A DNA stretch of 64,000 bases. It comes from Paramecium tetraurelia (lineage: Eukaryota). This document shows positions 1-64,000 of the stretch, in pieces. The stretch's first letter is position 1; every line of letters starts with the position of its first letter. Position numbers and translations under genes: made by a program. The notes beneath the pieces were generated by a model. It saw only the letters and a program-made list of their open reading frames with translations. It was not told where the DNA came from and searched no databases. The stretch is taken from positions 1 to 64,000 of the forward strand of contig CT867991.1 of assembly GCA_000165425.1 (NCBI GenBank), read 5' to 3'.

Positions 1-46
1 CAAACCCATACCCAATCCCAACCCTATCCCCAAACCCAAACCCTAA
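1..46 (+). repeat. Degenerate telomeric repeat tract (C3-4A2-3), left end of a macronuclear chromosome
   Basis: caaacccatacccaatcccaaccctatccccaaacccaaaccctaa: ~6-nt CCC periodicity including CCCCAA and CCCAAA, the two Paramecium telomere units, at the window start. Confidence 0.75.
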
Positions 47-1312
47 TCAGAGGAAAGGGTGAGATTAAATCAATTTGTTTCTCACCCAATAATAATACAT
101 TAGCTATTAGCAGTGGACAATTTGTAAATTTATGGAATCTCAAAACTGGAAAGTAATTATGTAAATTAATTGGTCATTCAAGAATCTGTTTCTTCAGTGG
201 GGCTATCTCCTGTATAGTACGACATTAGCATCTGGTAGTTGGGATAACTCTATCCGTTTATGGGATGTTAAGACAGGATAATTAAAAAGCCGAATTATAT
301 GGTCATTCGCGTTATGTAATGTCAGTCAATTTCTCTCCTGATGGTACTACATTAGCATCTGGTAGTTGGGATAACTCTATCCGTTTATGGGATGTTAAGA
401 CAGGATAATAAAAAGCCAAATTAGATGGTCATGAAGATTTAGTTTTTTCAGTCAATTTCTCTCCTGATGGTACTACATTAGCATCTGGTAGCAGAGATAT
501 CTCTATCCGTTTATGGGATGTTAAGACAGGATAATAAAAAGCCAAATTAGATGGTCATTCATCAACAGTTTTATCAGTCAATTTCTCTCCTGATGGTACT
601 ACATTAGCATCTGGTAGTGGAGATAACTCTATCCGTTTATGGGATGTTAAGACAGGATAATAAAAAGCCAAATTAGATGGTCATTCGCATTATGTAAGAT
701 CAGTCAATTTCTCTCCTGATGGTACTACATTAGCATCTGGTAGTTGGGATAAGTCTATCCGTTTATGGGATGTTAAGACAGGATAATAAAAAGCCGAATT
801 ATATGGTCATTCGCGTTATGTAATGTCAGTCAATTTCTCTCCTGATGGTACTACATTAGCATCTGGTATTGCAGATAACTCTATCCGTTTATGGGATGTT
901 AAGACAGGATAATAAAAAGCCAAATTAGAGGGTCATTCAGATTCAGTTTGTTCTGTCAATTTCTCTCCTGATAGTACTACATTAGCATCTGGTAGTAATG
1001 ATAACTCTATCTGTTTATGGGATGTAAAGACATCTAAGGAAATGCTCCAATCTGATGAAGGCTACTAAGATCTGCTTGCCAAGTTTAGAATACCACTTCA
1101 GAATAGTTCCTTATTGCCTAATGGTATTTATTATACATTTATATATAGCCAATCCTTATTGTACAATTTTAAGAATATGTTAGAATCCTTTATTTTAAGC
1201 ATCAGGAACTTAAATCTTATAAGGACAATTCATAAGTCATTAAGGAATAGATTTAAAATCTTTGTATAAATCAAAAGGAAGTTGCTTTTTAGAAGATTTA
1301 ATGCAAAAGTGA
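47..1312 (+). CDS. WD40-repeat protein, 5'-truncated (subtelomeric 126-bp WD40 family)
   Basis: From 301 reads [42 protein letters not shown] with TAA=Gln. Intron 1124-1148 (gtattt..atag). C-terminus ..[32 protein letters not shown] 1310-1312. No start codon; the first ~290 nt contain indels. Confidence 0.85.
228..1030 (+). repeat. Tandem 126-bp coding minisatellite (42-aa WD40 units, ~6.5 copies)
   Basis: GCATCTGGT anchor at 228, 355, 481, 607, 733, 859 and 985 (period 126; the first interval is 127 because of one extra T). Confidence 0.97.
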
Positions 1313-2699
1313 ATTTGAAATATTCAATTAAAATATTAATTATAATTTTAATAATTTGTTTTTTTTGTTTCAATCATAACCTTCATATTTTTCAAAAGTA
1401 TACATTTCAAGCAAATAATTGCATCTTTTTATATTCCTTTGAGCTAAGTTTCTAAATTGTCTGATTTACTTTTTACAGGTAAGTTTGATGCAAATCTTTT
1501 CAGAATCAGAATACCAAATTCAATCATCTAATTTTATGAAATTAATTATTTAGAAGTTTTAATAGTAATTAAATGACAATCTTGTAAATTTAAATTTTTT
1601 TCACACCTTATTGACTGAGCCCCACCCACAATAGTACGTACCAGGTTACTCTTCCTCTGGGCCGACCATATTACTAGTGCTGGTTAGGATGGCTGTTTAC
1701 GAAGGGACAGTAAAAACCAAACCCATATTAATTACGAGTGTTTTGCACAAGCCAATGGCTGATTTTAATTATCATAAATATTCGAGTTAAAGTTAGAAGT
1801 TACTCAAACTTGCATTTATATCAGTATGTCAGCAAGGTTGTCATTCGGTTAATGAAACTTCAGCGAAACAAGATTGAGAAATAATGAATGAGCACTACAA
1901 CAAGATTGTAATTATTGAAATAAGCATAACAACTTCAAAAATATGTGCTTTATTTATAAACTTAATTTTTAATTAGAACTGTTTTCAAAGGAATGATACA
2001 CATACTTCATTGAAAACTGACTCTGCATCTAAAACAAGTTAAGAAATTAGATAGGAATTATTTCATGAAATAAACAAAAATTAACTGCAGTTAAGCAATC
2101 GATGATGATGCTAAATTTAAATAGAACCAACCATAGCAATAAATACATTAGTCTGAAAGTGGTTGTTGTAAATTTTTTTGCTACAGGAGAAATCTATGAA
2201 CATAGTCACCAATCCATAAAGTATTTTTCGCAACATTCTAAATACTTCTTAAAATAAAATTTTACTACTTTAGGGTAAAAGGAATGTAAACAGCTGAAAA
2301 GTTTATATGATTACAATATCGAACGATTCGTATTCAATATATCTCCCATAACATATTGGCAGTAATAAATGAAGTTCATCAAGTGTCACGTATCTCTTCA
2401 GGAGAGCTTATACAAATCAGAGTTATAAATGATAAATTAATTGCTAGCGGAAACAAATGTTATCATTAAACCCAGATAAATATCTGAGAGTTGGTAAAAT
2501 GCTGAATTGTAGTAATGACTTTTAAAATATCCATTATATATTTAATGACAGTTAGACATCAACGTGACTCATTTAATCTGAGCAAATTAAGTATCTCTTT
2601 TACATGCTGTGATACAAATTAGGAGGAAGAAACCCATTCATATATAAAATTGGACTAACATTTTTGCTATCAGCTAACTTACTCCGAGCTAGTATCAGA

Positions 2700-3750
2700 T
2701 GCTAATAATGTAATGCAACTGGAATGAATTTAAAATAGCATTTGTTATCTTAGCAATATATTTGAGGCATTTTTACGAATACTAAGGTTGTGTCTCCATC
2801 ATTCTAAATCCCTACATTAGAACAAACATTACAATGGTTGGAGAAAACAGTGGATGGCTAGCTGCAAAATAAAAAGTATACATAGAGTCTAAAAGTTGGG
2901 ATATGTATATCGATTTGAATAAAATTGTTTATAATAAGTAGAGCAATTATATTGCACAAGGGTTTGAACAAATGATAAAAATGAATACCATTTCTGAGCA
3001 ACCAACATAATCATCCAGTAATTCGCTATTAGATTATATTTGTCTGTTATAGGAAATTTAGTGTCGCATATAGCAAAATAAAAGGTTACATCAGGAGAGA
3101 AATGAAGTAAGCAACGAAAAATAGTCTACAAGTTCTAATTGATCTTACAAAGTGAAAAATCCCTTAAGCGTTGGGTACATCTAAAAGTATTTCAAACAAG
3201 TAACTTCAATATATATATATAGTGCAACTTGAATTAGAATCTATGAATGTGATGCAATAACTCGTTAACTCTACACCAAACATCAATATTAGAAATGTGA
3301 GAGCTCTTCTTTTATTCAGTCAATAATAAGCAGCTTTCGAGACCCATAACCTTATTAATTATATTTAAAAGGCATGCAAAATAGTTCAGGAAAAAGGACT
3401 TTAAGATAATTATGGATCAATTTTAATATAAATTTCAATCATAACTTTTTAGTAATTGTTCAAGCACATTGCATGTTTATTTGTTAATCGATAAATGTAT
3501 TCATTAATATTACATGCAGAACATCTAGTTATAAGAAAATTTTGCTTTACTTTTGAAACTTCAGATAATATTTGTTTCATATTTACTATAAGAATTTTTG
3601 TCTGTGTGCATAGAATGGGTGTATGAATCACAATAGTGTCATAATAACTCTTTAAAGAACTGATTTGCATATCATAATATAGAAATGAATAATCTATCAC
3701 TATCTAAAACCTGATTAACAAATTGTTAGTAAAATTTAAACAAGGATTTG
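2700..3750 (-). pseudogene. Decayed remnant of a Cys-rich surface-protein gene (boundaries approximate)
   Basis: Scattered CxxC-type peptides on the minus strand (TRCSACNINEY, CSNPCAI, CNVCSNVG) in different frames with TGA stops; no coherent gene model. Confidence 0.35.
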
Positions 3751-5724
3751 TTTCTATGTGAATTAACAGAACACCTATTTGTGTAGTAAGATGAAGCCTT
3801 TTATAATTATTGCAGCAGTGCTATCAACAATAATTAGCAAAATAACCACATGATTTAAACAGTTCAATGTTTGGAATTGTGCTGAAAAAAAAGCGAAGCA
3901 ATAACCAAGTAGAAAATTACATCATATTTCGTTAACAAGAAATAGATGCTAATAATTTTTAATCAAAACAGTGAATCAAAGTTTACTACACAACATTCAA
4001 AAAACTTTGCATATTTCTCCCATGCATTAGTGTTTGGTTGTGTGTAATTCATGCACCAAATGCAATATGCAAACTTGAATGAAAATAAGCTTCTAAAAAT
4101 TGGAAAAATAAATAATGCGTCAATTTATTTCCGAAGGTCGGATTATTACGATTAATTAATAGCAATAGCACTAAATAGGCCCAACTATCAGCTTCAAGAA
4201 AATTCTATTATTAATAGAATAATAGCTAGTGTTACAAAGTATATATGAATTATAATAATATAAACATTATTCAATTTACATTTGAAATTTAGAACATTTG
4301 ATTAAGCATATTGGTGAATCATAAAAAATTCTAGTTAGCTTAGAAGTTAAACAGATTTTGCATTTCTATTCTATAGCATAAAAATAAATTAGTACGAAGG
4401 CTATGTGGTAGATATACTACACGATGGATCAGATATTGACGATCAGTGTGCTCTAACAAAGTCAGCAGCACATAATGAAAAAGTGGCAGTATTTCTGTAT
4501 GTTTCTTACAAGAATTTTATTTCTTTAGAGAAGCTTACATCTGAAAAGGTTCACATCCAGTTGAATCAGTAAATACTCCCATCTATGTCCTCTTTTATAA
4601 ATTTAGTTTGTAAGTTTGGAATCTTGAGATTTACAACTGACATTAGAAATGAGAGGTTAACCAAAGCACATTAATATTAGACTCTCTCAAAGTAGAAGGA
4701 AAATAGATATAGATTTAATAATAGGTTGTCACGGTAACTTTAAGATTTATGATTATATAACCAGTTATAAATGAAGTACAACAAGAGTCATATGTCTCTC
4801 TAGAACTTCTGATACTAATAAGTGAAAATTGCTAAATCAGGATTAATAAACTCATCTGGATATTAAAGTTTTGGGCTTACAAAAGTCTTGAACGAGTACA
4901 ATTTAATCTCAGCGAGGCAATCTATTGTTAAAGCTTCCTCATATTTGTAATTTTTAACATTCTTAAAATGCATATTTCAAATTTTTGATGGAATAGCCTT
5001 AGTTCAAGTCCATTGTTAATTGCATCTCTGAACTTCAAAGTTCATTTTTTTTTTATGAATGGCCCAATTATACTATTAGGGTCTTATATAGAACTTTAAC
5101 ATGCTAAATTCTAACAAAAATTAATAATATTAATTTACTTTCAATTCATTAATAAATTTCGCGTAAGTCTTTTATCAAGTATAAGTATTTTGGCTAAAAA
5201 TGTTGATTTTTCAGATTACATAAACTAAAGTTCTGGAATTATTAACTTAAGTAATCATAAATTATGATTAATAAAAATGATATTCTCAAGTTTAATTTAT
5301 GTTCATTGAGACTAATTTCATTAATCTTAAGATAGAAAAAAAATTGCGAATTAAAAAGGTTGATTATTTTATATATATAAATTTCATTCTTCTTGTTTCT
5401 CTAAAACTTCTCTTAAAATCTAAAAATATTAAGACGACTGCTCCAAGGAACTTTTATATCGCCAAGGAAATCCAGAATAATGTAACTGAGCAACATTAAA
5501 AATTTAATCCTCTGATTTTCCTTCATGGATACAACACAAAACAAATTCATGGAATCCCTGGGATATTTAGCTTACCAATTGTTTAAATATTTTCTAAACA
5601 CCTTTTAAAACATTGGTTACAAATAAAATGGGCATTGTTTTGATATGCAACAATTTTGTTGCCAAACCTATTCTTTTGCATTCCTAAATTAATACGTCCA
5701 TTGTTAATGGAATAACAAGAATTT

Positions 5725-5960
5725 TTATTCTAAGTTTGTGATTTTTGTTACAATTTTAATTATAACTTTTCTGAATTCTTTATATTTATCACTTCTTAGG
5801 TATAACTCTGATCACTAATTTAAATAAATCAGGTAATTCTGCCTACAACACACCCTTTTATTATTCTTCCATTTCTTCTTCAGAATTTTTGGCCCATATT
5901 AGTTTTCCTTGTATTGGATAATTGGAGCAGATACTTAAAGAACTGAATTAGATTGTTTTC
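5725..5960 (-). pseudogene. 5' fragment pseudogene of the Mrc1-like gene at 61755
   Basis: Reverse complement aattcagttctttaagtatctgctccaatta..gggccaaaaattctgaagaagaaatggaagaataataaaagggtgtgttgtaggc..aaattagtgatcagagt aligns by eye with 61773-61990. It has indels and lacks the matching ATG. Confidence 0.85.
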
Positions 5961-6010
5961 AATTGATAGAAACATCTTTATTTAATTATTTCTCTAAATT
6001 GTATAAATAG

Positions 6011-6500
6011 TCATTTTTTATAGTGTAAGCTAGTTAATTTTCTAATCTACAAATATGGATCCTCTACTTATTTTGAGTAATAAAGCCTTTTTGTAATTGA
6101 TTATGTTTTTGAAAATGATTATAACATAGTAGAACTATCACGGGTATTACATCTTATTTTAGTATCATAACCTCTTAAATTCGAAATGAAATTCTTTTTC
6201 ATTCCTATTGAAACTGAAAATCCTCCCTCATCATAGCTTCAAATAGTTGACCTTATACCTAATATATCCATCTCTTCCACTTCCATTATTTCTATATCTG
6301 TTAATCTTTGAATCTATGCAAGGAGCAGGTGATGCTTGATATCTCCGATTAGGGTATGAACCACTCTCTGGACGGACAGCTTACATTTAATTTGATTTCC
6401 AAAATCCACCATTGAAATTACTCACATAAGTGTCCCTGCCTGTTCCATCAACCAGATAGTTACTCAACTTTGTATTGTTCATAACAGATTTTAAATACAT
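6011..6500 (-). CDS. Small hypothetical protein with two G[TS]GRDxY repeats (~155 aa)
   Basis: MYLKSVMNNTKLSNYLVDGTGRDTYVSNFNGGF..RYRNNGSGRDGYISYDEGGF..; one 22-nt intron (gtataag..tgaag); TGA at 6013-6011. Confidence 0.85.
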
Positions 6501-7272
6501 TAATATTTTATTAACTTTATTTTATATTTATTACTTATAATTGGTTCTTTAAATACTCATTTTTTGGATGTTAAAGAAGTAGTAAGTATTTTGAATAACT
6601 TAACCAAAGATAAATCTACTTTGAATCATTTTGGTAAATAAATAACCTTTTGATTATAATTAAATTATTTGAGTACTTCATTTGTTGAAATAATTCAAGT
6701 AATTTATTTATTATCAATTTAATAAGGTTGAAAATTATTTCAAATGTCCTATATTTTCCTTACGCACTCTCCCAATTCTTAAATAATTTGATTGTTATGC
6801 TTTTGCCTAGCCATCATAAATTAACATAAAGAAAGAACAATCTTAAGAAACCTACAAAAATAAACTATAATTTATGAGGATGTAAAAATTTGTTTTATAA
6901 TGGGTATGTAACAAGTGAACCAATATTCGACAGTTTAGAATACAATGCTCGAAGCCACTTTACAATGAATACTACAGATCAAGCATGATAATTTTCCTCA
7001 TATTTATAATCATTATTTTGAGGGGAGTTAGATTTTTAACTATAAATTGAGAAGGAAAATGCAGTTTTAATTACCATCTAGAAAAACTTGTCATTTGAAG
7101 TGTTTATATAATAATATAATTTTGAAATGCCTATAAAAAGTTTAATGATGGTAAATTCAAAATAAATTATAGATTATTCAAATAAACCTAAGAAAGAAAG
7201 GGCGATAATAATATTTAAATAATACAACCTCTTTAACGATATTTGGATTAATACCTTATAATAATAAATAAC

Positions 7273-10200
7273 TCAATTTTTTGATAAGGTGATTATTTTG
7301 CTACTTTCTTTTGGAGTGGATCTGAATATATCAGGCGAACCTTGTATTTATGAGATTAATTAAAAGAAAGAGTTTTTTTAATCATCTAATTAATCTAATA
7401 AATAAGATTATTAATTTTAAGTATTTTTCGCTGGACTTAATTTTTAAGTTGTTGAATATAAATTTTAGATATGAGATGAGTCAATCCTAGTTCGAATTGG
7501 TAATTCAAATCTATTGGTTCTAATAGGAATTTATAATAATAAATACCTTCTACATTGAATTATAAGCCTTGCCTATGGAATTAAATAATCTTTAATTTTT
7601 GCAAATCTTTCTTTGATTCTAGCCTTTTGCTATTTTTTACTTTTAAATAAATTTTAGTTGAAATTTGATTAAACCAAATTAGGAAATTTTTTTATAATAA
7701 GTTCTATGAGTTTGTCAATTTAATCGTTCAGCCTATTAAAATAAGCAAATAATATTTAAACAAAAATTTTAAAGATAAAAAATGTATTTATCATACCAAT
7801 AATGAAATAACATGGCCAAATTATTTCAACTAAATTTGATTCTTGAGCTAAAAATATTTAACTAGCTAAAATAATAGAGACAGCACAGATAATAATTGCT
7901 TCTCTATCTAATTAATTCATTTTTCCTGTATAATAGGGTTAAAGAGAGTGAGCCAAAAAAATGTAGCCTGACAAACTTAAAAAAACTAATGATGCTTTAA
8001 TAGGTATATGATCTTCATAGTATGCTAATACTACTATTATTAATTCTTTTTACAAAATTTTAACAATTTCCCAAAAATATGCCTTTTATTTGTACTCATT
8101 ATAAAGATATCCCCAAATTTATCTGATATGAGATTTATCTAAACAAGTTTTATTAATTTTGAGTTTGTAAAAAAAATAAACTGGAAAAAATAAAGCAAAT
8201 ATAATTATCAAAGGTAAGCAAAATATAAGAACCCAGAAAAGATGATTTTTTGTATCATATCTATAAGCAACATTTCCTTATATCCAAAGATCATTACAAA
8301 TTCTTCTATAAGAGAGCAAAGAAATTAAACCTCCAACTAAATTTGGTTGCATGTATAAGAAAATATACAAAAGTGGAGTTGAAATAAATGAAAATCTATA
8401 TCTTACAATTTTGATCAATATAGCTAAGCATCCAAAAAAGAAAAAAACTCCTAAAAATGATGCTGCAGTAACTAAACTCCAGATAATTCTAAAATATATT
8501 ATTAAAATATCAGATAGATTAATTAAAAAACAATCAAATGAATAAGCCATAGAATCAACAGGATTGCCAATGTTTTAAACCACTGATGTCAGAGCAGTAG
8601 GAACTTAAAGCTAAAAAGTTGCAATAGTAGATATTATTTAAAAATAGTTTGTAAAAACTTTTATTTAAATTGCTGATGAAACTTTAGTATTCAAATAATT
8701 ATTTTTAAAAGATTTCAGTCTTATCCCTAAGATCAATTCTTCAATGCTTCTGATATTACCCAATACAGATATTAGAATAGAAATAAGAGTCCAAATGCTA
8801 ATTAGACTAATAGTTAACACATTATCAACTATTTGATCGCAATTTCCACATTGATAAGCAGAGCTTACTGAATAGGATCCATCACCTCTTATATTATATA
8901 AATCACATTACTCACATAAGGCCCCAATATGACCTTAAGAACAAGATTAATCTCCAGATTACCATCCACCTCTGCAATTTTTCCCTTCATGATAACACTG
9001 CTCAATTTGATCACTGTAGTAATATGCTCTCCAATATTCTTATTTCAGCTCAATCATAGAGCTTTTAATAGATTCCATCTTTTAATCATCTATATAATTG
9101 CATTTTTAAGCATTGATTTATACAGAATATTATGAAAGCTATGGATCACAATAAGAACAACTACCAGAAGTTGTATTCAAGTATTCTCCTAATTGACATT
9201 TAAATGTTTTTATGTCTACAACCAAGTCATAATCTGTTATGAAACTGTTTATTTAATATGGTGGTTTGGCATCGAATTAAGGAATTTTAATCATATTACA
9301 ATTGATTTTTAATCTTAAAACAACATTTTCATTGATTAAAGGATGAAAATTTATAATTAGATTATCTAAATTAAAATCTTAAGATGTTTAGTTGAATTCT
9401 ACTTTTTATTAGGATAATGTAGCTGGAAATGTTGTTATAATAGTGTTGTTGGTGAGATCTAGAACATCATGTGAGATAGTACAGAAAGAATCTGTTAACT
9501 TTTTCATTTGTTGTTGGTAGATATTCAATGGAATGATACGAAAGGTCAAATTATATGGAATAAATACAGAATTCTCTAAATCAAAGTATTAATAGGATGA
9601 AACAGAAATTCCTGATGGATATGTTAGAAAATTTGCCTTTTATGCATATCCTAAAATTTTATAAGGCTGAATTTCGATTTTTTCTATGACTTTTGTTGAA
9701 TTAGCCAGTATTTACTTCTTTTTTAAGAGAGTTTTCCCAGCATCAGTTGAAATAGTTAATGAGCGGGGACTTTCAAAAACATCCTCACCAAATTTTGTTG
9801 AAGTATTGTTGAATATAATCACATCCAACTACTTTGTCTATTGGATAGATTATTAATTAAGAAATAATCCTCCAACTATCTGAGCTTTATTTTCAATAAT
9901 AAAACTATCAAATATACACAAAGTAGCACTTTTAGAATAATAGTAAATAGCACCTCCAACAATAGCAGAATTGTTTTAAAATCTACAATTCTGAATCATA
10001 ACTTAAGTATCAATTACGAAAAGAGATCCACCAAATATAGCACTATTATTTAAAAATAAACTATCAATAATTTTTACTTGATGATTCTATTATAATGCTA
10101 ACTTTGTATAATCATGCTATTATAATTATCTGCCATTTGAATTAATAGGTAAAACTTCAGGCTTCAAAATACTTTCATTCCAATAACTCATTATTGATAA

Positions 10201-13200
10201 ACAACCTGTATATCCACAAAAACTATTTATAATCTTAATATTTTAAAAAAGAATATTATGTTATTTAATCTAATTAATATTTAGAATACTTATTAATCCA
10301 TTTAAACACCTAGTGCAATTGATAGAATGAAAGTCGAAAAATTACGCTTTTATTTTATGATTCTCATTTATATCTTCAATCTGAATTAAGCTAAAATTAT
10401 TATTTTCTCTATCATAAATCTTCTTCAAATTGCATAGATATTATAATTTATGCTAAGAAGTATCTGATTCATTTAAATTTATCGAAAAAGTCAACTTTTC
10501 TTTAGGTTTGCAAATTAATGATTCAGGAAAGTCATAATTTTATGTAGAGCAAGAATTTTCAGAATAATTTTGATAGTTTTCAAATTCGCTTATGTTTAAT
10601 AAAGTTAAATTCCTAAGTGAGATTTCTCCGCTAAGAGCTAGTTATTAGAAATGCATAATTACAATTTTTCAAGCTAATTTTTATCATAGATGCATCAAAA
10701 AAAGAAGAATTTATTACACGAATATTCTCTAAAACAGCGTTGTTAGCATCCTCAATTTGAATTAGGCTTTATATGTGTATTGAATAGAAGTTGCAATCCA
10801 CAATATTAATGTTCCCATATTTTATCATTATTATAGGATTGTTGCTTCGAAGTGAATCAATCTCCAATTCTGTTGGGAATTCTAACTATTTTAAGTATTC
10901 AATAAATCCTATTTAAGTTGAAGTAAAGTATATTTCAGTTAAATTAATATCTAATTTAAAATTTTCCAAATTTAATATGGTATAGGATAGGAATGTATTT
11001 TATATTGAAAAGCAATTAGAAACCTATAAACTCTTCATTGAAATAAAATTATACTAAGATGATGGTATAATATAAAGCCCTCCCCCTTCTCTTCTACTAT
11101 AACACTTTTCAAATATAGTATTAGCTACTATTAATCTTAATGTTGCTAAGTATGCATCAATATATATGCAACCGCCTACTGAATAGGAAGAACTTGATAA
11201 GGATGCTTAAGAATTTGAAAATTATGAATCTTCTATATTTATAGTGCTTGTACCATACGTAATAAAACTAAATCCTCCACCTTAATAAGATTTGGAGTTT
11301 TAGACTATTACTTTATTAATATTAATGTTAGATGCAATTAAAATTCCATTCCCACTTTTTGAATTAATAGGAAAAGCAACTTTTATAGCTTATTCTTTTA
11401 CTTAATTGAATATTAACAGATTTTTACTCAATTAAGAAAAAGTTATAATATTACTATTATAAAAAGATGAGTTCGTTATCATAATAGAGACAGCTTTAAT
11501 TTACATAATCGAATCAGTAGAGTTAGTAACAAGATTATAAATAAAGACTGAATTGGCTATTTAAATTTCTCCTTATTATAAGTAAATAAACAATGTTGAT
11601 GCTGATAATTTAGATGTATCTTAGAAATAAGAATTTAAGTGGTTCTTTTAAAAGGAAACATTGTAAAAAAGTAAAGAGGAATTTTATTCTGATTTAATAG
11701 ATATAAGCGATGTTGCTCCGTTTGCTCTTTTAATTATCAGCATATTTGAATCAAAGATTGAATCCTTAATAATTACATATTAATTTTATGTTTTTTCCAT
11801 CAAATCAAATCCTCTAAATATAATAAATGGATAATCATAGGTTATACTGGAATTCAGGTGTAAATTGTGAATTGTTATATTTTCAAAAAATCCAAAATAC
11901 AAGTAATAAGACAATTAATATTTTGCATAATTATTTGCACAATCTAAAGAAGGATGCAAAGTTTTGAAATAATACTAATCCATTTAAATCAAATAGAATG
12001 TATTAATTTACAAAACTTTAGAATTCATAACTGACATTTCAGGTAATCCATATCCTCTCAAAATCTCAAAATCATTAAAAGTGCAGTACTAGCATTCGAT
12101 ATAAATGCTTGATTGATTATAAAATAATTGAATCGGCATGATGTCATTTGTATATGTGCAATTCTTTAAGTAAAAGAACTCTATTTTTGCATTTAACATG
12201 AATTTTTCTCTTAACCTAATAATTTAGAAAAATGATTATGCTCGGTTATATTATACGTTTTCTCTTTTACACTAAATAACAAATACATTCTCTTATTCAG
12301 ATTTGGATAAATCAGAGATTTAATTTTGGATATTATTACTAAATAATGTACTATCTATTAATTAGAGATCTAATATTTTAATATTTTAGATCTAAATGAT
12401 ATTAGACTAATAGAAGTAAGATTATTAGATAAATTAACTATCAATAATATTTATATTCTAGGTTTAAAAGATAGTTGCTCCAATTATTTAGAAGATAGAT
12501 GATTAATTAGCAACACTAACAAAATTAAGGTAAATATTATCGACAAAAATACTACCACATTCTTCATTTGATTCTCCAATTGTCTTAAATAGAAAAGAAT
12601 TATAAAATTGAGATTTATAAACAGAAACTTCATTTATTATTAAAGAGCTGTTGGTGTTATTTAATTTTGGGTACAAATAAAATAAACTGGAATTTTGAAA
12701 ATTAACATATGTAATTAAAATTCTATTTAAGTAAATTTAACAGTTTTTGGTAACTTAATCAAAAATTGTTGAATTAATTATATTTAGATTTCTAATTTCC
12801 AGATTAGTTAAATTAAGATTTTACATATATGGATTGGTTGCAAATTATTTGATAGAATTTATGACACAATTTCTCAATACAACTTAATTCGCATTAATGA
12901 AATCAAACATAATTGATGTATCAAATTAAATAATTTCAAATGTAATTGATGTAAATCCGATTATATTAAGTGATGTCATTTGCAGTGTGGTTTAATTAGT
13001 GCTTCCAATAATTTTTAGACTAATTGCAACAATTTACTTATAAACATCAAATATTCTAGATTATAAGGTTTAATAATCTTTAATTAAGCATTTCGGCTCA
13101 CTGCCTTAAATCAAAGTAAACTCAAATTCAACTTCCCTTATTTAGCTATCATCTAAATATCGAATGATATCTATTGAAAATAACTCCAAATATTGGAGAG

Positions 13201-16200
13201 AAAATAGATCTTCTATGTAAATGTTGCTTTTCTTAAATTCTACCTATTCAGTTTGATTCTTATTTCTTATTTGAGTTTCAAAGTCCTATTTAGAACAATA
13301 GATATTCTAAGCCAATACTGCTTAATAATAGCAATTTTAATATTCTTTACATTCATATAGATATTTGCTTATTTTAATTTCTTCTTGATTGTTATTGCAT
13401 TGCATACACGTTGCTACGCCATCTATAATTTGGCAATCTGTGCAATCATAATCGCAATCATAAATACATTGATGTTCATACAAAATATAATCGTATGGAC
13501 AAGATGTGCATATTAATTCAAAATCCTCTTCAGATTATAATATTGCATATTCCTCAAAAGGATGCTAATTGTCAGAGTTAAATACATATTTATAATAAGC
13601 TTTGATGTTCCACTTCCAATCATCTTTAAATAATTTATTTCGTTAAATGCAAGTTTTGCAGGAATAATCACACATTTCACATTCTCCTCTTAAAATTGAT
13701 GAATAGTACCCATCTTCGCAGATTATACAAAATGAAGTTTCTTATGAATAATTTTATATGCATTCAACACAATTATACAGATTAGAGCAATCTTTGTTCT
13801 AAATAGATCTCAAATTATTCGAACTGATTAAACAATAATTAGTTTGTTGATTATCAGTGATTAAACCAAAAAGACACAATTCATTTTCATTAAACTCTTC
13901 ATTAGTAAAGTTTATAATTTCACATGTTGAGGTAATTTAATTAAAATAATAATTCCTTTTGCAAAGCGCACAACCTATTTTCAATGTAGAATAATATTTC
14001 TAATCATATTCAAAGTTGACATCTAAAGTAGAATAAATCAAATTTTCTTTAATGTAATAGTGATAGCAATAGATGCAATTTGTAATTTAGCAATGTAAGC
14101 AATTTTAACCATCTATAGCTAAAAAATACACTTCTGGATTATCGCAATAATAGCATTTTCGGTTATTATCACAATTTCCACAATGCTCTCCACAAGGTGA
14201 ACAAATACCATTAGAATTCAAATATGCTCCTATATGACATGAATGACAAATCACAGAATTTTATTACAGTTAGCATTCATTGCAGCCTTGACATACTGTG
14301 CATTGAAATTCTTAATTCAGAAAATAACCAATTTTACAATCAATACAATACTCGTAATTTTTGCAATAGAAGCATCCAACTTAGCAAGGAAGGCACTAAT
14401 TTTCGATATTTTTAAAATAGCCATACTAACAATCTTCTAAATTGGCATTCAATTTCAGCTCCATTTTATTTTAGCTGTTGATTATAACTATATAATTTTC
14501 TATTTCATTGAACAATCTTTATTTTGTAGAGCATGTCCATTCTTATTAAATTCTATCTTCAGTACATTATAAGGAAGATGAAAAATAAGTAGGATTAGAA
14601 ATGCAATTAGAACATTTAATATAATTTCTTGAACTAACCATAGAGTAGCCAGGGCTATGATAATTTATTTTAATACCATTCTAGACAAGTTTAGTTATTA
14701 TACAAAAAATATCCCTAAGCGCATACTTTAGAATTGAGATCACAAAATAGATAACCATTCTGATGACAATATCGTTTTTTTTCTAAAAGTTTTAAAGTTG
14801 GAAAAATGGAAACTACTTATTTACAGATTGATTGATCCTTGGTATCGACAAAATGAATATTGCATGGACATGTATTTTTTTCAGATAATAAAATACGGTT
14901 GCTCTAAGGTGGACAAGTTAAACAATTATTAAAATTAGGGCCATTGCAAGTTTGACAAGAATAATGACATTTTGGTGTAATATTAATGACAGGAGGTGTA
15001 CAATATGTTTTTAATATCAGATCACTAAAATAACCATTCATATAATCCTAAGTATATTTATCACCTCCAAGATAACAACGTAATGTTATTCCACTAAAAT
15101 GAATTATTGGCTATTCCCATACAAATTTTCGAACCTATTATTAGGAAGAAGGGAAGTATATTTAAAATTATGCTGATCTTTCATTATTAATAGTTCCAAT
15201 TTCATATTATATATAATGCCAATTTATTAATAACTATTGATATTCTACTCCAAGAACTTTTTTTATATCTTTAGGTGAGCTTTAATAAACACTTTTTGTT
15301 GGGAATGCATACGAATAGGTAGTAATTTCAAATCCATTTAGAATAGGCTATTAGTCTTATTAATATTTTAAATATAATTCCTTGTCTCCAATTATAAAAT
15401 CATCATTATATTCTTTATTAATAGTAATCCTAAAAATAACCATTTCACGATGTTCCATTTACAATTATTTTATTTTGACCCATCCTTAAATAGTATATAT
15501 TGGAAACTCTAAAATATTTGTTATTTCTGTTGTAAAACTAAATCCTCTATATTCTTAATCATATTAAGTTAATTGGTATGAGTATTCTTTGCATTAAGTT
15601 TCGAATTTACAATGTTGCAGAAATCGATTTAAACTACTTCTATCTTCGAACACATTCAATTCTCTTTCGCTAAATAATTGTGATAGCTTGCCTTAAAACT
15701 ATGACAAAACCAAGGATCCCTAATCTTAATCTAAAATTAAATTTCCTCCAATAGTGTGCTTGACAGTATTAGGCAAAGTGGGTACATCGTTAACTATCAA
15801 AACTTTAGGATCTATATTCTATTCTAATAGGAGAAAAGTTATTGTTGTTGATTTTGACTAATAATTAAAATAAAAGTAAAATAATATCCATTTTCCTTCA
15901 TAATTTACAAAATTAAAGTTGACAGAAATTTTTGATTTTAATGTTTAGAATGAATAATCAATCTCGTGCTTTATTGTTTAAGTTGAAGTCGATATCTCAA
16001 TATAAAAAATTAGAATTGAACTTTTCGATTCAGAGTCTTATAGTGAATAAATAAATAAATATTTCTATTTGTCATTTTTTTATGATGAATAATCCGTTGC
16101 TTTGTAAAATTATTAATACTAATACCTAATGCGGCTCTAAAAGGTTGATACTTCATCCACATACCATACCCTATATTTTAATTTCCTTAAACTATTTGTT

Positions 16201-16360
16201 CATCTAATTCAATTTCAATGTCTTACATGGATTCCACCAGACTGTTTGTGTTTTGCGCAGAAATTAAATAGTTGCATTCACAATAAGCAAACCTAAGATA
16301 AATTAGTAAGTACTGAGGCAAGATCATCCAAGCGAAAATTACAATGATGTCACTTTTCAT
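7273..16360 (-). CDS. Giant (~3,000 aa) surface/transmembrane protein: signal peptide, Cys-rich furin-like repeats, GG[AC]-type beta-helix repeats, multi-pass TM C-terminus
   Basis: Starts MKSDIIVIFAWMILPQ. Cys repeats at ~13.3-15.0 kb and ~8.8-9.2 kb. VGGCIYID, EGGALYI, NSAIFGGSLF and NSAIVGGAIY motifs at 9.9-11.2 kb. Hydrophobic segments at 7.75-8.8 kb. Tiny introns seen (23, 25, 26 nt; not all mapped). TGA at 7275-7273. Confidence 0.85.
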
Positions 16361-17752
16361 TTTATTTAATGTTATGAATTTGAATATTTAATAAATAAAT
16401 TTTAAATACAATCTATTTAATAAATCATTGGATATTATACCAAAATTCATCTTTGCTACATGTTTCTTACTAATGTAAATTAAAAACCGATTAGCTTTGA
16501 ATAGATCATATCATTAATTCATTAAATATTTTTATCTTGGGATAAACTTTTCCACATTTAATGATTAAATGCCAAAAATTTAATATAATGATATTAATAA
16601 TAGTAAATTAAATTAACTTGTGGACCTGAAGTTGATATTTTTTTCATTAAAGGAGAAGATAATTTCATATTAAATAAACTTTTGCAAAAATAGCAATTCA
16701 TAATAGATTGACTTTTTCAAAAATAATAATTCTAAATAGGATAATCATCAGAATCTCTAACATTTTCAATATATCTCTTTAACAATTGAGTAAGTTAAAA
16801 GGTATTCAAAAAAAATGGTTTGAGAAACAATTCTATACATTTATTGCAATTTAAAAGAATTCCAAATTCTATTGGATCGGATTATAGCTTTTTATGTAAT
16901 CTATATTATCTTCTTATAATTAAGTTTTAGTCTGGATAGTCCATATTTTAAATTTTTATATCATTATAATTATTCCTTGCTAAATGACTATTAGTAGAAT
17001 AATACATTAGATTTCATTTGCTAAGTAATCTAAATCAATGTATGTCAAGCTATGCAATATTAATAATCTAATTATTTTAGCAAAACTTTATTAAAAATTA
17101 TTCTACAATTGATAAGAGGAAGTGCAATACTAACAAATACGAATAGATTCTTAGATCGTTTACTGGTAATTAAAAAAAATGTTTGAGATTTTGCACATCA
17201 GTTAATTTGATTTCATTTAATTAACAAGATAATCTTAAACTTTCCTTCATATCTTTTGAAACTTCTTTATTATTTAACTATCTTTCCTATGATGATTTTA
17301 TTTATTAGTTTATTAATTGGTTCTTGTTGCTTTTCCAATAAAGTTTTAAAGAAAATGATTTTTCTGGCTGAGAGTTGTATTCTAGAGGGATAATGGATGG
17401 TTTGGCAGCACTAAATTATTATCTTTGAATAATTGTCAGTCTCTTTCCACTTTAGAGTACTTATATGTTAAAAAAATATTGAAATGATTCCCTAAAATTT
17501 AAATAAGCTCATGTATTTAGTGATTTAAAAGTAATCAAATTTTTAGATACACATTCAAATAAATTTATGAAACTGGGTGAGGTATGAGAAACCATTTTTC
17601 ATGGTCATTCTATATACTATTCTTCTTCAGTCTCTTAAATTTTTTCTAAATAATAAAATATCATTGATAAATATGCATCGCTAATAATATGAGTTGTAGA
17701 TTATCTGAATTGATACCTTAATTTTATATATATATAAATAATTTCCAATCTA

Positions 17753-18127
17753 ATGATCGATACTGATCAACAAAATCAACCAACTAGAAGTGATCATTCT
17801 TAAGGAGCCTATTAAATAATAAAATCAAACTAAGTAGAACTATCTATTCAAAATAAAGTGATTGAACTGGATGTCGATTATCCGAAGGTGCCATAATCGA
17901 GAAATAAAGAGAAATTACTGTGTACAAAATGTAATGAAGTTGTTGAAACCTATATCTAATTTGAGATGGGTAGGTGTAGTTATCTAATGATGCTAATTTT
18001 AATAGTAGGCATAATAACAGCTGTCTTGGCCTTCTTGCCTTGTGTTCTAGATGGATGTAAGGATGCAAAGCACAGGTGTCCGAAATGCACCAAACTAATA
18101 GGAACAAAGCAGTTTATGTGCGGATGA
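17753..18127 (+). CDS. LITAF-like zinc-ribbon membrane-associated protein (124 aa)
   Basis: Intronless; LCTKCNEVVET..(hydrophobic stretch)..FLPCVLDGCKDAKHRCPKCTKLIG matches the LITAF CxxC...HxCxxC signature. Confidence 0.92.
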
Positions 18128-18490
18128 ATTAAATAATATACTATATTTAACTCAATAATTAGCAAAGATAATGCCCTGTTGTCTGATTCTTAATGTTGGA
18201 TTGAATTAAGTTTAAAAAAATAGAATCTTCTACATCTTCATTCGATACTAATTATAATTAATTTTATTTTGGAAATTAATCATATCAGTTTGATAGCAAT
18301 TAGGTGTAAAAATAATATTACAAATGCCTATCATCTTTTAAATTTCCTATTTCGTTTACTTGAATTCAAGGTGAATTTATAATTAAAATAAAGTCAACTG
18401 TTAAGTTTTTAAATCTAAAACCAAAATAGTAGTACTTATTACTACTATTATAATTTTTATTATATTAATTAATACTAATAATAATATATG

Positions 18491-19696
18491 TCAAATATTA
18501 ATATCTGATTGCTCATGCCCTTGACTCTCTAATATTATTGCTACTAACCTCATAAACGTTTCTAACTCTATTTCAAATTCATTGTACTTGTCCTCTTGCA
18601 AATGCTTTAAATAGCTTTGAAGTATTTTTTCTAAATAACTCCATATAATTACCTTCGATATCAAAACCCATGCTCTAAAAGATGGCTTTGCTATTAATTA
18701 AAGTAATTTTATGTTCCTGATTGGAGGCAGACTCAAATTATAAAGCCAAGTCTTCCATCTCCTATTTAGAATACATTTCATCTAATGGGATGTGAATGGC
18801 TCTATAAATGATTCTCTCCTTTCTAGCCAACTCCATAGACTCCTTAAGAACATTGGTAGGGTCTTACAATTCAACTTTAGGAATATCAGGCAACACGTAA
18901 GGATCCATGAAATGCTTCTCTCTTTCCTCTTTCACTGTATAAGGATCCTCTACTTCAGAATACACTCCAGTTTTTGGCATGTCATCCACCCATTCTCCAA
19001 CAAACACTTGATTTTTTGTGGCAAAGAAGTAAGATCCTTAGCCTTCCTGAATAATGATAATGTATTTTTATTACTCTCTTATCGTTTACCCAATAGCCCT
19101 CAAAATGATCACCATTTCTTTTAGTTAAGACTCCATAACCACTTCTTAAGCCTTTAAACCATGACCCCTCGTAAACATCGCCATTGGCATAAATCATACG
19201 TCCTTCTCCATGCGATTTATCATCCTACCATACACCATCATATCTATTTCCATTCTAATAAAACATAGTTCCTTTGCCTGTTTTCTTGTCATTCACCCAA
19301 TCTCCTGTATATTCTCTTCTCATTCTAGAATCATAAATTTGAATGTCTATACTTATTCTTTCCTTCGCTCACCCAATATGTACCTTATCCATTTCTTTGA
19401 TTATCATACCATCCACCTTCATATTTATCACCATTTCCATAATATTATACACCAAAGCCACACTTTTTGTTTTGATTCCAATCACCAACATATTTTTAGT
19501 CAGCCACCCATCTCTCTTATTTTTAAGTTCCATCTTCATTCTTTGTTTAACTTTTTACCCAATAAATTGCTTTGTGTAATCCATTTTTCTCTGCCTTTTA
19601 ATCATTAATCTACCATTATCGAGCAACTTTCATTGAATTATTCTTTACTGATTATTTCTACTACGATTATGAATAGTAACTGGCGTCTTAATACAT
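18491..19696 (-). CDS. MORN-repeat protein, MORN3-like, with EF-hand-like C-terminal extension
   Basis: Repeats YVGDWNQNKKCGFG, YEGGWYDNQRNGQG, YTGDWVNDKKTGKG, YDGVWQDDKSHGEG, YEGSWFKGLRSGYG, FEGYWVNDKREGQG; N-terminal KAEKNGLH; three tiny introns. Confidence 0.9.
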
Positions 19697-19988
19697 AATT
19701 TAAAATTAATAATAAAATTAAGCCAATCCTCAATCATAATACCAATAATATGTCCATCCTTTAAGGAGTAATCAATAAATATGAAACTTATATTGTTATA
19801 CATAATTATTAATCAATTCTTAATATTTGATATATATATTTTAGAAAGTTCATTAATCACTTATTGGTTAGTATTCAAAGTCACCCATTATTCTTGCATT
19901 CTTATGATATCTTAATTTATACTGTTGCTAATCATTTTTAAGGGTTTCTAGTGAATAAAGGGGAATTCTCCAGTTTTAGCATCCTTCA

Positions 19989-20986
19989 ATGAACGGAGGG
20001 CCCATACTTAAGGTTTTATGATAATTTGGATATAAATAAAAAGATTTTTAAACCAAAATAAAATCTTGTGCGTAGTATGAGCACTCTTAAAGTGTTAAGT
20101 GATGCAGTATTTGATAAGAATGAGAAGCTAGAGATAGAAAAGGAAAACTCCTTTACTTAATGTGAACCTCATTATATGGCAGAGAATGAATAAGTAAGAC
20201 ATGATGCATATTTTTGAATTAGGAGGAAGAATTATAGGAGGGGATTCAATTGCCTGTTTATTCACCTTAGTAGTTTTCACATTTCAAAAGACCAAAGATT
20301 AGTTTTGATGAATTCAATCTCGATGAAGATCCCAAAAAAAAAGTATGCTCTTAATAGGAATCTATAACAGCTGAGCAAACAGACGTATAACCAATGGGAG
20401 ATTTGGAAAGATTGGCTGACATGCTCTAACGTGAAAATCAAAAGAAATATTCATACCCCAAGAATTTGCCTGCTCCCTCTAACGTCGATAATCATTTCGG
20501 CGAATTGGCTTTGCGATTCGCACCTTCCCAAAGATAGGATGAGTTTGTATCAAACTATGTGAAGGGAGATGATTTGTTGAGAATCAAGGTAGGATTGTGT
20601 GATGATATCCTTAATGATGAAGAAACATTAAAGTTCGAAGATTGGGTTGAACAATTATGCACTTCAACCAATCATGAGTCACTCAAGGAAATGGCAAGAA
20701 AATAAAAGGTCAAGCGATATTTGGATAAGAAGCATAATCGAACTTACGAAAAGAAAGTTCATTATCATATCAGATAAAAGGTTGCTGAAGAGAGATTAAG
20801 AGTCAAGGGTAGATTTGTAACATGGGGACAAGTAATACAAGTTTGTTGATATTTCTATAGGCATTAAAGATGTTGGATGAGAAGGACACCAAGAAATCAT
20901 GGAGTTACAATGACTATACTAAAATCAAGGGTTTACTGAACGAAAAGTTTGGAGCTGTGAAAAGTGAAAAGTCATTGAGATTCTGA
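19989..20986 (+). CDS. CCT-domain protein (start uncertain)
   Basis: RKQKVKRYLDKKHNRTYEKKVHYHIRQKVAEERLRVKGRFV (~20697-20819) matches the CONSTANS/CO-like/TOC1 CCT consensus. Introns of 29-30 nt; TGA 20984-20986. The frame stays open upstream, so the start may lie further 5'. Confidence 0.85.
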
Positions 20987-21580
20987 TTGTTTACAACACT
21001 TGCGTATATTAATATATTATATCGTTAAATTCATTTATAATAAAATAGTGATATTGTATTCGAAATTCATACTTGAAAAGTGATGTAAATAGAATATTAT
21101 TCATACTCATGCTCCTCCCAAATATATTTTGAAATAAATAAATTGCCTATTCTATCTCTAAATCTCATAGTTATATTGGTTTATGAATTAAAAGGGTTTA
21201 CTTCAAAATTCATCTTCATTGGATAATAGAACTAGAATTTATTAGAATTCTAAAAGCATTATTGTATTTAAATTAACATTTTTGAGGAGAAGTAGATATA
21301 ATTTTGAGAAAGATAAAAATGATGAATGAAATCAATTCGAGAATAAATGAGATTTTGAAAATGAAGATTAAATATATTCTATTAGAATATGCGTCACTTG
21401 AATTATAATGGTTTTGATGGGTAGGTATAAAATAATAAAAAATAATTATAAAAATAATAATGATAAATTATTAAATATAAAAATTAGAAGATGTAAGGGG
21501 GTAGGTGAAAATATTTTAGTGTATTTGGACTTATGGGTGTAAGTGCAGATGAGAATATAATAATTATTTTAATACCTTGA

Positions 21581-22324
21581 ATGAAGGACAGCTCTGTCTT
21601 AAACTTACCCTCTTATTCATCTCATCCTTAGGAAAATCAAAATGGCTAATAAAATGAAATTAGTGAGACCAATAGCAGTCAAAGAACAAACAACCGAAGT
21701 GAAATGGGTTTTAGTTAATAAGTAAGGATTGGTGTAATGACTTCTAGGAAGGAAGCAAGAATACAGAAGGCACAAAAAAGAAAATCAACAAAGAATAAGG
21801 TTAAAATGGGATAAAAAATTAAGGCCATTGGACTAATCAGGAACATCAAATATACGTGGAGTTCTTGGAGTAGCATCATTGCACATCGATGCAGAGTCAA
21901 TAAAATAGAAAGAATAACAAAATCTTCAAACTTATGTCACAAACAATAGGAACTAGATCTCCATCCTAGTGCAGGTAAAATAACATAATAAGTAGATCGC
22001 ACCACCAGAAATTCAACCCTTATACAGCAGCAGGGTAAAAAAGGAACAAGAGAAATCGCAGGAGATTAAGCAATTAAAATGTAGAAGGGGAGAACTTCCA
22101 TAATATGACAACAAAACCCATGATATAATTTAATACTCCAACGGTGAAACCCATTTTAGGTATGATTGATGAATAATACTCGAATAGATCAATGTTATGA
22201 TGAGTGCGATGGTTACATCTCAAACTATGAGGATTCACGTCCTTAGTTACAAAATTATTGTGGCAACTCCAACTTCGATTACAAATACGGGAATAGATGG
22301 GATTGTGATTCAGATCTTTATTGA
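21581..22324 (+). CDS. Single-repeat MYB-like transcription factor (SHAQKY class; SHHQKF)
   Basis: GHWTNQEHQIYVEFL..KIFKLMSQTIGTRSPSQCRSHHQKFNP; three introns of 21-28 nt restore the frame. Confidence 0.88.
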
Positions 22325-22378
22325 CTGGAGTTATCATATTCGATTTGTTTATAAAATTATAATAAAAAAACAATGTAA

Positions 22379-23605
22379 TCATTCATCTGTAGTATCAGTT
22401 TAATCATTGCAACAGCAATACTCTGAAATCACATCTCCGCATGCAGATTCTGCTTCTTAGAGTTCCATTTCATCAAGACCTTCTTGCAAGAACAAGTGCA
22501 AAAATGCTCGCTTTTAGAAAAGTGTCCTGTATTGTTGTTACAATAAATTAAGTTTATTTCCCATAGCAGTATGATGATTGATTGAAAAAGCCATTGGATT
22601 GCATTATTTTTGTTTAGCTGGACAAATGCTGTAGGTGATAGGATCAGCAATCCACTTAACGAATTGTATTTCATCTGAACTTAGAGTCTACTTGAATTCT
22701 TACTGGACTGAAAATATGTCAGTATCCCCATAGATCATGATTTGTTGGGCTAAAAACAAACCCTAAGACATGGACATCGAGAATGTTTGGTTTCGTTTAG
22801 AATAGATCTCTTTACTCATTTGCAATAGAGTTGGCGAATTGATATACGAAAATAGAGGAGCTAGTGACACAGTATAGCAATGCAATTTGGGAAAAGGAGT
22901 GATGTTGGTTTAGATCTTATAAAAGTTTGTATTGGAGTAACAATTGTGACGAAACGATTTGTAGATCCCATCCATTGCAAAAGCTAATAATTGATTGTAC
23001 GTTTCATAATTTTGATCGTAGATGAACATATTCTCTGTCATTTATTGTAAGGCATCATTATCAAAGTAGAATCCCATATTGTAATTGTAATTTAGATGCA
23101 TCAAACCAAGTAGACAATTATAGGGATAAATCACACTATTTTCATATTTTGATGGGTAAATAGAAATGTTGATTTAGGAGCAATCAAAAAAGTTATCGCT
23201 TGTATAATATACTAATTTGGCTCCAATTCCAGATCCAGTTCCACCAGTAATTGAATGAACTAATTACACTGCTTAAATTCCATCGCATTACTCTTACTCT
23301 TTCCTTACCTTTTCCACAATTTCATCAAATAAATCATTCGAACCATAATAACCACTAGCAAATGTCAAACATTTACTACTCTTTCCACTTACAAAATTAT
23401 TTGGATCATAATATGAGAAATTCTTATCTCCTCTAATCTTATCCAGCGTATTCTCCTCACTATCTACAAGTATTGCTCTTGGTATCCCTTTCCGAAAAAA
23501 CTTTTAATCCAAATTCTCACCACAATCGTCTATCATTTGATTCCATATTGCATTCCCTATTTGATTTCCACTTTAACCCACTTAAATTGTAATTATTTAT
23601 TTCAT
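22379..23605 (-). CDS. Highly divergent beta-like tubulin (Paramecium iota/theta-type), 408 aa, intronless
   Basis: MKQIITIQVGQSGNQIG; PRAILVD; HSITGGTGSG; FDNDAL; PFPKLH; KRAFLHLFLQEGLDEMELQEAES. 1,227-nt open frame in the ciliate code. Confidence 0.93.
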
Positions 23606-23628
23606 TAATTCATATAATAATTAAACTC

Positions 23629-24197
23629 ATGCACGCATTATCTATATTCAAGCAAAAATAAGAATAGGAGATCTAGAGGGCTCGTTTATATGAGCAATCC
23701 CTAAAAATGAAGGAATTACAAAAAAGTTAAATCCTCTTGAAATCTTGTGAAAGGATGCAAATGTTATCCGATAGATAAATGCAAAAATTGAGATAAAGTC
23801 AGCTTTCTGTTGTCAAACATGAATAGAACCATCTACGATTCAAATCATTAGAAAGAGATGCCATTCATATTCACACTCGGTACATAACTCTTCTAAGAAT
23901 TAAGTCCAAAAATTGAACTAGAAAAGGATGCTTACGATGAATGGGTTAAGACACAAAGGAAAATGCAATCATAAGAGGAGAGCCAAAAATTGGATAAATT
24001 TTAAGCCAAAATATCAAAGGCCAATGAAATAAAACTGATGTAAGAGGAGGAACTATCAAGCAAATAGAAGCTGAGAATTCAAACCTAACTGATTAAGGAA
24101 TCAATCCATAATGAGCAATAACTTAAATTACAAGTATATAAAAATTATCATGTAGAAAATTTAAAAATAAGAATATGCTAAATTACAACACTTATGA
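23629..24197 (+). CDS. Hypothetical coiled-coil protein
   Basis: MHALSIFKQKQEQEIQRARLYEQ..; Q/E/K-rich; two introns (29 and 22 nt); TGA 24195-24197. Confidence 0.65.
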
Positions 24198-24238
24198 ATA
24201 TTTATATAATTAATTATTTATTTAATTAATTGTAAATA

Positions 24239-25095
24239 ATGTCAAAAATCGATCCACTGCTGAAGCTTAGATAAAAACAACAACGAGAGATGCAGCATCT
24301 CATAGAATATGAAAAATAATTAAGAGATAAGGAAATTAGAAATTCACAACTGCTATTGAAAAAAAAAGAAAAGTTCTAAGACATATCTATGAAGCAATTG
24401 AAATTCAAAGAAGATTTAAAATAAAAGGCTGAGCAAAAGAGAATTGAATTTGAAAGGAATTTAAGTCAAGCAAGATTGATTGAATAAGAATAATTGAAAG
24501 TAAAGAAATATTTCATAATTGCAGCAATCACAATTTCATGTTAATAAAACAATTGAAATGGTAACTAAATTTGAAAATGAATACCAAAAAGAACAATTAG
24601 ATTTTTTAAATCAAAAAAAATCGGAGCACAACCATTAAATTGAGTACGTTTTGGAAAATAAGAAAAAAATAGAAAACAGAAAATTGAAAGAGTTAAGTCA
24701 ATCTTTAGATGCAAAATTCAAATCCTCTTAAGAAGTATATGCCTCATTGATATTCAATAGTTATAAGACAATTTGAATAAGCAATTAAGTGACAGATAGA
24801 AATAGGAATAATAAAAATTACAAACTTATTTTAAGTAGGTTGAAGAATAACAATAAAATCTATAAAAAGAAAGAATGAAAAAAGGAGAAATGTTTGAAGA
24901 AAAACTAGATAAAGTAGAAAAATTAAAATAAGAGAAAGAAAAAGAATTGAAAGAAAGACAAAGACTTCGATTAGAGGCTGAAAAATAAAAAGAAATGTTA
25001 TCTAAGGAATTTTAAGAAGAAATTGTGGTAAATAATTAAAAAATAAATTTAAGAAAATGTAAAAGTCTAATTTTCGCAAACAGTTGCTAAGTTGA
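24239..25095 (+). CDS. Hypothetical coiled-coil protein
   Basis: MSKIDPLLKLRQKQQREMQHLIEYEK..; three 25-26 nt phase-0 introns; TGA 25093-25095. Confidence 0.8.
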
Positions 25096-25147
25096 ACGTG
25101 AATTTCATAAATATATATATACTCAAAAAAATAATATTATAAATTAT

Positions 25148-26630
25148 ATGTCAATTAGAAGATCAATAATTCAAAAAAAAGACTTAAGAAATGACTTCAA
25201 AAAGCAGGAATAAAATCTACCAGATTTATCAGATAAGTTTAGAAAGGTATTTGAAATTTGTGGGGATGAAATTATTTCATGTCTTACTAAAAAAGAATAA
25301 ATTTAATTGCGATCAGGTTGATTAGAATTATATATATTCAAGTTTGTAGAATTTCATTTTATATGGTATAAAGTTATTAAGTATGGAATATGATGATTTT
25401 TGATAGTGATTAAATTAGCCAAGCCACAACAAATGATTCAAATATGAAGGAAAGCTTTTTAAAAAACTCTTTTTATTCAAAAGTTGGAAAATCAAGACCA
25501 TCTACTTAAGAAACAGTTTAAAAAGAATAATGGTTGATTAAACCCGCGAATTATAATCCACCTTAAAAAAAGTTAATATTTTTAAAAAATAAAAACAAGA
25601 TTGAAGACAATATCCTTGTATTATTTTAAATTTAAAATAGTCGGATGAAGATCTCAAATAAACTATCACAGTTTGGACTCTTAATTTAAATAGTCTTGAA
25701 AAATAGATAAATCTTGCAAAAAATCAAACTGACAGTTTTATTTAGGAAATTACATTGTGGACAGATCATATTAATTTATTATAAGAATTTTAAAAAGAGT
25801 ATCAACTTGAGCATGTTGGAAAGATACTATAAATATTAAAATAGAAATCCATTTTAGATGTAGGTTTGGAAAGGAAAAGAAGAATATTATAAGATATCCT
25901 TAATTCATTATTAAATGATTTTGCATTAAAGAAGCAATATTCAATTGATATTCAGTCGTTAAAACCTGTTTGCTAAAGTTTGTTGCAGGTTAAGTTGGCA
26001 GACTTCTATTAAGAGATTCCAAATCAATTATGGTCTAAAATAGATTAAATTTAAAATCGCTTTGATAAAATTTTTAATATAAGAAAGGAGTTCTTCTTTA
26101 TGAAATTATTTTAGATAACCTAAAAAATATTCTCGATCAATTTAAGTTGGATAGTTGGTTTTTCAAACTATGAATTGACTCTTAATTTGTTAGAGTAATT
26201 TTAATAGTTTTTAGTCTCATTGGTAATTGTTTTGTTTTCTATCATAAGATATAAAGACACTCTTTTGGGGAGAAGAAGTTTAATTAAAATTAACCTCAAC
26301 ATTCTTAAAATGAACTTTATTTTTAGAACTATAAAAAGTCTATCGATGACATCATGAAAATGCTCAAACTTAATAAAAAGCTTTATGACAACTAAAAGGA
26401 AAATCTCTAAGTCTAAGCCCTGTTACAAGGTTATAAATAATAAACTTTTGATTAGTTTCAAGAAAAGCAATAATGGGCATAGATTTATGTATTATCATAC
26501 CTAATATTATTAGAAAACATGGAAAGAGAAGTATTAAAACATTAAGAAATAACCTTAAGGTGAACCAGAATCATAAGAAGGGATTAGTTTCGGATTTTTT
26601 TAGACTAAAATGAGTTGGAGTATATAATGA
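25148..26630 (+). CDS. Hypothetical protein with a possible F-box-like N-terminus
   Basis: MSIRRSIIQKKDLRNDFKKQEQNLPDLSDKFRKVFEICGDEIISCLTKKEQIQLRS.., then VCR after a probable intron; several tiny introns; ends ..FGFFQTKMSWSIQ*. The F-box assignment is by eye only. Confidence 0.6.
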
Positions 26631-26659
26631 CTATATTTCTACATTAAAATTATTCAAAA

Positions 26660-28953
26660 TCACTATTTCCTTTACACTGAACTGAGGGGCCTAACCTTTG
26701 ACAATATTCTATTTTGAGATTCTATAACGACTCTGGTTTAATTGTATTTTCTACTTTCCATATTATATTTTTATTGAGCATCATCACGTTCTTAATGAAA
26801 TCTAAAAAGTTGAAAATATACCTCTTTAAACCTGAGCTATTTGTTATTTGAATTTATCTGAATTTACAGTTATTTAATCTTGAAGTTCTTTGATCATTTC
26901 TCTTAATTTATTTGCATATGCCCTTACAGTACTAAAATCCATGGACATAAAGTTTATAGAATCCAATTAATTGTAATCAATTTCTAAGATAATCTAACTT
27001 TATGATTATCTTAATTATTTGGTAGCTGTTTTAATTGTTTTTTCTATAGTTGATGCCTTTTTAGTCAAGGTAGCTGTAACACTATTAGTTTCTAGAAAAT
27101 GAAATAAGCTGTATATACTAAAGATTATACTTTTTATGTTTGACTTTATTTGGCAGATTAGGTTTGTCTTATTTAGGGATACTAAACGACTTTAATCCTC
27201 CACTATATCCTCCTGTTTCAATTTTATCAATTACTTTTCCTTGTTTGGTAATAATATCGTATAAATCTAATAATTCTTCAACAATTTCATTAATTTAGGA
27301 TCTATAAAATATACAAGAGGATACTTCTTTTTCTCTCTGTATTTCTTGAATTAAATAAGAAAGTTTTCAATTTCTTAGACTTTAGCGCTTAGCTTTTACT
27401 CATACTAAAATTTATAATGATCCAATGATTTATAATATTCAGCTTTAATAATCTCTAGACCTTTATTAAATTCCTTTTCAATTTCTGTTTTGATTTACTT
27501 TTTCAATTCTTGAAGCTTTTGATTTTCAACATTTTTTGTCTAAGCTGTTTAAGGAAGATTGAGAATAGAAGCAACTTTGTCTTCTAGTAGGTTTTTAGAT
27601 TCATCTTGTAATTTTTTAATAAATTAATCTCTATCTTAAGATAACAATCGAATTGCATCATCTCCACTCATTTTAGACAATTATAATTAGTCTTTCAATT
27701 TTTTATTAATTTCTTTTTGTTCCAAGACTTGTTATTAATATCTTTCCAATTTAGTATGGGTATCCTTTTTCAAATCTTCAATATCCTTCTTTAATTGCGC
27801 ATTTTCATAATAATATTCTTCGATTTATTATGACAAACTGACATTTTTTAATAAAGCTTCTTATTGGTTTTTGAAGATGGTGACATCCTTTGCATTTTTA
27901 GCAGAGAGCCTTTCTAAGTCAATATCCAACCCTAAAAGTCTTTGTAACTCTAGAAATCTCTTCTTTCTATCAGCATTTAATTATTCAACTTTAATTTTAT
28001 ATTCTTCAATTTCATCTTTCAATTTCTTGATTTCTTTCTCTTATTATATGTTAACCTAAGAATCAAAGCCTAACATAGATTATTATTTTTTAATCGTAGC
28101 CTATATATTTTTCGTTCGATCTAAATATTGAAGTGTCAATAAACATTCCTCATAATTTGATTAACTAGGATTAATTGTTCCAATTAACACAACCTGTGTG
28201 TTATTTTCAATTATTAATGCTGAGGTTAATTTGGATTCTTTTTTTGGTAATATTTTATTTGGATTTTGATTGAAAGAATTTAAGCAGCGATTAAGTACTT
28301 AATGACTAGCAGTAATCAAGATAGCTTCCTAAAATTTTTCGCCTTCAGTTATATTTTTTGCGACCCTTTCAGATCCTGCTAAATCTACAAACTATAACTT
28401 AGTATTGGAATTGATCTCCAATGTGAGTATAATATGAGTTCTCATTTATCTTTTGATATCAGTGCTTCTTAGAATTTTGATCATATCCCAAAAATCATTG
28501 ATTAACAATATTTATCGCTTTGTGAATTCCTCTGTGATCAAATTTGTATTTAAATCTCTTATTTAATTCACATAGATCTCTTGAAATGACACCTAAACAT
28601 TCAATCCTTTTTGGAGTATCTATTAAATCAATAGAGGAACGATTCCTGGATGTTGAACATTTCCAAATAAGGAGTAACTTTTACCACCACCGGATTGTCC
28701 ATAAGATATTATACATCCATTCTTATTCTCATAATCAAAATTAAAGACACTTTCGAACAATTCCTATTATGTTGAGGAGGATGGGAAAATCTTGTCATAA
28801 CGATATTATTGCCATTCAGCCTATTTATATGTTGGATCCTGCCATTATTTTCATTACAAATACCTTAATAGAGATAACATTCTAATCTATACTTAGCATA
28901 GATTGATCATATTCAATTGGTCTCACTCTCAAATAAACTTTATAATTATTCAT
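26660..28953 (-). CDS. Divergent kinesin (N-terminal motor, long coiled-coil stalk)
   Basis: KVYLRVRP; YDKIF; P-loop YGQSGGGKSYSL; SFQEIY; switch II FVDLAGSER; KESKLT; INPS..YEECLLTLQY; then coiled coil; TGA 26662-26660. Confidence 0.9.
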
Positions 28954-28958
28954 ATAAA

Positions 28959-29695
28959 TCAGTATATACCAAACTCTCCTGGTATTTAATATTTCCCCGG
29001 TCCTGGTGTACTGCTCTATTTACTGCTAAATCTCTCCTCCTTCGAGAACTTGGGTACATAGCAATTTGACCAATTTGAATTCACATAACTTGCAGACAAC
29101 TCTGTTTTCGGTCTATATTATTATGGACCTGGAATGCAATCAGGCGTTCGGCTAGTTCTTCCTGATACTGGATGGTAAATTACTGATTAAGAGTGCTCCT
29201 TATACTAAATATCATATTTTCCTGGACCTGGAGAACATGTTTCATCCTCTACTATTTGTTATTTCATATACTCATTGCAATTTTTTGACCAAAATGTGGT
29301 ATTCTTTCTTTTTTAATTATGCTAGATGCAATATTATATTTCCCAACAGATGGCATATCATTCTTTTGTTTAAAATACGTTCTCCCAATACCCATTGTGT
29401 GTTTTTGTAAATTTGATGATGTTTTCTCTTTCTCTAATTTATATGAACCAGGACCTGGAGTTTTATCACTCAATTTTGAGAAATCTACTTTTGTTCCCAG
29501 TCCAAAAGAAACTCCTTTATTGGGAGAACCAATTGTGCCTTTTATCTCATAAAATGAAGTTGAATTTTATTCATGCTTAACTTTATAATTGAACCGAGGA
29601 GATTTCGAAAATGAATAAAGCTATTTGCTAGTTGAATTATTAAGTGGATTCATTTTCACTTATTTGAAATTCTCATCTGTTTTGCTATTAAGCAT
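28959..29695 (-). CDS. STPG/ODF3 (SHIPPO, PGP-repeat) microtubule-associated protein
   Basis: Repeats TPGPGSY, MPSVGKY, SPGPGKY, IPGPQQY, STPGPGKY with FSKSPRF/FSKEERF; one 23-nt intron; ends PGEFGIY*. Confidence 0.9.
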
Positions 29696-30318
29696 TTTTA
29701 TATTCAAATAAAATTATTTAATAAATTATATAATACAGAATATTATATTTGATGACAAAGAAGTCAAATCAATCATATTTATTTAATTTCCTATTTACAA
29801 TTTTTCATTTTGTTTCATAATATTCTGTATTTCCTTTTATTTGCAATAGAAATAGATTAAATATTGGTTTCCAAAAGTTTATTGAAAACTGAATACAAAG
29901 TTTGTATTATTTTTATTTCAGATAAATTTTGATAAATGTATTGTTAGTACTAAATTATCAGGTTAATCACACATAATTTAAAGATATCTAATTTTTTAAG
30001 AATTTTTTATCCTGATTTAATATGCATTCATAAAAAGCTTATTAGAAAAGACTGAATAAGGTAAAGACCTAAATAATATGGCAGTGATTATTCTTTAATG
30101 CATATTACAAATTTCAATATATTGAATAGGTTAGATTTCAAACGGATTTTACACAAGATACATGAATAAACTAGATAATGTCATCGAATGTCGTTAGTCT
30201 AGAATTTCACCGATTGGGGAGGTTGAATGATTATATATATAAATTGGATAATTTGCTAATTCATTTTATAAAGTATTCGTTTTTAAGGAGAATCGAAAAG
30301 CATTAATATTTATATATT

Positions 30319-32395
30319 ATGAAGACAATTCTGCTTATTTTATTGAGTGTGCAGATCTTGCTGGCTCAGGATCCATGGGTAACCCATTACACAGCATTTA
30401 CATCAGCAGAAATAAATGATTTGGATGGTAAAGAGTGATAATTATGCTTAGGTTGGGTTGTAAAGAAGGCATTTAAGGGAAACACCTTTAGCAAATGTGA
30501 CAAAGTGAGTTTGGTTGGTGGTTATGGCGCATTTGGAAAAGGGGCAACAGCATTAAAATAATTGAATCTTCCTCCCCATTATAAATTAAAGATTAATGTG
30601 CAGTTATGGAAGTAAATTTAATTTATATAATTAAACCTCTAGAATTGACAGTTGGGATAATGAAATTATGTTTGTTTTGGTTGATGGTTTCATATGGCAA
30701 GCTAAATGGCATTATTCAGAAGGAGCAAATTTATGTGGTGCAGCAAATGACTGGAAAGAAGCCTTTTACAACATCGAATTTGAAGTTCCACACAATTCAC
30801 CAACAGTAAGTATAGTTTTTGACCTCAAATTTGGATGAAGATGCTTTGAATGTAAAATTCACTTTATAAAATAGGAATCTTGGGCATTCAGAGATTTCAA
30901 ATTGTCATTCCAAAGATGTCATTCAGAATGTGCAGTTTGTGGAGATAATAAGCCAGACAATTGTTTCTTTTGGACAAATGTAGCTACTAATTGGAATAAA
31001 TAAATTTCATTAGAAGGATGGACATTGGATGGAGAAGGAAAAGCTGAATCAAATGAATGTGCAGGAGTACAACTCTTTGGTGGTTTTGGGAAATTAGGAA
31101 GAAAGGCAAATTTGTGGAAGAGATTCACAAATTTACCACCTCACTATTAAGTCAAGGTGAAAGTTTAAATGTGGAAGATTGATTCTTGGGATAACGAGTT
31201 GTTCTTAATGGAAATTGATGACTAAGAGAAATTCAGACAAGCATTTGCTTATAATGAAGGAGTAGATCTCTGTGGTGTTGATACAGGTGCTAAATAAGGA
31301 GAAGGATGGGCTGAAAAGATAGTTAATATTGAAATTAATGTCCCTCACAAATTCCCTGAAGTCAAAGTTTTAATGAAATCTACATTGGATGAACCACCTG
31401 AGAATGAATCATGGGGAGTCAGAGACTTCTAATTATTTGCTGCCCAATGTTTCAAAGGATGTACCGGTTGTACTGGACCAGCTAAATCTGATTGTACTTC
31501 ATGTGGATAAGGTTTCGATCTTGTCAATGGTGAATGCAAAGAAGGAAGTAATTAAATAGATATATAAATTGATTAGTTAAATGGATGACATTGAACAGAT
31601 TCTTCTTTAATGATGAATAAGATTTCTAAGGATTGTATGATTGGGTTCCATCAAATGTATTCTAAAATTAAAATCCATTTTCAACATGTGGATAAAAGAA
31701 ATTGTTCGGTGGTTATCAAAGATTTGGTGCCAAGGGTAAGGCTGAGAGAAACTTCAATCTTCCCAAACATTCAAGACTCAGAATACAATTCTAATTCTGG
31801 AAGATAGATTCATGGGATGATGAGAAATTCTAACTCTTCGTTGATGGCAAGGTTGTCTTTGAAAGATCATTCGGATTCAGTACTCCAGGACAAGCCAAAA
31901 TTTGCGGAGCTCCTTAAAGCACTTGGATGACTTATTTCTTCAATGTTGATGTCATTCTTGAACACACTAATCCTACTGCAAATGTTGTCTTGAGTTCTAC
32001 ATTAGATTAAGCTGCTGATGATGAATCATGGGGTTTCAGAGAATTCTAAATCCTTTATGAATTAAAAGAAGATTGTGTTGAATTGTATACTGAATGTGGA
32101 TTCAAGGGAACCAAATTTGATGTCTGCAGAGACACTCCATCCCTTGCTAGAGTAATCATCCATTTCAATATCTTTTTAGGAAAAGATCAGTCAAGTTAAA
32201 TCAATCAAGATTCCTCCCGGAGTTGTCGTCTAAGGTTTTGATGAAGAGGTTTACAAAGGAAAGACTGTGAAGTTTTCATAAAGTTAAGATTGCTTAGAAG
32301 AAATCTAATTTTCTTTCATCCAAAAAAAGTTTGAAATCATCTAAGCTGATGATTCTGTCCTTGCTGCAAATTTAAGACGCATCAGATTTGATTGA
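30319..32395 (+). CDS. Secreted protein with three LPxH..WKIDSWD..ESW domains and a C-terminal beta/gamma-crystallin-like domain (PCM/granule-tip-like family)
   Basis: Signal peptide MKTILLILLSVQILLA; LPPHY..WKIDSWDNE twice and LPKHS..WKIDSWDDE; Cys linkers; C-terminal VELYTECGFKG..VKSIKIPPG..FDEEVYKG; about five tiny introns; many C-ending codons. Confidence 0.85.
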
Positions 32396-32466
32396 TTTTA
32401 TAATCATAAGACATAATTATTTCTTGCAAAAGTCGTTCGCTTTATATTTATTATTATTTTATTTAT

Positions 32467-34240
32467 ATGTAAATTGATTAAAGTGTAATAGTTGATGGAT
32501 AAAATATTTAACAGCTCTCTGATATCTCCAAATGTCTGCTAGCTATTCCTGATGTAATTAATATCAATGTAAACTATTTTTGCATCTTATTTAGCTTACT
32601 TTCCTAAACATCTCCTAATTTACTTATTCTGCCAAATTAAATAACTAAATAAATTCCGACATCAAATTGTAACTAAATATAACCATATTTCAAGTAATAA
32701 CTCATTAACTTTGACTGAATCACAAAAAAATTATTATTCCGTTTTCAAACAACAACTAAATGCAGAAAGTCAATTATACAATAATTTACAGTTCACTTGG
32801 TTGTAATCAAATAAAAAATCTTAATGTAATTTTAGCTTCTTAATTTAAGCTCAGCACCCAAATCAATCTAAACTGATAAGTAAAAAGAAATGGTAAATTG
32901 TAGCCGAAATTCTTAAATTGGAATAAAATTTGTATTAAATTGATTTCCTATATAGAAAAAATCTGATGGACTCTTGTCTAATCAAATATTCAATAGCAAA
33001 ATATAATCAGCTCCTTTGACAGCTCCATTCTCTGCTCGCAACTCCATTATAATGTGTTAAAGTGAAATCTAATCATCAAATGATTAAAAAATGAATGATC
33101 AATCTGATCAATACGACAAATATAGGTGGATCCATTAAGTACCATAAAATATCATTAATAAAAATTATAAAACACCTTCTACTCAAAAAGGATAGAAACA
33201 AAGATATTTTGTATAAGACTACTCTTAATTACACCCTAATCCATATTACGATCCAATATACATTTAAAACCAGTTTCAAACTAATAGCTAAATAAATACA
33301 GATATCAAATATTAAAAAAATAAAAGCAGGAACTTAAATCAGAATGTTTATTAAAGCTAAAATGCTAATCAAAACTCTGGTTTTAAATTATTAACCAAAT
33401 AGCAAAAAGCATCAACAATTAGTAATAAGCCAAAAGATGGTCACGTTATCATTACTTTACCTTAAACTAAAAAGAAGTTCGATAGTGTCTCTTAAAAATA
33501 GAGGTAGCAAACTAAAAGTTTAGATTAAATTAAAATAAATGATCATTTCAAAAGATTACTACAAACTTAAGAGTCAAGAGAGTTATATTCAAAACCATTC
33601 TTTTATTCTTAATATTCAAAAATATTGAAGATTCCAGCATAATCCTCTTCAGAGAAATATATATAAACTTTATACAAGCCTGTTACCAAATAGAGGATTA
33701 AATAGAGAGGAGATTTATCTCTAGAATAGAATCAAAATTACTCTTATGATCACCCTCAATAATAATATTATTCAGATGATAGTTTTGAGGGTAAGGCCTA
33801 AAACGTCAAGAAGGTAGACCTATATGAATTGGCTTAAGAGAGGTAATCAAATCGAGATTAGTCGTAAAATAACTCAAATTTGAATTCACAGGAAAATTGT
33901 AAGAATTAATACTAGGAGAGTCCTCCATAGAACTCTCAGTATTATTAAATGGCTCTTTAATCCAGTTAATATTATTAAAATTCTCATGATATAGAAGAAT
34001 AAAATCGAGATTCGAATATTTAAGAGTACTCAAACTTTCATTATTTCTAAGATAATAATCAATTTTCATAAAATCCTTTTGCTCAAACATCAAAGAAACC
34101 AATTTAAATTAAATTAAATATAAAGGAATTTATTGCCTCCGAATAGCAATAGAAATCCTCTCCTATGTCTTGTATTTAATTTATTTATACTAGCTAATTT
34201 GACTTAACAAAAAATAAACAACTAAAAAACTCATAGATGA
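32467..34240 (+). CDS. Hypothetical Q/N-rich low-complexity protein
   Basis: Long TGA-free frames rich in TAA/TAG/CAA, separated by tiny introns; 5' exons not fully resolved; ends ..NQKTHR* after a 22-nt intron. Confidence 0.55.
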
Positions 34241-34676
34241 CGTATATGCTTAATGAGATAATAAAGTAGATATTATAAATTATTGTTTATATACTATATC
34301 CAAGATTTTACTATTAATATAAATATTATTTTTACAATTCTAAATAGATATCACACCATATCAACAAGCAAATTGCTTAAAATAAGAATAGAGGCTATTA
34401 GGTATATATGAATTCACAGAATTAGTTAAATAGATTAGAATAGATGTAAACTTAGAGTCTTAGGTTGTCCTGATGATGATACAAGGGGAAATGAAGTAAA
34501 TAATATATATATGTGTGTTGCTTACAACCTTTGAAGTGGAGGTCCTTATATTTATGTTAATTATAAGTTCATTAGTTTAATATTAAATTACGATAATTTT
34601 ATTGAATTAAAATTATAATTCAATCAGTAAAATATATAAAGTTCATGTATGAAAATAAGTATTCTGGCAAAAATAA

Positions 34677-35404
34677 TCATGAATTTAGTATCTATTGGAC
34701 ATTAAATTACCCTGAATGTTCATCTTGTTGATTCAATTTCACTTTTTTCATCACGGAAGAGCTATCTTCTTATTTTTGTTCTTTTTGTATCTGTGGCTGT
34801 CTGTAGAGTTCTTTATGGTAAGCATCAAGTTATTTCATAAAGCCCATATTGGGTTGGGCAATTCTTCGCTTCGATTGAAGGAGTTTTAGAGCTTGGAGAG
34901 GGGTCATTTATAGATATTTTATTAAATAAGCAATAACAAAGGAAGCAGACCTAGATTTACCAGCAAAACTTTAAATACATATGTAAAATACCAATGAATT
35001 AGTATATTTTACTTGTTTTTGATAGCAGAATGAATGAATTCATTAGCCATCTCAAACTTGGACTTGATTTCTTAATCTACACTGTCGTTGATATTAATGA
35101 GAAGAGATTTAAAATCTTCTGCCTAATATGGGAATATTGGCATTTCACACACACTTAAAATATGGGTTATTTAAGCTGTAATTTAAACATTTTATATACT
35201 TTCATAGAGTTTATTTTTATTCAAAACTGTTCCCAAACATCCTATATATAGATTTGGTATGACCAAATTTGGCGAACTATCTTCTTTCAGTTGTTTTACA
35301 ACTAAAAATACCTTAACTTTCTCTAGAATTGCTTTGACATTCAACTCTTCTGGAAAATCCGCCATTTCATCGCGAGCATCGAAATGTTCCATTGAACTTT
35401 TCAT
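34677..35404 (-). CDS. Dual-specificity protein phosphatase
   Basis: IPNLYIG; ITHILSV; INDSVDQEI; catalytic HCFAGKSRS (Cys codon split by a 23-nt intron); IAYLIK; AQPNMGFMKQL. Confidence 0.95.
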
Positions 35405-36160
35405 TGAATAATGTTTAAGATTTTTCTTAATTTATGAAATTTAATTAATTAGTTAGAAGAAAATATATATTTCATTTTTGAATCATTTTATTCTATCTTT
35501 CAATGATTCATTTATTTTCTCAAAATATTGTTATATAGAATATTGATTATCTGAGTTTTAATTGATAAAATTATGTCTTAATAAGATAGAGAGTTTTATC
35601 CTGCTTGCTATTAATCGATATCAAAATGCAAACTATCAAAAACTGAGATATATTACATCATCATTAAGATCAGAATGAATTAAGGATTCCTCATTTATAT
35701 TGATTCATATAAATCATTTTCCAAAATTCCGATAAAATGATTAATCAGGAATCAACTATTTTACAATACACTATAAAATTGGAGTTCTGAATTATTACTT
35801 ATAAAATCCCTTTTATATGGTAAATATTGTGTTCTTTATTAGATATTTAATTGGTCAATAAAATGGCATGGTTGTTATTCTTGGGAGTGGGATGGAAAAA
35901 GCAAAAATTTGATATATTGAGGCTGATTATGTTCATCTACATTTTTTCATTAGAATAAAGTTATATTTGAAGAAAATAATGTTTAAATTTTATTTTGATT
36001 GAATCAAATTATCAAATATAAAAAATAAAATTAATTGCAAACCTTAATAAATATAAATAGGGTGAATTAATTGTTTGAACCTTTTGATGGATTCAATAAT
36101 CATACTTATGAAAATATAATATAAAAGTAATCCAAAAATATAATAATAATTAAATAAAAT

Positions 36161-36925
36161 TCATCTTTTAGTATAAGTGCTAGTAAAGATAAGATATGAT
36201 TAGTTTACTTGTGTCTAAGAGTGCCAAGTCCTGCTTATTGAATGACTTTATTAGTTCTATCGAGCTTCTCCGATTTCTACTTGTTAAAGAGGGGTTTTTG
36301 CTGCATTGTTGCTGAATCAATGGTGTATTGTTTCTTCAAATGAGGAGTTTAATGATGTTGTGTATATTGAGTAGTCACTTCTGGTGAGAACTAGGGAAAT
36401 CTAAAAACTCAATGAATGATACTCAAACAATTATTTTTTGTCTGGAACAAAACTGTGAGTGAGAGCATATCTATCAACACTCATTTATTGACGTAGTTAT
36501 CCCAACATGGTTTTAGGAATGGCAACAATTTCATATTCATCCATATCAATCTAATTGAAATCTGGTTGTATTCTTAATTGCAGTTGTTTGAGTGAGTTGT
36601 TGGGATCATCAAATTGAGGTTATTACTTAGATGCAATTTAAGTAGATTTGATCACTTAATTCCCAGCATTAGAAAATTTTTAGGAATATTTGGTTGAGTT
36701 TTTTTATTTGGGAGATACCTGAATGTTGGTAAAGACATGAGATTTGGATTCTCTGATTCCTTCAGTGTAGAGACTTGTTTATTTTTTTGTAGGGGAGGAA
36801 TCTTCATTTTCCTAATAATACTGATTGCTTTTGACAATCGGTAAGGAGGGTTTATTCACCATGGCTATGACTCCGTCTTTATTCATCACTGTCATCTTTC
36901 CCTTAAATCGAGATTTAAAATCCAT
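36161..36925 (-). CDS. Hypothetical protein
   Basis: MDFKSRFKGKMTVMNKDGVIAMVNKPSLP.. open in the ciliate code; introns of 22 and 29 nt; TGA 36163-36161. Confidence 0.75.
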
Positions 36926-36964
36926 TAATCAATATATTTTAATAAATAATTATAATCGTCTAAA

Positions 36965-38249
36965 ATGAATCAATTTTATGGAAATTCTTTTAACCTGGAT
37001 GACCCTTCCACTGTACAATAATTTCTCTATCTAGGGAGTTAATCATTCTCTTCACTTCAACCCAAAAGCAACAAAACATTTCTCTAATACAATAACTGTT
37101 AAACAAGAAGTGAATGAGTAAAATTTACAATGTAATATATATCTCTTCTTATCCATTGTTCATGGCATCAAACGATTGAATAAACTATTTGTTTAGACCT
37201 GCTTCAACAGAGATCAGTTCCTCCATTTATTTGACACTTAACAATACTCCCTCTTACTTTACAAAGTTCTCTAAATTGTAAATCAATATTTCAACGATGA
37301 CAACACAAAGATTCAATATGAAAAACACGCAATAAATAAGTCATGGCACTCCTCTGACCAAAAACCATATCAACCCCAACCATAGCCTCTACAAACACAA
37401 AACAATAGCGATAAGTTTTAATAGATGATCAAGAAAATTATTTCAACTGATTTAGATCCGTTAAAATCATTGATTCATAAAGTTCAGGATTAAAATCGAA
37501 CTTATTAATATTCATAAACCAAAGTTAATAATACCCCCCAAGTGTCATTCCACCAAAATGAGAAAATTATGAAATCGAGTTCTTTGAAAGATTAATTGAA
37601 AGATAAAATAGCCAAATTGACTATGTAGAATACATACCTTTGCAAGGAGAAAGTAATAAAAACCAATTCAGATTCTATTCAATATACATAAAACAATATC
37701 GCCATTAATGAATCTATGAATGAGAAGCAATTCGAAAGAGAAATAGTTTAAAAACAAAATAAAACCAACTTTGGACAACAAATTTTATTTAATAATCTAG
37801 TCCAACAAGAAGATTAACTAATGTCTTTCTAAAATAACGGTAAATAGCAAAAGACTATTCAGGAATCAATGCCGATCTTTGTTCAAAACCAAAAAACAGA
37901 TTTTGCAGTCCAAACATCAGATTAATAAATAGATGGATAATAATAAATTCAACCGAGAGGCGAAGAGTTAAAATACTACTAGAATCAAGAAGACAACACT
38001 TAAAACAATCTTCACACAAGTTGCAATGATCAGAGTGTCAAGAGACAGGAACTTACAGTGAATAGGGTAAGGTATTGTCAGGAATGCAAAAATAAAAATA
38101 AGTACAGTAATGTTGCTTCCAGTGCTTCTCCTTAAAAAAGTGATAGACGCGAAATCTATTCAATTGATTATGTGCAGCATAAAAGAAAGATTGGGAGCAC
38201 TTGTACAAATAGAAATTTCAATATTTTAACTAATGCTCAATTAGGATGA
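36965..38249 (+). CDS. Hypothetical Q-rich protein
   Basis: MNQFYGNSFNLDDPST, 22-nt intron, GVNHSLHFNPK..; ends NRNFNILTNAQLG*. Confidence 0.7.
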
Positions 38250-38285
38250 GTGAAAACAAAATAAAATTTAATTACATATTTTTTT

Positions 38286-39242
38286 ATGTCCATTTTAACC
38301 TTGTATAAGTCTAATTCTAGATCTGCTCTATCCAGAGATAAAAATGAAGGCCAATCAAAAAATACTCCTATGAAATTGATCAAATCCCAATAATAGGACA
38401 GAGAAAAACTGTACAATAGTCAAATCATGCAAAATGCCTTGATTGAATCATGCAAGAAATCTAAGGAAAACAGAATGAATTCTCCAACTTTCAAAGTGAC
38501 AGACACCATTATATAAGTATTTCTTTCATTGGATAATAGGCAAATCAAGATGCAATGGCATAAAAATCCGGGAAAAAGAAAGGTATATTTAGTGGAATAG
38601 ATTCCTAAATAGACCCTTTTAGAAATGTCCATACATCTACTAATAAGACGAATGTTAAGTTGATGATGTTTAATGATGGACATTATATGAAAAAATATCA
38701 ACAAAAATAAACAGATATGCAACAAGAAAAGAATTACAGATATTCAATAAAAGTGTTTTAACAAGAGTAGAAATAGGATGTGGCTCAAAAAAAGGTTAGG
38801 AAGAGTGTTCCAGGATAACCGGTGGCAAAGGATCCCATCTTGTCTCCAGATTCAAAGGTGGATAAAAAAGTATGAGATTGAAAATATTGAAAGCTCAGGA
38901 TTTCTTGTTCACATTAGATTGAACACAAGGAGTAGATAGAAAGTATAAAAACATATAAGCATGCAAACTCATCTTCTGGATTTCGAGGGAGTGTTCAAGA
39001 AGGTCAAAAGAATGATGTTAGTCCAATCAAGATGAGACAAAGTAATACCTACAAAAGTGAAATGAAAAATATATTAACTCAAGATGAGAACTTCTTAAAA
39101 CTTGTAATTCTTTCATTTAGATGTTTGATAGTTTTCAAGAACTGATTATAAAGGGAGTGACAATATCAAAAAGTCAAAGAAGCCTTGCTTAAAAATGGAT
39201 GTCCCAAGACCGATATCTGCATTTGCTTTTTATGAGAAGTGA
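38286..39242 (+). CDS. Hypothetical protein
   Basis: MSILTLYKSNSRSALSRDK..; tiny introns; ends KMDVPRPISAFAFYEK*. Confidence 0.7.
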
Positions 39243-39889
39243 TATAAATTTTAAATTAATTTACGTTATTGATTACTGTATACAGGTGTTGTAATACAAA
39301 AATTGAAATGACAACAGTATAAATTAGATGTTTGAGAGTGTTTTCACAATCCCAAAAAGAATTTTCCCATTTTCACATAATTATTAGATCTATCATTTTA
39401 TGTTGCTTTGAGCTCTTCCTCCCAAGAATATCATATAATAATCCTGTAAATGAGGGACCTCTTCTTTTAGAGATAATCAAATCCTCAGGGAGAGTGGAAA
39501 GGCATTCTCACCTTGAAGTGACCAATATTAATGGGTTTGGTACTTAGTAGTTGATTGCAAGAGGGCTCAAAGCTAGGAACACGATGAACTTGGCGCAACT
39601 CCATTAATGCTATCTTGTGTTAGAGGTTAAGAGATAAGGAAATGAAATGAGTCACAATGATGGTTTGGAAAATTAAAAAGATAAATAAATGCATATATGA
39701 ATTAAAGTATTGGAATTGGGTCAGGAAATGAACGGAGATTGAAGAAGATTTGGTTAGTTAGCTTGTCTTTACACTGGTGAATATAAGGGCTTAGTATTAT
39801 TTATGAAACAAATTAATTATTTTCAATAAGCATTTTCTTCATCGAATAGATAGGTTCTGGATTTGATTATATCTAGTTAGTAGCTAGCA

Positions 39890-41053
39890 ATGAAGAATCA
39901 ATCTGATGAACAGTAGGAAAATTAAAATAATAGCACATAATTCGAAGACAATAATGGAATTGATTTGGGCATACGCAAAGTAATAAAATTGGGAGAGAAT
40001 GGAGATAAGACTTGTACAAGCCTTAGCATTATTTTAGCCACCAATTTGCAATACAAATCTTTAAGAGACACAGAATAACAAAAATAAGTGATATAGCAAA
40101 TTAAGCATCTTGCACGATAAGGCTCACATATGTACGTAACTATCTTTTTATATTATTTTGATCATTGCAAATACAGTTTCCCATATTCCTTATATTACAT
40201 TATTGCCTATTTATTATTATTTTAGCACCGGATATTTAGAGCTCCCCACAGAGGTAATAAACTAATACAAAAAGAAAAGCAACTCAGACGCCTTGATAGA
40301 TGAAGTGCTATTAGAGTAAGTACCTTTTCATCGCTCCCCAAAACTATATTTCCTTATATTCATCATTTATTTTTTCATTATATTTTTACATAGTAAGTTT
40401 TTACCGCCAAACTCGATCACTCCGCTTATATTCACTAAGAAATTACCTCAAGGTGGACAGTATAGACAAAAAGGAACTTAGCCATTGTGGGTAAATGCAT
40501 TTGAGAGCCTCCTGAGTGTTGTGGTCTAATTGTATTACAAGAGTGATTAGAAATTAGCGGAATTTATGAAAGAAAAGGTCTTGATAGATAGCAAAAAAGA
40601 CATTAAGCAAGTAATTCTTACAATGTATAAAAGGAAAAGAAACCAGGAAGAAAAAAGAAAATTCTTGATAACGATTCTCCTAATCAAGAACAAATCGAAT
40701 AATAGCAGCCAAACAGCTAAAATGTTTACTCTCTTTTATAGCAGGATGTGTTGGACATACTCATCTCTCCCTTGAGGAACGATTTTTCATTCGGTATTCA
40801 ATCCGTTTAAATCTCATAGAAACTTGGACAACCAAAGAAATTGCCATATTTGAATGCGGATTGTGTAGGTATGGTAAACAATACGAATTCTTGTCACATC
40901 TAGTAATTATATTCTTAAAAGAGATAGATTAAAACGAAAAATGCATAAGATATTATTCAATTTTATTACAATTGGAAATTCACAAGCCATTATAAGTTAT
41001 GGAAAATAAATAAAGCATATTATCATCGCAGCAACCTTAACAACTATGTCTGA
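39890..41053 (+). CDS. SANT/Myb-like domain protein (co-repressor-type SANT)
   Basis: C-terminal ETWTTKEIAIFECGLCRYGKQYEFLSHLIKTKNAQDIIQFYYNWK; three tiny introns plus two long candidate introns (40136-40225, 40316-40393). A possible extra 5' exon starts at ATG 39803. Confidence 0.82.
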
Positions 41054-41241
41054 AATGATTTTATTGGCAATCCCCCTATTTTATTTTATTAATAATACAC
41101 TATCAAATATTCAAATTCTATTCCTCCTTTTCATTTCCCCACAACTTACCACGTTTCATAATAATAAAATAACAAAAATAATATATACGAAACCACTATT
41201 ATTTTAGCTAATTACATCTAATAAGTATATATTAAACATCA

Positions 41242-43812
41242 TCATTATTGGATATTTATAATTTCTTCTATGATAAACTTCTCCCACCCATTCCTAGATA
41301 CCTTTAAGCTCACAGCCTTCTCATATGCATCCTAAAGTAATAAGTTTTTGCCTGGATGGTTATGAGGTAGATTTAATTTTATCTGAACTGCTAACTAATA
41401 AAATGCTTTTTTTTAATCCTAAAATAATATTTAAATATTAAACTTCATTCAAAATGATTGTGGGACTGCTTCCCTCCTTACGAATTGCCAACCCATCGAA
41501 ATCTCGTTAGTATTAGATATCTGATACAATACTATTTGTCACTCTATTGGTTTTAGTTTCTGGGTTCCTTACATCCCATTCCGAGTTGATTTAGGACAGA
41601 ACCTCGTTGTCTACATTCTATTCCAAATATTGTGCTCTCAAATACTTCATATTTTCTAAGTCCTCCTTTTAAATTTTCTTAAATAACTCTTATTCAAACT
41701 TGGCTTGCTCTAAATTACTAAATAATATTGTTTATATTACGCTTTCTCAATCTCAACCTATTTATTTAATCTGCTGAGTTCATTTTATAAAAAGCTCTCG
41801 TCTTCCAATTAATTGTTTTAGCTTTCTTCTACAAACTATAATTTGAGTTGCTTCTCTTATGAAACTGCCAAAACCCTTTACAAGGTCAGTATCATAATGA
41901 ATCGTTTTTGATCAAAATTTGATTAGTACTTCTGATACTGTTACGCCAATAACTCATTGTACTGCTTGAGTTTCTTATAGTTTTAGGAGCATTGGATTAT
42001 TTTTGTAATGCAATTAATTATTTCCTCATTATTCATCAACTCATCTTCTAATTGCTTAGATTGAATAATAATGTTCTATTTTAATTACTCTAATTTCTGA
42101 TTTAGATTTAGAATAAGAGTATGAGCATTCTGTGTTTTTGCTTATTGTTTAGATTTAGCCAAACAACTAATGGAATGAGAATCTACATCCTCAAAAGGAA
42201 TGAGATCTTCGCATATAACACACAATACTTATAGATCGTCTTACTTATTGCCATTATTTTTAGAAAATGCCTAGTTGTTTTTCTGCAATTATTTAGGTTC
42301 CTTTTTATTTGAGTAATTTTACCACTCAGGTAGGATGGCTTTAGGTTATGTTCTCTAAAATTTTATTGCTTTTTCTGCTTATAAAAATAGTTCTTTTTGA
42401 TCCAACCTTTCTTATTGCATTGTAAGTAAAGTAGGTGATTAAGGATATTTGATTGGAGATTAAATGGCTTATGATTATTTTTGAGGTTAAGGAATAACAA
42501 TCTATTGTTAAGAAGTGCGATTACTTTATAGCCTAGATTATTAATCTAGGATTGGGTTAGTTTTATTGGGTGATTGAATTTTTCTGGAATATTATTATAA
42601 TTGAGCATCCAATTAATAATCGTTATCCTAAACTCTATTGACAATGGTTCTTTGTAATACTTTTTGATTGGCCATAGGCTAAACCATTTATGAGAAGTAA
42701 ACTTCTGTATTTTTTTTATTGATTTAGGCTTCAGGTTTATTATTTATGAAACTAGAATGTCTTAATGGTAATATTGGTGCAGAAGGTGAGGGGGAAGTGA
42801 GTGAGTAATTTTATGAGTTATCAACATTGACTATCTCGGTAATTTTGATTGTTTCAAATTAATCTGGACTGTTAACCCTGAATTTTTCTGGCTTATTATG
42901 AGAACTTTAATAATTACTTTAATAATTTTCAGAATATTATTATTACTCTATTTATTTCTACATTGTTGGAGATATAAACCTACTTTTTGGAGGGGTATTT
43001 TGAATTACAGGATTAGTTTCAATAGGTTTAGAATAAGTGTTGTTGTATGTAGTGGGAGTGTATTTAATTGGGTCTTTATTGTTTTGTAAAGATTACATAT
43101 TGGGTTATTATGACATTATTGATTATGATTTGTAATTTTGATCGAGTGGTTAGTATAAATTGGTAGTTGTGCTTCTGTTCTCATATGCTGGATAATTATT
43201 ATTAGGATTTGCTAACATATTAGAGCCATCTTGGATTGGTTTATTAAATTGCTAAAACTGAAAGGGTGTAATAAATTTATTATTGGTATGAAGATCTTAG
43301 ACTTGATCTTACAATTCAGCTCTCAACTCCTCGTCGCAAAGTGTTTAGGCATTTTTTGTGTTCTGATTGAATTAACTTGGTTCTTCAAATTTCCTGTAAA
43401 TAGAATCCATCTATTATAATGGTCTTGAGAAATTCTCCTAATTAAGAACGCCAAAAAATGATGAATTTATTAAACTATCTTCCTCTGAATATTTGATGAT
43501 TTCTTAATTATATTTTTTCTAGTCAACTACCTACGTAATGGATAGAGTGTTATTATGGAATTGACTCTCGGTTGTTCCCCTATAAGCAGGCGATTAATCA
43601 ATGTAAAAATTGCGATTGTCGAATGGTTGTATCATGCTATCATTCAGCCTGGATGAAATGTCTGTTTCTGATGAAAATATTTTATCAAATTCGCAAGGCA
43701 AATCCGATCCTATTGTAGGTTGAGGTATCTTAGGTACGTATTCAGATCTACGATAACTCATTGACATAGAGTGATCTACAGGCTGAAAAACTGGGTTAAC
43801 AAATTATTTCAT
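41242..43812 (-). CDS. Hypothetical Q/N-rich protein with a C2HC zinc-finger-like motif and coiled coil
   Basis: MKQFVNPVFQPVDHSMS..; CVICEDLIPFEDVDSHSISC at ~42165-42225; ends KFIIEEIINIQQ*. Confidence 0.75.
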
Positions 43813-43899
43813 TTATATTAATTTTTAATACTCTCCATTAAATTCAAAAAAAAATCCCTTTACTTATTTGAGACATCTTACAATTTGCAATATAATTTT

Positions 43900-45130
43900 A
43901 TGGTTCCTTCCCCCAAAAGTAAATATAAACACAGGTGACATCAATTTTGAATTGGGGGAGACCCAATCACGATAGATTCGAATTTTCTAACTTACAATTA
44001 GAGTTGAGGAGGTATGTAAAAAGTAAATTCTATAAGGAATGAATTAATCAATGGATTGAGAAAATGTAATTTTTTTTTTTGATTAAATTTTTAAATGATT
44101 TAGAATCAATCAGCTAGTGTTCCTAGTGAGGAGAGTAGTATAGTTCATGAGCCTTTTGAAGGAGGTGATCCATCTCCTCTAACTAATCAATCAATTAATA
44201 TGGGAAGTAATATTAAAATTTTAATGGTATTTAGATCCACCTATAACTGTTGTACCAACTTAAGTGAGTGAATTGACTTAAATGAATTAAGAGAATGTTG
44301 AAGGAGATTCAAATGCTCCAGGTGATCAGGATCAGAAAATTATAATTCACAATTTAGAATAGAAATTAGCGCCAGCTTAAGAAAGTTCATTAATTGAAAC
44401 GAAAGTTTGTTATTTTTAACATATAATTATTTAGTGCAAGAAAAAATAAAATTTCCCAGCTCTAAAGTTACGATAAGAATTAATCAAATACCTCTTAAAT
44501 TTTTGGTAAAGATTTAGTAGAATTTTTTAAGTTTTTTTGTCGCAAAAACAATAAAGGAGAGAACCAAAGCCAGGTAAAAATTTATATATAGGACAAAGAA
44601 GTAAAAACAACAGATGCGGATCAAATGGATTCCCTAAACTAAAGCGGCATTCAAAAAATAGAAAAATTATTTAATAATGTAATTGAAGTAATTTTTCAAA
44701 GTAATTGTTTTTAAAATTAGTTAATACTGGAACAAAATAAACTGAAACTGTACAATTAACAAAAATATTTTAATTTTTAGATAAAAATAAATATAAGGTT
44801 TTTGATTTATTGGGAAATTTGGGTTAAAAAATCAAAATCCTAATTAGAAAATGAAAAGAAATAAGGTGAAGTTAGTAAAACGCAAAACAATCAAGATAAA
44901 GAAATGGCAGAAAACCAGAAGAGAGACACTCCGAAAGTATAATGTTTGAATAGATACATTCCAGAGATAGAAAATTAACTACTGAATCTAGATGATTATT
45001 CATCCTCTTAATAAGAAACTTGTGAACCACGAGTTGATTGTTATGAGGACCCTCCTCGTCAGTTGATGTAGGAACGTAAGAATTCATCAGAATTTGAAAA
45101 CAATGATCAAAATTGTAAAATAATTAATAT
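43900..45130 (+). CDS. Possible multi-exon hypothetical gene or pseudogene (model unresolved)
   Basis: E/Q/K-rich coding-like blocks separated by GT..AG 20-30 nt AT-rich gaps; a complete frame could not be assembled. Confidence 0.35.
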
Positions 45131-45347
45131 AATTTTATAGAAGCAGGCCAAGAATAATATTTTTTATTCAATTGTTTCAATTGTTAGATCTTTGATTTAG
45201 GAAAACAATGAGAATTTAAATAATTATTAAAGTACAGAAATATACAAATTTATACAAATTTATAAAAAACTCCTAAGTTGTTAATTCATTAGCTCACTAT
45301 AAAAAATTACAAATTTATAATGTCTGTAAGGTAAAAATTTATATTAT

Positions 45348-48300
45348 TCATTCATTCTATCTCAATCTGATGACACTCACATTGCAGCTTACATTACTAA
45401 CACTCTTATTTATATCTTATACTGGATGTACTTGGCAATAGCTTGGTTCTTTGAGCAATTTTTTATATTTGCAATACAAGTTGATGGAGCAAGCTGAGAC
45501 GCTTATGAATGCAGCTGCCAAGATAATAATCACAATAGTCATGATTGTAAATTGTTCCGTAGTTAAAGTATCTGAAATACAAGAAGAATCAGATAGTGAA
45601 TATCCGATCTTACAAGTGGTGCAAATATCTGGAGCTGTGCAGTCCTCGCAATCATCAGGACACTTTGGCTCACAAAGTTTAGTAGATATATTTCTAAAGT
45701 AGCCTTCGGAACATTCAGTTTCAATACAAGCTTCATTGTTATTTAATTGATAGCCATTCTTGCAGATCTAACATGTCCAAGGGATTTCACAAGAATCACA
45801 GAATGCGCCACAATCCATAATGCACTAGTTGTTTTTGTTCAAATAGAAGCCGTATTAGCATTTCAAACAAACCAGAGGTGATTGACAACTTTGACATTAA
45901 TAACTACAAAGATCAGATGAGGAAGATGAATCTGTAATCAAGGTTCCATACTTATTGTATTTTTACATAAAAATGCCATCCCCTAGAATAGTTCCATCAG
46001 AATCAATATTTTTGGCTGTCCAAGTCACAGCAAATTGATTCTCATTGATAATTTGTATTCTTGGGGTTTGAGGATAAATGCCTTCGATTTACACTTCAAT
46101 GATTTGGCTACTGGACACACCCATAGAATCGAAGATCTAAAATTCAATTCCAATTGATTTATAATTGGAGTCAGTGATCTTCCAGGCAACTATAAATCCA
46201 TCATTAAATGATTAGATATCTGGAGTCAAGGAAGCAATCTAGATGTCACCAACACTCTTAACCTCACTTCTTGTCTTTAGATCCTTAGATATTAATTAGT
46301 AATTCAAGATGAATTGAGGTTAGGATAACTATAGGTTTTTGTTTTCCCATAAAAACACCATGATTCCATTAGCTAAGTTAGTAACTCTTAAGTTGATGGA
46401 ATTAGAGTCGGCAATTGCTTTTGGAGAATCAATCAGGTCTCCATCTTCAGTGATTTATTGAACAAAGACATAGCCATCACTTTAGTAGGTTAAGGAGATT
46501 ATTCCATTTTCATCGGCTACAATAGATGGAGCAGCTAATTAGTTAACCTTTTTAATTTCTTGAACTGATGTCTTACTATTCATGAGTGAGTCATATGATG
46601 AAATGAACATGGAGAAATCATTAGATACTTTATCGCTTTTGGCCATATAAGCAATCAATAAAGAATTGTTTGGAGTCTTTTTAATTTGACAAGGTATTTT
46701 AATGTCTTGTAAATCTGTTTTTTGATGAGTTCCCAATAGAATATCTTGGCTTTAAGCAGTCCCATCAGAGGAAAACTTCTTCAATTTAACGTCGGTTGAG
46801 GCTGAAGAAGCATCCATCCAAGTAACAAAGAATTCATAATCAATCGAAATTATGTCTGCATAAAAGTTTTGGATGATGGATTGCTGACTTAACAATCTTC
46901 TGGCATTTCCAGTAACTTTCATTGGGTCTCCAACTTTGACATTATCAACAGAATACAATTAGAAATAGACACCAGCATTATCTCCATTTTAGTACCACAT
47001 AAGAATGTAGCTGCCATCAGGGAAGGTAGCCATAAGGGGTGTTCCCACAGTTGTATTTTTGATTTAATCTAGAATGGATGAATTTTCTTATTGGCACTTT
47101 TTGTCGGATGTAACTACATAGCCGAAAGCACAAGTTTAGCATTCAAGAGGAACACTGCATTGACTGCAATTAGCAGGACAATGAGGAAGACATTTTTAAT
47201 TATCAGTGCTGAGATAGTAATTATCATCACACACTTTACAATAGGTTGTTGTCGTAGTGGTGGTGTCTTCTAAACATTGTGCACAATTACTAACACAAAT
47301 AATTTTAACGCATTGTCCATTTACTAATTTGTATCCGATGTTACAAGCGTCACAAACTGCAAAACTAGTACATTGATTACAATTGTCTTGACATGTCAAT
47401 TTACATTTGCTGTTAGTATCCAGTTAGTAATTTTGACTGCATTATTCACAGTAATAGGAGTTGATACACTTATCGCAATTAGCTATGCAGTTCTTATTTG
47501 TGCTCCAAAATGGAATATTACCGAATTAATCATATTGTTTGTAATAAATGGTCACTTTTTATGACTCTGGTGGAAGACTTTATTAGTATATTCTTTACTC
47601 CTGGTAAATTATGTATCCGTTTGAAGTTTGCTTATAGAATCGCTTCTGCCATCCTTTATTGAATAAAACAAATTGTGGCTCCCCAATTTTCATACCTGCA
47701 TTGTCGAATCTCTAAGAATATATTTCAATATTTTCATAGTTATGGTAGTTAGGCTTTTCAATTATTATTGTGAATGAATCTTAGAAGGCAAATAGCTGAG
47801 CAAATTGCTGATTGGAGAATTTGTTCTCCAACACCAAAGCCTCAGTTGTTAAGGGTATATCTTAGCTATCAAGTATTCTGTAATACACCTAATAGTTGGA
47901 TTCAATTTCATTGCTACTATAATACTTAAGATTTTGGGTTCCTGAAATAATTTAAATCTTATTGCCATTAGATAGTTAGTAAATGTCACAAGAATTGTAG
48001 TGGAATATTTCTGAATACAGACAAACTTATTTGGTTTGTTAAATGGTTAGGGAATTAGAAAATGTATATCTTTCATCTTTTTTAGATAACATGATCGAAT
48101 CCTTGATTCTGTTAAAATCATACCAGCCTTAACTGCAATCAAATATTTATTCTTTTTGAATCACATTAAATGATTCATCATACAACACTCTAAACACTCC
48201 AAAGAATATCTTGTAATAGATCAGAGAATATTGATTAATGCCAATTGGATTCAAAATGATATTCCAAATGTTGATGTTTGTATCAATGGTTTCAATTCTC

Positions 48301-51300
48301 AAAAGAGTGTTTAAGACTTCCTCTTGTTGGGCATTATACTTTATGATCTTAATACCATCATTCATATGGAACAGCAAGTAATAATTCTCTTCAATGTAAA
48401 ATGGATATATGGAGTAATAATTGGTTGTTAATGTGTTAGTTTAAACCGAAATCTGCTTAATCAAATCATTGTTTTAGTAAATGTATAGAGTGAATATCTC
48501 TTTTTATTGATCAAATAAGGTTTGCTAGGTGTAAAGGATTGTTTATCCATTAGGCAATACATTCAAATCAATGAGATTATTTAAGAACGGATAACTCAGC
48601 AGAACTTGGGGTTCTTGATAATTGACTGGAATTGGTGAGCATTTTCCTTGTACTCTCTAATAGTATCCATCATAACAAATTTCACAAATCTTTGGAATCA
48701 AACATACGAGGCAGTTACTTTCACATTATGGCATACATTATTGATCCTACAGTAAATATTAGTTCAAACATTGTGAACAAGTGTTTTAAGTAGCACATGA
48801 TCTACAATCTCTAGAACAAACGATCTAATCTATTGGAACTATTTTTGGTTCCTTAGATAATCTTTAAATATAGATGTTCTAGTTAACAGAATTGATCGTA
48901 TATTAATTATCATTTTATGAAGGAGCATTACAATAAATGAAATACTGATCAGCATTGATATTTGATAACACATACAATTTTGTTTGATAGGCAACGAATT
49001 ATTATTAGAAGTTGAATCCGAATGGCAGCAATTCAGTCACTTACCAGTTGATATCAATATAAAATTAACGATATAAAGCTAAATCCATGCTTTCAGATAG
49101 AATCAATAATGCCCCATCATTTAAACTGAAGAAATCTATCATTTAGAAGTAAGCATATTTCTAGTATTGGTTAAAAGAGTTGTATGCCACAAAGATTGGA
49201 TTACCAACTGGAGAGAACTGATTGTTGTAAAATTGTACTTTGACTTTCTATGATTCAGATACTTAGATGATACTAGCCAAAGCAAAGTAATGAGAAATGC
49301 TAATCAATTTAAATTGATTAATTTGATCATTATCCCAACCTTACAATTCTTAATCAGACAACAGGACTCCCTCTTGTGAGTAAATGCATACACTATATCT
49401 AAATCCAGTATTTTAATATAGAATAGCTAATTCAGTTGTTGTCACAGCCACTTCCAAACTCTAATACTATTTCTAATTCAATATTTATGTTTAGATAATT
49501 AGATTACTGGCAGAATCATAGAATTGTAAGTTGATTTGATTAATAGACAACCATATAATAACAAATCCACCGTTTTTCAGACTTACTATCTTATTGATGA
49601 AATAACTGTTCAATTAGAAATTCTCTAGATGGAAAATAGTAAACAATTGTTCATTTCCTATAACATCTAGATGATTATTAAATCTTATTCCTTTAATCAT
49701 GGCTTCCTTTTCTGGATTACCTTCAATAAATGTGATGATTGCTGTGTCATCCTCTAACACTGCCACTTATGGACTATGTTATGCACCAAAGACACTTTGA
49801 CTCACTCTAAAATTGTTGCCAACCTTCTGACCCTGATTATTTAACAATTAAGCAAACACTCCCCAACTATCCTCATCTTCATTGTTACTTGACCATGACA
49901 TCAAAATTGAACCATCTTTAAACTTAGCTGCACTTGGCGTAACTTAACTAAATTATGTAAACTCATTGATCTAAATGGCCTTATTTTCGAATTCATTCCA
50001 TATGCAAACTCCATCTATGCCAACATAATACTATGATTTGCATCTCATGCATCTTCCAAAATCACAAATCTCACAGAAAGGGTCACATTTTTTTTAACAT
50101 ATGCTATAAAACGATGTTTCATCCTTATAATAGGTCATTAGATTATATCCATCTTGACATTACGAACAATCTGATGAATCATTGCATTGCAAACAATTCT
50201 AAGGACAAACAACATGTTTGAATGGAGTGAATTCTCCAGTTTTATCTAATAGAGAATATGATAAGGTCCATTGTTATTGATTACTCCAAACACTCCAAAC
50301 CAAACAAACAATTTGATTGTCTAATTCAGTCAACAATGGTAGTGAACTATATTGTCCGTTAATATAATTAGATTTGATCTTGGTTCCCTATCTATCTAAC
50401 ACCACAAACTCGACTATTGATTATTTGTTCTTCTGACTCCAAGCTATAACAATATTTGAATTTGTTGTCACCATGCTGACACTTAAATCTCCTCTGAGAT
50501 AATTATCCAAATTAAATAGGGTCTAAAATTGAGTATTCATGATCCTTAGGTTCCAAGCTTATGTTCCAATTTATTTGAAAAGAATTACAATCTCAGAATC
50601 TAAAGTAAATTCAATCTATTCTATATTTGGTATGTCCAATGGAACCTCACCATAATTTTAACCTAAATAATTCAGTGCAATCATTCTTAATTGTGTCTAA
50701 CTGATAATTATTGTATAGAGGATGTCACCAAAAATGTAAAGGTTATTTATTTTATTGATATTGCAATCTCCATATGTTAGAGGTGTTGGATTATTGAAAT
50801 TGACTTTAGAATCTATTAGTAAATTGGATTAATCATAAAAGTAGAGGGATTGAGTTAAGCATTGCATGTATGCGAAATCAAAATAATAATTATCGTATGA
50901 AGTAACTAGAATAACGTAGCTTGATGAAAAGGCTTTGATAGTGGCAGAGGTAATTTGATATGGAAGTTAATTGGTAAAAAGTAATTTAAATGATTTGAGT
51001 GTCTCAAAGTAGTAATAAACCTAATAACTTTAAGGCTCTAAAACGGTGACTATTATAATATAAATTTGATCTTTGACAATAGCAGCATCCAGAGATAGGA
51101 TCTAGGCGTTTACATTGAAATCAGAAACCAGTAATTCCTTTCCTTAGGCGTTGAATCTTTAAAATCTCACAAAATCATAAGCCTAATATATCAAAGCAAA
51201 TTCATTATTTGAGAATTTTAGCACCTTCTTTCTTATTTCCTAATAAAATTGCTTATCAATAGTATATCTCACTTTTTCATCAATAGTTGGATCTTAAACG

Positions 51301-54300
51301 AGTGCTACACAACGCCCATCAAAACTAAAGAACATTCCATCCTTGCAAACATCACAATTAGAATTCTCACATGATTGGCAACCCTCAATAGTACAGATTT
51401 TCTAGCATAATAAAGTTTGTTCATTCCTATTGTATCCAGGTTTACAGATGTTGCATGTAGATTCCTAGTAGCATAACTCGCAATTTTAAGGACAAACGAT
51501 TTAAATTGCACTTTAAGACTCTCCGAATTAATCAAATCTTGCTAGTCTTATATAGGGTTTGTTAGTATATGTAGTAGGTTCGAATTACTATCCAGAAAAG
51601 AGAATAATTATGTCTGTATTCTAAAGCTAGAATAGCCCATAGATTCCATATTCTAAGGCTTTGATATTAACTTAGATTTCTCTTTTTACTTGTCCATCAA
51701 TACTAAAAGTTGTCAACTATAAACTGCGGATATTTTGTTCATCATAAGAAAAGATCACTAATTCGCTGTTTTGATTGAGAAAAATTTAAAGAGGTAGTGA
51801 CATTTATTAAATTATAGGGCTAGATTTAATTAATTATGCCTTGTCTATGATATTTATTTAAGATTTTGTCAGCACTATGAATTATTTTTAATCATTAATA
51901 GTCATTTTTATGTATTGTGCATCATTTATTTGAATATCCTTGATAAACCTTAGTTATTTATCATAAACTTTTATCACAGTGCATGATTAATAATTAACGT
52001 TGCACTACCATTCTACATAGCCATAGAGAATATACTCTCCGTTGGATATAAATTCAAATTAGTCATTGGTTGGGATTGCAACATTTCCTATCAATTAACT
52101 AAGATCAGATGTATAAACACTAAATAGTACAGTGCGCTCTACTTTTACAGCAACTCCAATTAAAGTATTTTATAGATTTTTCAGAATAAATGTTGAAGAA
52201 GAATACGAATTACCATTCAAATATGTTATTCTTCTATCCCCAATTCTGTTGAATTGGTCGTCAAATTATTCAACTACGTAATACAAATAGTAATTCTAGT
52301 ATTAACTACCTACAATATAAGCATAGGTCAAAACATCTTTATCATCAATCATCACTTAAAAATGAAGAATGGTTTGATCAAAAGGAACCTGAGGGTCTTG
52401 AGTTATTTCAGTAATCATCTAATTATCCTTAAGTAATGTGCCGTCTGAACTGACGACTCTAATTCCAATAGATTTGTCTGTATTTTTTTGAGTCACAATT
52501 ACAGTACCATTTTTATAACTTGCCACCTTATAACTGTCATATGAATATAAATTGATCAATAGAAAATCTATTTCCACATTTTATTTTATTTCATTGCATT
52601 AATTGTATCTGTTCCTATAAAATCCATCCAAACAATTTTAACAATCAGTTTTATAGTTTTTGCACTACGCTTACTTAATAATGCAATTTCCCAATTAATT
52701 TAGTATATATTTATCTTCATCGTAGCACTTTATGCATTTACCTAGGTTTGTGCACTCTTAGCATCCATTTGAGCATCTGTATTAACTAAAATCTAAGATC
52801 TCACCTATTTAATTTAACTTAATAGCAGAAATGGCATTTGATTTAGCTTAGAAATTATAAGAAATCCATCCAATCACAATATCTTAATTTGACAATTAAA
52901 TTATTTGCAAATAGTTATCTACTCCTTGTTTAACAAAACTATCTGAATTCAGCTATTATGGATTAGTAATTTTCTTATAGTCTTCTTTGGATATTAAAAC
53001 AGTTTTGTAAATTGTATTAGCTGTCATGTCTCCTTTGTAAGAACCTTCTCTCCAAATAACTGCAATTGAATCACTCAACATATGGGTCTTTAGATCAAGC
53101 TTATAAAATTCTGAACTAGTCGACAATTTCTTGGGTTCAAATAAATTGTTGTTATTGGCCTTTACCACATAAAACACTTCATATTTAGAATAACTAATCT
53201 CAGTCCACACTTCAAGGAATGACCCATCTTCCAATTCCATTAACTTGAATTCTACCTAAGTGTTGTCATTCTTCTTAGTAATAGTTTTTACTAGATTGCC
53301 AAAGAAATCATAGATCTTGTAAATGTATCTTATTTCTGATTTTTGAACATTTTCAATGCATATTTTAATGTAATTGCCTACAATTTAAACATCAATTGAT
53401 TGTGAAGATGATTATTATTCCATTTAAAGAACTAATATTGATTATTATTGAAATGAGATATCAATGCCTCCATTTTGGCCAGTAATCTTGATAAACTTCA
53501 TATATAACTATGTGGAGGTTTTTTAATCTTATTATACTTAATAGATCATTGCTATTTTATTATTTCCCAGGTGTTTCAAAATTAAAAACTAAACAGTTGA
53601 AGTTGATAATTAGTTTATCTATTACATTCTTTGAATAAGTAGTGTTTCTTTTTCATCATAAACCTTAAGTTGTATTTCTTATTCCCTGAAATTCTAATAA
53701 ACAATTATAAAGTAATTATTTTCGATCTCACATGCATCAAATACTACCATTTAAAGTCTCCCTACATCTTAATTTTATTTTGCTACATAATATTATTTGC
53801 CATATTGATCAAACTTTTAGAACATCAATTTATCCTACTCCTACCAGATGAATAACATGTCACTATTTGTAAATTTGACAATAGCAAACTTGGAAGTGAT
53901 ATCTTTTACGAATTCAACATTGAGTTATTTTAATTTACTTACTTAGAAACAGATGTTTTGAGTCAACTAATATTCTGCTTCACAAGTTTGGCAAACCAAT
54001 TCCACACTATTTGCTAAATATGCTGTACAATGAGGAATTGATGAAACACAGGCTTTATTGTTAAGAACATAATCCTTCTGACAGACTTAACAAACATCAC
54101 TTTCATTGCATTATAAGCAATTCTAGGGGCAAACAACAGTATCCATAGGTAATTAAAGTCCTTCACTGTTATATCTCTTCATGTATAAATCATCCTAAAA
54201 GCTGGCTTCTTATAACAAACTCAGAGTCCATGAAACCAGGAATTCACCTTATGGCAACTATGTTAATTAAGGATGATGGGGATATAGATTCCATTCATTG

Positions 54301-57300
54301 TAAACATCTATGATCTGGGTAATTTAAAATCCATCTAGATTAAATAGTTACATTTTAAGATTTCTTAAATCACTCATCATTGCATGTCTATTTTCAAAGA
54401 TGATGGCAAATCCTTTGAGTGTAGCCAGAACATCAGGATTATTCAAGTTATGGTCTGGAATTATGATCTAATTACTAAATTCCCAGGTGTTCAAGTCGTT
54501 AGTGTATTTTCTATACATAATGCTTTGACTCATGAAATCATTGCTATTAATAAAGGTTTCTCTCCATGCAATAATGAATTTATTATCACTTAGAACACCT
54601 ATTGTAGGAGCTTGACCATTTTCTGATAGGATCTATTAACTAATATAAACATAATTAAGACTAAATTTGCTTGCTATGATTCCAAAATCTGATTGCCATA
54701 CAATTACAATTATTTGATCATTTGATGCAACAACAGGTTCAGAATTTATGATAGATTCTTATTTGTTCAAGACAAAGAAACCTTATTATTTATCTTGTAA
54801 ATCATAAAAGACTACATGAAGTTTCTCTACAATTCTATTTGATTCCACATAATTTTGGGTCCACACAATTACGTATCCATTCACTATAGATTATATCATA
54901 ATTGGTGTATCAAATCGTTATGCATGCTTTAATTAAACATTTTCCTTGACTATGATTTCATCGCCAACTCTAACAAAGTCTTTTGTAAATCTTTGAAGTT
55001 TGATCTTAGCTTACACTTATAAATCTCCTTCAATCCAAACTGCACAAAACTAGTCATTGTCTAAAGCCTAAACATCAGGATAGATTTGAATTCCCGCAAA
55101 TGATAAGCTAATTCTCTTCTCTTCCAATATTTTCTTACCATGTGCATTGAACATAGACATAAACACACCTGTTCCTTGATTTTCATAGTATTGTCTATAC
55201 CAAACAGTTACATAGTCACCATTCTTAAATGTGGTAATCCTTTATTTACTCTACAAGACATAAGCATTCATTTTCATTTCTTTGTATCTCTAATCGTCTA
55301 ATTAGCATACATGATCACTAGTCAATTTGTATCCTAAATCGCATACTTCACAGATTCCGTCGGTGCCATCAATACAATGCTAAGGCAAATCTAATTCACA
55401 TTCATTTTCAAACAAATAATATCCCTATCTACACAATACACATTCCTATTTAATATTCCTTTAGAAGCAATTACTTACAGGTGATGATGATTGTTAGGCT
55501 TCTAAATAGAATAATTACTATGATGAACCAACAAAACCTGAAAAGATTACAATTAATGAGTTTGGCTATTTATAAATCCTGTAGCCATAATCAAATGTAT
55601 ATTATGATAAAGCATTTCCAATCGCAAAATCCTCAAGTTGTAGATTTTAGTAAGAATAGTCAATGTTTAAGAATTTATATCTAATTCTATACTAACCACT
55701 AAATTCTTAATAGACAAACGATAAGAAATATCCATAGTAATTTTATGAATTAGAAGCAGCCAATTGAGTAATTTGCTAAACACTTTTTAACAGATTGGTA
55801 TAAGAACCTCTAGCGTTTAAATTTTGATCAAACCATTAATAATATAAGTAGTTATACGATATATAAAGACTGATTTCTTCCTGTTCAACCCAATTAATGA
55901 CACTACCATAATAATATGAATTTGCAACAGCCAACGATGTGATTGGTCTTTTAGATGTATAAAGTACTTTATAAGTGTTCGTAGAACCATCCACTGTCAG
56001 TGAATTTATTATCAAATTATTTTTAACGTATATTATCTAATAATAACCACTCTAAATTATTAAAGTAGCAAATGAGGAAGCATCATTTTCATTTTAGTTT
56101 ATGTTAGACTTAAGTGAAAAACCATTAGTCATACTGTATTCCCCTACCATTGTTTAGCTCATATCATTTAAATCTAATTCTGTCCATAATAATAGCATAT
56201 TGTTGTTATACTTTTGTATTTGCAAATTAAATTTACTAACTTTCACCTTCATTATTCTCAATTCATATGGGTTGGAAAGAACTTACAAATCTTTTTAGAA
56301 TAATTGTAACATGAGTCTGCATTAGATTTAACAATTTCCACTCAACCAAATTAAGGCAATTTGATTCTCTTCATATAAATACAAATAATGATAAGCAATT
56401 TCCTGATCTTGACTTAAGAGATTTTAATCTTATAATAAACTAGTCTGAGTTTGATACTTTATGTTGATATTTATCTTGTATTGTGAATTTTCATATTTTT
56501 GATATGAATAAATTGTGGTTTCGTCTGAAAAGGTTATTATTGATGGTAAACCATAACAGGAGTCCTTACATATTGGGGTTTCCAATTGAAGGTCTGAAAG
56601 ACTTCTGCATTTCTGATCAATGAATTTTGAGTTACCATTACAATAATCACAGGTATAGGGTTGTTTACAAGAAAAACAATTTTCAGCACATATTGGCTCA
56701 CATTTCTTAGTTTATTCATTCTATTGATAATCAGAAGCACACTGAGTACAAATTAAATTACTATCGCAAATCTCACAATTAGTATTGCATGTCTATTCAA
56801 CAAAAGGAATAGTGTTCAATTCGGAGTTAAGTCGAACTTTGAATATTCTATTATTAGTGAAGGATGACCAAGTTAAATAAAGCAAATCGTCATATGATGA
56901 AGTTGATAATCCTTAAATAATCAGTTCGTTGTGATATAATGATCTTGATGTTAATTGTTCTCCATTTAATGAGTATTTTATGACCTATATATTCATATTA
57001 CTAGTAGTTGTTGATTGCTCCGTGTAAATGAAATAAATGAACTTAGGCTATAATACTATTTAAAAGTTATTTAATTATTTTTAGGACTCAATTGTGTGTT
57101 CTTATTATAATTCTTGATTTTAATTGTAAAATTTCACTTTGACTAAATTTGAATTCACTTTCTCATAGGACACAATCCAAATAAAAAAGTCATTAAAGTA
57201 ATATTCAAATTTCTCTTATGTATCCAACCAAAAATAGTCCAACACCTCATTTACATACATTACCTTGAAAGTTTCTATGTTATCTTCGGTGTAAAGATAT

Positions 57301-60300
57301 GATGCAGTTAGTTTTTACAATTCTAAGTTTTTCATAATTTATATGTTTCTAACTTTTTATTATTTATCTATTCTAGTTAAATAACGGCCTTAGGTTTTGG
57401 AAAGTTGGGGATTTCCAGATTGACTCATAGAATATTAGTCATATTTTAAAACAATATATTCTCCTTCCCAATAACTATAATGATAATAACTGTACAAAAT
57501 ATGGATTTTGTTATCATCAGTTGAAATGAAATCTAAAATATCCTCATTACCATATAATTCCCCTTATGTTGAAAAGCTATTAATGGAAATATATTCGTTG
57601 TTTAAGATAACAAATTATCCAACATTTTGTTAATTTTGGTTTCTCATTATGTATTAGATTACAATCTAATCATTAACCTTAAGAACTTTAGGACGATTGA
57701 ATAAGACAATATCTTAATCACTTGAAATCCTAATTTCTCCAGATTTTGATTATCCTTATCTATTTTAAGCTTCAAAAACAATATCGTACCTTGAACTATT
57801 TTTCTTTAATGAAACCTATAGAATTTAATCATCATATGAAGCAATATAAGTTAGAATTAAATTATCCTAATAATAGATATCTTATTCCTATGTTTGATCG
57901 CATAGTAAGTTTTCATTCAAATAGAACCCATTAGAACATTACAAGCATTAGTTTTCAGTTTCGCATAGTTCACAGTTGTTTTCACAAGTCAAAACACATT
58001 TTCCATTTTACAATTGATATTTTGTATTTTTGCACTCTAAACATATTCCCTGATCTGTGCAAGAATTACAACTTTATGTACATACCAATTCCTTAAAATT
58101 AGTCAATTGTGCTGTCTATAAATTCACAATTTAAGTAAAAACTTGACTTACAGGATTTTGGAGTTCTACATTAGAAAAACCTATCCAAGCTAGAACAGCA
58201 TATGATTATCCAAATCTTGAGGATGAAACCTTTTTGATGTTTCTGCTGGATTAAGTGGCCTACAATACTTGAAGTGGATTAGTTGAAGTGAAATTTATGT
58301 AGATTTATTTATTGAGATATTCATCATAATCAAATTTGATGATTGCTGAATCATAGCTATTCAACAATTTATTATCAAATGTTAAACCTGTTGTAGTTAT
58401 AAAAGTTAATTAAACTTACTCTATTTTATATTAATAAAGATAATTTTGATTGGTAAAGTTGAAATATAGACTATTCTAGCTGACTTAAATATCGAAACTT
58501 CTGATGATATAGATATCTTAATAAACAGTCTAACTGCTATATACTCCTTAATCATCTATTTTTAGAAAAGAAAGTGAATAGTATTATTGATTATTGTCAT
58601 TTACTTTTTAAACCACATAAAAATAGTAGACATCTGAGTTTTTAAGTTGAGCAATCCTTATCGAAATCAATTTTTATTATTGGATATCAATAGTTTTTTA
58701 CTATAGAACCTACATTGTTTCAAAATCATATTGATAATCTATTATTTGAACGATGGAATCTACAGTAAGCCAGTTGATTATGACGCGGAATTATTACATG
58801 TCATCTACAGAGAAGATATCAAAATCAATTATTTCATTTGGTTGTTGTTCAATTTGAATTTATTTGATTAGGGCTCCTTAGCTATTAAGCCTTTTCAAAA
58901 CAAGTTTTGTTTGTTTGTTATTTTCAATTAAGCTATACAATATTAGAATTTCATTATCCTTTACTGAGACTTTAATTTGTCCTTTTTGCTGTTATTCATC
59001 GCTTATCCTTAATTCATTAATTATATTTTAAGGAGTGACGCAAAGGTTTTCAGGTGTGTATTAAAATCCAGTTTTACATTTTATGCAATAAGAAGGTTCG
59101 CTGCAGGTATCGCAATTGTCAGGACATTTTGGAACACACTCGTTTTTCACACTTACAAAGGTGTATCCATCTTAACAGGTTAAGCATTTAAATTGTGGAT
59201 CACATAATTTGCAATTTGGTTTACATTCATTTTGTTTAACATTCATGTCTATCTTTATAGTACTCAACTCATATATATAGTTATTATAACTCAACCATTT
59301 AATTGAGAATCTATTAAAACCTAGTTAATCTATTCTTTGATGGTATGTTTAGGTCCAAAAATATGGTTTTATTATTTTTCTATTCTATTTTATATTAAAG
59401 CTGTTGTTTGATAAATCATACTAAGTGTAACATAGAGAATCATATCCCTATGAAAATAAAAATAAATCATATTCTTATTGAAACAGTGATTTTCTTAATT
59501 AATAATTCTCGCAAGAATTAGGTCCTGAATTGGTTATTTTATTAAGTTTCCAATTAAAATCTCGGTCAAAAAGAGTAAATGCAAAGTCCATATCGTATTA
59601 GCAAATGATAAATTCACCATTAGGTAAAGCAACAATATTAATAGTTCCATAATCTTCATTAAAATAATAGTTTGTGGGGAGTGATATTACATTAGAAATC
59701 TAATCATCTTCAATTTTTGTTATACTAATAACTTATTTAAAGAGTTGTACTATTCCAATAGTTCCTAAGAGATTTTGGGCTATAGCTATATCATAACTAT
59801 CTGGAAAAGTCAGAGCTTGAGATGGTTTATCTGATTTAGCATCATATTTAATGTAGTTCCATTAATATTGATTCACTGTTTAACCAATAGATTTCCAAAT
59901 TATAGAGAAAGCAGTATTGTTTAATGGAGTAAGATCAATATATTTCTTTTTTGTATCAAATTTAGCAGCCTCTAAGGAATCTCCGAATGAGTACTCAACC
60001 TATTGTTCTACTAAGTTTAGGTCGTATTTCTTCAAGCCTAATTTAACAATACTTAAATTTTGACTGACATAGACAACATAAATGAAGTTATTAATAAGAA
60101 TTATTTAAGGTTGATAATTTTCCAAATTAGAGTTCCCAACTTGTACTTTTTTGATTAATTCATTTTTATAAATGTCTAAGAGGCCTAATTCAATTTAATA
60201 TTTAGATTCATAAGTTCTAAAATGTTTAGTAAATATAAGTGTTTGTTCGTCTAAAGAAATAGTCTTTGTGCTCCAGTCGAGTGAAACATCTTAAATTTTT

Positions 60301-60377
60301 ATTTAATATAGCTCCACTTCGTTTGTATCAGCACCTAGAGCGTAAAATAAAAGGGTAGTTAACAGAGTAAAAATCAT
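45348..60377 (-). CDS. Giant 5,009-aa type-I membrane protein: ~11 beta-propeller-like modules alternating with Cys-rich (furin/EGF-like) spacers
   Basis: Signal peptide MIFTLLTTLLFYALGA. The span is 15,030 nt = 5,010 codons. Five supplied minus-strand ORF fragments (starting at 46736, 46958, 47399, 48377, 53240) all share the frame of the ATG. C-terminal TM TIMTIVIIILAAAFISVSACSINLYC followed by a short tail. Confidence 0.9.
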
Positions 60378-61099
60378 GTCTAAAAAATCTTTTAAAAAAA
60401 ATAGTTAAAGAAATTAATAAATCCCCAGAAATTATTATCCCTTTTTAAATGTAGACTGAGAGTATCTACTAATTATAGAATAAATTTAATTCTAATATGT
60501 TGTGGCTTTTTTTAACACAAACACAAACGATGCAAAAGTATAAATTTATATTAACAATAATCATTCATAATCTCACATGAGGGACAAGAAGATGACATTA
60601 AAATAATATATAATATAAGTCTCTTATTGTAGTATTGTTGTGGCCAAAAGTTGGCACTGCTTTTTAATCAATAAATATTAATGTAGAATTGTTTTTTAAT
60701 ATCAAATTCAAATAAAATTATGTGAAAAATAAAGGCAAAGTATAAAAGTCACCACTACCTTGAAGTATTCTAACCATACGTAGCTGTGAAGAGATTTTCA
60801 GAAAGATTGAAAATTATTTAAAAAGGAATAAAATTATGTAACAGAAATAATTAAATCATTTTTGGGGAGGAGAGGAGTAGGTAATCTAATTAACGATTAC
60901 TCTATCTGTTTGAATAATTAGAAAAAAGTGTTCGGTTAGATTATTAATAGATCGTAGACATATTAATAATAATGACTTTTATTAATTCTTACAGTTGGTT
61001 TAATATAATTTAAATAATAAAACAAAAAGGATGAACATTTTTAATATTGAATGAAGCAGAGTTTGGGGAAGTGAATTTGAAAAATAATCAACGATAAAA

Positions 61100-61525
61100 A
61101 AGATTCACATAGGATTTTGAATGTTTTTTAGTTTTTCTTGCCTTTTCTTGCTTCTTTCTCCACCATCTTTGAATTCTAATAGCACATTATCTCTCCTGAA
61201 GGGTAAAAACGGAATTATCGATTTTTAATAAGAGATTTCGATTTTATAAATTATAAGTAAACATAGGCCTGTTGTTTCCACAAACTTGATATTATTATTT
61301 ATTAATCCAATAATTGGATGCACTATTCATCAATCCACCAAACTCTGAAATAGGCTTAAATAGATGTTAACAAATTGATACCATCATACAAGCTGTTCTT
61401 CGATAAGAACCTTGGCTTCTAGTTTCTTCTAGGTGTTGATAAAAGGCAAACTCTGCTAAATCTGCCTCACTTTTTGTAGTTTTGTCTCTCTCCCGAGAAC
61501 AAAGAGCCCCGCATGCAAGACCCAT
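61100..61525 (-). CDS. Small hypothetical protein with an N-terminal MGxxC acylation-like motif (3' end uncertain)
   Basis: MGLACGALCSRERDKTTKSEADLAEFAFYQHLEE..; a possible 27-nt intron; downstream sequence loses coding character. Confidence 0.4.
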
Positions 61526-61634
61526 TATTAAATTAAAATATATATATTTATTAAATATGCTTGGTTTGATTTATTCGGAGTGATAGTCATAATGTTATTT
61601 ACTCGAATTTTAAAACACAAAGAGTTAAATATAA

Positions 61635-61704
61635 TTGTATTTAAAATCTGTTTTATATATATTAGTCGATTAGAAAATTAACTAGTTTGCACTAGAACTA
61701 ATGA
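61635..61704 (+). pseudogene. Internally deleted remnant of the 6011-6500 gene
   Basis: tgtatttaaaatctgtt (17-nt match to the gene's 5' end, with ATG changed to TTG) is followed ~15 nt later by gattagaaaattaactagtttgcacta..tga, matching the gene's 3' end. Confidence 0.8.
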
Positions 61705-61754
61705 TTATTTATAATACAATTTAGAGTAATAATTAAATAAAGATATTTACACCA

Positions 61755-64000
61755 ATGTCAGAGAATGATTCAAATTCAGTTCATGAAGTATCTGCTCCAA
61801 TTAGAGGAAGACTATAGAGGGCCAAAAGTTCGGAGGAGGAAATAGAGGAATAATAAAAGGATGTGTTTTAGGCTGAATAACCCGATTCCATTGAAATTAG
61901 TGATCAAAGTGATATCTAGGAGGTGGCAAATAGAAAGAAATAGAAAAAATAAAATTAAAATTCATAGAAACCTCGCAAACCCAGATAAAAAAAATAGAAT
62001 GAAAATGCCGCCAATTAAAATGAGGAAAATTAAGAAAAATAAATTAAGGAAAAACCATAAAAATAAGTTAAGACTAAAAAGAAAGGAGTTGAAAACAATG
62101 AGAAGACTATTGAAAATTTGCTAAGCAAAAAGTTTATCTAAGCTGAGGAAGAAGATGAGCCACCAAGAAGAGAAATGGAAATAGAATATGAAAGTAATAG
62201 AAATGAAAGAGATACTTTTGGAGTTGATAATAAACAGAACAAACGAAAGGCTTAAAATGCCAAAAATATCAATTAACTAATTAAAAATAGACATAAATTC
62301 TTTACTGAATTTGAGGATGCTCCAATTGAATTTTAAAATGAAAACCCAAATTATTAAGAAATTGACACCGATTAATTTGAACTAAAATTTGAGAAACAAT
62401 AAGTCGAAGAAAGTGCAATTAAATAAAAAGCAAAACGAGACATGTTAAACAAAGTTTAATAATATAAATAAAATGTGCTTGTTTTTGGCGATCAACAGAA
62501 ATCACAAAAGTCATTAATCTCAAGTACCATCCTTCCTTCATAGGACTTAGAATCAAATGGAAATAATGGAACTACTTAAAATAATTTACCCAAATTTCCA
62601 TAAATAATTAAAGCAGCTTCGTTTATTTAGGAAGAGTAAAATTAGAAACTAGATGGAGAGTCCAGAAATTCTTTGTTAAGAAAAACCTATTCTATGGGCT
62701 TAAAAAAAGGATTATCCTAAGAAGATATTGAGGATCCAGAGTTGTAATTGTTCATTCCCAAAATTAATGGTGCAAAAGATAAGATCTTCGAAAATACACT
62801 ATTTCTGAATAAAATAAAGTAAAAGGGATTTGATAGGGTTGTTCAAACATCTTCAAGTTTAAATAATAGCAATAAAGCTTATTCAAGAAGTGAGTTTTAA
62901 TAATTATTGCAATAAAAACAAGTAGAACACAAAGCAAACAAAATAAATTTATCATTGAATGAATTAATGAATAGATTTTAAAGTACCACTTTCGAATAAA
63001 TAGAACAGAAGAGGCAACAAAATTAAAAGGCAAATAATGGTTAAGATGATGATGATTCATCACCTGATGAAGATTTTGTGCCTTAATAAAATGAACTTAA
63101 TTAAGAAAGTGAGGATATTGATGATGGAAGTAGTTAAAGTTGTGATGACAATAATAAATTGATAGATGATAAAGTTAAGGAATGTAAGTTAACTGAAAAA
63201 GAAATTGAAAAATAAGAAAAGAATGAAGCTGAGAAGGAGAAAAATTATGGTACCATAATAGAAGAGAAATCTGATGCAATGAGTTAAATTGATGATGAAG
63301 AAAGGTAATAACTTCAATAAATTAAATCTGGAAAGTTTAATTAAGAAAAAGATTACAATCTCTCAGATGCTGATGAAGAAGATGAGGATTAGAATGAAGA
63401 TGATTAAGAGGAATAGGAATAGGAAGAAAATAAGCAAGATGATGATTTAAAGAAAGAAGATCATAAAGTCTAAGAAAACAACAAAACCAATAAACTTGCT
63501 CTAATTGATTCTAGCGATGATGATTAATAAGCAGAAGATATAAATGAGGAAGATTTGAATATGTTTAGACGATTGAAGAAGGTTTCGACAATGTTTAAGG
63601 ATAGAAAGAGAAAGGAAAAGGAATTAGAGGAGAAGAAGAAATTAAGATTAGAGAGATAAAAAGAAAGAGAGAAAATGAAGAAATTTATAGAATCAAATTT
63701 AGTGGAGGATTAAGCAGAACAAGGATCTGATAATGAATCTCATGATGATGTTGTTAAAGAGATCAAGGATGATGATGAAGAGGAAGATAATGAAGTCATA
63801 GAAAAAGAGTTATTGGAAATGATTGATGATAAGATAGAAGACTTAGATGAAGAAAATGAAATAAGAGCATTTCAAATATTTATGGATAGAATACACAAAT
63901 AAGAAAAAGATGATATTAAGAAGATCCTAAAAGGAGAATTCAAAAGAAGAGATGGAAAAGTATCAAATATTGATTTACTCAATATGGAATAGACTGAGGA
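61755..64000 (+). CDS. Mrc1/Claspin-like acidic protein (3'-truncated by the window)
   Basis: Same frame from MSENDSNSVHEVSAPIRGRL to the window end. KFIESNLVEDQAEQGSDNE..DDDEEED..LLEMIDD..F..MDR..EKDDIKKILKGEFKRR (~63680-63950) resembles the MRC1 domain pattern. Confidence 0.7.

What the first reader, a model, noticed from the sequence alone, without database searches (positions are those of the whole stretch)
301..1030. WD40 repeats nearly identical at DNA level but hypervariable at a few binding-face codons: a HET-E/NLR-like variable receptor signature
Six 126-bp units are almost invariant, even at synonymous sites. Almost all differences sit right after GH (SRYVM, EDLVF, SSTVL, SHYVR, SRYVM, SDSVC) and after SG[S/I] (WDN, RDI, GDN, WDK, ADN, NDN). 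The patch gccgaattatatggtcattcgcgttatgtaatg recurs exactly at 289 and 793, implying unit shuffling or gene conversion. The same 42-aa unit length and placement of variable residues typify the fungal HNWD non-self receptors (Podospora HET-E/HET-D), which combine concerted evolution with diversifying selection. Inference: a subtelomeric, recombination-diversified recognition repertoire in a ciliate, possibly reshuffled during macronuclear development.
Basis: partly seen in the sequence, partly recalled or inferred. Interest (0 to 1): 0.72.

Follow-up and report, generated by a model that had tools for sequence, protein, structure and literature searches.

The report
Variable-sensor WD40 receptor family in Paramecium
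A DNA repeat long filed as a telomere-linked minisatellite of Paramecium is the variable binding domain of a large family of immune-receptor-like proteins, diversified at the same surface positions as fungal non-self receptors; the copy here is a piece cut off by a chromosome end.

Summary
The 126-bp unit is the known Paramecium minisatellite P126, so the repeat itself is not new. Its reading as a receptor repertoire passed most tests. In 261 genomic units the framework is under purifying selection and no variable codon is a stop (about 32 expected). Codons 4, 5, 7, 23 and 25 have dN/dS of 2.1-6.2, above neutral simulations with recombination. Codons 5, 7 and 23 are the canonical top-face binding positions of WD40 propellers, and 5/7/23/25 match the selected codons of Podospora HNWD. 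A local mutation excess is not fully excluded. Full-length members read: helical N-terminus, NACHT, pentapeptide repeats, WD40. There is no HET domain, and the nearest non-ciliate relatives are Mycoavidus/Mortierella NLRs. The window copy is cut by a telomere and most resembles a NACHT-less subclass. Family transcripts appear in RNA contigs. Ligand, immune function and reshuffling during macronuclear development are untested. Ten literature searches found no description of this family as NLR-like.

The parts
1..43 (+). Telomeric repeats (mixed CCCCAA/CCCAAA, imperfect) joined directly to coding sequence
   Evidence: Sequence; window is the start of contig C8; exact-match contigs in runs X1 and X17 begin at base 44, and an X18 RNA contig continues upstream as WD-repeat coding sequence
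44..171 (+). Divergent WD40 blade, typical of the front of the array in NACHT-less members
   Evidence: 15 non-self matches in the genome; 9 of 15 have a readable short start without a P-loop, 6 are cut or broken
172..300 (+). Seventh unit, 129 nt, frameshifted in this assembly; read errors near the contig end or real decay
   Evidence: contigs of all 4 runs diverge from the window at base 184 and read an in-frame unit, as in paralogue C235
301..1056 (+). Six in-frame 126-bp WD40 units (P126 minisatellite); variable codons 3, 4, 5, 7, 23, 25
   Evidence: AlphaFold pLDDT 92, strands at 6-11, 17-22, 26-31, 37-42 of each unit; Foldseek TM 0.97 to the PkwA WD40 domain 5yzv
283..364 (+). First copy of an exact 82-nt duplication; second copy at 787-868, four units downstream
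1057..1123 (+). Family-specific C-terminal tail, first exon part
   Evidence: 12 matches among the fetched loci, best C569, C477, C449, C544, C671
1124..1148 (+). 25-nt GT-AG intron
   Evidence: Sequence; RNA contigs of X17 and X18 leave the window after base 1123 and continue as spliced paralogue exon
1149..1312 (+). Last exon and TGA stop

Best explanation
The array is the C-terminal sensor propeller of a large Paramecium family of NLR-like (STAND) proteins. Full-length members read: LRGG-GCGxS start, alpha-solenoid, NACHT ATPase, helical domains, pentapeptide repeats, 6-17 WD40 units. Many members, probably including this gene, lack NACHT and keep only the distal part. Unequal exchange and gene conversion within and between arrays near chromosome ends keep the blade framework uniform and shuffle short patches. 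Selection favours new residues at the top-face binding positions, so the family samples many binding surfaces on one scaffold (shown statistically). The ligands are most likely foreign proteins from bacteria, symbionts or other invaders. Binding would switch NACHT members to an oligomeric signalling state, with NACHT-less members acting as partner sensors, decoys or a reservoir of repeats (all inferred). The window copy is a fragment left by telomere addition inside the gene.
For: Framework dN/dS is 0.12 or less at H2, F11, S12, A19, S20, D24, I27 and W30; codons 4, 5, 7, 23, 25 give 2.84, 3.56, 2.69, 6.21, 2.11 (261 units, 40 contigs). Neutral simulated sites reached at most 1.78 (60 sites, 48 of them with recombination). 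Pooled without the window's units: dN(variable)/dS(framework) 3.43 and local dN/dS 1.78; 0 of 22 null simulations reached both. TGA at variable codons: 0 seen, about 32 expected. Codons 7, 5, 23 are R1, R1-2, D-1 of PMC3419727. Podospora's selected pairs flank the same conserved positions and loops (PMC1805685). Pfam NACHT in 13 of 13 aligned members, Walker A invariant. One front patch occurs with several different rear patches. The same positions top the variability list in 67 units from four other aurelia species. Nearest non-ciliate hits are Mycoavidus, Glomeribacter and Mortierellaceae proteins of the same architecture.
Against: No ligand, phenotype or induction data. Synonymous rate at the variable codons is also raised 1.9-fold. 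A five-fold mutation hotspot gave 3.54 in 1 of 5 simulations, and 1 of 5 neutral runs gave local dN/dS 1.95. With patch-local trees the estimates fall to 1.65-2.41, and codon 3 is not significant. The site-specific test gives false positives under recombination. No known effector domain was found. This copy is truncated and frameshifted, and its closest relatives have no NACHT. Top-face positions vary in any WD40 protein. RNA evidence is from contigs, gives no strand or level, and one of the two runs is RNA by guess.
Confidence: 0.62

Rival explanations
1. A variable binding repertoire, but for internal conflict rather than microbes: the propellers recognise fast-evolving transposase, Helitron or other germline-limited proteins during sexual development.
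For: P126 lies inside some Helitrons and at germline chromosome ends (PMC13085455 passages). WD40 ORFs at germline contig ends are transcribed (bioRxiv 2025.11.02.686105 section 7). The selection signal fits this equally well.
Against: The architecture is shared with bacterial-symbiont and fungal NLRs. The lipidation-like N-terminal motif points to membranes rather than nuclei (inference).
Confidence: 0.18
2. P126 is mainly a selfish or structural minisatellite. The variable codons are mutation or conversion hotspots under relaxed constraint in decaying WD40 genes.
For: Annotated as a minisatellite, the one repeat conserved across aurelia species. Many copies are frameshifted or truncated in this assembly: 81 of 415 candidate units failed the register test. 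Local dS is raised.
Against: Strong purifying selection on structural residues; 0 stops against about 32 expected; variation tracks the three known binding hotspots, codon by codon, skipping V6 and D24; intact NACHT motifs; spliced RNA.
Confidence: 0.1
3. The proteins are scaffolds for chromosome-end protection or telomere processing, as suggested in bioRxiv 2025.11.02.686105.
For: That preprint finds WD40 ORFs at one or both ends of 137 of 179 germline contigs. 22 of 27 arrays on large contigs lie within 20 kb of an end.
Against: A housekeeping scaffold should conserve its binding face, yet this is the fastest-evolving part. Gene position does not imply protein location. I did not test whether the preprint's ORFs are this family.
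Confidence: 0.07

Closest known systems
P126 minisatellite of Paramecium (Forney and Rodkey 1992, cited as ref. 66 in PMC13085455; the 1992 paper itself was not held)
   Same: 126-nt WD40-like unit linked to macronuclear telomeres. The published consensus (supplement) agrees by eye with my consensus at every position; its ambiguity letters fall in codons 5, 7, 10 and 23.
   Different: Treated there as a minisatellite. The word NACHT does not occur in the main text, and the passages I saw give no selection analysis or receptor reading.
Podospora anserina HNWD/NWD family (het-e, het-d, het-r; PMC1805685, PMC12222747, passages read)
   Same: 42-aa near-identical WD40 units, exchange within and between loci, selected codons in the d-a loop and b-c turn (7, 9, 25, 27 there = 5, 7, 23, 25 here), NACHT upstream, broken copies alongside intact ones.
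   Different: No HET domain; pentapeptide block between NACHT region and WD40; about 1,350-residue helical N-terminus; roughly ten times more loci; many NACHT-less members; no partner like HET-C known. No HNWD protein was among the 43 hits of the NACHT profile.
NACHT-pentapeptide-WD40 NLRs of Mortierellomycota and Mycoavidus cysteinexigens (PMC11291939; bioRxiv 2022.03.16.484565; passages read)
   Same: Same domain order, a related joint motif before the pentapeptides, alpha-solenoid N-terminus; best non-ciliate hits (E 5e-32 to 5e-18, 29-33% identity). The Glomeribacter protein P0130 has near-identical repeats that vary at the same positions.
   Different: Low identity; no tree was built, so common descent or transfer is not shown; NACHT-less and zinc-finger classes and telomere truncation are seen only here.

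Membership tests
P126 minisatellite | 126-nt unit matching the published consensus | tested here: met
   By-eye comparison and consensus sequences
P126 minisatellite | Association with macronuclear telomeres | tested here: met
   Telomere at 1-43; telomeric repeats join family coding sequence in C672, C146, C214 too
STAND/NLR-like (family level) | NACHT NTPase with intact Walker A and B | tested here: met
   Pfam PF05729 33.6 bits, cut-off 26.7; 13 of 13 members; motifs. NB-ARC also scores in 10 of 13.
STAND/NLR-like (family level) | C-terminal superstructure-forming repeats | tested here: met
   WD40 propeller
STAND/NLR-like (family level) | N-terminal effector domain | tested here: inconclusive
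   0 Pfam families in 1,349 residues; model of residues 1-449 has mean pLDDT 50; best match Z 12.8, rmsd 3.3, 155 aligned, generic HEAT/ARM
STAND/NLR-like (family level) | Ligand-triggered oligomerisation and signalling | not testable with these tools
   Needs biochemistry
STAND/NLR-like (this window's gene) | NACHT in the same gene | tested here: inconclusive
   5' part is cut off; 9 of 15 head homologues have a short start without P-loop, 6 unreadable
Podospora HNWD | HET domain at the N-terminus | tested here: not met
   No Pfam match in the full N-terminal region of L034; one member scanned in full
Podospora HNWD | High internal conservation with exchange of repeats | tested here: met
   only 13 of 212 front-patch haplotypes are shared between contigs, so most exchange is within arrays
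Podospora HNWD | Positive selection at four top-face codons | tested here: met
   strength is model-dependent and a mutation hotspot is not fully excluded
Podospora HNWD | Allele-specific non-self recognition and cell death | not testable with these tools
   No functional data
Mycoavidus/Mortierella NACHT-pentapeptide-WD40 NLRs | Domain order NACHT, pentapeptide, WD40 | tested here: met
Mycoavidus/Mortierella NACHT-pentapeptide-WD40 NLRs | One clade in a NACHT phylogeny | not tested
   Only best-hit evidence

The most novel reading that the evidence does not exclude
Paramecium carries an NLR-type intracellular immune repertoire, related to receptors of endosymbiotic bacteria, whose sensor repeats are stored in hundreds of germline copies at chromosome ends. 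Because chromosome breakage and telomere addition fall inside these genes, each newly built macronucleus keeps, truncates or recombines a different subset, giving clonal somatic receptor diversity in a single-celled eukaryote. The NACHT members are armed by cleavage after a ubiquitin-like LRGG, which exposes a lipidation signal and sends them to membranes.
Probability: 0.15. Interest if true: 0.92.

Novelty: new variant of a known kind. Interest (0 to 1): 0.64.

Why it matters
How ciliates detect intracellular bacteria and other invaders is largely open (my knowledge). This gives a defined candidate repertoire with testable sensor residues in a genetically tractable model. It recasts a 30-year-old 'minisatellite' as a protein domain under diversifying selection. 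It offers a rival to the telomere-scaffold reading of a 2025 preprint. It also shows the HNWD mode of diversification, at the same codons, far outside fungi.

Tried and rejected
First site-wise two-rate fit did not converge and was redone. The site-specific dN versus dS test was set aside because neutral simulations with recombination gave many significant sites. Pairwise counting saturates at the variable codons (pN 0.57, pS 0.46) and was not used as proof. Foldseek on the N-terminal model found nothing at E 0.001 or below; no HET, TIR or HeLo entry was among the 50 rows of the wide search, which is inconclusive. The GTDB scan gave one hit, a chimeric contig. A search of 1.84 billion representatives with the N-terminal 442 residues gave 54 unnamed hits and no functional clue. 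The ESM Atlas could not be used for these proteins, so that view is missing. Summed contig depth over the array is no copy number and was not used. Two look-ups of earlier scan findings were empty. Literature searches found no paper on Paramecium NACHT-WD40 receptors or on the LRGG-GCG motif; most subscription papers are outside the library. Passages of PMC9218822, PMC5587647, PMC9004412, PMC4083563, PMC7702705 and PMC5405496 held nothing on this family as receptors. The supplements of PMC12222747 held no repeat sequence; bioRxiv supplements were not seen and may bear on whether the preprint's WD40 ORFs carry NACHT.

Full report
Setting. The window is the first 64 kb of contig C8 of a 72-Mb, 697-contig assembly. 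It reads in code 6 and begins with mixed CCCCAA/CCCAAA repeats. A protein from another contig of this genome is 100% identical to a database entry labelled Paramecium tetraurelia, macronuclear.

Observation. Six units of 126 bp start at 301, 427, 553, 679, 805 and 931. Among units 1-5, 17 of 23 variable columns lie in six codons (3, 4, 5, 7, 23, 25, counting from GH), which make up 18 of 126 columns; 2 of the other 6 are synonymous. The 33-nt patch recurs as stated and belongs to an exact 82-nt duplication four units apart. Unit 6 leaves the repeat in its last 8 codons. Base 869, which gives the lone Ile, is read as G by all contigs laid there in 4 of 4 runs, so it may be an assembly error, though paralogues dominate those contigs.

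This copy is a fragment. Upstream lie a frameshifted seventh unit (172-300), a divergent blade (44-171) and the telomere. Contigs with no mismatch begin at base 44 in DNA run X1 and in run X17 (RNA by guess). An RNA contig of X18 (other organism label, 5 differences) runs on upstream as WD-repeat coding sequence. So the telomere was added inside a gene, and longer forms exist. The same junction type is seen in C672, C146 and C214. Downstream, a 25-nt intron (1124-1148) and a stop at 1310-1312 close the gene. RNA contigs of both RNA runs show spliced paralogues at this intron, while 1341-2010 has no RNA cover. Contigs give neither strand nor level.

The repeat is known. PMC13085455 (passages and supplement hits read) describes a 126-nt repeat P126, similar to WD40, first found through its link with macronuclear telomeres, conserved across aurelia species and present in some Helitrons. 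Its consensus matches mine by eye. The 1992 source paper was not held. A 2025 preprint (section 7 read) reports transcribed WD40 ORFs at one or both ends of 137 of 179 germline contigs and suggests a telomere role. I did not test whether those ORFs are this family. NACHT occurs in neither main text.

The family. A DNA search gave 298 matches from 40 of 113 candidates scored. The helical joint plus pentapeptide block before the repeats has 111 matches and the NACHT domain 45; these are matches, not loci, and lower bounds. Three architectures appear: (I) long helical N-terminus, NACHT, pentapeptide, WD40; (II) a Cys/His-rich start and coiled coil without P-loop; (III) a short helical start without P-loop. 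Pfam NACHT passes its cut-off and matches 13 of 13 aligned members, with GxxGSGKS invariant. Of 15 homologues of the window's front blade, 9 are class III and 6 are cut or broken, so this gene was probably NACHT-less. Starts were judged from open frames, so hidden upstream exons are possible. Of 27 arrays on contigs over 60 kb, 22 lie within 20 kb of an end against 2.8 expected; 30 arrays on smaller contigs were not counted, the set came from search hits, C8 was given a placeholder length, and repeats can break assemblies. Class I occurs in five aurelia species, P. bursaria and Halteria.

Selection. From 415 candidate units I dropped 81 out of register or terminal, 66 under 80% identity and 7 duplicates, leaving 261 from 40 contigs; none had a stop. 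With a codon model on a whole-unit tree, dN/dS was 2.84, 3.56, 2.69, 6.21 and 2.11 at codons 4, 5, 7, 23 and 25, 1.52 at codon 3, and 0.12 or less at H2, F11, S12, A19, S20, D24, I27 and W30. V6 and D24, between the fast codons, gave 0.28 and 0.07. With patch-local trees the five values fell to 1.83, 2.41, 1.80, 1.84 and 1.65. Neutral simulated sites reached at most 1.78 of 60 (48 with recombination), and three-fold mutation hotspots 2.34 of 18; those simulations were more diverged than the data. In a pooled test at matched divergence, without the window's own units, dN at the six codons was 3.43 times framework dS and local dN/dS was 1.78. One of 22 null runs exceeded the first figure, another the second, none both. 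Local dS was itself 1.9-fold raised. TGA was expected about 32 times at these codons from base frequencies and seen 0 times in 255 units. Selection on the protein is therefore firm, and diversifying selection likely, with a possible share from local mutation or hitch-hiking. The commonest front patches each occur with several rear patches, but only 13 of 212 front patches are shared between contigs.

Structure. The six units fold as propeller blades (pLDDT 92; TM 0.97 to 5yzv). Codons 3-5 fall in the d-a loop, 7 at the start of strand a, 23-25 at the b-c turn. By the rules of PMC3419727 (passages), codons 7, 5 and 23 are R1, R1-2 and D-1, the usual top-face binding residues. In Podospora the selected codons 7, 9, 25, 27 flank conserved 8 and 26 in the same loops (PMC1805685, passages), which is my 5, 7, 23, 25 shifted by two. 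I mapped positions from secondary structure and these rules, not from coordinates. Tyr, Trp or Phe fill 26-34% of codons 5, 7 and 23.

Relatives and effector. A NACHT profile found, outside ciliates, Mycoavidus, Glomeribacter and Mortierellaceae proteins (5 of 43 hits, plus 2 unnamed; 8,000 candidates scored). Glomeribacter P0130 has the same order of domains and near-identical repeats varying at the same positions. PMC11291939 (passages) reports this architecture as NLRs that Mortierellomycota acquired from Mycoavidus. bioRxiv 2022.03.16.484565 (passages) describes an alpha-solenoid N-terminus in such proteins. The Paramecium N-terminus has no Pfam match and models weakly as a HEAT/ARM-like solenoid. 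Thirty of 43 database homologues carry LRGG-G in the first 200 residues, and 23 of these 30 have S, T, A or C at the fifth place from that glycine. Two class III members start MGNCG. That LRGG is the ubiquitin tail and GxxxS a myristoylation signal is recalled knowledge; cleavage and lipidation are inference.

Verdict. It works like an HNWD-type diversified sensor and belongs to a NACHT-pentapeptide-WD40 family. It is not an HNWD member, since HET is missing. Shown: fold, family architecture, constraint, repeat exchange, end location, family RNA. Likely: diversifying selection. Inferred: foreign ligands, immune signalling, roles of NACHT-less members. Untested: somatic reshuffling. Ten searches found no receptor description, although databases already label these proteins 'NACHT domain-containing'. 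Interest 0.64.

Noticed in passing
L034:124-180 (G000:C672) and homologues P0002-P0044: Conserved N-terminal LRGG-GCG[ST]S motif: a ubiquitin-like tail followed by a myristoylation-like signal, in 30 of 43 homologues including P. bursaria. No paper found.
   Followed up: partly
L121:841-6300 (GTDB contig CBDFNB010000026.1): A code-6 Paramecium NACHT gene (73% identity) is fused to bacterial sequence in a Lacunisphaera MAG; most likely a chimeric assembly.
   Followed up: partly
L031:3500-4057 (G000:C676); also L047, L042: Class II members begin with a Cys/His-rich motif (C..H...CIAPH.C...RKLC..C...H) and a coiled coil, like a B-box/coiled-coil module; no Pfam match.
   Followed up: partly
G000:C202:414231-481445: Five divergent NACHT genes clustered within 67 kb inside a contig.
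   Followed up: no
L036 and L037 (G000:C693:195000-229000): Two inverted copies with identical N-termini but different top-face residues in their WD40 units: a natural pair for studying recent diversification.
   Followed up: no
L033 (G000:C6:308124-308880): Four consecutive identical units, a very recent amplification or an assembly expansion.
   Followed up: no
L102, L041, L040, L038: Telomeric repeats inside scaffolds just upstream of family genes, suggesting alternative chromosome breakage sites beside them.
   Followed up: no
window:45348-60560 (-): Open frame of 5,070 codons with cysteine-rich repeats and a C-terminal hydrophobic stretch; looks like a giant surface protein.
   Followed up: no
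window:7273-16199 (-): Large cysteine-rich, multi-pass membrane protein gene typical of ciliates.
   Followed up: no

Follow-up and report, generated by a model that had tools for sequence, protein, structure and literature searches.

A giant Paramecium tetraurelia membrane protein with predicted beta-propellers related to a bacterial repeat and a conserved RRLL loop in its last propeller

The window analysed was a 64,000-nucleotide stretch of P. tetraurelia DNA (contig CT867991.1, positions 1 to 64,000). Its minus strand carries, at 45348-60377, one open reading frame encoding a type I membrane protein of 5,009 aa, here called P0001. The original prediction of a single intronless 15-kb frame was borne out: translation with table 6 gave no inner TGA, the lone TGA being the terminal stop, and TAA or TAG served as 312 of the 484 Gln codons. 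RNA-seq contigs from run X7 spanned 45327-60359 with no gap among the seven pieces listed; the stretches 55694-55756, 57563-57741 and 59069-59322 fall outside these seven, and there are eight further pieces. All 10 candidate in-frame GTA..TAG introns (21-33 nt) lay within ungapped contigs, no splice joint was detected in three stranded poly-A runs (3'-biased and thin over the 5' half), and no insertion of 6 aa or more was private to P0001 in the alignment with three orthologs. A 27-nt intron of the neighbouring gene at 61355 was spliced out in RNA, and read depth reached 0 at the intergenic bin 60401-61050. The P0001 gene is thus transcribed unspliced from the minus strand, at a low level of about 1-3 RPKM (three runs from a single study). 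The lack of introns had been called odd, a view that does not hold, since most Paramecium surface-antigen genes (mean 6.6 kb) are described as intronless (PMC4235209) and two paralogs of P0001 are also 16-kb open frames.

P0001 begins with a probable signal peptide (aa 1-16, 60330-60377; read by eye and kept in orthologs), followed by exactly 11 Cys-poor modules of 319-395 aa with furin/VSP-type Cys repeats between them. Cysteine makes up 3.4% of the protein and is restricted to the spacers, which were delimited by Cys spacing and Pfam and which include nine paired-unit clusters of 8-14 Cys. The first spacer, with two CxxC units, lies at 59040-59225, and similar spacers lie at 57900-58082, 56556-56789, 55305-55469, 53949-54131, 52596-52775, 51309-51494, 50004-50207 and 48639-48818. 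A four-unit spacer with 24 Cys (47094-47489) precedes module 11 and was aligned in the same form in every paralog that covers it, and a membrane-proximal stalk of about three units (20 Cys, 45579-45908) leads to the TM helix at 45471-45548 (hydropathy peak of 2.7 at aa 4944-4969) and a 40-aa cytoplasmic tail (45351-45470). The Cys cluster positions, the single TM helix with its tail and the LRP-like layout of propeller modules, Cys spacers, TM and tail all agreed with the original prediction.

Orthologs of 5,004-5,031 aa were found in P. octaurelia, primaurelia, pentaurelia and sonneborni, and the P. tetraurelia genome contains four or more related genes. On C54 and C435, paralogs repeat the plan of 11 modules, 24-Cys spacer, 20-Cys stalk and TM at 20-36% identity per module, and the module duplication does appear to be old, as had been proposed.

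Structure prediction, which covered modules 1, 2, 3 and 11, was most informative for module 11 (45909-47093), the membrane-proximal and most conserved module, which modelled as a seven-bladed propeller of 27 strands (pLDDT 87.9, pTM 0.88) from an alignment in which 45 of 61 rows were bacterial, a composition that favours this fold. Its best fold match was the seven-bladed propeller of CylK (Z 32.5, rmsd 3.1 over 349 residues), followed by PLL lectin (Z 27.9). Modules 1 (59226-60329) and 2 (58083-59039, 319 aa) modelled as propellers from alignments of ciliate sequences alone, the former predicted to be seven-bladed by model and fold match and the latter six-bladed, with best matches to six-bladed sialidase-type folds (Z about 20). 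Module 3 (56790-57899) was all-beta in a low-confidence model and is taken as a propeller with the help of profile comparison. The propeller claim of the original prediction is therefore clear in three of the 11 modules and partly so in module 3; all 11 are predicted to be beta-propellers.

The solved fold neighbours of the modules include CylK, sialidases and lyases, which might suggest that some modules are enzymes acting on prey polysaccharides, as glycoside hydrolase, lyase or CylK-like propellers. We regard this as highly improbable: identity to the fold neighbours was 7-14%, with no sequence match to CylK; the residues invariant between lineages were mostly G, P, W, aromatic residues and the blade-motif Q, with no catalytic cluster visible by eye; and the active site of CylK is reported to require a second domain (PMC8916777). 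The CylK C-terminal propeller (PDB 7ron) and the seven-bladed PLL/PHL/BP39L lectins are the closest solved folds to module 11, and in CylK, too, the seven-bladed propeller is coupled to an RTX-like domain. P0001 differs from both in having 8-12% identity and no profile match; moreover, CylK is a single-propeller enzyme and PLL a soluble symmetric lectin. Assignment of P0001 as a CylK/BrtB alkylating enzyme was rejected, as no RTX repeats (no beta-roll) were found in P0001 and the profiles missed CylK at E<=10.

Kinship with a 55-aa bacterial repeat was strongest in three modules. A blade HMM built from one bacterial protein scored modules 5 (54132-55304), 9 (48819-50003) and 11 at 80.7, 58.1 and 44.4 bits, compared to a maximum of 7.2 in 2,200 shuffles; overall, HMM scores for the three modules were 44-103 bits against shuffle maxima of 6-7, and hhalign probabilities to the bacterial family were 99.1-99.7, with reversed controls below 0.2. 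Module 5 (99.7) is the best-preserved bacterial-type propeller and module 9 (99.1) contains the blade quoted in the original prediction (aa 3468-3544, about 49746-49976). These profile scores establish homology to the bacterial repeat for all three modules. The link was moderate for module 10 (47490-48638; probability 74, 15.8 bits vs a shuffle maximum of 6.0) and indirect, through profile comparison via paralogs, for modules 1 and 4 (55470-56555). It was weak for modules 2, 3, 6, 7 and 8 (probability below 12), of which module 6 (52776-53948) was placed by HMM and profile comparison and modules 7 (51495-52595) and 8 (50208-51308) by profile comparison. The bacterial resemblance first proposed from the best-preserved blades was therefore upheld to these different degrees.

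The search also brought to light a very large bacterial propeller family. A Paramecium-only profile matched 33,060 cluster representatives (50% identity) at E<=1e-3, and searches by sequence turned up neither a Pfam or NCBIfam model for this family nor a solved member. The repeat has a 55-aa period, with exactly seven blades in 351 of 738 runs from 152 proteins and a multiple of seven in 22 more, and it was present in 24 Pseudomonadota genomes out of 301 and 44 Planctomycetota genomes out of 151, in each case counting the centre genome. At least three RTX-like repeats were present in 50 of the best 150 matches to the propeller profile, and plasmid matches were annotated as calcium-binding, Ig-like or cadherin-like. 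The bacterial propellers of RTX/T1SS and planctomycete giant proteins, for example those in a 5,877-codon ORF of Kiloniella majae and in P0005 of a Desulfobulbaceae MAG, share with P0001 the same blade, the same start and end register and several propellers per chain; P0005 also has short Cys linkers separating its propellers. In contrast to P0001, the bacterial proteins have near-symmetric blades, RTX, Ig or cadherin domains alongside and usually no TM anchor. No P0001 module has seven near-identical, motif-keeping blades: inter-blade identity was 12-25% in ciliate modules compared to a bacterial median of 42%, and QD[GS] occurred 0.3-0.4 times per ciliate module compared to 2.8 in bacteria.

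A bacterial origin of the propeller by horizontal transfer is likely. In the tree, a branch with SH-aLRT 100 set the 16 ciliate modules apart; no bacterial sister emerged, the branches were long and the composition was skewed, so that the tree yields neither donor nor direction. Paramecium proteins, although scoring 957-1,411 bits on the profile, were absent from the best-150 list (cut-off 536), so that library is uninformative on ciliates. We judge it somewhat unlikely that the domain is old in eukaryotes or alveolates and has kin in bacteria, or that it came by a virus or symbiont route, with no direct transfer from bacterium to ciliate. Full-length identity to bacterial modules was at best 21-28%, the gene is fully host-adapted (GC3 of 27.7%, besides the 312 TAA/TAG Gln codons), and a marine metagenome contig of unassigned origin (L038) has FG-GAP propellers, RCC1 propellers and Cys motifs beside a propeller of this family, all of which would suit such a history. 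Against it, Atlas neighbours with recorded taxa were bacterial, as was every named match outside Paramecium; the symmetric state is preserved in the bacterial copies; and no match was found in phages or in two IMG/VR scans.

In overall build, P0001 resembles LRP1, LRP1B and megalin: each is a giant type I protein in which propellers alternate with Cys-rich repeats above a short tail. However, the P0001 propellers are mostly seven-bladed and of the bacterial family, its spacers are furin/VSP-type CxxC units rather than LDLa/EGF, and its candidate cleavage site is ASP5-type. A Pfam search of both halves of P0001 (E<=0.05) returned VSP matches on the spacers and no LDLa, YWTD, EGF, PF01508, Vps10 or MPR match. 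Membership in the LDL-receptor family was rejected on the lack of LDLa, YWTD, EGF and NPxY and on the seven blades of the module 11 model, and the likeness to LRP1 is one of analogy, not homology. None of the four tails scanned had NPxY, and the tails differed wholly between paralogs with no endocytic motif in common, so that a megalin-like endocytic role is hypothetical. A YxxPhi-like YKKL was present in the tails of 4/4 orthologs checked and kept in orthologs only, and YCQV occurred in two. These motifs, together with the same topology, the low expression and the reported use of sortilin receptors in Tetrahymena granule biogenesis (PMC3824020), would fit an internal receptor that sorts cargo, such as trichocyst or lysosomal proteins, along the secretory and endolysosomal route in the manner of sortilin or CI-MPR, instead of a surface sensor. 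We consider this unlikely, as the tail motifs are lost in paralogs, no Vps10 or MPR family match was obtained, and fast change of the outer modules suits external ligands better.

Paramecium surface antigens and Giardia VSP resemble P0001, a predicted surface protein, in being Cys-rich products of long, mostly intronless genes. P0001 differs from them in its lack of PF01508, its confinement of Cys to spacers and its low expression, and its assignment as a Paramecium surface antigen was rejected, as it has no PF01508 and ends in a TM and tail with no GPI signal. A role in structure or protection, as a coat or tether with no specific ligands (glycocalyx, ciliary or oral-apparatus filament, or shed mucus component) would agree with the large size, the VSP-like Cys repeats, a possible shedding site and a long intronless gene resembling those of surface antigens (PMC4235209). 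It is rather less probable still than a sorting receptor, given a transcript well under coat-protein level, the missing GPI signal and PF01508 match, and a constraint that is strongly uneven across modules.

This unevenness was evident in the identity of modules to the P. octaurelia ortholog, which ranged from 59% to 97%. Modules 5 (96%), 9 and 11 were conserved, and modules 1 (68%), 2 (59%), 6 and 7 (59%) were fast-evolving. Between two close paralogs, dN/dS was below 1 throughout and so does not demonstrate positive selection.

A conserved RRLL loop in the last propeller is a new observation. RRLL (aa 4493-4496, 46890-46901, minus strand) lies in a low-pLDDT loop of 8-15 aa between blades 1 and 2 of module 11, an insertion relative to the 11 other ciliate and eight bacterial modules shown. 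One copy was present at the same place in 9/9 family sequences with module 11 and in 0/5 fragments lacking it; the chance expectation was 0.003-0.027 per sequence. RRLL was the longest invariant run within module 11, in an alignment where 55 of 395 columns were invariant and where some run of four would arise by chance with a probability of about 0.15. Its retention by common descent reflects constraint and is no proof of cutting there. Toxoplasma ASP5 is reported to cleave RRLxx in the Golgi, C-terminus-proximal sites included, and by that definition P0001 is a predicted secretory-pathway protein with an RRL motif (PMC6212819). The two A1 proteases searched against the PDB, out of eight fetched, matched only plasmepsin V (E<=1e-10; about 1e-28); by sequence match the P. 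tetraurelia genome encodes plasmepsin-V-like proteases, which are candidates for the cognate enzyme; a subtilase was looked for in the genome and none was found. The loop matches both the ASP5 motif (TEXEL) and the position of the furin site of LRP1, which a modelling paper places inside the last propeller, B8 (PMC13403279). Cleavage within the membrane-proximal propeller is a trait of LRP1 and LRP1B, and P0001 has a candidate site for it that is conserved and predicted to be exposed. A cut at RRLL would give predicted chains of about 522 and 57 kDa, compared to 515 and 85 kDa for LRP1 (PMC13403279, PMC8469001). In the ASP5 substrate GRA46 the motif likewise lies near the C-terminus ahead of a TM segment. 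Unlike ASP5 substrates, P0001 carries the motif within a folded propeller of a free-living ciliate, and its cleavage is a prediction.

We give about even chances to P0001 being a many-headed ligand-binding receptor of the cell surface or food-vacuole membrane, with propellers likely acquired long ago from bacterial giant surface proteins. As such a receptor, P0001 would enter the secretory pathway and be cut after RRL in the propeller 11 loop by an aspartyl protease of the plasmepsin-V/ASP5 type. The two halves of propeller 11 would then clasp the large chain to the membrane chain, making LRP1-like shedding possible, and the Cys spacers would hold the propellers outward in a beaded string. The sites of the bacterial form, with their seven-fold symmetry, would have decayed and every propeller specialised; the conserved propellers 5, 9 and 11 may serve a fixed or structural partner, and the fast-evolving propellers 1, 2, 6 and 7 may meet ligands that vary outside the cell, microbial surfaces for instance. 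More speculative, and in our view doubtful as a whole, is the reading of P0001 as an independent Paramecium look-alike of LRP1, in which a bacterial adhesin propeller was amplified 11-14 times on ciliate Cys rods, an ASP5-type loop lets the clasped ectodomain detach from its stub, and the outer propellers form a diversifying, module-swapping repertoire for prey or parasitic bacteria.

To our knowledge, the molecular recognition of food, symbionts and parasites by ciliates is largely open, and the P0001 family offers a small, RNAi-testable set of proteins whose architecture recalls that of receptors. Should P0001 indeed be cut at RRLL, animals (in LRP1) and ciliates would each have evolved cleavage of a last propeller, from unrelated domains and with unrelated proteases, and a substrate of plasmepsin-V/ASP5-type processing would exist in a free-living alveolate. 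If the look-alike reading is true, P0001 would be a candidate for the receptors by which ciliates sense prey and symbionts, and its processing would be the equivalent of the PEXEL/TEXEL pathway in a free-living organism.

Translation of the window gene (45348-60377, minus strand) with NCBI table 6 yielded one open reading frame of 5,009 codons without an internal TGA, as the original prediction had proposed. The layout foreseen there, with about 11 modules, cysteine spacers, one TM helix and a tail of ~40 aa, was borne out by the translation: the protein contained 11 cysteine-poor modules of 319-395 aa each and 11 cysteine clusters (nine with 8-14 Cys, one with 24 before module 11 and one with 20 after it), followed by a single TM helix at ~aa 4944-4969 and a 40-aa tail. 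Residues 1-16, read by eye, are probably a signal peptide. Orthologs of 5,004-5,031 aa were found in P. octaurelia, P. primaurelia, P. pentaurelia and P. sonneborni, and identity to the three orthologs aligned was 83, 71 and 62%. By its genetic code and these orthologs, the sequence belongs to the Paramecium aurelia group. The window also carried a WD40 gene (1-1464, plus strand), truncated by the contig start, whose 126-nt repeats are near-identical, reaching 90% identity in DNA, a divergent tubulin gene (22379-23605, minus strand) and a kinesin gene (26784-28484, minus strand).

RNA contigs of run X7 spanned 45327-60359 with no gaps among the seven pieces listed, three short stretches lying outside those pieces, and depth was zero in the intergenic bin upstream of the gene. 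The X7 library reports splicing, since a 27-nt intron was spliced out in a neighbouring gene. One study supplied three stranded poly-A runs, in which RNA at the window gene was mainly minus-strand and 3'-biased, the transcript level was ~1-3 RPKM, and no splice joints were detected in the gene. All 10 in-frame mini-intron candidates fell inside ungapped RNA contigs, and deletions matching them were absent from three orthologs. Hidden introns or a division into several genes were ruled out by the open translation, the ungapped RNA contigs and the ortholog comparison. The absence of introns over 15 kb, originally regarded as odd, is not unusual for such a gene, because most Paramecium surface-antigen genes lack introns, versus 2.9 per average gene (PMC4235209, excerpted text), and the paralogs on contigs C54 and C435 are also open frames, of 5,307 and 5,333 codons. 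Membership tests of the protein as a surface antigen failed. The low expression speaks against a structural coat, which is an unlikely role for the protein.

The modules are predicted to be propellers. The AlphaFold2 model of module 11, built from an alignment of 61 rows (45 non-ciliate), had a pLDDT of 87.9 and 27 strands; its closest solved fold was the CylK seven-bladed propeller (Z 32.5, rmsd 3.1, 349 residues), and the PLL lectin seven-bladed propeller was also matched (Z 27.9), both at 8-12% identity. No sequence link of the module profiles to CylK or PLL was found, and the protein failed the membership tests for a CylK-type protein. Models of modules 1-3 were obtained from a ciliate-only alignment of 8 rows (mean pLDDT 62): module 1 matched seven-bladed propellers, the short module 2 matched six-bladed propellers, and module 3 was all-beta with low certainty. 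Among the four modules modelled, the propellers originally proposed are thus predicted for modules 1, 2 and 11, with module 3 unsure.

Pfam and NCBIfam gave no match above the curated cut-off for the 11 modules, and the Pfam match within the protein was confined to the cysteine spacers (VSP). PDB sequence searches with module profiles returned nothing convincing, the best being a partial endo-arabinase match (E 0.0055). That modules act as enzymatic propellers is highly improbable. A profile from 17 modules, all from Paramecium, matched 33,060 cluster representatives, the best 150 of which resemble giant prokaryotic secreted proteins; at least three RTX-like repeats were present in 50 of these 150, and at least five CxxC in one. 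The bacterial repeat had a period of 55 aa in 152 proteins, whose repeat runs comprised seven blades in 351 of 738 cases and a multiple of seven in 22 more. It was found in 24/301 Pseudomonadota and 44/151 Planctomycetota genomes (centre genomes counted) and on 39 plasmids, in proteins annotated, for example, as calcium-binding, Ig-like or cadherin-like, and a Kiloniella ORF of 5,877 codons carried several such propellers in one chain. Pfam and NCBIfam returned just scattered, unrelated matches to the bacterial modules, such as CopC in 14/61 rows. A literature search, outside whose scope lie most subscription journals and supplements, and where an entry in a proteome table is possible, returned no description of the protein family or the bacterial repeat; the accessible part of PMC9218822 holds nothing on Paramecium, ciliates or RTX, and PMC9788069 yielded no relevant information.

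The resemblance to this repeat, proposed in the original prediction, was confirmed for part of the protein. Profile-profile comparison linked modules 5, 9 and 11 to the bacterial family with a probability of at least 99%, and module 10 moderately (74%); modules 1 and 4 were tied to it through the C54/C435 paralogs, and the link was weak for modules 2, 3, 6, 7 and 8. Inter-blade identity was 12-25% in the ciliate modules versus a bacterial median of 42%, and QD[GS] occurred 0.3-0.4 times per module versus 2.8. Judged by these values, the ciliate blades are a form in which the symmetry of the bacterial blades is lost.

An ancestor of Paramecium is likely to have acquired the bacterial-family propeller by transfer before three paralog lineages diverged, because the named relatives outside Paramecium are all bacterial and the more symmetric form is the bacterial one. 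In a quick LG+G4 tree of 87 rows (16 ciliate and 71 non-ciliate modules, picked from 392), the ciliate modules lay together on one side of a branch and lacked a sister group; branches were long, composition was skewed, and no donor lineage was identified. A word-based search returned only Paramecium orthologs and three bacterial proteins, which is not proof of absence elsewhere since own-genome paralogs were missed. Two further searches gave one match each (one was limited to 694-2,000 aa), and a metagenome scan with module-11 patterns reduced 222 pattern matches to one locus; neither result implies absence elsewhere. The cluster-representative library, whose top list lacks Paramecium proteins, is mute on eukaryote range. 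No viral relatives were found in two IMG/VR scans or GenBank phages, and BFVD fold matches were generic propellers. A metagenome contig (L038:3-6086) held an open frame of >2,000 aa with an FG-GAP propeller, an RCC1 propeller, two bacterial-family propellers and small Cys motifs, and its source may be bacterial, viral or eukaryotic. Four further metagenome proteins (P0104, P0115, P0138 and P0147), possibly from host-associated bacteria, combined symmetric bacterial-family propellers with a C-terminal TM helix and a short tail; in P0104 and P0115, RRLL lay upstream of the repeats.

The P. tetraurelia genome was searched for paralogs with modules 5, 9 and 11. The C54 and C435 paralogs shared the spacer arrangement of the window gene and likewise had 11 modules. 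A second pair, C105 (8233-24542) and C153 (4607-13802) plus C509 (1-10278), has by our reading ~14 modules through duplication of modules 8-10; both copies carried frameshifts, which may be due to assembly error or to decay. The pair was a mosaic, with modules 3-5 98-100% identical, 8a and 11 95%, 6 and 9a-10b 50-69%, and flanks 96-99%, which may reflect gene conversion, module swapping or two haplotypes; dN/dS reached 0.74 and never exceeded 1. Remnants near each other on small contigs, C211:10-682 and C245:704-1048, matched the window gene at its start and in module 11 with 68-82% DNA identity, and probably represent a decayed whole-genome-duplication copy. Identity to the P. octaurelia ortholog was 68, 59, 59 and 77% in modules 1, 2, 7 and 6, and 92-97% in modules 5, 9, 10 and 11.

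Within module 11, RRLL (aa 4493-4496) occurred exactly once and at the same site in 9/9 sequences with this module and in 0/5 fragments without it. The motif sits in a loop of 8-15 inserted residues that joins blades 1 and 2; this insertion was missing from the other modules compared, and its pLDDT was low. RRLL was the longest invariant run of module 11; with 55 invariant columns, four in a row are no rarity per se, but this run lies in a gapped, variable loop. RRLL is a site for site-1-protease. Subtilase (PF00082) had no match in the genome, where the genetic code and introns lower search sensitivity, in line with the available portion of PMC4142616; sensitivity was lowered likewise for an MBTPS1 domain search, whose control was silent. 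Toxoplasma ASP5 cuts an RRLxx motif in the Golgi, near C-termini too (PMC6212819, in extract). The genome contained 78 A1 aspartyl-protease matches, and for two of eight fetched proteases, run against PDB, plasmepsin V was the sole match. The two plasmepsin V/ASP5-like proteases of this free-living ciliate were located at G000:C369:61319-62806 (L132, with a C-terminal TM segment) and G000:C191:257309-258952 (L133). Elsewhere in the window, a large split gene (7273-16200, minus strand) encoded a protein rich in Cys, with several TM segments at its C-terminal end, no Pfam match at 1e-5 and an extracellular RQLQQ, an RxLxQ motif like PEXEL; we take it to resemble cysteine-repeat modular proteins.

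The window protein may be cleaved at RRLL. A cut after RRL would give computed chains of ~522 and ~57 kDa, held together via the shared propeller 11. Furin cuts LRP1 within its last propeller into 515- and 85-kDa chains (PMC13403279, a modelling paper, and PMC8469001, both in part). In layout the window protein resembles LRP1/megalin, as originally proposed, and its processing may be similar too, but LDL-receptor-family membership tests failed. NPxY was absent from the scanned tails and no tail motif was common to the paralogs, which counts against a receptor at the cell surface or food vacuole. An internal sorting receptor is a minor possibility. The best reading, with an even chance of being right, is a many-headed receptor that would bind its ligands at the cell surface or the food-vacuole membrane of Paramecium; the protein would be cut at RRLL and combine conserved propellers with others that change fast.
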